Sequence record: SRR31156797_4149
Reading direction: 5' to 3' (one strand)
DNA length: 38,291 nt
Shown: piece by piece, positions 1 to 38,291 of the stretch
How positions within the stretch are numbered: the first letter of the stretch is position 1
Layout of the letters: every line of letters starts with the position of its first letter
Notes under the pieces: generated by a model
What the model was told of the DNA's origin: nothing
Seen by the model: only the letters and a program-made list of their open reading frames with translations
Database searches by the model: none
Program-made: the position numbers and the translations under genes

Positions 1-2
1 AA

Positions 3-845
3 ACAGAAATTGGAGATGTCGATATTGTGCCTAGTGGTGGTCATGATGACAACTATAACTTTAATCTTACAAATGGAACATTAACGATCAACAAAGCTGA
101 ATTAACCGTAAGTGCTGATGACAAAAGTAAGACTTATGGAGAAGAGAATCCACAGCTGACGATTAGCTATATTGGCTTTGTAAATAGTGAAGATGAAACC
201 ATTCTAACCGAACAACCAACAGTTAGTTCAACAGCTAATGCCACTACAAATGCAGGTAATCATGCTATCACTCTTGCTGAAGGTACTGCAGATAACTACA
301 GCCTTACCCATATGGATGGTACAATAACAATTCACAAAGCTGAGTTGACTGTAAGTGCTGACAACCAAACCAGAGAACAAGGTACAGCAAATCCTGATTT
401 AACCTTTAGCATTAACGGATTTGTTAATGGTGATGATGAATCTGATTTAGATGATCTTCCTATCGCTACTTGCGTGGCTGATGAGAATTCAGAGGCAGGT
501 GATTACGATATCATTGTAGATTCGGGTGATGACAACAATTATTCTTTTAACTACATCAACGGGGTGTTGACGGTAACTATTGTAACAGATATTTCGGAAA
601 TTGATGTTCTTGAACTGAGAACCTATCCTAACCCTACAAAAGATTGGTTGATTATTAGCTGGACAGATAATAACACTCACAATGCTGAAGTTCAGATTTT
701 GAATATAAATGGAAGCCTGATCAAAAAAATTAACAATTATAATAATGGATCAAGAATGAATGTTTCGAATCTGAAATCGGGCACTTACATCCTGAGAATA
801 AAAATAGATGATCGCTATCAAAGCAAAAGATTCATAAAGATCTAA
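3..845 (+). CDS. C-terminal part of an MBG-domain repeat protein with T9SS type A sorting domain (5' end outside the window)
   Basis: The frame is open from the window edge. Two ~81-aa repeats (KAELTVSADD/N...NP.LT.S..GFVN..DE...DNY) resemble MBG_2 domains. The C-terminus has YPNPT...I.NING...LKSGTYILRI...KRFIKI, the T9SS CTD pattern. Confidence 0.88.
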   Translation, partial: TEIGDVDIVPSGGHDDNYNFNLTNGTLTINKAELTVSADDKSKTYGEENPQLTISYIGFVNSEDETILTEQPTVSSTANATTNAGNHAITLAEGTADNYSLTHMDGTITIHKAELTVSADNQTREQGTANPDLTFSINGFVNGDDESDLDDLPIATCVADENSEAGDYDIIVDSGDDNNYSFNYINGVLTVTIVTDISEIDVLELRTYPNPTKDWLIISWTDNNTHNAEVQILNINGSLIKKINNYNNGSRMNVSNLKSGTYILRIKIDDRYQSKRFIKI

Positions 846-911
846 TTATCAAGAAATAATACAGTTTAAATCTGAGACGAGAACAAGCTTACAACTTCTC
901 GATCTCAAATC

Positions 912-947
912 AAAAAAGCGATTGCACTGAGTTGTGCAATCGCTTTT
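912..947. terminator. Bidirectional intrinsic terminator between convergent genes
   Basis: Perfect 14-bp inverted repeat AAAAGCGATTGCAC-tgagtt-GTGCAATCGCTTTT with A and T tracts at the two ends. Confidence 0.9.
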
Positions 948-971
948 AGTTTTTAAATAGGATTCAAAGAA

Positions 972-3533
972 CTAGATCCGCTCAGCTGCTATTTCCAAAT
1001 CCAGATTCCCTGAGGAATTGCTCCGCTTACGAGTTCTTACAAAAGTTTCCTTAACTCTCTGTGATTTCATCATGTATGGAATCCAAATAGCGGCACCAAT
1101 TATACTTCTGCCTAAATCATCATACTCAATTGAATCGGCTCCAAGTATTTCTGCGCCCAATATGGTATCAATAATTAATCCTGCTAATACAGCCACTCGA
1201 AAGTAAATGTATAGCTTTGGGAAAATCGTTCTTTTCTGATGCATTAATACAATTAAAAATATCGCAGCCAAGATTATTGCTATATTATAGATCAATTCAA
1301 AAAAATAGAACCCGCCAGATAAAAATGGCATATTATTATATAATTCTATAAACTCATCCCAAGTTGCCTGGTTAAAATATCCCGAATCGTAAATTAAATA
1401 TGCAATGGAAATAGGTGTCATGTAAAGTCCTAGAGCTACCAATCCAAGCCAACCACCTATAGTTTCTCTTACTTGGGGATATCTTATCTCAGGTTTAAGC
1501 TCCCAGAGGTACAATTTCTTGAATACAAAAAACAGGCAAATCAATAATAGTACTGTAATGAATAATGCAGGACCAAATAGTTTAAATTTAGTATCTACAT
1601 TCACCCCCCATTCTATTGCATATTCACACTTATCACTTACAAGGTCATAATCTTTAAAATACCTTTTTAAATTCTCAACTGGCACATGATCTTTTAAGGT
1701 TTTATACCGATAACTTACCGTAACCATATGCGCCAATTTATTTACCGAAACATTGTAATTAAATTTAAAAATGTCATTCACTATGCTATCTGTTTCTTCT
1801 ATAAATCCTAGCTCTTTATGTTTTGGCAAATGAAGATTTATTTTCAATTCTACATCTACTGGGTAATTTATTTTTAAAGGTGTGGTTCTTACCTGGTCGT
1901 TTGTAGAATTCATGAACTCATAAAAATTGTATGGATAAAAGCTCGAATACAATTCTATGGTGTCTTTCCCTCTATGTTCCCATAAATCTTCAATGTAATA
2001 CTTCTCTACAACCTTGAATACATTGTTCTCTTCATCATCATGAAAACAGAGAGCAGAACCTTTTTGCCAACTTAAATTCTCATAATACTGACTGCAAAAA
2101 TCCAAATAATCATCCTTATTTTCAGCCATTGAGGAACCAATATTCACACTTCTCTTTGAATTGGCCAACTCACCAGAAAAACTGCTTACAACTTCATATC
2201 TCACTTTTGAAACACTATCGGTTAACCAGAAATTCTCATTTATAACAACTTTTTTACAAGCATTTTCGGGAATGGTCTCAAGTGTATTGCTTTTCTGATC
2301 AATTACAAGTGCTTTTCCATACATAGGATTCTGAATCTCACTCAAACCTCCCTTTTCACCATTACTTGTTGGATCGACCCAATATTCCTTACCCTTCCAA
2401 ATAAATTTTACAATTACATGATTAAAAGCAAATGGTGATGCCGAGAATTGATCGACAAACCTCTTGTGCTTTGTACTCACCAATGCAGGCCAGGCAGAAA
2501 CTCCAATACGGTTAAGCATAAGACTCAACAAATAAGATTTGTCCTTACAATCCCCAAATCGCTGATGGAAAACTCTTTCCGGGTGGTGAGGCTTGTGAGA
2601 GTTAACGCCATTGCTCATTGCCAGATATCGAATCTCATCCTGCGTAAATCTGATTAAATCAATTATCTCTTCTTCTTTCGTACCAGATTTTTTATCTGCT
2701 AAAAACTCATCAATTCCCGAACAATCAATATTTATTGGATACAATTCGAGCATAAATGAACGAACCTCATTCCAATTGTTAAAAGAACTAACCTCTGAAC
2801 GCGGATAGGCATTGTACCAACTAGGTGTGTCGTCATCAGTAAAAATGGGCGCTACATTCTGTAAATCCCAAACCAAACGTTTTACTTGTTTTGTGCTACG
2901 TAATTTAGGATTAGTGCCTCCGAACAGATTCTTAATTTTCACCTTCTTATCTCTGGGCAGCAGCATCTCATAATACAAATGCTGAATTTCTACATTGTAA
3001 GCCTGTGATACCATAGAATAAGCATAGTCTTTAAAAATGGGGTTGGCTCCCTTAAATGTATATTCATATTCAAGGATATCACCCACACGAATATCTTCTA
3101 ATATTGTAACCGCTGAATAACTGCCATCATAGAGGTAACGATCCGCTTTTTTTTCATTACGCATCAACTCTACCTTACTCCTGTCTAACTTGTTTATAAT
3201 TTTTCCATTGCGATGAACAACGATTTTATTTATAACCAATTCCTGATAAGATGGATCGAAAGTAAATTCCAACTGAGAATTGCTTTGAACACCATCTTCG
3301 TTATTTAATCGTATGCAATACCTGTAATTGTATTCTTTTGTAATTTCATTATCCTGCCAGTCTAAAAGCAGATAACTAATAGAACCTTCATTTTCCAAAT
3401 TCTTTACATTACTATTGAATTTAACTTTTGATTTCCAAGATGGTGAAGGTCCTATTTTAAAAGTAGGTGTAGCTATAGATAAAAAGGCTTGACTCGTAAA
3501 AATCAGCACAAGTAGTAGGCGCAATAATTTCAT
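972..3533 (-). CDS. DUF3857 + transglutaminase-like domain protein with C-terminal DUF2569-like membrane domain
   Basis: Signal peptide; DUF3857 signature (DIRVGDILEYEYT); transglutaminase core FGDCKDK / FNHVI / WVDPT (Cys-His-Asp); C-terminal TM helices starting IGGWL and ending WIPYMMKSQRVKETF, typical of DUF2569. Confidence 0.85.
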   Translation of the reverse strand: MKLLRLLLVLIFTSQAFLSIATPTFKIGPSPSWKSKVKFNSNVKNLENEGSISYLLLDWQDNEITKEYNYRYCIRLNNEDGVQSNSQLEFTFDPSYQELVINKIVVHRNGKIINKLDRSKVELMRNEKKADRYLYDGSYSAVTILEDIRVGDILEYEYTFKGANPIFKDYAYSMVSQAYNVEIQHLYYEMLLPRDKKVKIKNLFGGTNPKLRSTKQVKRLVWDLQNVAPIFTDDDTPSWYNAYPRSEVSSFNNWNEVRSFMLELYPINIDCSGIDEFLADKKSGTKEEEIIDLIRFTQDEIRYLAMSNGVNSHKPHHPERVFHQRFGDCKDKSYLLSLMLNRIGVSAWPALVSTKHKRFVDQFSASPFAFNHVIVKFIWKGKEYWVDPTSNGEKGGLSEIQNPMYGKALVIDQKSNTLETIPENACKKVVINENFWLTDSVSKVRYEVVSSFSGELANSKRSVNIGSSMAENKDDYLDFCSQYYENLSWQKGSALCFHDDEENNVFKVVEKYYIEDLWEHRGKDTIELYSSFYPYNFYEFMNSTNDQVRTTPLKINYPVDVELKINLHLPKHKELGFIEETDSIVNDIFKFNYNVSVNKLAHMVTVSYRYKTLKDHVPVENLKRYFKDYDLVSDKCEYAIEWGVNVDTKFKLFGPALFITVLLLICLFFVFKKLYLWELKPEIRYPQVRETIGGWLGLVALGLYMTPISIAYLIYDSGYFNQATWDEFIELYNNMPFLSGGFYFFELIYNIAIILAAIFLIVLMHQKRTIFPKLYIYFRVAVLAGLIIDTILGAEILGADSIEYDDLGRSIIGAAIWIPYMMKSQRVKETFVRTRKRSNSSGNLDLEIAAERI

Positions 3534-3953
3534 TAATCTGGGTTTAGTATTAGATTTTCTTTCCCTATAAAGGTAGGTGCTAAATTTATCAAAAAAATAA
3601 TACCCTAAAGAATCTAAAAAGCGCTATCTGGATTTACATCCTTTAATTAGAATCATTCAAAACCCATTGTTTTAAAATTATTATGTCAAGCTAGAAAATA
3701 AAACAGCAGTTTACAACTTCTCGCTTTTTCTTCAATTTGCCAGGCTAATAATTGTCACTACTAAACCTTATTTAATACCTTCCTAAATTGAGAATTAAGT
3801 ATATTAAAAAGCCATTCGAACACATCTTTATTATACATTAATTTATTATATTGTAAGTGACGCCAATACCTACATAGAAAGGAAAACTCTATAGGAATTA
3901 CCGATAGTTACTAGGTGTTTAACTAGCAAGCTTTTAGTGTTAATTTAAAATAG

Positions 3954-4400
3954 ATGAATATGGGAAATCAGGAAAATGACGGGATTATTAAATGGCACAC
4001 GGATTTTGAAACAGGAATATCAAGAATAGACTTTGAGCATAAAATATTTTTAGAACTGGTGAATTCTTTCAGCCATGCCATCAATAAAAAAAGATCAGAT
4101 TCGGAACTATATAGAATTATAACGGAAATAGAAAAATATGCCGAATTTCATTTCATAAGTGAAGAAAATGTAATGCGCCGAATAGATTACCCCTATTTTA
4201 AAGAACATCAAATAGAGCACTTTGAATTGTTAGATAAATTCAATTTGGCAAAGTTTAAAAATTGTAACTTTATGGAGTTTTATAATTTCCTTAAAGAATG
4301 GTTTATTCTTCATACAACAGAAACCGATATCACGCTCAAAAAGTACATTGTTGAAAATAATATAAAGTTGGAAGACTTTTATTACGATATAAAAATCTAA
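3954..4400 (+). CDS. Single-domain bacteriohemerythrin
   Basis: W..DFETGI..ID.EH, HF..EE, HQ.EH and W...H....D give the complete H/HxxxE/HxxxH/HxxxxD di-iron ligand set. Confidence 0.92.
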   Translation: MNMGNQENDGIIKWHTDFETGISRIDFEHKIFLELVNSFSHAINKKRSDSELYRIITEIEKYAEFHFISEENVMRRIDYPYFKEHQIEHFELLDKFNLAKFKNCNFMEFYNFLKEWFILHTTETDITLKKYIVENNIKLEDFYYDIKI

Positions 4401-4401
4401 T

Positions 4402-5505
4402 ATGAATACACTAAACGTTATCAAACTCTTAATCGTTGATGATAAAACTGAGAATCTTAAACTGATATCAGGCTTTTTTGAAGATTCAAACTATTTTGTG
4501 AGAACATCCAGTTCGCTTGAAGACACCTGTAATATATGTAATGATATCGAATTTGATTTACTATTAATCGATATCAGAATGCCGATAAATGGATTTGTAT
4601 TTTGGGATAAAATCAGAGTAAGTAAACTAAACAGTACTACTCCGGTAATTTTTATGGCTGAAAAGACCGATTTGGAGAACATATCCAAAGCATTCAAGTC
4701 GGGTTGTCGTGATGTGATTACAAAACCTTTTCAACTCGACGAGCTTTTATCTAAAGTTTCTACCCATTCATTATTGCAAATTCAGCACAAACAAATTAGT
4801 GAACTGATGGCTGCCAAAGAAAAGATATTCGCCATCATAGGTCATGACCTACGAAGCCCTTTCAATTCATTAATTGGTTTTTCGAAGCTACTGCTTGAAA
4901 ACCTGGAAAATACCAAAGATAACTCTTCGAAAAAGTATGCTGAGTTAATTAACAACATCTCGGTTAAGAACCTTGAGTTACTGGATAACTTGTTAATTTA
5001 TGCCAGAGATCTGGAAAAACAGGCCCAGGCATCATTAGAGAAAATCAACATCCATCAACTGATTTCTGAGGTATTACAAATTATACAGCCTACCGCCGCT
5101 CTAAAAGAGATACAGTTGGTTCAAATTTTTGGAGAATCGAGAGATACTTTAGGTACCAAAGATTTAATTGCAACCATGATTCGAAACATTCTTAGCAATG
5201 CTGTTAAATTTTCACCTAACAATGGATTTGTAAGCGTAAAAACAAAGGTTGTGGGCAACATGATTGAAATAGACATTTCGGATACTGGTGTTGGCATGGA
5301 TGAAGCCAAATTGCAAAACCTCTTCAACCCCGAGCACCCGCAATCAAGCCTGGGAACCGCTGGCGAAATGGGATCTGGTTACGGTCTAATGCTTTCCAAA
5401 GAGATTGCAGACAAACACAATGGCGAAATAAAAGTGAACAGCGAGCTTGACAATGGAACAAGCTTTAAAATTCGATTGCCAATATATGAAGAAGCCAAGC
5501 ACTAA
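4402..5505 (+). CDS. Hybrid response regulator / histidine kinase (REC-HisKA-HATPase_c), cytoplasmic, no sensor domain
   Basis: N-terminal REC (LIVDD, LLLIDIRMP, KPF), H-box GHDLRSP, N-box NILSNAVKFS, G1 DTGVGM, G2 GSGYGL. It starts 1 nt after the hemerythrin stop. Confidence 0.92.
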   Translation: MNTLNVIKLLIVDDKTENLKLISGFFEDSNYFVRTSSSLEDTCNICNDIEFDLLLIDIRMPINGFVFWDKIRVSKLNSTTPVIFMAEKTDLENISKAFKSGCRDVITKPFQLDELLSKVSTHSLLQIQHKQISELMAAKEKIFAIIGHDLRSPFNSLIGFSKLLLENLENTKDNSSKKYAELINNISVKNLELLDNLLIYARDLEKQAQASLEKINIHQLISEVLQIIQPTAALKEIQLVQIFGESRDTLGTKDLIATMIRNILSNAVKFSPNNGFVSVKTKVVGNMIEIDISDTGVGMDEAKLQNLFNPEHPQSSLGTAGEMGSGYGLMLSKEIADKHNGEIKVNSELDNGTSFKIRLPIYEEAKH

Positions 5506-5557
5506 AATAACCAACAAACTTATTTCAATATAAGCGAATACTACACATATAAACAGT

Positions 5558-5590
5558 AAAGCAATTACCTAAAGTAGTTGCTTTTTGTTT
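5558..5590. terminator. Probable terminator between the convergent kinase and DUF3124 genes
   Basis: AAAGCAATTAC-ctaaa-GTAGTTGCTTT followed by TTGTTT; one G:U pair on the + strand. Confidence 0.7.
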
Positions 5591-5599
5591 ACAGAACTT

Positions 5600-6106
5600 C
5601 TACCGCTCAATTCCCTGAGTGGTGAAGGACAAGCCCTGTTGACCACTGGTGGAAATCATGACCGCTTCGAAGACTGGTGCGTGTGCTGTTGGTGTGGTAG
5701 CCCAATCGAAAATGAAGTTGGCGCCAGTGCCTCCCTCCTTGTCTTCCTGACCAATGACAACCTCGATGGTTTCCATAGGCTTGATATAGACTGGCTTTTG
5801 AATGTAGGAACGAATTAAATCTCCGTGAGTGTTGTAATAGTCGGCTTTCATTAGAAACATGGTATCTGTAGAACTGATGTTTCTCATGCTAATGGTTGCC
5901 GTTAAATCGTAGGTCTGACGATCCGAAAACTGGTAAATCTCCGAGTAAACCGACAAATAGGAACTTGCTTGCTTCAAATCGGCTATGCGCTCTTCCGAAG
6001 CCCTTCTCTCCTCCCAATTAACTGGCTCAATAAAGTTTTTTCTTCTTTGCTCATCGCAGGATGCAAAAAATAGGATGAATACAATAAAACAAGCAAACAG
6101 TTTCAT
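5600..6106 (-). CDS. DUF3124 family lipoprotein
   Basis: Lipobox FFASC; motifs YLSVYSEIY, DLTATISMRN, DYYNT.G and GGTGANFIFDW, characteristic of DUF3124. Confidence 0.88.
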   Translation of the reverse strand: MKLFACFIVFILFFASCDEQRRKNFIEPVNWEERRASEERIADLKQASSYLSVYSEIYQFSDRQTYDLTATISMRNISSTDTMFLMKADYYNTHGDLIRSYIQKPVYIKPMETIEVVIGQEDKEGGTGANFIFDWATTPTAHAPVFEAVMISTSGQQGLSFTTQGIER

Positions 6107-6320
6107 AGGCTACAATTTAATAAATGAGTATAAGACAGGTTCTACTACCAAATATACCCATTCTAAGTTTGGAAATGAACTGTTTAGTAATACAATTGCT
6201 TAAAAATTAAGTTCCCTTCCTATTTCTTCACAAGCCCATCTCCACTCCTTTTTTCACTCTCCTCACACGTAAGGAGTCAGTCAATTAAATTCTTGCTATA
6301 AATTTCATTTTTGTTTACCA

Positions 6321-6351
6321 TTTGCTAATCCTTTTGTTTTTCATAAATTTG
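6321..6351 (+). promoter_or_regulatory. Bacteroidota primary-sigma promoter (-33/-7)
   Basis: TTTG (6321-6324), 19-nt spacer, TAAATTTG (6344-6351): an exact match to the TTTG-N19-21-TAnnTTTG consensus upstream of the GNAT gene. Confidence 0.75.
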
Positions 6352-6389
6352 ATTTGATAAAACGTTACCATTATAGAATAGTGAAATAA

Positions 6390-6923
6390 ATGAAAATCAA
6401 AATAGATACAGATTTAGAATTAAGACAATTAGAATTATCAGATTCTATTGATATTTTTAAAACAATTAACAGCCAAAGAAAGTACTTAGGAAAATGGTTA
6501 CCTTTTGTAGCATGTACTAATAAAATTGAGGACACGGAGAATTTTATCAACTCAGTAGTAAATGCTCCTAAAGATAAATTTGAATATACTTTTACAATTA
6601 GGAAACAAGATAAATTTGTAGGATTGATTGGATTAAAAAGCTCAGATAAAATAAACAGAATAACAGAAATAGGATATTGGATTTCTGAGAAATTTCAAAA
6701 AAAGGGAATTGTAACAAAATCGGTTGCTAGACTTTGTGAATTTGCTTTTAAAGATCAAGGATTTAACAGAATACAAATAAAATGCGCTGTAGGAAACAAA
6801 TTGAGTTCTAACATTCCAAAAAGACTTGGATTTAAATTCGAGGGAATTGAACGAGATGGAGAACTACTCACTGGAAATATCTTCACTGATTTAGAAGTTT
6901 ATAGCAAATTGAAAAAAGATTAA
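6390..6923 (+). CDS. GNAT family N-acetyltransferase, RimJ/RimL (YdaF-like)
   Basis: Motifs L.KWLPFV, EIGYWISE.FQKKGIVT, NRIQIKCAVGN.LS..IPKRLGFKFEG.ERDGE. Confidence 0.92.
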   Translation: MKIKIDTDLELRQLELSDSIDIFKTINSQRKYLGKWLPFVACTNKIEDTENFINSVVNAPKDKFEYTFTIRKQDKFVGLIGLKSSDKINRITEIGYWISEKFQKKGIVTKSVARLCEFAFKDQGFNRIQIKCAVGNKLSSNIPKRLGFKFEGIERDGELLTGNIFTDLEVYSKLKKD

Positions 6924-7051
6924 TTATTGAATCAGTCTGAAAAAGTACTGCAGCCAACAATTTATAAAAGCAATGCTAAAACTCCAGATAATAAAGTAAT
7001 ATTGAGATAATAAACTTAAATTATAAAAATATTATTTAAAGAAGAGAAAAT

Positions 7052-7981
7052 ATGAATATGTCAAGTATAGAGACAAAAGCAATGAGCTATATATTATGGG
7101 CTTATGTGTTAATGGCAGCGGTTGGAATTGGAGCATTTGCTTTTTCGAATTCGGAAGCTGTTTTAATAGATGGAGTATTCAACTTCATATCGGCACTTTC
7201 TATGATTATAGGAATCAAGATTTCAAAACTTGTTGCTAAGAAGCCTACTAAATCGCTTCCATTCGGATTTGCAATGTACGAAACACTGTATACACTTTTT
7301 AAAGGACTAATGATTTTTGGGGTTCTTGTTTTAGCAGGAGTTTCAAATATTATAAAAATATACGATTACATTGCTATTGGTAGTGTTGAACAAGTTAAGG
7401 GAGGTTCTATTATTTATTATTCCATCTCGATGGTAATAATTTGCTCAATTGTATATTTATACCTTGCATCGCAGTGTAAAAAGACCAAGAATCAGAGCAT
7501 AATGTTACAAACCGAAAAAATAGCTGTATTTCAAAATGCAATTATTTCTGGAGCAATTGGAGTTGTATTTTTACTTATTGGTTTCCTTAAAAACTCTTTT
7601 CTAGCACCTATTGTACCCATTGCCGATTCTATAATTGTTCTCGTTTTATGTCTTTTCCTTTTTGGCGATCCTATAAAGATTTTAAAAAATGCCTTTAACG
7701 AATTAATAATAAAAGATATTCACCATGAAATGCGTGAAAAAGTTACCCAAATGATAATACCTATACTACCCAATGATTACAGTTTGAATCATATTTCTAT
7801 AAATAGACTTGGGCGCACCTATTATTTTATGTTTTTAATAAATCCGTTAAAGGCAAATTTATCGCTAGATGAGATTGAGAATATTCAGAAATCGATTAAA
7901 AATATTGTAATAAGTGAAGCTCCTTTCAGTTTTATAGATGTAATTTTCTCAAGCGAGAGTGTTGATGATTGGGAGGATTAG
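7052..7981 (+). CDS. Cation diffusion facilitator (CDF) family transporter
   Basis: Six TM segments; S.AVLIDG motif; PT..LPFGFA.YE.L loop; cytoplasmic C-terminal domain. Confidence 0.82.
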   Translation: MNMSSIETKAMSYILWAYVLMAAVGIGAFAFSNSEAVLIDGVFNFISALSMIIGIKISKLVAKKPTKSLPFGFAMYETLYTLFKGLMIFGVLVLAGVSNIIKIYDYIAIGSVEQVKGGSIIYYSISMVIICSIVYLYLASQCKKTKNQSIMLQTEKIAVFQNAIISGAIGVVFLLIGFLKNSFLAPIVPIADSIIVLVLCLFLFGDPIKILKNAFNELIIKDIHHEMREKVTQMIIPILPNDYSLNHISINRLGRTYYFMFLINPLKANLSLDEIENIQKSIKNIVISEAPFSFIDVIFSSESVDDWED

Positions 7982-8048
7982 TATTTTCTGATACCAAAAG
8001 GCATCAAATTCTTCAACTGGATAAGTATGGAGGTATCAAAGCACAATT

Positions 8049-8183
8049 GGTAAGAATGTGTCATTGGTCGATAGGCTGTAAATTGAAACACAATTACATT
8101 CAATAAACATAGTATAGATTTGAAAATGAGGCATTTTAGAATACTCAATACGACAAACACTCACCCTTAAAAAATCGTTACCC
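8049..8183 (+). mobile_element. Degenerate attC-like (gene-cassette recombination) site
   Basis: Begins GGTAAG (cf. GGTAAC) and ends CGTTACCC, with complementary ends ~134 bp apart and partial internal complementarity (TGTGTC.ATTG / CAAT.CGACA.ACA). It lies directly downstream of the CDF gene. Confidence 0.4.
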
Positions 8184-8193
8184 TAAATAAACT

Positions 8194-8219
8194 AAAGACC
8201 TCCCATCCGAGGTCTTTTT
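8194..8219 (+). terminator. Intrinsic terminator after the GNAT-CDF region
   Basis: AAAGACCTC-ccatcc-GAGGTCTTT followed by TT. Confidence 0.75.
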
Positions 8220-8405
8220 CATTTCCCATAATTTCACCGACATTTTCATCCACTTGGTCGATAAAGTCGTCCTGTTTGTATTTTTTTTTACTGTTCATCT
8301 CAACTTGACAGGCAAATTATTTTTATAGTAAACAAAAAGGACTTAAATTAAATACTGTTTTATGAGATATTTCTCTTTATGAGGGAATTGAATAAAATAA
8401 GGTAA

Positions 8406-8473
8406 CCCATCGGCTGGTCATCAACCGGGTTTTGAACTTTGGACAGTCACTCTTGGAAGATGAGGCCGATGGG
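8406..8473 (+). promoter_or_regulatory. Long GC-rich stem-loop in the 5' leader of the HU-like/DUF4469 gene
   Basis: CCCATCGGC (8406-8414) pairs with GCCGATGGG (8465-8473); TCATC with GATGA; CCGGG with CTTGG (G:U pairs); apical ACT-TTGGAC-AGT. It ends 31 nt before the ATG. Confidence 0.65.
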
Positions 8474-8504
8474 CCCTTCTAATATAAACTAAATTCGTTA
8501 CATT

Positions 8505-9203
8505 ATGAGTTTACGTTATGGATTAACATCAAATCATTTGACAGATGATCCTAATGATTACATGGGAGTTGTTACAGACAACAAAACCGTGAATGTTTCA
8601 AAAATCATGGAACGCATGATTGGTAAAGGTTCAACAGTTACAAAAGCTGAAGGGCTTTCGGTAATTGAAGAATTCGAGTACGCGGTTGTCGAAGAAGTTA
8701 AAAGTGGAAATACCGTCTCCACCGATTTGTTCCGAATTCACCCAAGTATTTCCGGAGTGTTTAACAATGAGAACGACAGTTTCGATCCTTCTCGTCACTC
8801 CATTCGTTTGAACATCAGTCCTGGACCTAGGTTGGCTGAAATCATTTCCAAAATCGAATTGGAAAAGGTGACTATTGTTTCGGCTCAACCTGAAATTCTT
8901 CTTTTTGTTGATTTAAAGACAAAAGAAGAGAATCAATCCTTCACGGCAGGGCAAATAGCTGCAATTAGAGGTTCTTTGTTGAAGTTTGATGAAGAAGATC
9001 CGCAACAGGGAGTATTTTTTATTGCTAGTGACGAAAGCGAAACAAAAGTTACTGAATTCGTAAAGAACAAGCCATCAGAGTTGCTTTTCTTTGTACCTGA
9101 TGCATTGACTGCTGGTACTTTTCAAATTGAATTAAGAACCATACTTCACAATTCAAAGGTTCTGAAAAAAACCAAATTAGCGAATATCCTTGTTGCCAAT
9201 TAA
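8505..9203 (+). CDS. HU-like DNA-binding domain + DUF4469 (Ig-like) protein
   Basis: N-terminal L..N.LT.DP.DY...GST.T.AE....E......G..V.T.LF...PSI.GVF.....FDP..H; C-terminal I.G..LK......GVFF...NKPSEL.F.VP..L..G...IE.RT, characteristic of this Bacteroidota family. Confidence 0.87.
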   Translation: MSLRYGLTSNHLTDDPNDYMGVVTDNKTVNVSKIMERMIGKGSTVTKAEGLSVIEEFEYAVVEEVKSGNTVSTDLFRIHPSISGVFNNENDSFDPSRHSIRLNISPGPRLAEIISKIELEKVTIVSAQPEILLFVDLKTKEENQSFTAGQIAAIRGSLLKFDEEDPQQGVFFIASDESETKVTEFVKNKPSELLFFVPDALTAGTFQIELRTILHNSKVLKKTKLANILVAN

Positions 9204-9229
9204 TTCGCTGTATGCACACATTTCAATAT

Positions 9230-9254
9230 GCCCGGTTTATTCCGGGCTTTTTTT
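9230..9254 (+). terminator. Intrinsic terminator of the DUF4469 gene
   Basis: GCCCGG-tttatt-CCGGGC-TTTTTTT. Confidence 0.9.
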
Positions 9255-9283
9255 ATGCAATACATAGGAATTTCTCAAGAAGC

Positions 9284-9398
9284 TTGAGCACTACCACCCC
9301 ACTTCTTTGAGCAGTACTATACAAACAAGTAGAGCAATACTACCCAAATATCTTGGACAGTACTACCCAAGGAACTTGGGCAATACTACCCGAAGCAA
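9284..9398. repeat. Tandem array of five 18-bp near-palindromes with 5-nt variable spacers (23-bp period)
   Basis: Units start at 9284 TTGAGCACTACCACCCCA, 9307 TTGAGCAGTACTATACAA, 9330 TAGAGCAATACTACCCAA, 9353 TTGGACAGTACTACCCAA and 9376 TTGGGCAATACTACCCGA. Spacers are CTTCT, ACAAG, ATATC, GGAAC, AGCAA. Confidence 0.9.
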
Positions 9399-9516
9399 TG
9401 GAAATTTTCCAGCTCCAATTGGCACTTTAAATGGCTCATTGACTATACCATAGGATTGCCTTGAGGTAATCTATATTTCAAATGAAATATCAACTTCCTT
9501 GTTAAAATATTCTGAT

Positions 9517-9951
9517 CTACCGTCGATCTACATAAAAAGTAAGAATCGCATGTGATGATATCCCATTCTCATCGAGAACTTGCGTGTGGAATTTGTAATT
9601 GCCCGGTATGGCATTCCCATTTACAACTAATTTTAAGGATACAATAACTTCCTCCTTATTGCAAAGGATAGTTTCATTTGTAAAAATCTCTTGTAAGGAA
9701 GAGGAAAAATACTTGCTGCAATTTAGCTCTGAAAGTCCACCCTTCTCTAAATGCATTTGATAAGTACTTATTTTTTGATTGCCTGTAAGTAATATTTTAA
9801 GGTTTAGGCTATCGTTTGGGTGAACGATGTTAAAAGGCATTGGACTTAGAAACTGTATGGTATTTTCGCTTGTTTGCCTCTGTTTTTTGGCTTTCCCAGC
9901 TAGTACTACAGTTGTAAAAAGTACCATTCCTACTAGTAGAATATACTTCAT
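9517..9951 (-). CDS. Secreted Ig-like protein, DUF4625-like
   Basis: Signal peptide; beta-rich, with PGNYKFHTQVLDENG resembling the DUF4625 G.Y.F...V.D..G motif. Confidence 0.5.
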   Translation of the reverse strand: MKYILLVGMVLFTTVVLAGKAKKQRQTSENTIQFLSPMPFNIVHPNDSLNLKILLTGNQKISTYQMHLEKGGLSELNCSKYFSSSLQEIFTNETILCNKEEVIVSLKLVVNGNAIPGNYKFHTQVLDENGISSHAILTFYVDRR

Positions 9952-9996
9952 GTTGGGTTATTTGGGTTTTAAGTTAGGTTGAGTATTAAAGGTAGT

Positions 9997-10060
9997 AAAA
10001 AAAAAAGAGCAGAGCACGAGCAATCGGGGTTGATTTTACTCGTAAAGCTCCACCCTTTTC
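9997..10060 (-). terminator. Long hairpin + U10 tract (terminator-like) on the minus strand
   Basis: Minus strand AGGGTGGAGC-TTT-ACGAGTAA...TTGCTCGT-GCTCTGCTCT followed by a T run; the G:U pairs work only on the minus strand. Confidence 0.7.
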
Positions 10061-10397
10061 ATTGTATAATTAATACCAAAATGAGACATGCTATTATCTT
10101 ATTTTAGTGTCTTTGCTCCCAATTCCATACTGAATTGGAGTCATATCTTAAACCCAAAAGAGTTCACTCTATAATGGGAATTCCTATTTTCATTATCAAT
10201 AGTAGTGCTTATTCCTTTACAAATTCATACCAATTGAAAAAACAAAATCTTCTTTTGAAATGAACCTCTATTTTCCAGACAAACAACACTATCCTATTGA
10301 TTTACTTTAAGTTCAAATTAACTCAACAATTTCAAATAAGGCAATAAGTATCTATATCAGGTGTATCTTACCTAAAAACAGATGTATTTTTTAATGT

Positions 10398-10444
10398 AAA
10401 AAGAGAAGATCAAGGGCAACCAGGAACAATAAGATTGCCCTTGA
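10398..10444 (-). terminator. Probable terminator of the N-glycan PUL
   Basis: TCAAGGGCAA (10410-10419) / TTGCCCTTGA (10435-10444) inverted repeat, followed on the minus strand by TCTTCTCTTTTT, ~50 nt after the last PUL gene. Confidence 0.55.
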
Positions 10445-10491
10445 ATTTCAGAGTATACTCATATAACGAGACAATGAGTTATATGTGTAAT

Positions 10492-11457
10492 TTAAAGGTT
10501 AATATTCTGACACAAATGACCGAAGTTCAACTTCTCATCTTTTATGTAGGAGTACACAGCCCAGACCTTATTACCATCGTTTTTGATGATTTCAACAGTA
10601 ACAGACTCTTTTAAGGTAATGCCTGCAAAGTAAAGATCAATGTCTAATACTCCATCAGATTTAACCCCAACCGACTTGTCGCCAGTGAAAAACAACTTAT
10701 AGTAATAGCCATAACTACTATTCAATCCAATCATGGTTGTTCCATCAGCAAACGAGCTTTCTTCACTTAAATAATACTCGTGCATATCATTGGTGTTGAA
10801 AATATAACGACTCTCTTCATTCGCCATAATCTCTTCCAATTCTTTAGCATCGTAAGGAATTGTAGTAGTGCTGATTGTTACCGGAATATCCAATGTCAAT
10901 CCATAAGAATCCGTTAATGTAATTGTTGCTTCTCCTTTTTTAGTCGCCACAAGTACAATTTCACTATCATTTTCAATTGTTGCCGAAACGATTTCACTTT
11001 CAGTGCTCACTTCATAATCTCCATTCCCTTTTGTAATCGGAATTCTCATGGTTTTAGGATGTCCCAAAGGCATTTTAACCATAATTTCTGTCGACTCCAC
11101 TTCAAGCACATCGTAAAAAGCCACTACATTTAACTCCTTGTATTGACTGTTTTTATCTGAGATAATTATCGAAGTTCGTCCTCTTGACAATGCACTTAAG
11201 GTAAGAACATTGTCTGCAAGTTCAACCGATACAACATCCGGATCTGAAGAAAAAGCATGATATTCTCCTCCTCCTTGTGTAATTTTTACATTCCCGGTAT
11301 TGTCCACTTTCACATCTACCGTAGATTTCTCAAGAATCAATTCGCTTACTTCCTCTGTTGGCAGAATATCATTATCATCGTCGTCGTCGTCGCAGGCAGT
11401 AAAGCCCAAAGGCAAAACCATCACCAGCAAATACAACAGTTTATTTCGTAATTTCAT
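10492..11457 (-). CDS. Surface lipoprotein with two Ig-like repeats (BT3988-like position in the PUL)
   Basis: Lipobox GFTAC followed by an acidic tract; two repeats IT.G.G.Y...S....V...........L.A...G...I.I/L.D. Confidence 0.7.
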   Translation of the reverse strand: MKLRNKLLYLLVMVLPLGFTACDDDDDDNDILPTEEVSELILEKSTVDVKVDNTGNVKITQGGGEYHAFSSDPDVVSVELADNVLTLSALSRGRTSIIISDKNSQYKELNVVAFYDVLEVESTEIMVKMPLGHPKTMRIPITKGNGDYEVSTESEIVSATIENDSEIVLVATKKGEATITLTDSYGLTLDIPVTISTTTIPYDAKELEEIMANEESRYIFNTNDMHEYYLSEESSFADGTTMIGLNSSYGYYYKLFFTGDKSVGVKSDGVLDIDLYFAGITLKESVTVEIIKNDGNKVWAVYSYIKDEKLNFGHLCQNINL

Positions 11458-11569
11458 CTGTTTCAGTTTTTTTATTAAATTTTAAAGCCTCTCCCGATAT
11501 TGTTCCCGGGAGAATACTTAAACAATTTCAACCTGGTAAAAAAGGAGATATCAAATCCCTTTTGTAATT

Positions 11570-12973
11570 CTACCAGTCTTTCTTAAATGGCTTTTCATCG
11601 TACACCAATTCATCATCGAACAGCTTGTCGGCAATGCTTTCCATTGCTTGTTTCTGACGATCGAAATTGTCTCGGAACGGATCCATAGCAAAAATCATAT
11701 GCGAGCCATAACCATCGTTACGCATGTTTTCCAAATTTGAATCATCAGTCCAATAACCACGATTGAATTCCTGAGAATACAAAGCCATTCCTGATTTTGG
11801 CATTCCCGGATAATTCGAGCTCAAATCTGAACTTCCACCGTAATCATGAATACCATAATCAACAAAAGTACCCGATTGCTGACCATCAATATCTGGCAAA
11901 GATGATGTAGATCCATAAGCATAAGCACAAACCAATCGATCTGGCATAGCTTGTTTTGCCTCGAAACAAAGACGAGAAGCTGCTGCCGATGATGGAGATA
12001 CAAATCCTACAGGAGCCGGGTTTTGATATGCTGAATACTCATCATCAACAAAGATTCCATCTAAGTGATAAGAGTCGCAAACCACTTTCAATTCCTGAGC
12101 AAAAACTCTTGCCGTTTCATCAGCTAAGTTCGATACTCCTGCACGGTCGTGATTTCCTAAGATACCCAGTACGATTTTCATTCCTCTGTCCTGCAAAGGC
12201 TTCAAATATTTCTCTCTGTTATCTAGAATGTGCTGAACATTAGGATTGTTGTATACATATACTTTGCCCGTTTCGTTGTTGTAATTGATGTTGGCAGAGA
12301 AAAGAATAACAATATCGATTAATGGCTTCCCACTCTCTTTCAGTGTAAAGCACAAGTTGTTCAATGGATTGGTATCATTCACCTCCATACAACTGATAAT
12401 CTTTATTCCACTAGCCTTGTCAACCGTAGGAATCGTGCTTAAATCTTTCACAAAAATCAGATAAACCGATTCTTTTTCAGACAATTTAATGCCACCTGAT
12501 TTAACTTCAACACGAACTGGAATTACATACGTTTTCTGAGCACTTAAAGCATCGGATGTTGCAAATTGAACCAATGCTTTTCCAGACTTATTGCTTCCCT
12601 TCTTCAATTGAAAGTCACTATTGAAACTTACCAATTCCTTAGGAAACAATTCATATTCTGTACTGTTTTCATCGTTGTAAGCATGAAGTACTTCCTCATC
12701 GAATTTCAAATTGGCTACCACATCGCTCTCCGCATTTTTTGAAGATGCCAAATACATTTCTGCCTGCCCCTGATTGCGAAACTCTACCATTGCGGTTCCA
12801 CGATTTCCTGAATTGTTTACAAGGTAAGCAATGGCATCGGAGCTTGTTGTGTATTGATTTTCATCAACACTTGTAACGTCAATGCTATCATCGCAGGCAG
12901 TAAAAAAGCCCATCATTGCAATGGCAGCAGTAAGTATCACATTTCTTTTGAATGATATATTATATTTCATCAT
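11570..12973 (-). CDS. DUF1735 + GH18 endo-beta-N-acetylglucosaminidase lipoprotein (BT3987/EndoH/EndoF1-like)
   Basis: Lipobox FFTAC; DUF1735 (YVIPVRV); EVNDTNPLN, LFSANINY, KPLQDRGMKIVLGILGNHD and catalytic LDGIFVDDEY (DxE intact). The start is moved from 13006 to the MMKYN codons at 12973, which removes the overlap and gives a normal signal peptide. Confidence 0.9.
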   Translation of the reverse strand: MMKYNISFKRNVILTAAIAMMGFFTACDDSIDVTSVDENQYTTSSDAIAYLVNNSGNRGTAMVEFRNQGQAEMYLASSKNAESDVVANLKFDEEVLHAYNDENSTEYELFPKELVSFNSDFQLKKGSNKSGKALVQFATSDALSAQKTYVIPVRVEVKSGGIKLSEKESVYLIFVKDLSTIPTVDKASGIKIISCMEVNDTNPLNNLCFTLKESGKPLIDIVILFSANINYNNETGKVYVYNNPNVQHILDNREKYLKPLQDRGMKIVLGILGNHDRAGVSNLADETARVFAQELKVVCDSYHLDGIFVDDEYSAYQNPAPVGFVSPSSAAASRLCFEAKQAMPDRLVCAYAYGSTSSLPDIDGQQSGTFVDYGIHDYGGSSDLSSNYPGMPKSGMALYSQEFNRGYWTDDSNLENMRNDGYGSHMIFAMDPFRDNFDRQKQAMESIADKLFDDELVYDEKPFKKDW

Positions 12974-12998
12974 TTTTCTGTTATTAATTACACTTCCA

Positions 12999-14141
12999 TT
13001 ACTCACCCGGTGCAGGCAAAGTAACCGGAGTCCATCGTAAAGTAGAATTTGCTACTGCATTATTTCCATTTCCAGTATGATCTTGAACTGAAAGAGCTGA
13101 TTCATCATCAAATTTCCAGTAGGCAACCAAACCTTCCGAAGCTGGATCTACATAATATGGATTGGCTGCAATATCTTCCTTGCTGCGAACCACATTCCAA
13201 ATTCTACACTCCGAAATTTCACCTGCCAGGTATCTTTCATCAGCCCATGAACGACCAATGCAGAATCCGCTTGTTCCACCTTGTCCAAGATTCACATCAC
13301 CTAAAGATTTGGTAGTTTCGGACTGCTTGCTCCCGTTCACGTAAACAATCATTTCTCCCGTAGCTGAATCGTAAGTTAAAGCAATGTGAACCCATTCGTT
13401 GGTTGGTAGACCTTTGTTAGAATCTCCATCAGGGAAATTACCATTACTTGTTGCTACCTGAATTTGATTGCTTGGGAATCCGGCATCTCCTAAACGAATT
13501 AAGAATTGTCCTTCGATCCCCATAACGGTACTAATCATTCTATCAAAATTGCTAACACGAATCAAAGCTTCCATGGTTAGCTGAGAAAGATTGTTACAAA
13601 CATCAGGATTGGTCCAGTTCACAGTCAAATAGTTCTCTTCGATATCAGCTACCACATTAATTAAGGCAGCACCTTTAATCACATAATACAATGTTCTGGC
13701 ACTTTCCAACACTTCGATATCTTGGCTATCCATGCTTACAGGCAAAACATATACAATCTCCCGATCCAATTGACTCAAATCCTTAAACAGAACTTTTATC
13801 TCTTTCGAAAGAACATTACCAGCAGTAATACTTACCGTATTTTCAGGTAATGAATAGTTTTCAGCAGGTAGCATTTCTGCATTGTCGTAATAAGCTAAAT
13901 TATAAGTAGCTACCAATGCCGGATCAATGTTGTAATTCACAATAATATCCTGCATGCTTGGTTTTGCAATAGCAGCCTGAATGCTTTTTTCAACATCATT
14001 TACTCCTGCTTTCACCAATAATTCGCTGGTTTTAGAAGAACTACTTACATATACTTTATTGTCGAAATCATCATCCGAGCCATCGCAGCCAAATGAAAAA
14101 ATCATTAAAAATAAAGCTGCATATAATATATAGTGTTTCAT
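12999..14141 (-). CDS. DUF1735 + LamG/ConA-like surface glycan-binding lipoprotein (BT3986-like)
   Basis: Lipobox SFGC; DUF1735 (YVLPVS); LamG signatures WVHIALTYD, YVNG, GEISECRIWN, GLVAYWKFD, D.TGNGN. Confidence 0.88.
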   Translation of the reverse strand: MKHYILYAALFLMIFSFGCDGSDDDFDNKVYVSSSSKTSELLVKAGVNDVEKSIQAAIAKPSMQDIIVNYNIDPALVATYNLAYYDNAEMLPAENYSLPENTVSITAGNVLSKEIKVLFKDLSQLDREIVYVLPVSMDSQDIEVLESARTLYYVIKGAALINVVADIEENYLTVNWTNPDVCNNLSQLTMEALIRVSNFDRMISTVMGIEGQFLIRLGDAGFPSNQIQVATSNGNFPDGDSNKGLPTNEWVHIALTYDSATGEMIVYVNGSKQSETTKSLGDVNLGQGGTSGFCIGRSWADERYLAGEISECRIWNVVRSKEDIAANPYYVDPASEGLVAYWKFDDESALSVQDHTGNGNNAVANSTLRWTPVTLPAPGE

Positions 14142-14147
14142 TTCAAT

Positions 14148-15212
14148 TTAGTTTTTAAGTGATGGATTAATGTTATCTATCGCCATTCTGGTGTAATGAT
14201 AAACACGCTCCGGACTAAAGAAATCATTACTCACATTATTAATCCCCATACCTGCAACTGTGAAACCTTCATGCTCCGAAGCCACCCAAACAGAGGTACC
14301 TTCAACAGAATAAGTTTCGCCGTCAGCCCAATATCCGGTCTTCATATCCGCCGGATCAAGAGAAATGGTTTCTGCGGTAACAATAAATCTGTCGGTTGGT
14401 ACTCCATCAACTGCTGCAGAATAAATGTTATAGCTTAATTTTGAACCGTTACCAGCAGCATCACATGGTATAATAATGTATTTGCAATCAGGTAAGAAAG
14501 TCTTATCTAAAAGGTTTTGAGGTTTTCCCTGGAACAATACCATTTTATCCTCATTTCTAGAGCTCCAGTCTTTCAAAATACCTATAAAAGCATTGTGATA
14601 ACTCATGTACTCTTTTTTCTCAAGATCAGTCATATGAAGAATGCTTTTTCCCTCATAAGAGAAACATACCCCATCGTAATTGTACTTGTTCACCAAAGCA
14701 AAAGAGTTGTGCAAACTGTCTACCATATAATTGATAAAAGTTGGCAGTGGAGATGTAATCTCTTCGCCTTCTTCTTTCGCCTTGTCCTCTGCATCTTTTA
14801 AAAGCGTATAGCTTAATTTAATGGCATCGAAACCAATGGTAAATACAAATTGGGTTCCTTTGTCCTCTCTTGTTTCTTCCATTTCTTCCATTTCTCTTTC
14901 CACCAAATTGTTAGGGTAGAGTATGGAAACAATATCAGTACTATCAGGAATTACATTGATATGCTGTGCACGATTAAAAGGCTGCTTTTCCTTATTGTCG
15001 AAACTCACATAAATGCATTTATGATCCGAGTTCTTATAAGCTTTTAAGCTTTCCAAATAATCTGCATAAAGTGCAGGGTTTTCATCTTCGATACCTGGCT
15101 GGTTAATATCCAATGTTTCATTTTCTGTCCAGTCTTCGCAAGAGCTAAACAGAAATGAAGCAATCAGACCCATTCCATATAGTGCAAATTTATATTTTGA
15201 TATATTCTTCAT
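14148..15212 (-). CDS. DUF4849 GH18-like lipoprotein, degenerate catalytic motif (BT3985-like)
   Basis: Lipobox FSSC-EDWTENE; Y..YLE.LKAYK.SDH; IPDS.DIVS; the motif reads YDGVCFSYE instead of DGxDxDxE. Confidence 0.82.
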   Translation of the reverse strand: MKNISKYKFALYGMGLIASFLFSSCEDWTENETLDINQPGIEDENPALYADYLESLKAYKNSDHKCIYVSFDNKEKQPFNRAQHINVIPDSTDIVSILYPNNLVEREMEEMEETREDKGTQFVFTIGFDAIKLSYTLLKDAEDKAKEEGEEITSPLPTFINYMVDSLHNSFALVNKYNYDGVCFSYEGKSILHMTDLEKKEYMSYHNAFIGILKDWSSRNEDKMVLFQGKPQNLLDKTFLPDCKYIIIPCDAAGNGSKLSYNIYSAAVDGVPTDRFIVTAETISLDPADMKTGYWADGETYSVEGTSVWVASEHEGFTVAGMGINNVSNDFFSPERVYHYTRMAIDNINPSLKN

Positions 15213-15218
15213 GTTCTG

Positions 15219-16796
15219 CTAGTTTTTATTCTTACAATCCCACCATACTTTAGTAGCCATATTATCAGGTCCACCTAACTTGTCGATAGCACCTTGCAAA
15301 TTGGTCGCATTTTCCTTGTACTCTCTTAAAGGATAAGGTAAACGACGAGCCATTTCAGCACCATCAACAACACCATTACTCTGGTTGTATGGCACTTCCA
15401 TTAAACGAGGATATCCGGTACGACGAAATTCAGACCATGCTTCATGACCCAATGGGAAATTGGCAATCCATTTCTGTGTAATGATGCGCTCCAAACCAAG
15501 TTCGAAATCATCCGCATCGTTCCATTTAATAGTTATGGAAGCAGGAACGCCAGTGTTATCATTCGCTCCAAGAGGATCCTTATAGTTTTCAGGAATACTG
15601 GCAGTATTCTGAGCATAAGCATCAGCACCAGAAACACCCCATTGGTTAAAAGACAATTCGATACCCTGATTGTAGAAATCATTGGCAGAACCACCCATAT
15701 TCCAACCGCGTAATGCACCTTCAGCTTTTAAGAAAGCACTTTCCGCAGCATTCATCCAAAGCAACTTATTGTTTGATTCAGCAATGTTCATGTTGCTGTA
15801 CTTGTGAGCTGTTGCCGATGATGCAATGTTAATTCCTGATCGTAAACCATAGTATCCATTATCAAATGCAGGATTATCAGTATCCTCGAAAGCACTCATG
15901 GTAAAATACTTTTCTCTACGTGGATCTGCATATCCATTCATATAAGAAGTAATGTCGGCAGAAACACGTGAATCACCTCCATTGTACTCATACATTACCA
16001 CTCTAAATGGTGATTTAGCAACCGTATTGTATGCATTGTCATCGTTGGTAGACATGCATCCCACCTCATGATTTACTGCCTCTTCAGCTTTAGTTTGAGC
16101 TAAAGTTGGATTGGCATAAACAATTCTCATGGCCAATCGCAATTTTAAAGAGTTGGCAAACTTAATCCAATTCAACACTTTACCATCGAAAACCTTATCA
16201 GCATAAGGGCTAAAATCAGACGTTTGATTTGGTGTTAACACCTCAATCGCATGATCCAATTCTTCCAACATTTTACTGTATACATCTTCCTGCAAATCGT
16301 AAGGAGCTTCCAATTTTCCATCTACTCCAATTTGAGAGTAAGGAATGTGACCATAAATATCTGTAACGCGATGTATGGCTGCTACTTTAATAATTTCTGC
16401 TACCGCCAAAGGAATTGGATCGGTGGTAACAGCCTTTAGTTGTACTTGATTGGCATAGATTTTTGGAATAATATCATTAAATGGCACCTGAATCCAGTGT
16501 TGCTCAGGATTATAGGTAGCATAGTTCTTTCCAACAAATCCGGAATTTGAATCTGCTAAGTATCCTCCAAAAGAACCTCCAAGCAAGCATTCGGTAAACT
16601 GATTTAAATTTACATCCGCAGGTATTACATAACCCTGCATCGCCACCATTGCTGCCCTTAAACTATATGCATCATATTGCATTTGGTCATCATTGGCATC
16701 GTATGGATTAGTATTGTAATCCTCATAATTCGAAGTACAGGAAGTACCCAATAAAATCGAAGCAGAGAACAACAAATTTATAATTGATTTTTTCAT
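15219..16796 (-). CDS. susD: SusD family outer-membrane glycan-binding lipoprotein (BT3984-like)
   Basis: Lipobox GTSC; RVTDIYG.IPYSQ, W.KFANSLKLRLAMR, IITQKWIA.FP.G.EAWSEFRRTGYP, T.VWWD. Confidence 0.93.
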   Translation of the reverse strand: MKKSIINLLFSASILLGTSCTSNYEDYNTNPYDANDDQMQYDAYSLRAAMVAMQGYVIPADVNLNQFTECLLGGSFGGYLADSNSGFVGKNYATYNPEQHWIQVPFNDIIPKIYANQVQLKAVTTDPIPLAVAEIIKVAAIHRVTDIYGHIPYSQIGVDGKLEAPYDLQEDVYSKMLEELDHAIEVLTPNQTSDFSPYADKVFDGKVLNWIKFANSLKLRLAMRIVYANPTLAQTKAEEAVNHEVGCMSTNDDNAYNTVAKSPFRVVMYEYNGGDSRVSADITSYMNGYADPRREKYFTMSAFEDTDNPAFDNGYYGLRSGINIASSATAHKYSNMNIAESNNKLLWMNAAESAFLKAEGALRGWNMGGSANDFYNQGIELSFNQWGVSGADAYAQNTASIPENYKDPLGANDNTGVPASITIKWNDADDFELGLERIITQKWIANFPLGHEAWSEFRRTGYPRLMEVPYNQSNGVVDGAEMARRLPYPLREYKENATNLQGAIDKLGGPDNMATKVWWDCKNKN

Positions 16797-16916
16797 CCGT
16801 TTATAATTTATTTTTATTTATCAGATGGAACTCTCGATGAATTTTTAACATACTTCTGTGAGTAAGTTAGTATGTTAAAATTCATGTTCGTTTCATAATT
16901 ATCATGATTAAATTGC

Positions 16917-19900
16917 TTAGAATTTAACTCTCACATTAAAACCATAACTACGTTGACTCGGCATCATAAAATAATCTATTCCCTGGTAATAGTTACCTGT
17001 AGAAGCAACTGATTCAGGATCGAATGGAGCTTTATTGTAGAACATAAACAAGTTTCTTCCAACCAATGTAAATGTCACATCAGCAAAATTATAGAACTTA
17101 TCTTTTGTAAGAGTGTAACCGATACTTGCCTCTTGCAAACGTACATTTGTTGCGCTATAAGTATAAAATTGAGGAATACCCGATTTTGCACCGATTGTAG
17201 TATACCATTTTTGGGCATCAACCATATCGCCTCCATTTACAACTACACCACCATTATCGCGAGCATTAGCTGAAGCTTCAGAAACACCATAACGATCTAA
17301 TGTAGCCTGAGTTGCAGAATATACAATACCACCTATACGAGCAGATACCATAAACCCAAGGTTGAAACCTTTGTATCTAAAATCATTTCTCCATGCCATA
17401 TTCGCATCAGGAAATACCGATCCCAGCTTTATGTCTTCCACATTGTACTCTGCAGCTACATTTCCATTCTGATCTACGAAAATTTTCCCGTCGCTATCAC
17501 GCTTCAAATCAGCGATAGAATACAAATCTCCAAGACCTCCACCTTTTTTCAAAATGAATCTGGCATTTGATAAACCACCAATATCCAAACGATCTTTAGT
17601 GATCACTGCTTTTGTCTCAGGATGTACATAATTGTCAACCAATTCTGAAATCTCATTCTCATTAGAACTCAATGTGAAATTAGAACTCCAGCTAAAGTCA
17701 TTCCAAGTATTTTTATATCCCAAAGCAAGCTCAATACCTCTATTTTTAACACTACCAGTTTGAACATACAAAGTAGAATAACCAGAAGAAACTGAGATTT
17801 GAGGATCGAAAGTTTGATTGAATGTTTTTGTGCTGTACAAACTCACATCCAAATCGAAATGTTTCATCAATTTAGCCGTTAAACCAATTTCCCATGATTG
17901 GGTTCTTTCCGGTTTTAAATCGTAAAGAGGATAATGTGTTTTGGTTTCCCATACTTTATTGGCATTGTCCCAAGCGTAGGTTGGATTTGCCAAAAAACGC
18001 GCAAATGGAAGACCTACAGATGCATAGGAAGCTCTAAGCTTTGCATATTGAATTTGCATTGGCAATTCGAATATCTCAGATAAAACAAATGAGGTACCAA
18101 TAGATGGATACATGAAAGAACTCTCATTTGAATGAGGTCCTGCCAATTGAGAAGCCCAATCGTTACGACCGGTAAGAGTTAGGTAATAAGCTCCCTTGTA
18201 GCCCAATTCAGCACTTGCAAAAACCGATTTGGTTTGATCATGCCAACCCGACTGCTCACGTTTGGTAGTCACATCGTCTAACTGATATACATTAAACAAA
18301 TTTGGAATACCATCGGCACGAATGGGTCCGCGATTCGACAATACATCCTCTTTCATATCTGAATAGGAAACCCCAATATTTGCTTGAAGCGAAAAATCTT
18401 CAGTAAAGTTCTTGTTGATATTCACAAGAAAATCGGCATAAGTTTGCTTGGCTTCATTTCTGGCAATTCCATACAAACCATTATTCGATCCTTCGGTAAG
18501 AGTTCTGTTAGATGTTGCGTATAATTTCTCAGTAAAATCATTAATCGAATTATCAATACGAACACGACCTCCAAAATTCAACCAACTTGCAGCATCGTAG
18601 CTAAAACCAGCATTTAACATGTAACGATTCTTCTTGTTCTCGCGTAAGTTTCTGTGAGCAATCCAATATGGATTTTGTCCAGCAAACTCATCAATACCTT
18701 GTGGCCAATATTGAGTATAAATCTTACGAGAAGAATCATATCGCTCATACATTTTTATATCATCCCAATCATCACCACGAGGGAAAAGATATGCTGTCAC
18801 CAATGGGTTGGCATAAACCCCTTGATTTACCATATTCATATCTTCTTGTTTGATATATGAACCACCAAAATCAATTTTTAGTTTGTCATTCAAACAACTG
18901 GTTGTATTTCTGAATGTAAAATTCTGACGATCGTAACTATTGTTTGGAACAATACCTTCCGAATTGATCGTACTTGCAGATAAATAGGTTTGGTTTTTGT
19001 CTGTTCCAGTAGAAAATGACATCGAATTTGTGAACACCATTCCTGTCTCGAAAAAATCATCCTTGGGTGAATAACCCATTCGGTTCGCATTATTCAATTT
19101 ATGTCCCCAACTTTTATCTAAAACCTGAACATCCGAACTTAAATCTCCCGTTCCATAAGAATTCTGGAAATCAGGCAATGCAAAGGTTTGCATCATTTCA
19201 ACATTACTAGTTAAAGTTAAAGAGGTCGAACCTGCTTTTCCTTTTTTTGTGGTAATTACAATAGCACCATTGGATGCATGACTACCATAAAGAGCTGCTG
19301 CTGCTGCCCCCGTTAAAACCGATACACTTTCAATGTCCTCAGGATTGATATCTGCAATTGCTTCTGTAGAACCATTGGATCCAAACTCAGTCTCACCAGC
19401 ACCACCAAAATTAAACATTGGCACACCATCGATTACATACAATGCATTACTCGATTGAGCAATGGTTTTTGTACCACGCATGATAACTTTACTTGCTCCC
19501 CCTACTCCGGAAGAACTGCTGTTGATGTTTACACCAGCAACTTTACCTGAAAGTGTATTTACAAAGTTGGCATCCTTATTTGAAACAATATCCTCACTGG
19601 ATACTTGCTGAACATTATAACTCAATGCTTTTGTGGCACGCTTGATTCCCAATGCTGTAACAACAACCTCGTTCAATCCAACAACAGAAGGAAGTAATAC
19701 AACATCAAAATACTGAGATTTTGTAATTGCAAATTCCTGATCTTCATATCCAATAAAAGTAATGGCCAATATTTCTGAAGTGTTTCCTGTCAATTCGAAC
19801 TCTCCATCAATATTTGTAATTGTCCCATTAGTGGTTCCTTTGATACTTACCGATGCTCCAATTATGGTTTCACCGGATTCATCCAAAACCTTACCCTTAA

Positions 19901-20276
19901 GTTTTACTTTTTTCTTTGCTGTAGCCTGATTCTTTTCAGTATCTTTTTTAGCTACAGTGATAATATTATCTTTTACGATACATTCAAAGCCTTGTCCTTC
20001 AAATATTTTATTTAAAACATCTGTAAGTTCAACTTCTTTTGCTTTGTAATTCACACGCTTATTCATATCTATATCACTGGTATTCATAGAAAAAGAATAA
20101 TTGTGCTTTGTTTGTAGAACTTCAACAGCTTCTTTTATTGTTAAGTTCTTGAAATTAACCGATATCTTCTGTGAAAATATGGGTGTAATCCCTCCAAACA
20201 GCGCTATAATCAACATTATTATTGATTTTTTCAATCTTAACTGCGCCAGATTGAGGTTTCCTGAAATTAAATTCAT
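16917..20276 (-). CDS. susC: SusC-like TonB-dependent transducer with N-terminal signalling (STN) extension
   Basis: STN-like N-terminus, CarboxypepD_reg-like domain, LNEVVVTALGIKR, plug DINPEDIESVSVL.G.AAAALYG, C-terminal Phe. Confidence 0.95.
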   Translation of the reverse strand: MNLISGNLNLAQLRLKKSIIMLIIALFGGITPIFSQKISVNFKNLTIKEAVEVLQTKHNYSFSMNTSDIDMNKRVNYKAKEVELTDVLNKIFEGQGFECIVKDNIITVAKKDTEKNQATAKKKVKLKGKVLDESGETIIGASVSIKGTTNGTITNIDGEFELTGNTSEILAITFIGYEDQEFAITKSQYFDVVLLPSVVGLNEVVVTALGIKRATKALSYNVQQVSSEDIVSNKDANFVNTLSGKVAGVNINSSSSGVGGASKVIMRGTKTIAQSSNALYVIDGVPMFNFGGAGETEFGSNGSTEAIADINPEDIESVSVLTGAAAAALYGSHASNGAIVITTKKGKAGSTSLTLTSNVEMMQTFALPDFQNSYGTGDLSSDVQVLDKSWGHKLNNANRMGYSPKDDFFETGMVFTNSMSFSTGTDKNQTYLSASTINSEGIVPNNSYDRQNFTFRNTTSCLNDKLKIDFGGSYIKQEDMNMVNQGVYANPLVTAYLFPRGDDWDDIKMYERYDSSRKIYTQYWPQGIDEFAGQNPYWIAHRNLRENKKNRYMLNAGFSYDAASWLNFGGRVRIDNSINDFTEKLYATSNRTLTEGSNNGLYGIARNEAKQTYADFLVNINKNFTEDFSLQANIGVSYSDMKEDVLSNRGPIRADGIPNLFNVYQLDDVTTKREQSGWHDQTKSVFASAELGYKGAYYLTLTGRNDWASQLAGPHSNESSFMYPSIGTSFVLSEIFELPMQIQYAKLRASYASVGLPFARFLANPTYAWDNANKVWETKTHYPLYDLKPERTQSWEIGLTAKLMKHFDLDVSLYSTKTFNQTFDPQISVSSGYSTLYVQTGSVKNRGIELALGYKNTWNDFSWSSNFTLSSNENEISELVDNYVHPETKAVITKDRLDIGGLSNARFILKKGGGLGDLYSIADLKRDSDGKIFVDQNGNVAAEYNVEDIKLGSVFPDANMAWRNDFRYKGFNLGFMVSARIGGIVYSATQATLDRYGVSEASANARDNGGVVVNGGDMVDAQKWYTTIGAKSGIPQFYTYSATNVRLQEASIGYTLTKDKFYNFADVTFTLVGRNLFMFYNKAPFDPESVASTGNYYQGIDYFMMPSQRSYGFNVRVKF

Positions 20277-20326
20277 ATTCTTGTAATGTTTTTTAGTTTG
20301 TTAATTAGAATTTAACTGAAAAATTT

Positions 20327-20366
20327 AGGTGGAGAATGTACGAGATTCTCTGCCTTTTTCTTTTTT
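20327..20366 (+). terminator. Antisense-oriented intrinsic terminator in the fecR-susC intergenic region (candidate cis-antisense sRNA 3' end)
   Basis: AGGTGGAGAAT-gtacgag-ATTCTCTGCCT-TTTTCTTTTTT. Two G:U pairs and the U tract both fit the + strand, opposite to the PUL. Confidence 0.7.
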
Positions 20367-20421
20367 GGTTAGCGTTTCTTCATTGGCAATTTTCAAGATT
20401 TGGGGTTATACTTCATGTTTT

Positions 20422-21411
20422 TCATTTTATGTATATCATATTGGCTTTTCTTTCTATTATCATCTTTTCATTCGCATTTAAAGCTGATAATATTTCATCC
20501 AAACTTTCATTGTTAACAAACATCGAGTAAAAGCGTTCCTTTTTAAGAGATTCATTCTCGATATTAATTCTTACATCAAAATATCTTTCGAGAGCCACTG
20601 CAATTTCACTTAAGGATTCATCCATAAAGTAAAAGCCTTTGCTGTTGTACCATAGCTTACGTGTTGCAACAATAAAATCGCTTTTTTGCAATTCTCCTGT
20701 ACTTTTCGAATACCTCACAATCTCGCCAGGCTTCAATAATTTTGTCTTGCTTTCTCCTTTGTAAAAAGCATTCATCCGAACCGAACCTTCCATCAAGGAT
20801 ACCGCTATATGGGAATCCTCACTATAGGATTTCACATTGAATTTTGTACCTAAAACTTCAACTGTCACCTCTCCCGCTGACAAAACAAATGGGCGAGATT
20901 TATCTTTTGTTACTTCAGCATATGCCTCACCTGCCACATATACCTGTCGAAGAGAATTGTTAAATTTCCTTGGGTAAATTAACTTGGTACCTGCATTCAA
21001 CCACAACTTAGAACTATCCGGCAAACAAACCATTTTACTTTGTCCGTATGGCACATACTCTTCTACCCATTCTTTAGGATTGGTGGTCTCTGTATAAAAA
21101 TAAAGACTCGACAATAGAATAGGAATCAACAAAACTGCCGCGGCAATTCGATACCATTCCCCAAATCTTCGCAAAACTGAAGGTTTTTCACCTTTATCAT
21201 ACTCCTGCAAATGGACGGCTTTCTCAAATTTTTCAAATGCTCTATTGACAAGGCGATCATCCTTATCAACATTAATCTCATTCAAGATCTCCATAAGCAA
21301 AGCCTCATCCCGACTTTCATCTTGAATGGTAGCAAGCCATTGCTCAACTTCAAGTGCTTGCTGAGGGGTGCATCGGTTATAATAATAATTTTGTAATTGA
21401 TCTTTCGTCAT
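20422..21411 (-). CDS. FecR family anti-sigma factor
   Basis: One TM segment (WYRIAAAVLLIP); LPDSSKLWLNAGTKL.YP, GEAY.EV.KD..RPF, VEVLGTKFNV.SY; DUF4974-like C-terminus. Confidence 0.93.
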   Translation of the reverse strand: MTKDQLQNYYYNRCTPQQALEVEQWLATIQDESRDEALLMEILNEINVDKDDRLVNRAFEKFEKAVHLQEYDKGEKPSVLRRFGEWYRIAAAVLLIPILLSSLYFYTETTNPKEWVEEYVPYGQSKMVCLPDSSKLWLNAGTKLIYPRKFNNSLRQVYVAGEAYAEVTKDKSRPFVLSAGEVTVEVLGTKFNVKSYSEDSHIAVSLMEGSVRMNAFYKGESKTKLLKPGEIVRYSKSTGELQKSDFIVATRKLWYNSKGFYFMDESLSEIAVALERYFDVRINIENESLKKERFYSMFVNNESLDEILSALNANEKMIIERKANMIYIK

Positions 21412-21450
21412 ATGGTTCTAAAAAATGCATCTTTTAATCGGTCGACATTA

Positions 21451-21480
21451 ATAGAACGAATCAGGAAGGGGTACTACGCA
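21451..21480 (-). promoter_or_regulatory. Candidate ECF-sigma-dependent promoter for the fecR-susC operon
   Basis: Minus strand GTAGTACCCCTTCCTGATTCGTTCTAT, 40-70 nt upstream of fecR and after an A tract. It has an ECF-like -10 core CGT and the usual position in sigma/anti-sigma PULs. Confidence 0.35.
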
Positions 21481-21576
21481 ATGGAAAAGAGTTTTTTTTT
21501 ACTTTTTTTAAACATTTAGTAATAGCCGACAAAAAGACCACTTGTAAAACGCTAAATATAAACACATAGAAAGAAA

Positions 21577-22158
21577 TTAAGAGCAAATTAAAATTCCTTC
21601 AAAATTTATAAATAAGAAGAGATAATACAGAGGAAGGTTTTTTCTGATGTCTTGCAATGCTAAAAACAGATGACGTTCAATGGTTCGAACTGATAATTGT
21701 AACTGTTCAGCAATTTCCTTATTAGAAAGCATTTTTTCGCGACTCAGCTGGTAAACTTTTCTACGTTGCTCTGGCATTTTTGAAACAATACCAGCCACAC
21801 ATTGAGTCATCGTTTGTACATCCATTGATTCTTCAAAATCTTCAACAAAAACTCTATGATTTTCCTGAACTTCCTGATGCGATTCATTTGATTTTAACCT
21901 AAAATGATCACGAACTTCATTCTTTGCCAAAACATATAAATAATTGTGAATGGATTGATTGGGGTTAAGTTTTTCACGATTGACCCAAACTTTCATAAAT
22001 ATATTTTGTGTAATGTCTTCGGCTAACCAAGCATTCTTAAGCATTCCTTTTATAAAAGAATGAAATAAAGTATACTTTTCATCGAATAATTTTCGAAAGG
22101 AGTTCATGTCTCCTTTTATCAACCCTTCAACCAAATCACGATCATAAAAATCATTCAT
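21577..22158 (-). CDS. ECF RNA polymerase sigma-70 factor (Bacteroides expansion family 1)
   Basis: GD..SFRKLF, AEDITQNIFMKVW.NR, MPEQRRKVYQLSR...LSNKEIAEQL.LS.RTIE.H. Confidence 0.94.
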   Translation of the reverse strand: MNDFYDRDLVEGLIKGDMNSFRKLFDEKYTLFHSFIKGMLKNAWLAEDITQNIFMKVWVNREKLNPNQSIHNYLYVLAKNEVRDHFRLKSNESHQEVQENHRVFVEDFEESMDVQTMTQCVAGIVSKMPEQRRKVYQLSREKMLSNKEIAEQLQLSVRTIERHLFLALQDIRKNLPLYYLFLFINFEGILICS

Positions 22159-22189
22159 TACACTATACTAATTGTGGGAAATTAACACA

Positions 22190-22222
22190 CAAACGTAAAA
22201 AATATTTGCAAACTTATACAAT
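22190..22222 (-). promoter_or_regulatory. Primary-sigma promoter of the ECF sigma gene
   Basis: Minus-strand TACGTTTG (-7 box, 22197-22190) about 30 nt upstream of the ATG; ATTG as an imperfect -33 box 21 nt further upstream. Confidence 0.6.
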
Positions 22223-22590
22223 GCTTAAAAATATTATTGCCTATTATAAAGCACTAATACTACTGATATCGATAGAATTAACTCCATTGATCTTATAAGA
22301 AAAACTGAACTTTCCCATGAGAAATAAATAACTCACAACCTTCATTATTTCAACATCATAAAAACTATTTTAGAGACAGTTAAATAAATTTAAACATTAA
22401 ATAATATGTGTTAATTAGTAATAGCGATGTCGGTAATTAATATTTCCTTATTAGCCTCTTATTTATATTGATTCTAAATATTTCGTTTCATGTAGAGCTT
22501 ACTTGCATACCTATATTTATCCTTTATGTCACTTTTTAATAATAGATATTTTACTGAAGATATTAAGCAAAACAAACCTTACAGAATTAT

Positions 22591-23718
22591 TCAATTTATC
22601 CACAGTAATGAGGCAAATTCTTCTGCTGCTTTCTCAAGGTATTTTCCAGAATTTTGAATGGAATCGTTCACATCTTTTGCGTAAGATGATATTTCTGAGA
22701 GATGATCAATTTTGAGTTTTTTTAACTCCTCCTCATTGAGGTCAACCTGACCGCAAAACAGGGCTATTTTTTGATTGGTGATGGAATCCATTACACCTCG
22801 AATTACCTTTCCCGAGAAAGTTTGAGTATCCAACTTCCCCTCTCCGGTAATGATCCAATCAACCTCTTTGATTTTATCATTAAACTGAGCTTCCTGTTTG
22901 ATCAATTCAATTCCCGAATTCAATTTTGCGTTCAGAAACAGAATACAACCAGCGCCTAATCCTCCAGCAGCGCCTGCTCCAGGTATTTTCTGCAAGTTCT
23001 TTTGAAATTGCTTTTTTATCAAATCATTGAAGTTGACTAAACCTCTATCTAGTTCTTCAACCGTTTCTGGTGATGCACCTTTCTGTGGAGAATATATAAA
23101 AGCCGCTCCATTAGCACCATACAAAGGATTATCAACATCGCAGGCAATATCAAATTTTACTTTTTTAATTTTTGGATTTACTAGACGTGTATCAATTCTA
23201 TCTAAATCCAATAAATCCTTACCTACGCCTTTCAATTCCTGCATGTCATTATCGAAAAAGCGATATCCCAATGCCCTAGCCATTCCAATTCCTGCATCGT
23301 TAGTAGCACTACCTCCAATACCAAGAATAATGTGCTTCACTCCTCTATCCAGAGCATCGACAATCAACTGTCCTGTTCCATAAGTACTAGTATATAAAGG
23401 GTTGCACTCTTCATCCGACAACAATCGAATTCCAGAAGCTTCAGCCATTTCGATATAAGCCGTTTTCTTTTCCTCTGAATACAAATAACTTGCTCGCACT
23501 TCTCGCATCAGTGGATCACATACTGGAAGTTTAATCAACTCTCCATTCAAATAATATTTTAAAACTTCAACCGTTCCATCACCTCCATCGGCAAGAGGTA
23601 AATTTACGACCTCAAGATTCGGAGCATATTTTCGAAGCCCTTTTTCAACAGCTTCGCAAAACTCCAATCCGTTTAAGGAACCCTTAAATTTGTCAGGTGC
23701 TATTGCAATTTTTAGCAT
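22591..23718 (-). CDS. glxK: Glycerate kinase
   Basis: IAPDKFKGSL, PLADGGDGT, LGIGGSATNDAG.GM, ACDVDNPL.G, GAGAAGGLG, ITGEGKLD.QT..GK. Confidence 0.95.
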   Translation of the reverse strand: MLKIAIAPDKFKGSLNGLEFCEAVEKGLRKYAPNLEVVNLPLADGGDGTVEVLKYYLNGELIKLPVCDPLMREVRASYLYSEEKKTAYIEMAEASGIRLLSDEECNPLYTSTYGTGQLIVDALDRGVKHIILGIGGSATNDAGIGMARALGYRFFDNDMQELKGVGKDLLDLDRIDTRLVNPKIKKVKFDIACDVDNPLYGANGAAFIYSPQKGASPETVEELDRGLVNFNDLIKKQFQKNLQKIPGAGAAGGLGAGCILFLNAKLNSGIELIKQEAQFNDKIKEVDWIITGEGKLDTQTFSGKVIRGVMDSITNQKIALFCGQVDLNEEELKKLKIDHLSEISSYAKDVNDSIQNSGKYLEKAAEEFASLLWIN

Positions 23719-23829
23719 TTTTGATCCATCTTTATCATCGGATAAGCAATATATGAATTACCTTTAATTGAATTGTAAAAAAGGATGAAATATTAGTTTA
23801 CAATAACAACAAATACTAAAATATAAAGA

Positions 23830-24294
23830 ATGAAAGGAATACAGGATTATTATCCAGATCATTTCGCACAATGTTATGGTTGTGGTAGATTAAATGAGCA
23901 AGGACATCAGATTAAAACCTATTGGGAAGGTGAAGAAACTGTTACCAAATTTGTACCCAAAGAGTATCACACCGCTATTCCTGGCTTTGTTTATGGCGGA
24001 ATGCTGGCATCCATAATAGATTGTCATGGGACGGGTTCGGCTGCATTGGCATTTGCTAAACAGCAAGGAATTAAACTTTGTGAACACAATGCTCCAAGAT
24101 GTGTAACTGCATCCTTACAGGTAAAATATCTAAAGCCAACTCCCATTCAAGATGAAATAGAAATAAGAGGGAAAATTGCCAGTATAAATGAAAGAAAAGC
24201 AACCATTACTTCAGAGCTTTATGCTGAAGGTAAACTATGCGTAACTGGTGAAGTGGTGGCAGTAATCGTACCAGATAATTTTGGAGAAAAATAA
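23830..24294 (+). CDS. PaaI/hotdog-fold thioesterase
   Basis: CYGCG..N..G, PGFVYGG..AS.IDCHG, VTASL.V.YLKPTP. Confidence 0.9.
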   Translation: MKGIQDYYPDHFAQCYGCGRLNEQGHQIKTYWEGEETVTKFVPKEYHTAIPGFVYGGMLASIIDCHGTGSAALAFAKQQGIKLCEHNAPRCVTASLQVKYLKPTPIQDEIEIRGKIASINERKATITSELYAEGKLCVTGEVVAVIVPDNFGEK

Positions 24295-24312
24295 CCATTA
24301 AACTTTACGACA

Positions 24313-24347
24313 AGAAAAGGCAATTCGTTTCTGAATTGCCTTTCTTT
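24313..24347. terminator. Bidirectional terminator
   Basis: AAAGGCAATTC-gtttct-GAATTGCCTTT between the convergent thioesterase and TolC genes. Confidence 0.85.
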
Positions 24348-24363
24348 ATTCATTAATCTTCAA

Positions 24364-25656
24364 TTAGTTTTCGTTCAATATCCCTCCTGTAATTCTGACT
24401 AATGCAGTACGCGATTGTATCAAATTAAAAATCGCATTTAAGCGTGATAAAGCAGCATTCTGATATATAATTTGAATATCGCGATAATTGAAGGAATTGA
24501 TACTTCCTGATTCATACTTATTTTTTGAGATGGACAGATTTAAATCTGCGGCGTCTAAATTTTCCTGAGCAAGCTTAAACAATTCCATTCTTACCTGATA
24601 CAACTCAAATTGCTGCGCTAGCAAATTACTTAAGGCATGCTTCACATCTTCCGTTTCTATATCTCCAATTTCCTCTTCAATTTTAGCAATTTGAAGTGCT
24701 CTTCGGTTTGTGTTACCATTAAATATCATGAAATTTAAACTCAGATTGGCATATAAATTATGTGAATCGCTTGTACTTGATGGGGTTCCATCGTACTTTA
24801 TTTTGGTACGATTTCCCTGTATGCCAGTACCCAGACTAAGTTTTGGATAGAAATTACTTCTAGCCAAATCTACGTCTCTTTTCAAAATCATTTCCTGAAT
24901 GTATCTGTTCTTAAGACGGCTATTACTGCTTAGCATTTTATCCAACAAGTCTGCCAATTTAAAATCTTCCGGTACAGCCTTAAATTCATCAGAAAAACGA
25001 TAGGTTTTACTTTCCTTAACTCCCAATAAAAAATTCAAATCCCGAACCGAATTGTTGAAATTCACTTCTTGTAATAGGAATGCTGAGCGATCTTCTAACC
25101 ACGCATTTTGAGCCTGCAATAAATCATAGGTTACCGAACTTCCGATCTCTTTGCCAATCTTCTTTGTTTCATACCTATCTGCTGACAAATCCATAATTTT
25201 TCGACTCACCTCCATTCGCTCCTTTTCTAACAATATTTTATAGTAAGCTAAAATGATCAACTCAATTTTATTCTCAATGGCAATAATGGTATTTCCTTTC
25301 GACAATTGATTTAGATCGTCAAATTTATCTTTTCGAATTTTAACGGCAAAACCATTAAATATAGTCCAGTTAACATCTAAAGACGGAATTACACTCAACC
25401 TATTAAAATCACTACTTTCATTATAATCTTTTATTCCTCTTCCCTGAAGATTGAATTGAATACTTGGATATCTGCCAACGGCTCCCCACGAATTGTTCAG
25501 TTCACTGATTTCTTCGGTTTTTCGAAATATTTTTAATTCGTAATTGTTTTCCAAACCTATTCCAATGGCTTTGGAAAGACTTAGCTCTTCTTGTGCCATC
25601 AACGCGAACTGACAGCAAACCGAGAAGAGAACTAACAATGATACTTTTCTTATCAT
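24364..25656 (-). CDS. TolC family outer-membrane efflux protein
   Basis: Signal peptide; LSL..AI..GLENN, two OEP repeats, FYPKLSL; last gene of the RND operon. Confidence 0.9.
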   Translation of the reverse strand: MIRKVSLLVLFSVCCQFALMAQEELSLSKAIGIGLENNYELKIFRKTEEISELNNSWGAVGRYPSIQFNLQGRGIKDYNESSDFNRLSVIPSLDVNWTIFNGFAVKIRKDKFDDLNQLSKGNTIIAIENKIELIILAYYKILLEKERMEVSRKIMDLSADRYETKKIGKEIGSSVTYDLLQAQNAWLEDRSAFLLQEVNFNNSVRDLNFLLGVKESKTYRFSDEFKAVPEDFKLADLLDKMLSSNSRLKNRYIQEMILKRDVDLARSNFYPKLSLGTGIQGNRTKIKYDGTPSSTSDSHNLYANLSLNFMIFNGNTNRRALQIAKIEEEIGDIETEDVKHALSNLLAQQFELYQVRMELFKLAQENLDAADLNLSISKNKYESGSINSFNYRDIQIIYQNAALSRLNAIFNLIQSRTALVRITGGILNEN

Positions 25657-25678
25657 CTGAATTTCATTTATTATTTAA

Positions 25679-25698
25679 CCCCAGACTAAAGCCTGGGG
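25679..25698. repeat. Short GC-rich REP-like palindrome
   Basis: CCCCAGAC-TAAA-GCCTGGGG in the RND-TolC intergenic gap; pairs fully on the minus strand with one G:U. Confidence 0.55.
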
Positions 25699-25709
25699 CA
25701 ATTCATTAT

Positions 25710-28700
25710 TTAATCTAAACTCACTTTTGATTCCTTTACTTTAGGCTCAACATCACGAGAATCTAATTTTTTACCTTCCCAAAAACTTTGAGTTATTCTC
25801 TTGATATCATTCAATACCATAATTAACACTGGGAAAAACATCAAAATAAACATGGTTCCCACCAAAACTCCATAAGCCAATGCAATTGCCATAGGAATTA
25901 AAAATTGTGCCTGAAATGAATTTTCCAGAATCAATGGATACAAGCCAACTGTAGTAGTTATGGTTGTTAAAATTATGGCCCTAAATCTCGCTTTTCCTGC
26001 TTCTTTTACTGCAGAAATTGGTAGCATTCCTTCTTCCACAAATAAGTTGTATTTAGAGAGGAAGACCACAGCATCGTTAATGATCACTCCCGAAAGAGCA
26101 ACCATACCCCATACACTTAACATTGACACAGGAAATCCTTCTACTCCATGTCCCCAGGCAGATCCCAGCCACCCCAAAGGAATCATCATTAATACAATTA
26201 TTCCTTGTGTGAAACTTCTAAAGTGAATCATCACAATAAAAATAATGAGCATGAATGCAATTGAGAAATAGATTTTCAACTCCTCAATATCTTCAGCCGA
26301 CCTTTTTTGTTGTCCTTGATATTCTGGTCGAACATCCGGAAATCTACCTTCCAATTCAGGTAGAATCGTAGTCTCGATGTACTCTAAAATTGGAGGAACG
26401 GGTTCGCTTGGATCAATTAATTCTGCATCTACACGAATCTCTCTGGCTCCATTATAACGTTGAATACTAACTGGTCCTCTCAAAATCTCGTAATCAATCA
26501 ATTCTGACAATGGAAATTCTCCTTTCGGTGTGCGAATTCTCATGTCCTCCATTTGACCAATAAAAATTCGATCGCTTTTCGGATAACGAACCCAAACCTT
26601 AATCTCGTCTTTTCCTTCTTGCAAGCGCTGAGCTTGTCCACCAAAAAATCCCTGACGAATTTGGCTTGTAATAGATCGTAAATCCATTCCTAAATAGTAA
26701 GCTTTAGACTTCAAGCTTAACCTTACTTCACGACTTCCTAAAGGATTATTATCGTTAATATTATACAATGAAGCCATTTTTCGCAGCTCTCCCTGAAAGA
26801 AGTCATTTGCCTGATTCAGTTGTTCCAAATCATTACCTAGAAGAGATATCGAAACCGGTGCTCCCCATCTGTTAAAGGCACCGATAGTATATTTCTCCAC
26901 ATCATTAACCTCACCAATTTTCTCTTTCACTCTACCCGAAATATCAAAACTAGACACCGGAGCTCCTTCCATATCACGAAGTGTTACCGATAAATTACCT
27001 GCATGTGGTCCAACCTCTTGTCCTCCAAAAGCATTACCAGTTGATAATCCTGTATATTTTATAAAGGTGGCAGTATCCTGAAATTCTTCCTTCAATTCAT
27101 CATTTACTTCCCATACAGCTTTTTCAAACTCCTTCAGTTTCTGAATTGTAATATCCTTATTACTGCCTGGTTTGTAGGCAATGTTTATGTTGAAAGTATC
27201 GAAAGTTACATTCGGAAAAAAGGTGCTTTGAATAAATCCACCCTGAAATAAACCCATGGTTACAAAGAACAATGCTACCGGTATAAAAATTACAAACCAA
27301 CGCCATTGCACCAGTTTATCAAGAACGCCTGAATAAACATGATCACGAACGTAAAGAATTCCCTTCTCTATTCTTTGTCGAAAACGATTAAAAGCATTGT
27401 CTTTCCTCTCTCTATTTAAGACAATTTCATTCCCTACGTGACTAGGTAGAACGAATAGACTCTCGAATAAGGATAAACTAAGACAGGCAACAACAATAAA
27501 TGCCATCTCATATAAAAACTCCATATTCCCTGTAACCAATAAAAGAGGCGAAAAAGCGACCATTGTCGTTGTAACCGAGGTTAATACCGCAGGAACAACC
27601 TCCATAGTTCCATCAATTGCAGCTCTTCTAGGACTCTTCCCTTTCTCGAAATGAGAGTAAATGTTCTCTCCAATTACAATTCCATCATCAACTAGAATTC
27701 CAATAATTAGAATCATCCCGAAAAGGGAGATCATATTAATGGTAACTCCCATTAAGTTGGCAATGATAAACATGCCTAAAAAAGAAGCTGGAATTCCCCA
27801 GGCAACCCAAAGAGATAATCGAAAACTTAAGAATAAAGCCAGAGAAATTACAACCAATAATAGACCGTAACCTCCATTTTTATACAACAAAGACAATCTT
27901 GACTGTAACAAAGTCACAAAATCGAATGTGACTTCCAAAGTTGCATCATCATATTTTTCATTGAACTCCTTCGCATACTTGTTACAAAAGTCTGATATTT
28001 CTTCAAGGTCTTCCTCATTCAGTTTATTAACATTAATAGAAACCGCGGGGTTCTTATTCATATACGTTGAATTGGGAACATCCTGAAACTGAAAATGAAT
28101 TTTTGCTACATCTCGGATTCTGATATAACTACCGTCTGGATTTGCCTTTAGTATGATTTCTCCAATTTGATCCGGATCAACAGAGCGATTTCTTGTTCGA
28201 ATTAAGATTTCCTCGACCCTATTTTTTATCGCACCACCCGAAATATCAATATTATTGTTGGCAATAGCTCTCGAAATTTCATTAAAAGTAAGATTGTATC
28301 GTCTCAAATTATCCTCTTTTACCTCCACCGATAACTCCAATTTTGGAAAACCAGAAAGCGTAATTTGAGACATTTTCTTAGAACGCATCAAGTCATCATA
28401 GATATTATCAGCATATATTTTTAAGGTCAGCAAATCTACATTACCTGTAACCGCCATTCGAACCGCTGGTGTCGTTGATCTACGCTTAGCAATTACAGCC
28501 TTTTCAGCACCGGTCGGAAAGGATGGAATTCCATCAACAGCATTTTTTACATCTGCAAGGGTTTCATCCAAATCGTAATCGCCAGTAGTGGTAATTGTAA
28601 GGCGAGCAAAGCCTTCCGAAGAAACCGAATTCATCTCTTTAATTCCAACAATACCTCGAACTGCATCTTCCATACGAGAGGTAATTCCTTCCTCTACTTC

Positions 28701-28874
28701 CTTAGGTGAAGCTCCGGGAAAAACCATTGAAACTGTAATGGTTTTTGACTCCGTTTGAGGAAAAAATGATTTCTTCATAAACCACAAAGAAGCCCCACCT
28801 GCAATCAGCATTACGGCTATAATCATTTTCCCGTAAAACGGATATCTTACAAATTGTGATATAATATTTCTCAT
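25710..28874 (-). CDS. RND efflux transporter permease (AcrB/AcrD/AcrF family)
   Basis: 1054 aa; PGASP.EVE..IT..MED, GILVDDGIVIGENI proton-relay motif, RFRAIILTTITT..GL.P. Confidence 0.95.
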   Translation of the reverse strand: MRNIISQFVRYPFYGKMIIAVMLIAGGASLWFMKKSFFPQTESKTITVSMVFPGASPKEVEEGITSRMEDAVRGIVGIKEMNSVSSEGFARLTITTTGDYDLDETLADVKNAVDGIPSFPTGAEKAVIAKRRSTTPAVRMAVTGNVDLLTLKIYADNIYDDLMRSKKMSQITLSGFPKLELSVEVKEDNLRRYNLTFNEISRAIANNNIDISGGAIKNRVEEILIRTRNRSVDPDQIGEIILKANPDGSYIRIRDVAKIHFQFQDVPNSTYMNKNPAVSINVNKLNEEDLEEISDFCNKYAKEFNEKYDDATLEVTFDFVTLLQSRLSLLYKNGGYGLLLVVISLALFLSFRLSLWVAWGIPASFLGMFIIANLMGVTINMISLFGMILIIGILVDDGIVIGENIYSHFEKGKSPRRAAIDGTMEVVPAVLTSVTTTMVAFSPLLLVTGNMEFLYEMAFIVVACLSLSLFESLFVLPSHVGNEIVLNRERKDNAFNRFRQRIEKGILYVRDHVYSGVLDKLVQWRWFVIFIPVALFFVTMGLFQGGFIQSTFFPNVTFDTFNINIAYKPGSNKDITIQKLKEFEKAVWEVNDELKEEFQDTATFIKYTGLSTGNAFGGQEVGPHAGNLSVTLRDMEGAPVSSFDISGRVKEKIGEVNDVEKYTIGAFNRWGAPVSISLLGNDLEQLNQANDFFQGELRKMASLYNINDNNPLGSREVRLSLKSKAYYLGMDLRSITSQIRQGFFGGQAQRLQEGKDEIKVWVRYPKSDRIFIGQMEDMRIRTPKGEFPLSELIDYEILRGPVSIQRYNGAREIRVDAELIDPSEPVPPILEYIETTILPELEGRFPDVRPEYQGQQKRSAEDIEELKIYFSIAFMLIIFIVMIHFRSFTQGIIVLMMIPLGWLGSAWGHGVEGFPVSMLSVWGMVALSGVIINDAVVFLSKYNLFVEEGMLPISAVKEAGKARFRAIILTTITTTVGLYPLILENSFQAQFLIPMAIALAYGVLVGTMFILMFFPVLIMVLNDIKRITQSFWEGKKLDSRDVEPKVKESKVSLD

Positions 28875-28878
28875 TACG

Positions 28879-30000
28879 CTATTTCTGAATTTGAACTTTC
28901 ATATTTTCAGTTGCTTTCACAGGAGGTTCTATCACCAACACTTCTCCTTCTTTCAACCCATTAAAAACCAAAGTGTTTTCGTTGCGTTTTATTACAACAA
29001 TTTCTTTTTCTCTTAATAAGCCCTCTTCAACTACAAATACTTTATTAGAACCAAAAACTGCGTTTCGAGGAATTTCCATTGCATTTTCAATGGTTTTGCC
29101 ATGAAAACGAGCTGTCAAAAATTGTCCTTGATACAATTCCTGATTATTTGTCTTCTCAATCTTCACAAAAACAGAAATAGACTGAGTTCCCTGATCTACA
29201 AAATCAGATTTTCTTACCAGTCTACCTGTACATAGCACTTCTCCATTAGAATCAAGAACATCAACCTTTTCATTTAGTTGTAACCAACGTATATCGCTTG
29301 ATTCAACAGGAACCTGCAATTCCAATTTGTTTGATTCGATAATACCTGCCAATTTAGATCCCATTCCTGCAACCGAACCAATTTGTGTGTTCACAGCCAC
29401 ATAAGAACCATTAAAAGGAGCATATATTTTTCTTTTAGCAAGTTTTACCTCTGCACTTTTAATTGCATAATAGTCGCCTAATATATTTCGGCTTGCCATA
29501 AAAACTTTCTCCTGATCTGATTTTACTTTTGGCAGTTCAGGAATAGATTTTTCCAAATCAATGGAATTGAAAAAACTCATCCACACTGCAAAATTACCAG
29601 CATAATCAACTTTTATATCCGGTAAGTTTTCGGCAAGTTTATTCAGGAAACGACTTTTCTGAGCACGCAAATCCATCTTGGCATCTTCTTCGTAAATGCG
29701 GATTAGCAATTGTCCTTTTTTAAACTTCTGTCCTACCTTTAAAGGAACTCCAGTTTCGACAATTCGTCCTGTAACTTCCGAACTTAAGTTTACTTCCAAA
29801 TTCGAAGCTAATCTTCCCTTTTCAATTATAGGGGCAGAAATAGCGTGGTAAGCTACTGATTCAACTTTTACTATAGGAACTTTTTTACGGTCTTGATTCT
29901 TTTTAGGAGCTTTTTTTAAACTCGTCAATCCTTTCATCGCAAAAAATGATACGGCTAAAGTTAGCACGACCAAAAGTACGATTATTACTTTTCTATTCAT
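28879..30000 (-). CDS. RND periplasmic adaptor (membrane fusion protein)
   Basis: N-terminal anchor; SEVTGRI, G.KFKKGQLL, IYAPFNG, IPRNAV, GLKEGE. Confidence 0.92.
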   Translation of the reverse strand: MNRKVIIVLLVVLTLAVSFFAMKGLTSLKKAPKKNQDRKKVPIVKVESVAYHAISAPIIEKGRLASNLEVNLSSEVTGRIVETGVPLKVGQKFKKGQLLIRIYEEDAKMDLRAQKSRFLNKLAENLPDIKVDYAGNFAVWMSFFNSIDLEKSIPELPKVKSDQEKVFMASRNILGDYYAIKSAEVKLAKRKIYAPFNGSYVAVNTQIGSVAGMGSKLAGIIESNKLELQVPVESSDIRWLQLNEKVDVLDSNGEVLCTGRLVRKSDFVDQGTQSISVFVKIEKTNNQELYQGQFLTARFHGKTIENAMEIPRNAVFGSNKVFVVEEGLLREKEIVVIKRNENTLVFNGLKEGEVLVIEPPVKATENMKVQIQK

Positions 30001-30243
30001 CTATGATATTAGTTAGTGGATGTTTTTGATATTGTTTCAAATAGATTAAACTACTTATAAACAAGTAAAGATACTATTTAAAGATCTAGTTAAATAATAA
30101 TTTGGTTCATCTTAACAACTATTTAAGTAAAACACTTTTATCTGAAATAAAACTTTTTAGGGCTATTATTCGTTCTCTTATAAATACAATTGTAAGTTTT
30201 CAGAAAAAATTACGATTTTTGTTTGCTCTAAAAAAAATGAAAC

Positions 30244-30516
30244 ATGGATCAGGATAAATACAACAGAATTAAGCAACAATTATTTGAATCTACACAATGG
30301 CCATCGTTGTATATGTTCAAATTTATTGTTCCTAATAACGAGGATAAATTAAATGCCGTAAAGAACCTATTTCCTGAGGATACTGAATTTTCATATAAGA
30401 CATCTAAGGATATTCGATTTATAGGCGTAACGGTAAAAAAAATTATGAATTCGGCGGATGATGTTGTGGAAGTATATTCAAGAGCTCAGGGAATAAAAGG
30501 CATTATGTCTTTATAA
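30244..30516 (+). CDS. DUF493 (YbeD-like) protein
   Basis: WPSLYMFKFIVP ... I.GIMSL, the Bacteroidota DUF493 pattern. Confidence 0.88.
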   Translation: MDQDKYNRIKQQLFESTQWPSLYMFKFIVPNNEDKLNAVKNLFPEDTEFSYKTSKDIRFIGVTVKKIMNSADDVVEVYSRAQGIKGIMSL

Positions 30517-30607
30517 ATCTGATTCTAACACAGGCAGAATAAAACTTACGCCATCAATTTTTTATTTAAATTCGTCATTCAAAAAATAAAAACTAACAAA
30601 ACTTCAA

Positions 30608-31627
30608 ATGATCAGTACATCAGATTTTGGTAGTACTCCTTCGGGGGAAAATGTCAAATTATTTACCCTTTCCAATCAAAATGGCGTTCAAGCCAAAATC
30701 ACAAACTATGGTGGAATTCTAACTTCATTCATAGCTCCTATAGAGGGTGTTGATAGAGAAATGGTACTAGGTTTTGATACATTACAAGAATATACCAACA
30801 AGAATTATTTAGATAACTATCCTTATTTTGGAGCCCTAATTGGTCGATTTGGAAATAGAATTGATCATGGTAAGGTCACAATCAATGGAAAAGAATTACA
30901 ACTTCCCTGCAATCATTCTCCTCATCATTTACACGGTGGTAATATCGGTTTTGATAGAAAAGTTTGGAAGGCTAAAGTCGTAAATGAATCTGAATTGCAT
31001 CTAAATTATTTTAGTGTTGATGGCGAAGAAAACTTTCCCGGTAATGTCAATACAACTGTAATTTATAGCCTTTCAGATGAAAATGAACTTCAAATTAAAT
31101 ACGAAGCTACTACTGATAAAACTACACCGATCAATCTAACACAACACTCTTATTTCAATTTATCTAATAACTGTTCAAACATATTAGATCATGAATTACA
31201 GATTGATGCAAATTATTTATTGGAAACAAATGATTTTTTAATTCCGAGTGGAAAATTATTAAATGTTGAAAACACTTGTTTCGATTTTAGAAAAAAAAAG
31301 GCAATCAATCAGGATATCGAAGAAATAGAAAACTATGATGATTGCTTCGCATTTGGCGAAACAACATATACTCCAAGAAAAGTTGCTGAATTAATTTCTC
31401 CTGATAAAAAGGTGAGTATAGAAGTCATCACTACTTTTCCAGGGCTTCAGGTTTACACTGGCAAATATATTAGTGCAGGAGAAAAAAGAAGGTTCGAAGC
31501 ATTTGCTGGTGTTGCTTTAGAGGCTCAAGGATATCCCGATGCTCCAAACCATCCATCTTTTAAACAGGGCTGGCTCGAACCCGGAGAAATTTACAAACAA
31601 CAAACGAATTACAAACTGATATTTTAA
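30608..31627 (+). CDS. galM: Aldose 1-epimerase (galactose mutarotase)
   Basis: YFGALIGRFGNRI, HLHGG..GFD, NLTQHSYFNL, PGLQVYTG, ALEAQ.YPDAPN. Confidence 0.95.
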   Translation: MISTSDFGSTPSGENVKLFTLSNQNGVQAKITNYGGILTSFIAPIEGVDREMVLGFDTLQEYTNKNYLDNYPYFGALIGRFGNRIDHGKVTINGKELQLPCNHSPHHLHGGNIGFDRKVWKAKVVNESELHLNYFSVDGEENFPGNVNTTVIYSLSDENELQIKYEATTDKTTPINLTQHSYFNLSNNCSNILDHELQIDANYLLETNDFLIPSGKLLNVENTCFDFRKKKAINQDIEEIENYDDCFAFGETTYTPRKVAELISPDKKVSIEVITTFPGLQVYTGKYISAGEKRRFEAFAGVALEAQGYPDAPNHPSFKQGWLEPGEIYKQQTNYKLIF

Positions 31628-31630
31628 TTC

Positions 31631-31660
31631 AAAGGCTGGTTTACTAACCAGCCTTTTTTT
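31631..31660 (+). terminator. Intrinsic terminator of galM
   Basis: AAAGGCTGGTT-tact-AACCAGCCTTTTTTT. Confidence 0.9.
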
Positions 31661-31842
31661 ATTTTGCCCTCCATTGATACATGACTTTTATCATGTTTTA
31701 ACTCACATTCAAAAACTTTCCTATTTAGAAATCAAAAAATATCTGAAATTTTTCTCAATTTTATAATTTCACTACACCCATTGTTTTTTCAATAGTTCAG
31801 GCACTTTCACTTTATCTAATCACAAAATATTTTTAAAATTTT

Positions 31843-31886
31843 ACTACCAACTAGTATGTACTGGTAGTTATTTTTATATATATTTG
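31843..31886 (+). promoter_or_regulatory. Promoter (-7 TATATTTG) with an overlapping palindromic operator candidate
   Basis: TATATTTG at 31879-31886; inverted repeat ACTACCA-N12-TGGTAGT at 31843-31868 covers the -33 region. Confidence 0.55.
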
Positions 31887-32320
31887 CTGCAAAGGTTTTC
31901 AGTTAAACCAAATTATTGAATTGTTGAAGTGAATATTAACCAATCATTTTCTTAGATTCATTACCATGCAAAAGCAAATAATTGTACAACTCGTATATAG
32001 ACATTCACATCGTGGACTTTTTGAATGTTTAATTTGTTGATCACCGCTTCTAATTTGAATAGCTACCAACTATTCAAAATCTCAGTGCTCCAATTCTTGA
32101 GCAACCAAACTAGTATGCTATAATACTTTAATGAAAGTAAATGATATGTTCCATCGAAATGAGGAACAATTGTAATCTAAAATTTCTTTTATGAAGTAAA
32201 AAACAGAATTAAAGACAACAGGGAAAGCTACCAACAATCCCTGTTCTCAAATAATAATTGCTTGTTGTTCCATGCTTAAAACTTAAGAACAACAAACTAA
32301 CTTTTAACGCATCTAAATTT

Positions 32321-35300
32321 ATGAAAAAAAACGCAAAAACTGCTGCGGGGATATTTTCCGTGCAGTCTGGCTTCGTTTCATGGATCATGAAACTTTGCAT
32401 TTTAGCTGTAATAATGGGTCCACTACCCTGTAATGCAGCAAATTCTGTGAAAGCTAACTCTCTACAACAAAATCAAAAAAACATTTCGGGAACCGTAGTT
32501 GATGATCAAAACCTGCCATTAATTGGTGTTAACATTATAGTAAAAGGAACATCAACCGGTACAGTAACTAACTTTGATGGAAAATTCCAATTATCAGTAC
32601 CTGAGAATTCTGTAATTCAGTTCTCATTTATTGGTTACATCGACCAGGAAGTTGCTATAGAGAATCAAACTGACTTTAGCATTATTCTTAAGGAAGATGT
32701 ACAAGGCTTAAACGAGGTTGTAGTTGTTGGTTATGGTGTTCAGAAAAAGAGTGATTTAACTGGAGCTGTAGCTTCTGTTAAGGCCGAAGATTTAGCCAAA
32801 ACACCATCGTCAAATCCTGTTAACTCATTACAGGGTAAGGTTGCGGGTGTTACCATCACAAAATATGGTGGTGCTCCAGGCTCTGGATCAAGTATTACAA
32901 TACGTGGATTTGGAACCGTAGGTAATAATGATCCTTTATATATTATCGATGGTTTACCTGGTTCAATGTCACTTTTAAATCCTGACGATATCGCATCATT
33001 CGAGATCTTAAAAGATGGTGCTGCTGCAGCAATATATGGATCTAGAGCTGCCAATGGCGTTGTATTAATCACCACCAAAAAAGGAAAAAAAGGTAAAATC
33101 AATGTTGATTTTAATATGCATGTTGGTCAAACAAAGGCGATTGATCAATTGGACCTATTAAATTCTGAAGGATATGTAAATGTTCACAAAATGATGTATG
33201 ACAATTACAATCAATATGCATCTTCAGGTGATCAGGTAGCACTACCAAATTACATTACGGCGCCAATTGAGGCAAACACAGATTGGCAAAAAGAGGTTAA
33301 CAGAACGGCTCTTCAACAAAATTACAATCTAAGTATTAATGGTGGTAACGATCTTGGATATTATGGTTTATCTGGAAGTTGGAATGACGAAGAAGGAACT
33401 CTTATTGGAAGTGATTATCTTAAAAAGACCCTACGTGCAAAGCTAGGTATGACCAAAGGTCGATTAAAAGTAGATGGAAATATTTCATATGCCGAAACCA
33501 ACTCTGAAAGTAAGAAATTTTCTTTAAGAGATACCTATAAATTGACTCCACTTATCACTCCTTTTGACGAAGATGGTAATGTACAGCTTACTTCTGGAGA
33601 TATGCCTACAAATGCAAATCCATATGCCAATCATTTGAATGTAAAAGGTGAAACTGATTTGCAATATTTCTCTGCAAATGTAACAGGACGACTAAAAATT
33701 ACTGACTGGTTATCATATCAAGTAAACCTTGGCTTGGTCAACAGCAATAAAAAAGAATGGAATTATCATTCAAAATTCGATAGAAGCCCTAAAGATGGTG
33801 AAGATTGGATCTACTATGGTGAAGAAAGAAATAACTACCGCAGCCAAATCATGGAGCATTTGTTAAACCTTCAGAAAGATTTTGGCAAACACTCATTTAC
33901 TTCTGTTCTTGGTTACACCGCATCTAAAACAACCAATGACTGGATTGGAGCAAATGTAACTGGTAAGAAAACGGTTTACTCTGTTGAAGATGGAGATTTG
34001 GTAACTGAAGATGTTCCTGGCGGATTCTTAGATCCAAGCTGGACAACTTTAAATGCCGGAGAAGGTGGAACATACGCAGCCTATGGCAGCAGAAACAAAT
34101 ACACCAGAACTTCTATTTTAGGTAGAATCAATTATTCTTACGATAGTAAATACCTATTTCAAGTTACCGCTCGTAGAGATGGATCTTCAAAATTTGGATC
34201 GGATTCACGTTATGGAACATTCCCATCGGTTGCATTTGGTTGGAGAATAACTGAGGAAGATTTCATGTCGAGCAATGATTTTATTGACAACTTAAAACTA
34301 CGTGCAAGTTGGGGTAAATTAGGAAATGAAGGAACTTTAGGTCTATACGATCATCAGGCATTAATTAGTACTAGTACAGATTATGCTTTAGGAGCTGTAA
34401 GAGGTTCTGGTGCCAATCCTTGGACTGGCAGTATTGCAACTGGTCTTGAAAATAGAGAATTGCAATGGGAAACTACTATATCTAAAAACTTTGGATTGGA
34501 TTTCGCTTTCTTAAATAGTGCGTTTATTGGTAGTGTAAATTATTACAATACTTCTACCGAAGACATGCTAATTTACCGTCAGTTACCTGGATCTGCAGGT
34601 TTGGATAATCCAGTATTAAACGTTGGTGAAATTGAAAATAAAGGTCTTGAATTTGAATTATCTTACTACAAACAAAATGGAGAATTTAAATTTAACATTA
34701 ACACAACCTTAACTACAACTAAAAATAAGGTAATCAAATTGGCTAACACCGATCAATCTTTATTTGGTGAAGGTTTAAAATTTGGTGATTCTCATTTCCC
34801 AACTCAAACTAAAGTAGGATATGAAATTGGTGCATTCTTCCTGTACAAAACAGATGGAATTTTTCAATCAATGAATGAGGTGAATGCTCACACAGGCGCA
34901 GAAGGTGCATTGCTACAAGAAAATGCAAAACCTGGTGATATTAAATTTGTTGATACCAATGGTGATGGTGAATTAAATGAAAAAGATAAAGTTTATTCTG
35001 GATCAGGAATTCCTGATTTTACTTACAGTATAAACCTTAATGCATCGTACAAAGGTTTCGATTTTTCTATGCTTTTCTATGGTGTGCAAGGAAATAAAAT
35101 TTACAATGGTAATCGTTACTATTTGGAAAATATGGCTTCCGGTCAAAATTTCCTAAGATCATCGCTAAATGCATGGACTGAGACAAATACTAAAACCAAT
35201 ATTCCAAGAGCCGTTTTAGGTGATCCAAATTTAAACTCACGTGAATCTGATCGATTCCTTGAAGATGGTTCGTTCCTTCGTATGAAAAATATTGAACTTG

Positions 35301-35506
35301 GATATACACTTCCAAAAGCAACAATCAGTCGCTTAGGTTTAACCAAATGTAGAATTTACGTAAATGCACAAAATGTTTGGACATTAACTGATTATTCTGG
35401 TATTGATCCTGAAGTTGGACGTGGTGACGTTAGAAACTTAGGTATCGACAGAAGTTTCTACCCTATCAATAAATCATTCTTTGCTGGTATTCAATTATCA
35501 TTCTAA
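32321..35506 (+). CDS. susC: SusC/RagA family TonB-dependent transporter
   Basis: LNEVVVVGYGVQKKSDLTGAVASV, LKDGAAAAIYGSRAANGVVLITTKKG, RRDGSSKFG, C-terminal Phe. The start is placed at ATG 32321 (MKKN) instead of the TTG at 32258. Confidence 0.95.
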   Translation: MKKNAKTAAGIFSVQSGFVSWIMKLCILAVIMGPLPCNAANSVKANSLQQNQKNISGTVVDDQNLPLIGVNIIVKGTSTGTVTNFDGKFQLSVPENSVIQFSFIGYIDQEVAIENQTDFSIILKEDVQGLNEVVVVGYGVQKKSDLTGAVASVKAEDLAKTPSSNPVNSLQGKVAGVTITKYGGAPGSGSSITIRGFGTVGNNDPLYIIDGLPGSMSLLNPDDIASFEILKDGAAAAIYGSRAANGVVLITTKKGKKGKINVDFNMHVGQTKAIDQLDLLNSEGYVNVHKMMYDNYNQYASSGDQVALPNYITAPIEANTDWQKEVNRTALQQNYNLSINGGNDLGYYGLSGSWNDEEGTLIGSDYLKKTLRAKLGMTKGRLKVDGNISYAETNSESKKFSLRDTYKLTPLITPFDEDGNVQLTSGDMPTNANPYANHLNVKGETDLQYFSANVTGRLKITDWLSYQVNLGLVNSNKKEWNYHSKFDRSPKDGEDWIYYGEERNNYRSQIMEHLLNLQKDFGKHSFTSVLGYTASKTTNDWIGANVTGKKTVYSVEDGDLVTEDVPGGFLDPSWTTLNAGEGGTYAAYGSRNKYTRTSILGRINYSYDSKYLFQVTARRDGSSKFGSDSRYGTFPSVAFGWRITEEDFMSSNDFIDNLKLRASWGKLGNEGTLGLYDHQALISTSTDYALGAVRGSGANPWTGSIATGLENRELQWETTISKNFGLDFAFLNSAFIGSVNYYNTSTEDMLIYRQLPGSAGLDNPVLNVGEIENKGLEFELSYYKQNGEFKFNINTTLTTTKNKVIKLANTDQSLFGEGLKFGDSHFPTQTKVGYEIGAFFLYKTDGIFQSMNEVNAHTGAEGALLQENAKPGDIKFVDTNGDGELNEKDKVYSGSGIPDFTYSINLNASYKGFDFSMLFYGVQGNKIYNGNRYYLENMASGQNFLRSSLNAWTETNTKTNIPRAVLGDPNLNSRESDRFLEDGSFLRMKNIELGYTLPKATISRLGLTKCRIYVNAQNVWTLTDYSGIDPEVGRGDVRNLGIDRSFYPINKSFFAGIQLSF

Positions 35507-35524
35507 TCTACAAGAAAAAACAAA

Positions 35525-37057
35525 ATGAAAAGATATATATATTTATTCTTCATTTGCTTAGGGCTGTCATTTACAGCCTGTGATGAAGATTTTCTAGAGG
35601 TAAAATCTCCAGATCAATTGACAGGAGATAATTTTTGGAGAAATCAATCGGATGCAGAAGCCGGATTGGCTGCCGCCTACTCTCAATTGGAATGTGCGAC
35701 AAGCTACTGGGGATTTGCAGAGATTAAATTTACAGTTGAATTGTTTCCATCTGATTTGATTAAACTAGGTAACGACCCTTACAACTACGAGGATTGGTTT
35801 TCTATTTACAATTACAATGTTAGTCCAGGTAATACACAAACTTCCAGCTATTGGAACATCCATTATCAAGGAATCAACTATGCCAATCAGGTAATTGAAA
35901 AAGTTGGAGCTATGACAGAAGAACAAATTCCAACAAAACTAAAGGATGAAATTGTTGCTGAAGCTCACTTTTTAAGAGGTTATTATCACCTTAAATTATT
36001 ACTGAATTGGAAAGAAATTATCCTTCAAAGTTCTTATGCTAAAGGAATTTCCGATATCGATCGTCCTTTAAGTGAAAGAGCTGACTGTTGGAGTTTTATT
36101 GTAGATGATTTTAAAGCTGCTGCTGCAAAACTGCCAACCGAATATACTCAGGAAAACATTGGTAGAGCAACTCAATACACTGCTTTAGCATATCTGGGTA
36201 AAGCAAGTTTATATCGTTCAAGTGAAGATGCTGAAAATGCTAACACATATTTAAACGAAGCAAAAACTGCTTTCGCTTCTGTTGTAGGTAGTGGCAAATA
36301 TGACTTGGTTAATTCGTTCATATCTCTATTTGATGGGACGAACCAAAACTCTGAAGAAGCAATATTTGAACTTCAATTGTCTACGAATACCGACAATGGC
36401 GCATGGTTTAAATTCCCTTATCACAGATGGCTTAAACCAGCTGGTCTTGGCGGTTGGGACGAAATTGCTGGTAGTGATTTCCTTTTAGCTGAATTCAAAA
36501 AAGAAGGAAAGACTGCTACTGATGGTCGGTATGATCATAGATTGTATGAAACTCTTTTCTTCGAAGATGAGTATTTCAATGATACAGATAATCCAAGAGT
36601 TTATGGTTCTACATTTTACGAATGGTGGGACTGGGCAGGTGTTCCTTACAACAAAACAGGATTTAGAAAATATCTTCCTGCAAGTCAAGATGAACTAAAT
36701 GCCTATTCTATTGGGAACAACATTCCATTGCTTAGATATGCAGACGTATTGTTAATGTACGCAGAGACCTTGAATGAATTGAATGAAACCGGAGCTGCAA
36801 TTACGCATATCAATACAGTAAGAACACGAGCAGGAATGCCTGCAATGACAGGTTCTAGTATAACCGATGTTAGAACCCAAATTGAGCATGAAAGAATTTG
36901 TGAATTTGCTATGGAAGCATCAAGATTCCACGATTTAAGAAGATGGGGAAAATTAACTGAAACCATGAATAATCATGGCAGATCAGGCGTAACTGACGCA
37001 GATCACTTCTTCCCTATCCCTGAAACCGAAACCAACTCAAACAATAGCATTGATTAG
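35525..37057 (+). CDS. susD: RagB/SusD family lipoprotein
   Basis: Lipobox FTAC; AEAHFLRGYY, GRAT, RYADVLLMYAE, ERICEFAME..RFHDLRRWG, FPIP..E. Confidence 0.94.
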   Translation: MKRYIYLFFICLGLSFTACDEDFLEVKSPDQLTGDNFWRNQSDAEAGLAAAYSQLECATSYWGFAEIKFTVELFPSDLIKLGNDPYNYEDWFSIYNYNVSPGNTQTSSYWNIHYQGINYANQVIEKVGAMTEEQIPTKLKDEIVAEAHFLRGYYHLKLLLNWKEIILQSSYAKGISDIDRPLSERADCWSFIVDDFKAAAAKLPTEYTQENIGRATQYTALAYLGKASLYRSSEDAENANTYLNEAKTAFASVVGSGKYDLVNSFISLFDGTNQNSEEAIFELQLSTNTDNGAWFKFPYHRWLKPAGLGGWDEIAGSDFLLAEFKKEGKTATDGRYDHRLYETLFFEDEYFNDTDNPRVYGSTFYEWWDWAGVPYNKTGFRKYLPASQDELNAYSIGNNIPLLRYADVLLMYAETLNELNETGAAITHINTVRTRAGMPAMTGSSITDVRTQIEHERICEFAMEASRFHDLRRWGKLTETMNNHGRSGVTDADHFFPIPETETNSNNSID

Positions 37058-37086
37058 GTTAGGTAATTATTAGTTATGGTTAGCTC

Positions 37087-37120
37087 GAAGTGCCCTCTTT
37101 TTACCGAGGGCACTTCTTCT
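37087..37120 (+). terminator. Terminator-like hairpin after susD
   Basis: GAAGTGCCCTC-tttttacc-GAGGGCACTTC-TTCT, a perfect 11-bp stem. Confidence 0.78.
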
Positions 37121-37193
37121 AAATCGATAGTCGAAAATATTACAATAAAATTTATGTAATTTCACCCCAAAGAACAAAAAAGATTAATTTATC

Positions 37194-37466
37194 ATGATTA
37201 CAGTTTTACTATTAATGACTCTGGGTATTGGATTAGGATTCTTCCTTGGTAAGTTTCCAAAAATCATTAAAGGAGTTGACAAAATGACCACCTGGTCGAT
37301 CTATTTGTTGTTGTTCCTATTGGGGATAGGAGTAGGACTAAATGAGAAAATAATAAACAATTTACACACTATTGGTTTGCAAGCTTTAATTCTAACTGTT
37401 GGTGCAGTATTGGGGAGTTTAATTTTCGCATACATTACCTATAGACTATTTTTTAAAAGTAAATAA
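37194..37466 (+). CDS. LysO/DUF340 family transporter, short subunit
   Basis: Three TM segments; I.LLLFLLGIGVG.N..II.NL..IG. Confidence 0.85.
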   Translation: MITVLLLMTLGIGLGFFLGKFPKIIKGVDKMTTWSIYLLLFLLGIGVGLNEKIINNLHTIGLQALILTVGAVLGSLIFAYITYRLFFKSK

Positions 37467-37491
37467 CCTAACGAACAGAATTCTCTGAACC

Positions 37492-38097
37492 ATGAAGAAC
37501 AGCTTAATTATACTTGGATTTTTTGTATTAGGATTGATTTTAGGATTAACCAGATTTCTACCTGACGTAATAATGGAATCTGATTTTTCAATGTATGCAT
37601 TATACTTGCTTATGTTTCTGGTTGGAATTGGCATTGGAGCCGACCGATCATCCTGGAAAGTAATTAAAGAAACCAACATTAAAATTATTCTCGTACCACT
37701 ATGTGTTATCGTCGGATCATTAGTTGGTGTTGCTGCAATCTCAATTTTCACACCCGAAATTCAAATAAAAGAAGCCTTAGCTGTAGGTGCTGGATTTGGA
37801 TACTATAGCTTATCCTCCATTTTCATTACTCAAATTAGTGGCGAAACCTTAGGAGTAATAGCCTTACTTTCAAATATAATGCGCGAAATTATAACATTAC
37901 TTGCAGTTCCTATTTTTGTAAAATACTTCGGAAAACTTGCAGGTATAGCTTCCGGTGGTGCAACAGCAATGGATACGACATTGCCAATTATCTCGAAATA
38001 TACAGGTAAAGAATGGGCCATTATTGCAGTTTTTAGTGGAATAGTACTCACCATACTTGTCCCATTTCTAGTTCCCTTTATATTGGAAGTACTTTAA
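37492..38097 (+). CDS. Lysine exporter LysO (YbjE/DUF340) family protein
   Basis: GAGFGYYSLSSI.I, ALLSNIMRE, GGATAMDTTLP.I. Confidence 0.9.
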   Translation: MKNSLIILGFFVLGLILGLTRFLPDVIMESDFSMYALYLLMFLVGIGIGADRSSWKVIKETNIKIILVPLCVIVGSLVGVAAISIFTPEIQIKEALAVGAGFGYYSLSSIFITQISGETLGVIALLSNIMREIITLLAVPIFVKYFGKLAGIASGGATAMDTTLPIISKYTGKEWAIIAVFSGIVLTILVPFLVPFILEVL

Positions 38098-38291
38098 TGC
38101 CATCCTTGTTCAAACGCACAACTTATCGGATTCTTGTTGTTTATTGGAAATAAATAATGATTGCCCTATAGAAGAAACTTATTCGTCAGAAATTTAACCT
38201 TTTATTAAAATAGTAAAGCGTGAAATATTAGTATTTAAGTCTTGTCAGTTTAGACAAAGATCAAAAAATTGCTTTTTTAAGCTTTGTAAGT

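Follow-up and report, generated by a model that had tools for sequence, protein, structure and literature searches.

The window analyzed here is a stretch of 38,291 nucleotides from sequence record SRR31156797_4149, and every element described below is placed on its coordinates. It contains a gene that we designate HU-Ig, whose neighbors in the window are GNAT, cation-efflux, and polysaccharide-utilization (PUL) genes; the PUL operon is convergent and has its end at 9517. A terminator-like hairpin with a 9-bp stem, readable on both strands (8194–8217), ends the region of the upstream cation-efflux gene and sets the left limit of the module's non-coding DNA. Three conserved blocks follow on the plus strand (8303–8364): ACTTGACAG (8303–8311), GACTTAAATT (8340–8349), and ACTGTTTTATG (8354–8364). 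These blocks, which in other genomes recur ahead of further leader copies, are read here as a predicted promoter. A sigma-70 scan of the window returned no promoter sites, and no −7/−33 promoter could be placed with confidence; Bacteroidota promoters differ from the model used in the scan. A conserved leader hairpin of 83 nt (8396–8482, plus strand) ends 22 nt before the ATG of HU-Ig, which occupies 8505–9203 on the same strand and encodes 232 amino acids. Downstream of the gene is an intrinsic terminator (9230–9254, plus strand), the stem of which comprises 6 bp, all GC (GCCCGG/CCGGGC; 9230–9247), and is directly followed by T7. The terminator stem-loop is identical (0 of 18 positions changed) in L102, a relative with 95% protein identity. 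Five 23-nt units, which carry no strand assignment, make up an array at 9284–9398; each consists of an 18-nt core, TTGRGCARTACTACCCAA, and a 5-nt spacer, and the units are candidate cognate binding sites. The initial annotation of this DNA, which named a leader hairpin, a DNA-binding gene, a terminator, and a five-unit array behind an upstream terminator at 8194–8219, was therefore accurate with regard to the parts and their places. A single TCCAATTGGCAC site (9414–9425, no strand), a doubtful member of the module, lies just past the array and is retained in L101 and L104, copies from the same species. This site resembles CCAATTGGCAAT units found 3′ of leader-bearing 230-amino acid genes in other genomes.

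The HU-Ig protein contains two domains. Residues 3–121 match HU-DNA_bdg (PF14848) at 109.8 bits (cut-off, 30) and residues 135–223 match the Ig-like DUF4469 (PF14734) at 83.9 bits (cut-off, 22.6). PF18291 (HU-HIG) scores 20.1 bits, under its cut-off of 26.2, and the sole match in an NCBIfam search, HU_rel, also falls under its cut-off. The AF2 model of the protein (pLDDT 92) has all-β structure over residues 119–231. Its top structural match is 4FMR (Foldseek, 4fmr chains, E ~2e-18; whole-chain TM 0.48), and phmmer likewise matched 4fmr_A (E 3.5e-12). HU-Ig is a member of the Ig-fused subclade of HU-HIG proteins (PF14848 plus PF14734). It has both domains and the fold in common with 4FMR (BVU_2165), as well as the many fast-diverging paralogues per genome: the lineage-specific expansion and rapid divergence of the family are evident from 31 homologue matches in five genomes, with 2–10 in each and identities of 22–74%. 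Like described members, the window gene lacks a conserved protein-coding partner. The passages on this family in Burroughs, Kaur, Zhang & Aravind 2017 (PMC5499826) report no conserved linkages for HU-HIG genes, argue that sequence-specific binding by HU-HIG proteins is unlikely, and describe the Ig domain of 4FMR as partly filling the DNA clasp. The Pfam and PDB accessions led to a single paper, PMC12724145, in which TDE_2259 merely appears as a gene that is down when trtA is mutated.

Analysis of the array revealed that TTGRGCARTACTACCCAA, with up to three mismatches, matches five plus-strand sites in the window (9284, 9307, 9330, 9353, and 9376; 0.07 expected), and none of 100 shuffles reached 6 matches. 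TRF reported a repeat over 9286–9391 with a period of 23 (3.7 copies) or 46 (2.3 copies); no other array with a period of 20–25 nt exists in the window. Each 23-nt unit is a direct repeat built on an 18-bp core of imperfect palindromic symmetry, and that symmetry is good in units 4 and 5 alone; the array had been described as one of palindromes, and while its five units stand, the palindromic nature of each unit does not. All five units are kept in L101, L104, and L102, and whole 23-nt units have been gained or lost between L021 and L024. Rfam 15 gave only chance matches to miRNA models on the array (E 0.28 and 7.1), far under gathering scores. A 9-mer, TTGGACAGT, had been noted, as a possible chance match, both at the apex of the leader and in unit 4. 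The longest word common to a leader and its own array is 6–9 nt in 13 loci, with different words at different loci, and mismatched leader/array pairs (n = 156) share longest words of 6–11 nt; the 9-mer is attributable to chance.

The pairing of the gene with a downstream array is a trait of the family, each relative having a different site. With an array called as a TRF period of 20–25 or 42–48 (doubled), a score of at least 40, and a position within 450 nt downstream of the gene, 40 of 52 distinct homologues (22–74% identity) have one, compared with a baseline of 4 array-bearing segments in 119,895 nt of other flanking DNA, from which ~1 in 52 is expected. TRF finds no array at the remaining 12; degenerate repeats are visible by eye at some of these and absent from others, such as L043, L067, and L069. 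The lone upstream TRF match (at L060) was rejected as an array: it is a GGTAGCT-type repeat of 7 nt that surrounds a small ORF and is unrelated. Three of four named records (Treponema saccharophilum pTS2, Fulvitalea pFA1, and a Parabacteroides distasonis plasmid) have an array beside the homologue, and the phage record MT836435 contains a homologue with no array detected by TRF. The period is steady at 22–24 nt, while unit sequence differs by lineage, each lineage having its own. The unit pattern of L001, with one mismatch allowed, occurs at three sites in its 5.2-Mb genome, all of which lie within the L001 array. Other units also occur elsewhere: three phased L029 units are present at a second locus of genome G002, and the unit of L021 and L024 forms a second array that is conserved in G002 and G003. 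These second arrays of the same unit in sister genomes adjoin housekeeping and efflux genes. Because array pairing is near-universal among relatives and yet the site differs in each, these findings suggest that the HU-like proteins of this family read specific DNA. The prediction of a protein-plus-cognate-site unit in the initial annotation is borne out to the extent that array sequence shifts with protein lineage.

Evolution has been slower in the array cores than in the spacers. When the window is compared with L102, 11 of 90 core positions have changed, against 11 of 25 in spacers and 31 of 97 at other intergenic positions (Fisher p ~0.001 for core constraint). L001 and L003 have proteins that are 88% identical and arrays that differ. 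The DNA of the two loci is 73–100% identical in 30-nt windows from −270 to ~+600, with most windows at 83% or more, and identity collapses from ~+620 through the array. Residues 173–184 and 211–232, a region chosen after looking, contain 17 of the 29 protein differences. A similar boundary separates the window from a syntenic M. fragile allele: DNA homology extends over 8403–9157, is absent from 9157–9587, and then resumes. Differences between L033 and L038 are likewise enriched in this hot region (odds ratio 2.5, p 0.03). L004 and L005, which have an array type in common and nonetheless differ greatly in the hot region (odds ratio 3.9), constitute a counter-case. Across all nine pairs that switch array type, 109 of 544 differences fall in the three C-terminal bins, versus 34 of 236 in same-array pairs, an effect that is weak beyond the closest pairs.

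Within this region, residues H215-N-S-K218 form a loop between the last two strands of the Ig-like domain, which makes it a candidate specificity loop. The array types compared are the TTGGGCAGTAC type, found with the HNSK loop, and the TATAGTAGTAAC type, found with a QNTK loop and represented by the L004 array. A loop of the form H-x-S-K/N accompanies TTG(G/C)GCAGTA-type cores in WIN (the window), L102, L001, L105, L006, L011, and L106, and by eye in L009; a Q-N-T/R-K loop accompanies TATAGTAGTAACTATA cores in L004, L005, L007, and L060. L066, which combines a QNRK loop with a different array, is a counter-case. Array type is associated with the Ig-domain loop, HxSK versus QNTK. Gene and array are adjacent and co-inherited, so array type and lineage would correlate from shared ancestry alone. 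Relative to HU-HIG proteins as the passages of PMC5499826 portray them, the genes described here differ in having a conserved non-coding partner, the phased array, and signs of matched specificity.

The leader differs from the array in its distribution. Nucleotides 8406–8473 are predicted to fold into a long hairpin (−37.2 kcal/mol over 8380–8510; z −2.7; 1 of 200 shuffles equally good), the P1 helix of which pairs 8406–8414 with 8465–8473. When 12 orthologous leaders are combined in a covariance model, it recovers 8396–8482 at 85 bits and gives no other match in the window at E < 0.5. In the leader alignment, 79.5% of cells are paired, compared with at most 48% when the alignment is slid; 9 of 22 pairs have changed on both sides, mismatches comprise 14 G:U and 15 A:C, a balance that favors neither RNA nor DNA as the working form, and the internal loops, CUGGUCAUCAACC and GGAAGAnGAGG, are invariant. 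RNA-library contigs fully span the leader. These features (a conserved hairpin, covarying outer helices, invariant internal loops, and a fixed distance to the start codon) are those of the leaders and riboswitch candidates in Rfam. The window leader differs from them in that Rfam 15 yields no gathering-score match in the window and nothing over 8396–8482 at E up to 10, and its identity as RNA is a prediction. The leader occurs in a single clade, with matches in 2 of 151 genomes of an order sample and 8 of 40 genomes of a family sample, and is absent from most paralogues of HU-Ig. It precedes three kinds of gene, namely HU-Ig, a 128-amino acid HU-HIG protein, and a 230-amino acid helical protein; the 24 leader matches are divided among HU-Ig (7), the 230-amino acid family (9), small HU-HIG genes (5), remnants (2), and one other. 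In two gene families the leader keeps a fixed distance of 22–26 nt to the start codon, and its internal loops are unchanged before HU-Ig genes with different arrays. The 230-amino acid protein belongs to no Pfam family, has no PDB fold match at E ≤ 0.001, and matched only unnamed Bacteroidota clusters in the Atlas. Because the motif precedes three gene kinds, it argues for a shared regulon marked by the leader rather than private autoregulation of HU-Ig. The proposal that leader, gene, and array co-vary as a three-part unit accordingly survives for the gene and array and fails for the leader, which occurs in a single clade, keeps the same loops before differing arrays, and serves two further gene families. 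Autoregulation through the leader, also proposed, is at odds with the same observations.

Could the array act as RNA, whether as tandem hairpins in a 3′ UTR or as a separate small transcript (a stabilizer, protein sponge, or sRNA), rather than as a DNA site? Contigs from RNA libraries of two studies span 9206–9405 (X17) and 9231–9381 (X18), leaving out the coding region; as both cover just the terminator and array, the array may itself give rise to a transcript. Logan contigs over 8150–9550 give no strand, ends, or level, uncovered parts are uninformative, and DNA can occur in RNA libraries. Of 40 loci, 27 have a terminator-like hairpin that separates the gene from the array, among them the window with its strong one; in 7 the only such hairpin lies after the array, which would place the array in the mRNA, and none was detected in 6. 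Passages of the report on BrickBuilt elements (PMC4596501) describe promoter activity for these 23-nt repeats. Against a role as RNA, arm mismatches over 38 arrays show no excess of G:T (67) over A:C (73), beside 720 Watson-Crick pairs, and the window's own arms contain 2 and 9, respectively. In several arrays the centers are palindromic as well (e.g., AGTACT), which is needless for a hairpin loop. This lack of RNA strand bias in the arms leads us to infer that the array is a DNA element, and we regard a function as RNA as unlikely. We consider it even less probable that the array is a minisatellite or MITE that spreads alone and merely happens to lie near HU-like genes. The model for such an element is BrickBuilt of Porphyromonas gingivalis (Klein et al. 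2015), which the passages describing it (PMC4596501) present as 23-nt head-to-tail intergenic repeats called a MITE, a single family of 19 copies per genome with leader and tail ends. One copy adjoins a PF00216 DNA-binding gene, and these passages draw no link to HU-like proteins. The window array resembles BrickBuilt as described there in being an intergenic tandem of 23-nt units without spacers in Bacteroidota, units are gained and lost whole, and second copies of some units occur in sister genomes. It departs from that description in lacking many dispersed copies, since the units tested in sister genomes occur at one (L001) or two loci and the window has one array, and in showing no obvious leader or tail inverted-repeat ends in 9255–9283 or 9399–9430 (by eye). 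An independent repeat also fails to account for the excess of gene-array pairing over the flank baseline, the invariably downstream position, a conserved period with lineage-private sequence, the confinement of the L001 unit to its own array, and the conservation of cores relative to spacers.

The initial annotation proposed a single portable cassette made up of leader, gene, terminator, and array, possibly selfish, addiction-like, or defensive, that regulates itself through leader and array. Gene and array do co-occur, orthologues reside in different neighborhoods, homologues are found on plasmids and in one phage record, and the L001/L003 homology block, which starts at about −280, spans promoter and leader. 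No empty site, terminal or direct repeats, integrase, or transposase was found at the locus in the window. G002 has the upstream cation-efflux gene at 86% identity, with other flanks on both sides, and that comparison likewise yielded no empty site. Neighbors vary between species, but the lone syntenic relative, L004, carries a diverged allele at the corresponding position. PADLOC-DB 2.0 matched no defense families in the window, leaving the suggested defense role without support. Together with a leader that precedes three unrelated gene kinds and is missing from most paralogues, and a 9-mer link due to chance, these results make a self-regulating cassette improbable. Small dimeric proteins that read adjacent phased site arrays are known from ParR-parC of plasmid R1, the heptads of ω-repressor, and plasmid iterons; those arrays are situated upstream, where they overlap with promoters or origins, and operate together with a partition NTPase or Rep function. 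The present locus resembles them in that the short sites of a gene form a phased array beside it, and several dimers would be expected to assemble cooperatively in both. It differs in its HU plus Ig fold and in the location of the array downstream of a terminator rather than at a promoter, and no ParA, ParM, or Rep gene lies nearby. A literature search (supplements excluded) identified no publication that ties HU-HIG/DUF4469 genes to repeat arrays and nothing on DUF4469; judged from their relevant passages, the closest published works are Burroughs 2017 (PMC5499826) and BrickBuilt 2015 (PMC4596501).

The best explanation as a whole, to which we assign a probability of roughly 60%, is that an Ig-fused HU-HIG protein is paired with its own array of cognate DNA sites, to which it is predicted to bind, and is subject to shared leader control. 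HU-Ig would bind as a homodimer, one per unit, to the 18-bp imperfect palindromes located just behind its own terminator, and the five sites, phased at 23 bp, could organize one nucleoprotein complex of ~115 bp. Two loops in the C-terminal Ig-like domain would account for most of the sequence choice, chiefly the HNSK loop (215–218) of the last β-hairpin. The codons for these loops lie ~100–200 bp from the array; therefore, specificity and site could diverge or be exchanged together. Expression would proceed from the conserved promoter block through the 83-nt structured leader. A common factor, not HU-Ig itself, probably acts on the leader because genes of two other kinds in these genomes also have it. 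Our best guess for the cellular output is regulation or insulation, because sister genomes bear second arrays of the same unit by housekeeping and efflux genes.

HU-HIG proteins are poorly understood despite being among the most expanded DNA-binding families of Bacteroidota, and their lone in-depth analysis argued against sequence reading. The private phased array provides a testable candidate target for every paralogue, and the candidate loop can be tested directly by swapping. Should this interpretation prove right, the family would offer naturally orthogonal protein-site pairs and a way of learning its role. Separately, the shared leader can be tested as a possible new cis-regulatory element, one that ties HU-Ig genes to two further uncharacterized families. 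We offer tentatively, as a wider proposal that may well claim too much, that HU-Ig genes constitute a large family of matched protein/DNA-site pairs in which the Ig loop reads an 18-bp palindrome and the array stays beside the loop codons, allowing both to change jointly. In Marinifilaceae and Marinilabiliaceae, HU-Ig, stand-alone HU-HIG, and the new all-helical 230-amino acid protein would form one regulon under the shared, previously undescribed leader, with their own arrays at 23-, 22-, and 21-bp phasing and extra arrays marking other chromosomal loci. If true, such matched pairs under a shared regulon would amount to a system of chromosomal addressing or regulation of a new type.

The module sits next to the convergent end of a polysaccharide-utilization locus (PUL; 9517–22158, minus strand) comprising ECF sigma/FecR-type anti-sigma control, STN-SusC, SusD, GH18, and BT_3987-like genes. 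Upstream, it is bordered by one GNAT and one cation-efflux gene; the window also contains an RND efflux operon (24364–30000) and a second SusC/SusD pair (32258–37057). Each component recognized in the initial annotation was confirmed: the leader hairpin by folding, the HU/DUF4469 gene by Pfam, the terminator by its stem and T7 run, and the array by TRF and pattern matches. The long, GC-rich leader hairpin (8406–8473; −37.2 kcal/mol in a 131-nt context, z −2.7) precedes the plus-strand HU-Ig ORF (8505–9203), which encodes 232 amino acids with an HU-DNA_bdg domain (PF14848, 109.8 bits) and an Ig-like DUF4469 domain (PF14734, 83.9 bits). A terminator with a 6-bp, all-GC stem (9230–9247) followed by T7 separates the gene from five head-to-tail 23-nt units (9284–9398; TRF period 23 or 46), and the pattern TTGRGCARTACTACCCAA matches five plus-strand sites in the array (0.07 expected). 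The array had been described as five palindromes; the five units stand, but they are direct repeats, each an 18-nt core plus a 5-nt spacer, and the cores are imperfect palindromes that are good only in units 4 and 5. No second array with a 20–25-nt period was found anywhere else in the 38-kb window. A single TCCAATTGGCAC site immediately after the array (9414–9425), retained in same-species metagenome copies, resembles the array units of a leader-linked family of ~230-amino-acid proteins.

A genome-contig scan identified 12 relative loci in Marinifilum, Ancylomarina, Carboxylicivirga, Saccharicrinis, and Marinilabiliaceae (58–79% identity), together with 31 paralogue matches in five genomes of this set (2–10 per genome, 22–74% identity). 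Sampling at the phylum level gave PF14734 hits in 4 of 61 genomes, and sampling within the order gave them in 7 of 81. Removal of duplicates left 52 distinct genes; L012 (broken) and L062 (start unplaced) were left out for want of a usable full-length ORF. With arrays defined as TRF period 20–25 or 42–48, score at least 40, and no more than 450 nt past the stop codon, a downstream array accompanies 40 of the 52 homologues, bearing out the suggested co-occurrence of array and DUF4469 protein, whereas the accessible text of the study that defined the HU-HIG clade, of which HU-Ig is an Ig-fused subclade, reports no conserved linkages (Burroughs et al. 2017, PMC5499826). The remaining 119,895 nt of flanks contain four array-bearing segments, one of which is the L034 array just past the 450-nt cut. 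The period is 22–24 nt nearly throughout, with a frequent 46-nt super-period, and the unit sequence varies from lineage to lineage. Among the 12 genes that lack a TRF call, degenerate repeats are visible by eye in several (L007, L009, L030, and L038) and none were seen by eye downstream of L043, L067, and L069. The only upstream array (L060) was rejected as an array of the HU-Ig type, being an unrelated 7-nt GGTAGCT-type repeat. At that locus, two blocks of GGTAGCT/GTTAGCT-type 7-nt repeats surround a small opposite-strand ORF ~250–1000 nt upstream and constitute a repeat system distinct from the 23-nt arrays.

Plasmid-borne homologues in Treponema saccharophilum (pTS2; 23 nt × 4.8), Fulvitalea axinellae (pFA1), and Parabacteroides distasonis (one plasmid) are also followed by arrays; the sole phage record with a homologue shows no downstream array. 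At all of the Bacteroidota and Treponema loci covered, the gene precedes its array. On pTS2, the HU-Ig gene and its array lie directly ahead of a leucine-rich-repeat gene. According to the accessible part of PMC12724145, the T. denticola PF14848+PF14734 gene TDE_2259 is adjacent to lrrA and downregulated in a trtA mutant. In genome G101, the same long, perfect, REP-like palindrome (GTAGAGACGGGTCTCAGACCCGTCTCTAC-like) occurs downstream of one HU-Ig gene (L057) and upstream of another (L063).

Comparison of close relatives revealed that the end of the protein and the array change together. The AF2 model of HU-Ig (pLDDT 92) matches 4FMR and places residues 214–219 (LHNSKV) in the loop that joins the last two Ig strands. 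The proteins of L001 and L003 are 88% identical, yet their arrays differ (TTGGGCAGTAC..CCCAA vs TTGGAAAGCTAATTCCAA); residues 173–184 and 211–232 account for 17 of the 29 differences, and because this region was chosen post hoc, the p-value is descriptive only. The same C-terminal regions gave an odds ratio of 2.5 (p 0.03) for L033 and L038, which are 84% identical and have unlike arrays. The same-array pairs L021/L024 and L035/L036 have no C-terminal excess of differences; the same-array pair L004/L005 does show one (odds ratio 3.9). Compared as DNA, the window and the syntenic M. fragile allele align over 8403–9157, fail to align from 9157 (the last ~15 codons) to 9587, and align again beyond, where the downstream neighbors share 53, 72, and 91% protein identity. 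Likewise, from −270 to ~+600, L001 and L003 share 73–100% identity per 30-nt window (mostly at least 83%), and identity collapses from ~+620 through the array. These alignment breaks place the array and the codons of the C-terminal hairpin in a single diverging block. Within the leader-bearing clade, an H-x-S-K/N loop accompanies TTG(G/C)GCAGTA-type cores (the window, its relative L102 at 95% protein identity, L001, L105, L006, L011, L106, and, by eye, L009), and a Q-N-T/R-K loop accompanies TATAGTAGTAACTATA (L004, L005, L007, and L060); L066 (QNRK) is an exception. Shared ancestry may lie behind this association, but the classes span both Marinifilaceae and Marinilabiliaceae, on branches that are not joined in the tree.

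The arrays could function as DNA sites or as RNA hairpins. Predicted arm pairs in 38 arrays comprise 720 Watson-Crick, 67 G:T, and 73 A:C pairs; because G:T and A:C are about equally frequent, the arms carry no strand bias of the kind left by RNA pairing. A terminator-like hairpin with a T-run lies between gene and array at 27 of the 40 loci, only after the array at 7, and was undetected at 6, so that inclusion of the array in the mRNA is not a fixed property. In several arrays, the center is also palindromic (AGTACT). Between the window and L102, which have five units each, changes affect 11 of 90 core and 11 of 25 spacer positions (Fisher p ~0.001), 31 of 97 other intergenic positions, and none of the 18 positions of the terminator stem-loop; judged from these substitutions, the array cores are under constraint. 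Array size can change by whole units, as in the 23-nt indel between L021 and L024. Strand balance, terminator position, palindromic centers, and core constraint favor double-stranded DNA sites. Counting against this reading, RNA-library contigs from two studies span just the terminator/array stretch (9206–9405 and 9231–9381), which points to transcription of the array; this is only a hint because the contigs show neither strand nor level. A candidate cognate DNA-site array is the most likely reading of these sequence patterns (probability roughly 0.6).

The leader had been proposed as part of an autoregulated unit. Alignment of 12 orthologous leaders revealed invariant CUGGUCAUCAACC and GGAAGAnGAGG, with covariation in the outer helices: pairing holds in 79.5% of cells but in no more than 48% once the partner is slid, and both sides have changed in 9 of 22 pairs. 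A conserved block, ACTTGACAG .. ACTTAA .. GTTTT, lies upstream. A covariance model (R1) has its sole window match at 8396–8482; among sampled genomes, it matches 2 of 151 at the order level and 8 of 40 at the family level. Among 24 distinct matches (23 classified), only 7 precede HU-Ig; 9 precede an all-helical protein of 228–233 amino acids with the N-terminus MDYQxDFExWK (L079:1602–2285, L081, L085, L086, L089, L090, L091, L093, and L095), 5 precede a stand-alone HU-HIG protein of 127–128 amino acids (PF18291, E 1.6e-35; L083:1714–2097, L084, L087, L092, and L094), and 2 are remnants without an ORF. The hairpin ends 22–26 nt before the ATG of HU-Ig and the helical family and 126–136 nt before that of stand-alone HU-HIG. 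The helical family, which matched no Pfam family or PDB fold, has its own downstream arrays of CCAATTGGCAAT-like 21-nt units (5 of 9 by TRF, at period 21 or 42); stand-alone HU-HIG genes have palindromic ones (3 of 5 by TRF, at period 22 or 44). Decayed copies occur among L012, L110/L111, L078, and L096; some are HU-Ig genes that keep the leader but are disrupted by stops or frameshifts, and others are truncated leader remnants without an ORF. That the leader also precedes two other gene kinds argues against its being a private operator of the protein. We interpret it as a 5' regulatory element common to the three gene kinds, probably an RNA acted on by a common factor. RNA-library contigs (8392–8818 and 8282–8742) span the entire hairpin, and a contig from a relative begins at the position equivalent to 8400; the types of leader mismatch do not decide on strand. 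A strain variant in an RNA-library contig (run X16) has G>A at 8473 (P1 closing pair) and loss of one G of the UGG bulge (8416), which may be an error because depth is low.

Portability fared unevenly: HU-Ig orthologues have differing neighborhoods and homologues are present on plasmids, but no empty site, boundary repeats, or recombinase was found at the window's locus. The autoregulated, portable protein-plus-site unit proposed initially is thus supported in part: the pairing with the array holds, but the findings do not support a private leader operator or mobility. The accessible text of Burroughs et al. 2017 (PMC5499826) argues against sequence-specific binding by HU-HIG, and that of Klein et al. 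2015 (PMC4596501) describes BrickBuilt, a minisatellite of 23-nt units in P. gingivalis, and makes no connection with HU-like proteins. We found no paper that joins HU-HIG proteins with BrickBuilt-type 23-nt repeats.

Copies of the units also occur away from HU-Ig genes. The L001 unit pattern, at no more than one mismatch, has three matches in its 5.2-Mb genome, all within its own array; the window-type pattern at up to two mismatches also finds isolated single look-alikes there and no second phased array. Second arrays of HU-Ig unit types do exist elsewhere (L097, G003:C12:73055–73209; L100, G002:C2:771000–771063; L098; and L099). Three further phased units of the L029 type lie between citrate-synthase-like and ABC-F-like genes in G002. 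The L021/L024 unit recurs behind an RND-pump gene (~4 units by eye, two matched by pattern search), an array conserved in two Marinifilum genomes, G002 and G003, and G003 has ~7 window-like units (TTGAGCAGTATTACTCAA) with no adjoining HU-Ig gene. New here are the downstream array layout, the C-terminal codon block that diverges with the array, and the loop-to-array association, as well as a leader regulon shared with two further gene kinds and these second arrays, which suggest that the proteins act on targets in trans and that their output is regulatory or architectural.

Follow-up and report, generated by a model that had tools for sequence, protein, structure and literature searches.

We consider it likely that a phased array of short dyad sites directly behind the gene for a two-domain HU-Ig protein is the cognate double-stranded DNA target of that protein, read through Ig loops carried on an HU homodimer and linked to its gene as a 3′ cassette. 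The array lies in a 38,291-nt stretch of DNA (record SRR31156797_4149), hereafter the window. The earlier note on this DNA had proposed phased sites for a dimeric protein, with the adjacent HU-like/DUF4469 protein as the obvious reader, and this proposal gains support from the linkage of such arrays to 115 of 131 related genes and from covariation between array sequence and one loop of the protein.

The array in the window

The gene (positions 8505–9203, plus strand) encodes a 232-residue protein in which an HU-DNA_bdg domain (PF14848) precedes DUF4469 (PF14734), and it is followed on the same strand by an intrinsic terminator-like hairpin with a T-tail (9230–9254, stem 9230–9247). Beyond this lies the array (9274–9403, assigned to neither strand), in which six dyad sites of the form CYCAA-N5-TTGRG start at 9274, 9297, 9320, 9343, 9366 and 9389, with an exact 23-bp period and 8-bp cores between sites. 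The same DNA had been read in the earlier note as five indel-free 18-mers at 9284, 9307, 9330, 9353 and 9376. These are all present, at 4, 3, 3, 1 and 2 mismatches, respectively, from the consensus proposed for them and with the five spacers as quoted, and no other site within four mismatches of that consensus occurs in the window. The gap of about 30 nt between the terminator (stem and T-tail) and the first unit is likewise as described, as is the non-coding nature of the array, which no open reading frame of at least 60 aa overlaps. A half site had been placed before the first unit; it is indeed there, but it does not stand alone, since it belongs to a full CTCAA-N5-TTGAG site. The six-site array encloses all five 18-mers (9284–9398) and appears to read better as six CYCAA-N5-TTGRG sites than as five 18-mers, which are individually imperfect dyads (8–14 of 18 positions self-complementary), a good palindrome being found only in their consensus. 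The identity at lag 23 (62 of 92 positions) is the highest among all periods in the window, the maximum in 40 block shuffles being 51, and TRF also reports a period of 23 with 0% indels.

A tandem dyad has two possible symmetry centres, here the 5-nt gap and the core. The dimer had previously been centred on the AGT/ACT core, but the constancy of the gap length, the ends of the arrays and paired deviations in the arms make the 5-nt gap the more probable centre. Where 22- and 23-bp steps occur within one array, the gap remains 5 and the core is 7 or 8 (a gap of 5 is seen in 6/6 cases in L001, L002, L144 and L094, for example), the exceptions being four edge calls of gap 4 or 6 in L163, L189 and L191. 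A left arm opens 30 of 42 arrays and a right arm closes 25 of 42. A separate, automatic analysis of end phase was too noisy to favour either frame. Deviations in paired arms gave odds ratios of 3.7 across the gap and 1.9 across the core (the latter not significant), and are confounded by array ends. Because the gap centre is favoured, we count the window array as six sites.

Compared with a 95%-identical relative, the array differs at 7 of 60 arm positions, 6 of 40 core positions and 13 of 30 N5 positions, with 22 differences at 88 four-fold codon sites; arms and cores taken together (13/100) differ significantly from N5 (13/30; Fisher p=0.001). When unit numbers were compared between strains, identical units were found in register in 4/4 close loci, and variants specific to particular positions in the array were retained whilst N5 drifted. 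Given that the arms and cores differ less than N5 and that the same units are kept in register, the pattern is one of selection on the sites and not of slippage, in keeping with the previous argument that constant spacing speaks against simple slippage.

Possible roles at the RNA level

It is conceivable that the array acts as RNA, forming repeated hairpins bound by the protein in the manner of REP or type III antitoxin repeats, and two features could be taken in this sense: the fold of the array in the window has z=−2.0 (matched by 6 of 200 shuffles) and a terminator-like hairpin is called within it on the minus strand. The array lies beyond the terminator, however, its minimum free energy structure accounts for 1.7% of the ensemble, and 15 of 99 consensus units from the wider family do not surpass shuffled sequences in palindromic character. 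The numbers of G-U and A-C mismatches are also even (30 versus 28 across N5, 27 versus 23 across cores), and it is because of this lack of G-U bias that we disfavour an RNA role, which we regard as very improbable. Rfam gave no match to the array at the gathering score, and an E-value scan of positions 8000–10500 returned nine matches, every one far under it. Assembled RNA contigs from three RNA runs cover the gene and its leader and leave the array uncovered, although contigs cannot prove absence; in a fourth run, whose library type is not on record, there is likewise a contig hole at 9256–9364.

The leader itself contains a conserved long hairpin (8406–8474, plus strand) that is part of the module in one clade, its motif occurring in 21 of 60 close loci. 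Four of nine outer-stem pairs show double-sided changes among 15 sequences, and a near-invariant GGTCATCAACC strand lies opposite a purine-rich strand. This hairpin has no Rfam match and is possibly an undescribed cis-regulatory RNA. A different hairpin occupies the same position in L001–L003.

The HU-Ig protein

Matches to HU-DNA_bdg (E 1e-31) and then DUF4469 (E 9e-24), both over cut-off, together with homology to the solved structure 4FMR (phmmer 3.5e-12; Foldseek 7e-18), place the protein in the Ig-fused subclade of the HU-HIG family; its nearest named relatives are from Marinifilum, which makes an origin of the window in Marinifilaceae probable. Genes of this subclade are present in 3–10 copies per genome, diverge rapidly and have no conserved gene neighbours. 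Each domain is predicted confidently (pLDDT 91). The HU-like domain (residues 3–121; 8511–8867, plus strand) provides the entire predicted homodimer interface, which is confined to residues 1–121, and the Ig-like domain (residues 126–232; 8880–9200, plus strand), of IPT/TIG-type fold, lies outside it. The predicted dimer score is 0.78, compared with 0.00 for the best of three controls, and may reflect memory of the solved homologue 4FMR; 21 of 30 solved pairs attain the mark used for this score, and none of 23 single chains does. At least 95% of the contacts agree between runs, and the partner pLDDT is at least 85.

In the eukaryotic factors NF-κB, NFAT and EBF the IPT domain mainly dimerises. 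Residues 126–232 resemble these domains in fold (Z 8–9, rmsd 2.3–2.7 Å over 82–91 residues), but in the HU-Ig protein it is the HU part that is predicted to dimerise. With IPT domains from sugar-binding and receptor proteins the match is at least as good (Z up to 12), and the fold is therefore uninformative on function. The last β-hairpin loop of the Ig domain (residues 212–220; 9138–9164, plus strand, with the His215 codon at 9147–9149) is the most variable nine-residue window of the protein and is our candidate specificity loop. Weighing against the array as cognate target, the protein is net acidic, with 25 K/R and 33 D/E. In 4FMR the Ig domain fills the space in which HU holds DNA (PMC5499826); this position fits Ig domains placed for DNA contact, although that paper concluded the opposite on specificity.

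Arrays across the gene family

The earlier note had suggested that co-location of such arrays with HU-like/DUF4469 genes be examined. An array with a period of 22–24 bp was found less than 500 nt downstream of 115 of the 131 HU-DNA_bdg+DUF4469 genes with enough downstream DNA, compared with 1 of 129 HU-Ig genes when looking upstream and none of 142 other genes of the same loci. Marinifilaceae and Marinilabiliaceae contributed most of the full set of 134 distinct full-length genes, which includes near-duplicates, so that its members are not independent. Amongst the 115 significant arrays the period was 22, 23 and 24 in 18, 91 and 6 cases, respectively; of the other 16 genes, two had arrays of other periods and 14 gave no call. 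Family arrays start at a median of 69 nt past the stop codon and have a median length of 110 nt. Arrays were also present at 18 of 23 additional Bacteroidales loci and in four of five records from Treponema, Fulvitalea and Parabacteroides, all of them downstream, and a wider family search returned no further close loci. It is the period and position that are conserved across the family and not the array sequence: the expectation of one shared TTGRGYAGTACTRCYCAA motif was not borne out, each lineage having a sequence of its own. Dyad symmetry is more frequent than expected by chance: the consensus unit has at least seven of nine pairs in 55 of 99 arrays, whereas 138 of 1980 shuffles reach this level.

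Period-24 arrays (L024, L028, L126, L129, L130, L137) and period-22 arrays (L030, L069, L105, L120, L121) cluster in particular protein subfamilies. In the Parabacteroides loci L244 and L245 the array directly separates the HU-Ig gene from a large co-oriented gene, with no obvious terminator by eye, and because of this arrangement it could control the downstream gene in these cases.

Covariation of the array with an Ig-domain loop

Within the close clade, array sequence tracks the candidate specificity loop, residues 212–220. With overall identity corrected for, a column scan of 35 non-redundant proteins of this clade peaked at residue 215 (r=0.55), with r=0.45 at residue 217, and the best five-residue window reached 0.43 against a maximum of 0.28 in 300 permutations. 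Residues 223–232, which are encoded closer to the array, gave no signal (−0.20 to +0.09) and HU-domain windows gave at most 0.20; the specificity signal maps to the Ig loop and not to the HU arms. Neither the mid group (n=15) nor the distant group (n=57), in both of which loop insertions were dropped, gave a significant peak, and pooling all 107 proteins gave 0.17 at residue 214 versus 0.13. Amongst the 105 pairs that share 80% identity or more when the loop is disregarded, the loop differs in all 40 with an array similarity of 0.60 or less, and array similarity is at least 0.62 in all 35 with identical loops (both numbers obtained by counting from the list).

Array types are scattered over the protein tree. 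A candidate code would pair His or Tyr at residue 215 with TG arms, Gln with ATAG arms and Lys, in most cases, with G at arm position 2. CAA-N5-TTG is present in 18 of 20 His215 genes and none of 26 others, the changes numbering 9 and 7 on a tree from which the loop was left out; the His215 rule, first spotted by eye, and the motif pattern were both chosen after inspection of the data. An independent-pairs test of this association had only four pairs on supported branches and was underpowered (p=0.5). TTG arms also occur in two His215 lineages beyond that comparison (L149/L150 and L171), the His215 proteins L167 and L177 are without the motif, and TTG-type arrays persist in two genomes (G003 and G211) in which no His215 gene was found. 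A loose pattern for Gln215 matches four of five Gln215 genes and seven of 41 others. L059 and L082 differ over their last 150 coding bases by one loop codon and five other base changes, and their arrays are unlike, whilst L131 and L132 are near-identical up to the loop and divergent from there through the array. In M. fragile, the chromosomal position equivalent to that of the window carries a Gln215 gene and a TATAG array. Taken as sequence comparisons, these co-changes point to what may be a family of matched protein–DNA pairs with a recognition code. Against the array being a cognate target, it must be considered that loop and array are physically linked and that in L131/L132 they changed as a single block.

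This linkage is central to an alternative in which the array is a hitchhiking minisatellite, arising and homogenising behind the terminator and following the 3′ end of the gene by linkage alone, without being read by the protein. A recombination break just before the loop would carry loop and array together, as in L131/L132, some arrays are near-perfect tandem copies of 7 to about 17 units, and an array can outlive the loss of its gene (G211, described below). A 23-nt minisatellite is also known from Porphyromonas gingivalis (PMC4596501). Hitchhiking does not sit well, however, with the lack of covariation at residues 223–232, or with the pairing of His215 with TTG arms on several branches that have different tails. 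The window units, moreover, hold their position-specific variants between strains whilst N5 drifts, and a period of 22–24 is retained across unrelated unit sequences. We judge this explanation improbable.

We hold it equally improbable that the array is recognised by shape, as bent or cruciform DNA held in the HU clasp, or serves as a recombination substrate, with sequence being secondary. HU binds bent and cruciform DNA and its fold is present here, the conserved features of the arrays are period and dyad symmetry, and CAA-N5-TTG is a motif that we take to resemble an IHF site. However, within the close clade none of the windows in the HU domain shows covariation with the array, a shape reader would not be predicted to have private sequences tied to one Ig loop, and no recombinase is annotated in the window.

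Arrays away from the gene and genomic setting

Each of four motifs, TTG included, has 0–3 further arrays per positive genome, compared with 0–1 for reversed-pattern controls. A credible gene remnant was found at one of 26 such sites, and 22 of the 24 with both neighbours called adjoin at least one gene 3′ end. Several lie at a conserved position across species with differing numbers of units. At L209 (about 3210–3370, genome G211) the gene and its promoter have been deleted, leaving half of the terminator and the whole TATAG array; we had considered this empty site as a pre-insertion site and rejected it on these grounds, and the deletion gives one route by which orphan arrays arise. Two orphan arrays of one genome, L200 and L207, have about 100 nt of flank in common, which suggests a duplicated or mobile array-carrying unit. 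At L255, L256 and L257, from three genomes, an orphan array near the middle of the locus, with the motif of another paralogue, ends shortly before the likely promoter, of Bacteroidota consensus type, of an ABC-type ATPase gene, and this gene is a candidate regulatory target.

Beyond the home array, the next gene runs convergently in 71 of 100 cases. An array serving as an autoregulatory operator was rejected, upstream arrays being limited to the 1 of 129 noted above. The own motif gives the best upstream match in 8 of 115 genes, where 7.2 are expected, and because the motif is not enriched upstream a simple operator seems unlikely. The window is one of those eight, by way of a 9-nt match in a leader element that also precedes genes with other arrays. 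Matches to the protein were found in 7 of 72,556 plasmid records and 1 of 50,697 phage records, and viral contigs gave no relative by protein or by alignment. In the window the repeats neighbour a cation-efflux gene and a SusC/D locus. The latter (10492–22158, minus strand, converging on the array) is a polysaccharide-utilisation locus of SusC/SusD type that includes a GH18 gene, FecR and an ECF sigma factor.

Proposed mode of action

If the array is the target, then the HU-like domain would form the predicted homodimer and the IPT/TIG-like Ig domain of each subunit would read one half-site through the loop at 212–220, chiefly by residues 215 and 217, as the covariation suggests; direct DNA binding by this loop is what we infer. 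One dimer would occupy each arm-N5-arm site, placing about six dimers, probably loaded cooperatively, every 22–24 bp across some 130 bp just past the terminator. As the loop codons lie some 60 nt upstream of the stop codon, loop, terminator and array form one short 3′ cassette that could be exchanged by recombination, with each paralogue keeping a private site sequence; a swap of this kind is seen once, in L131/L132.

As to what such binding would be for, we can offer a guess, held at rather less than even confidence even if binding is granted, that the array forms a protein block at gene ends which stops read-through or insulates neighbouring transcription units. Promoter control or looping ranks below this as a distinctly weaker candidate, a decoy or conflict role comes slightly lower again, and other roles make up the rest.

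A broader claim, to which we would give an even chance, is that HU-Ig proteins make up a large bacterial family of sequence-specific DNA readers in which an IPT/TIG loop is presented on an HU dimer scaffold, with a code of nearly one residue and with loop, terminator and array exchanged as a cassette of about 250 bp. Were this so, a genome could hold up to about ten protein–DNA pairs that do not cross-react, and the scaffold would be a naturally reprogrammable one, adding to bacteria an Ig-fold mode of reading DNA and a compact set of orthogonal protein–DNA pairs. The expansion of HU-HIG genes in Bacteroidota has so far been without a known target; for the present locus a specific candidate target and a specific loop can be named, together with natural pairs whose members are one or two loop residues apart and have different arrays (L059/L082 and L131/L132).

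Comparison with known systems

In ParR/parC, omega/parS and Rep/iteron systems a small dimeric DNA binder is encoded beside a phased array of its own sites, the sequence of which is lineage-specific. The HU-Ig gene likewise lies beside a phased array of lineage-specific sequence, made up of what are candidate sites of its own. Unlike those systems, it has no partition NTPase or Rep gene nearby, is mostly chromosomal and has many paralogues per genome; its array lies behind a terminator, and its fold is HU plus IPT and not RHH or wHTH. The centromere-like and iteron roles raised in the earlier note are accordingly not favoured: no partition NTPase was found among the 27 window proteins scanned, and no Rep initiator gene adjoins the repeats, whose neighbours are the cation-efflux gene and the SusC/D locus.

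Intergenic arrays of palindromes close to the 3′ ends of genes are also formed by REP/BIME elements, which are associated with the RAYT transposase and have a 'home' gene bordered by its own repeat. The HU-Ig home gene differs in encoding no nuclease or transposase, in having only 0–3 extra arrays per motif per genome and in showing no RNA-hairpin bias. This class was rejected, with 1–4 arrays per motif per positive genome and no G-U bias, as was a CRISPR or TIGR guide array, the free part being 5 nt, with no Rfam match and with no effector among the 27 proteins.

The BrickBuilt MITE of Porphyromonas gingivalis has a 23-nt period and several intergenic copies per genome, one of which adjoins a PF00216 gene (PMC4596501). 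It has a single consensus, a leader and a tail with terminal inverted repeats, and a strain-variable repeat number. The HU-Ig arrays are alike in their 23-nt period, intergenic position, occurrence in Bacteroidota and several copies per genome; they are unlike BrickBuilt in that their sequence is paralogue-specific and that the window array has the same units in register at 4/4 close loci. Orphan-array flanks, inspected by eye only for a MITE of this type, include the two that share about 100 nt.

The protein itself shares its architecture (PF14848 plus PF14734), its fold (4FMR) and its lineage-specific expansion with the Ig-fused subclade of HU-HIG described by Burroughs et al. 2017 (PMC5499826). 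HU-HIG proteins were predicted there not to be sequence-specific, and the accessible text mentions no linked DNA array; a Treponema member has been treated as a non-specific HU (PMC12724145). What differs from the family as published is that nearly every gene here has a private array tracking an Ig-domain loop, and the covariation, if read as we suggest, runs against the published prediction of non-specificity (PMC5499826). No open-access literature was found for DUF4469 by name, and no description of the arrays or of the specificity loop was found in the open-access literature, supplements excluded. The protein family is a known one and, although the partners that define ParR/parC or iteron arrays are absent, the logic of its arrays appears to resemble theirs.
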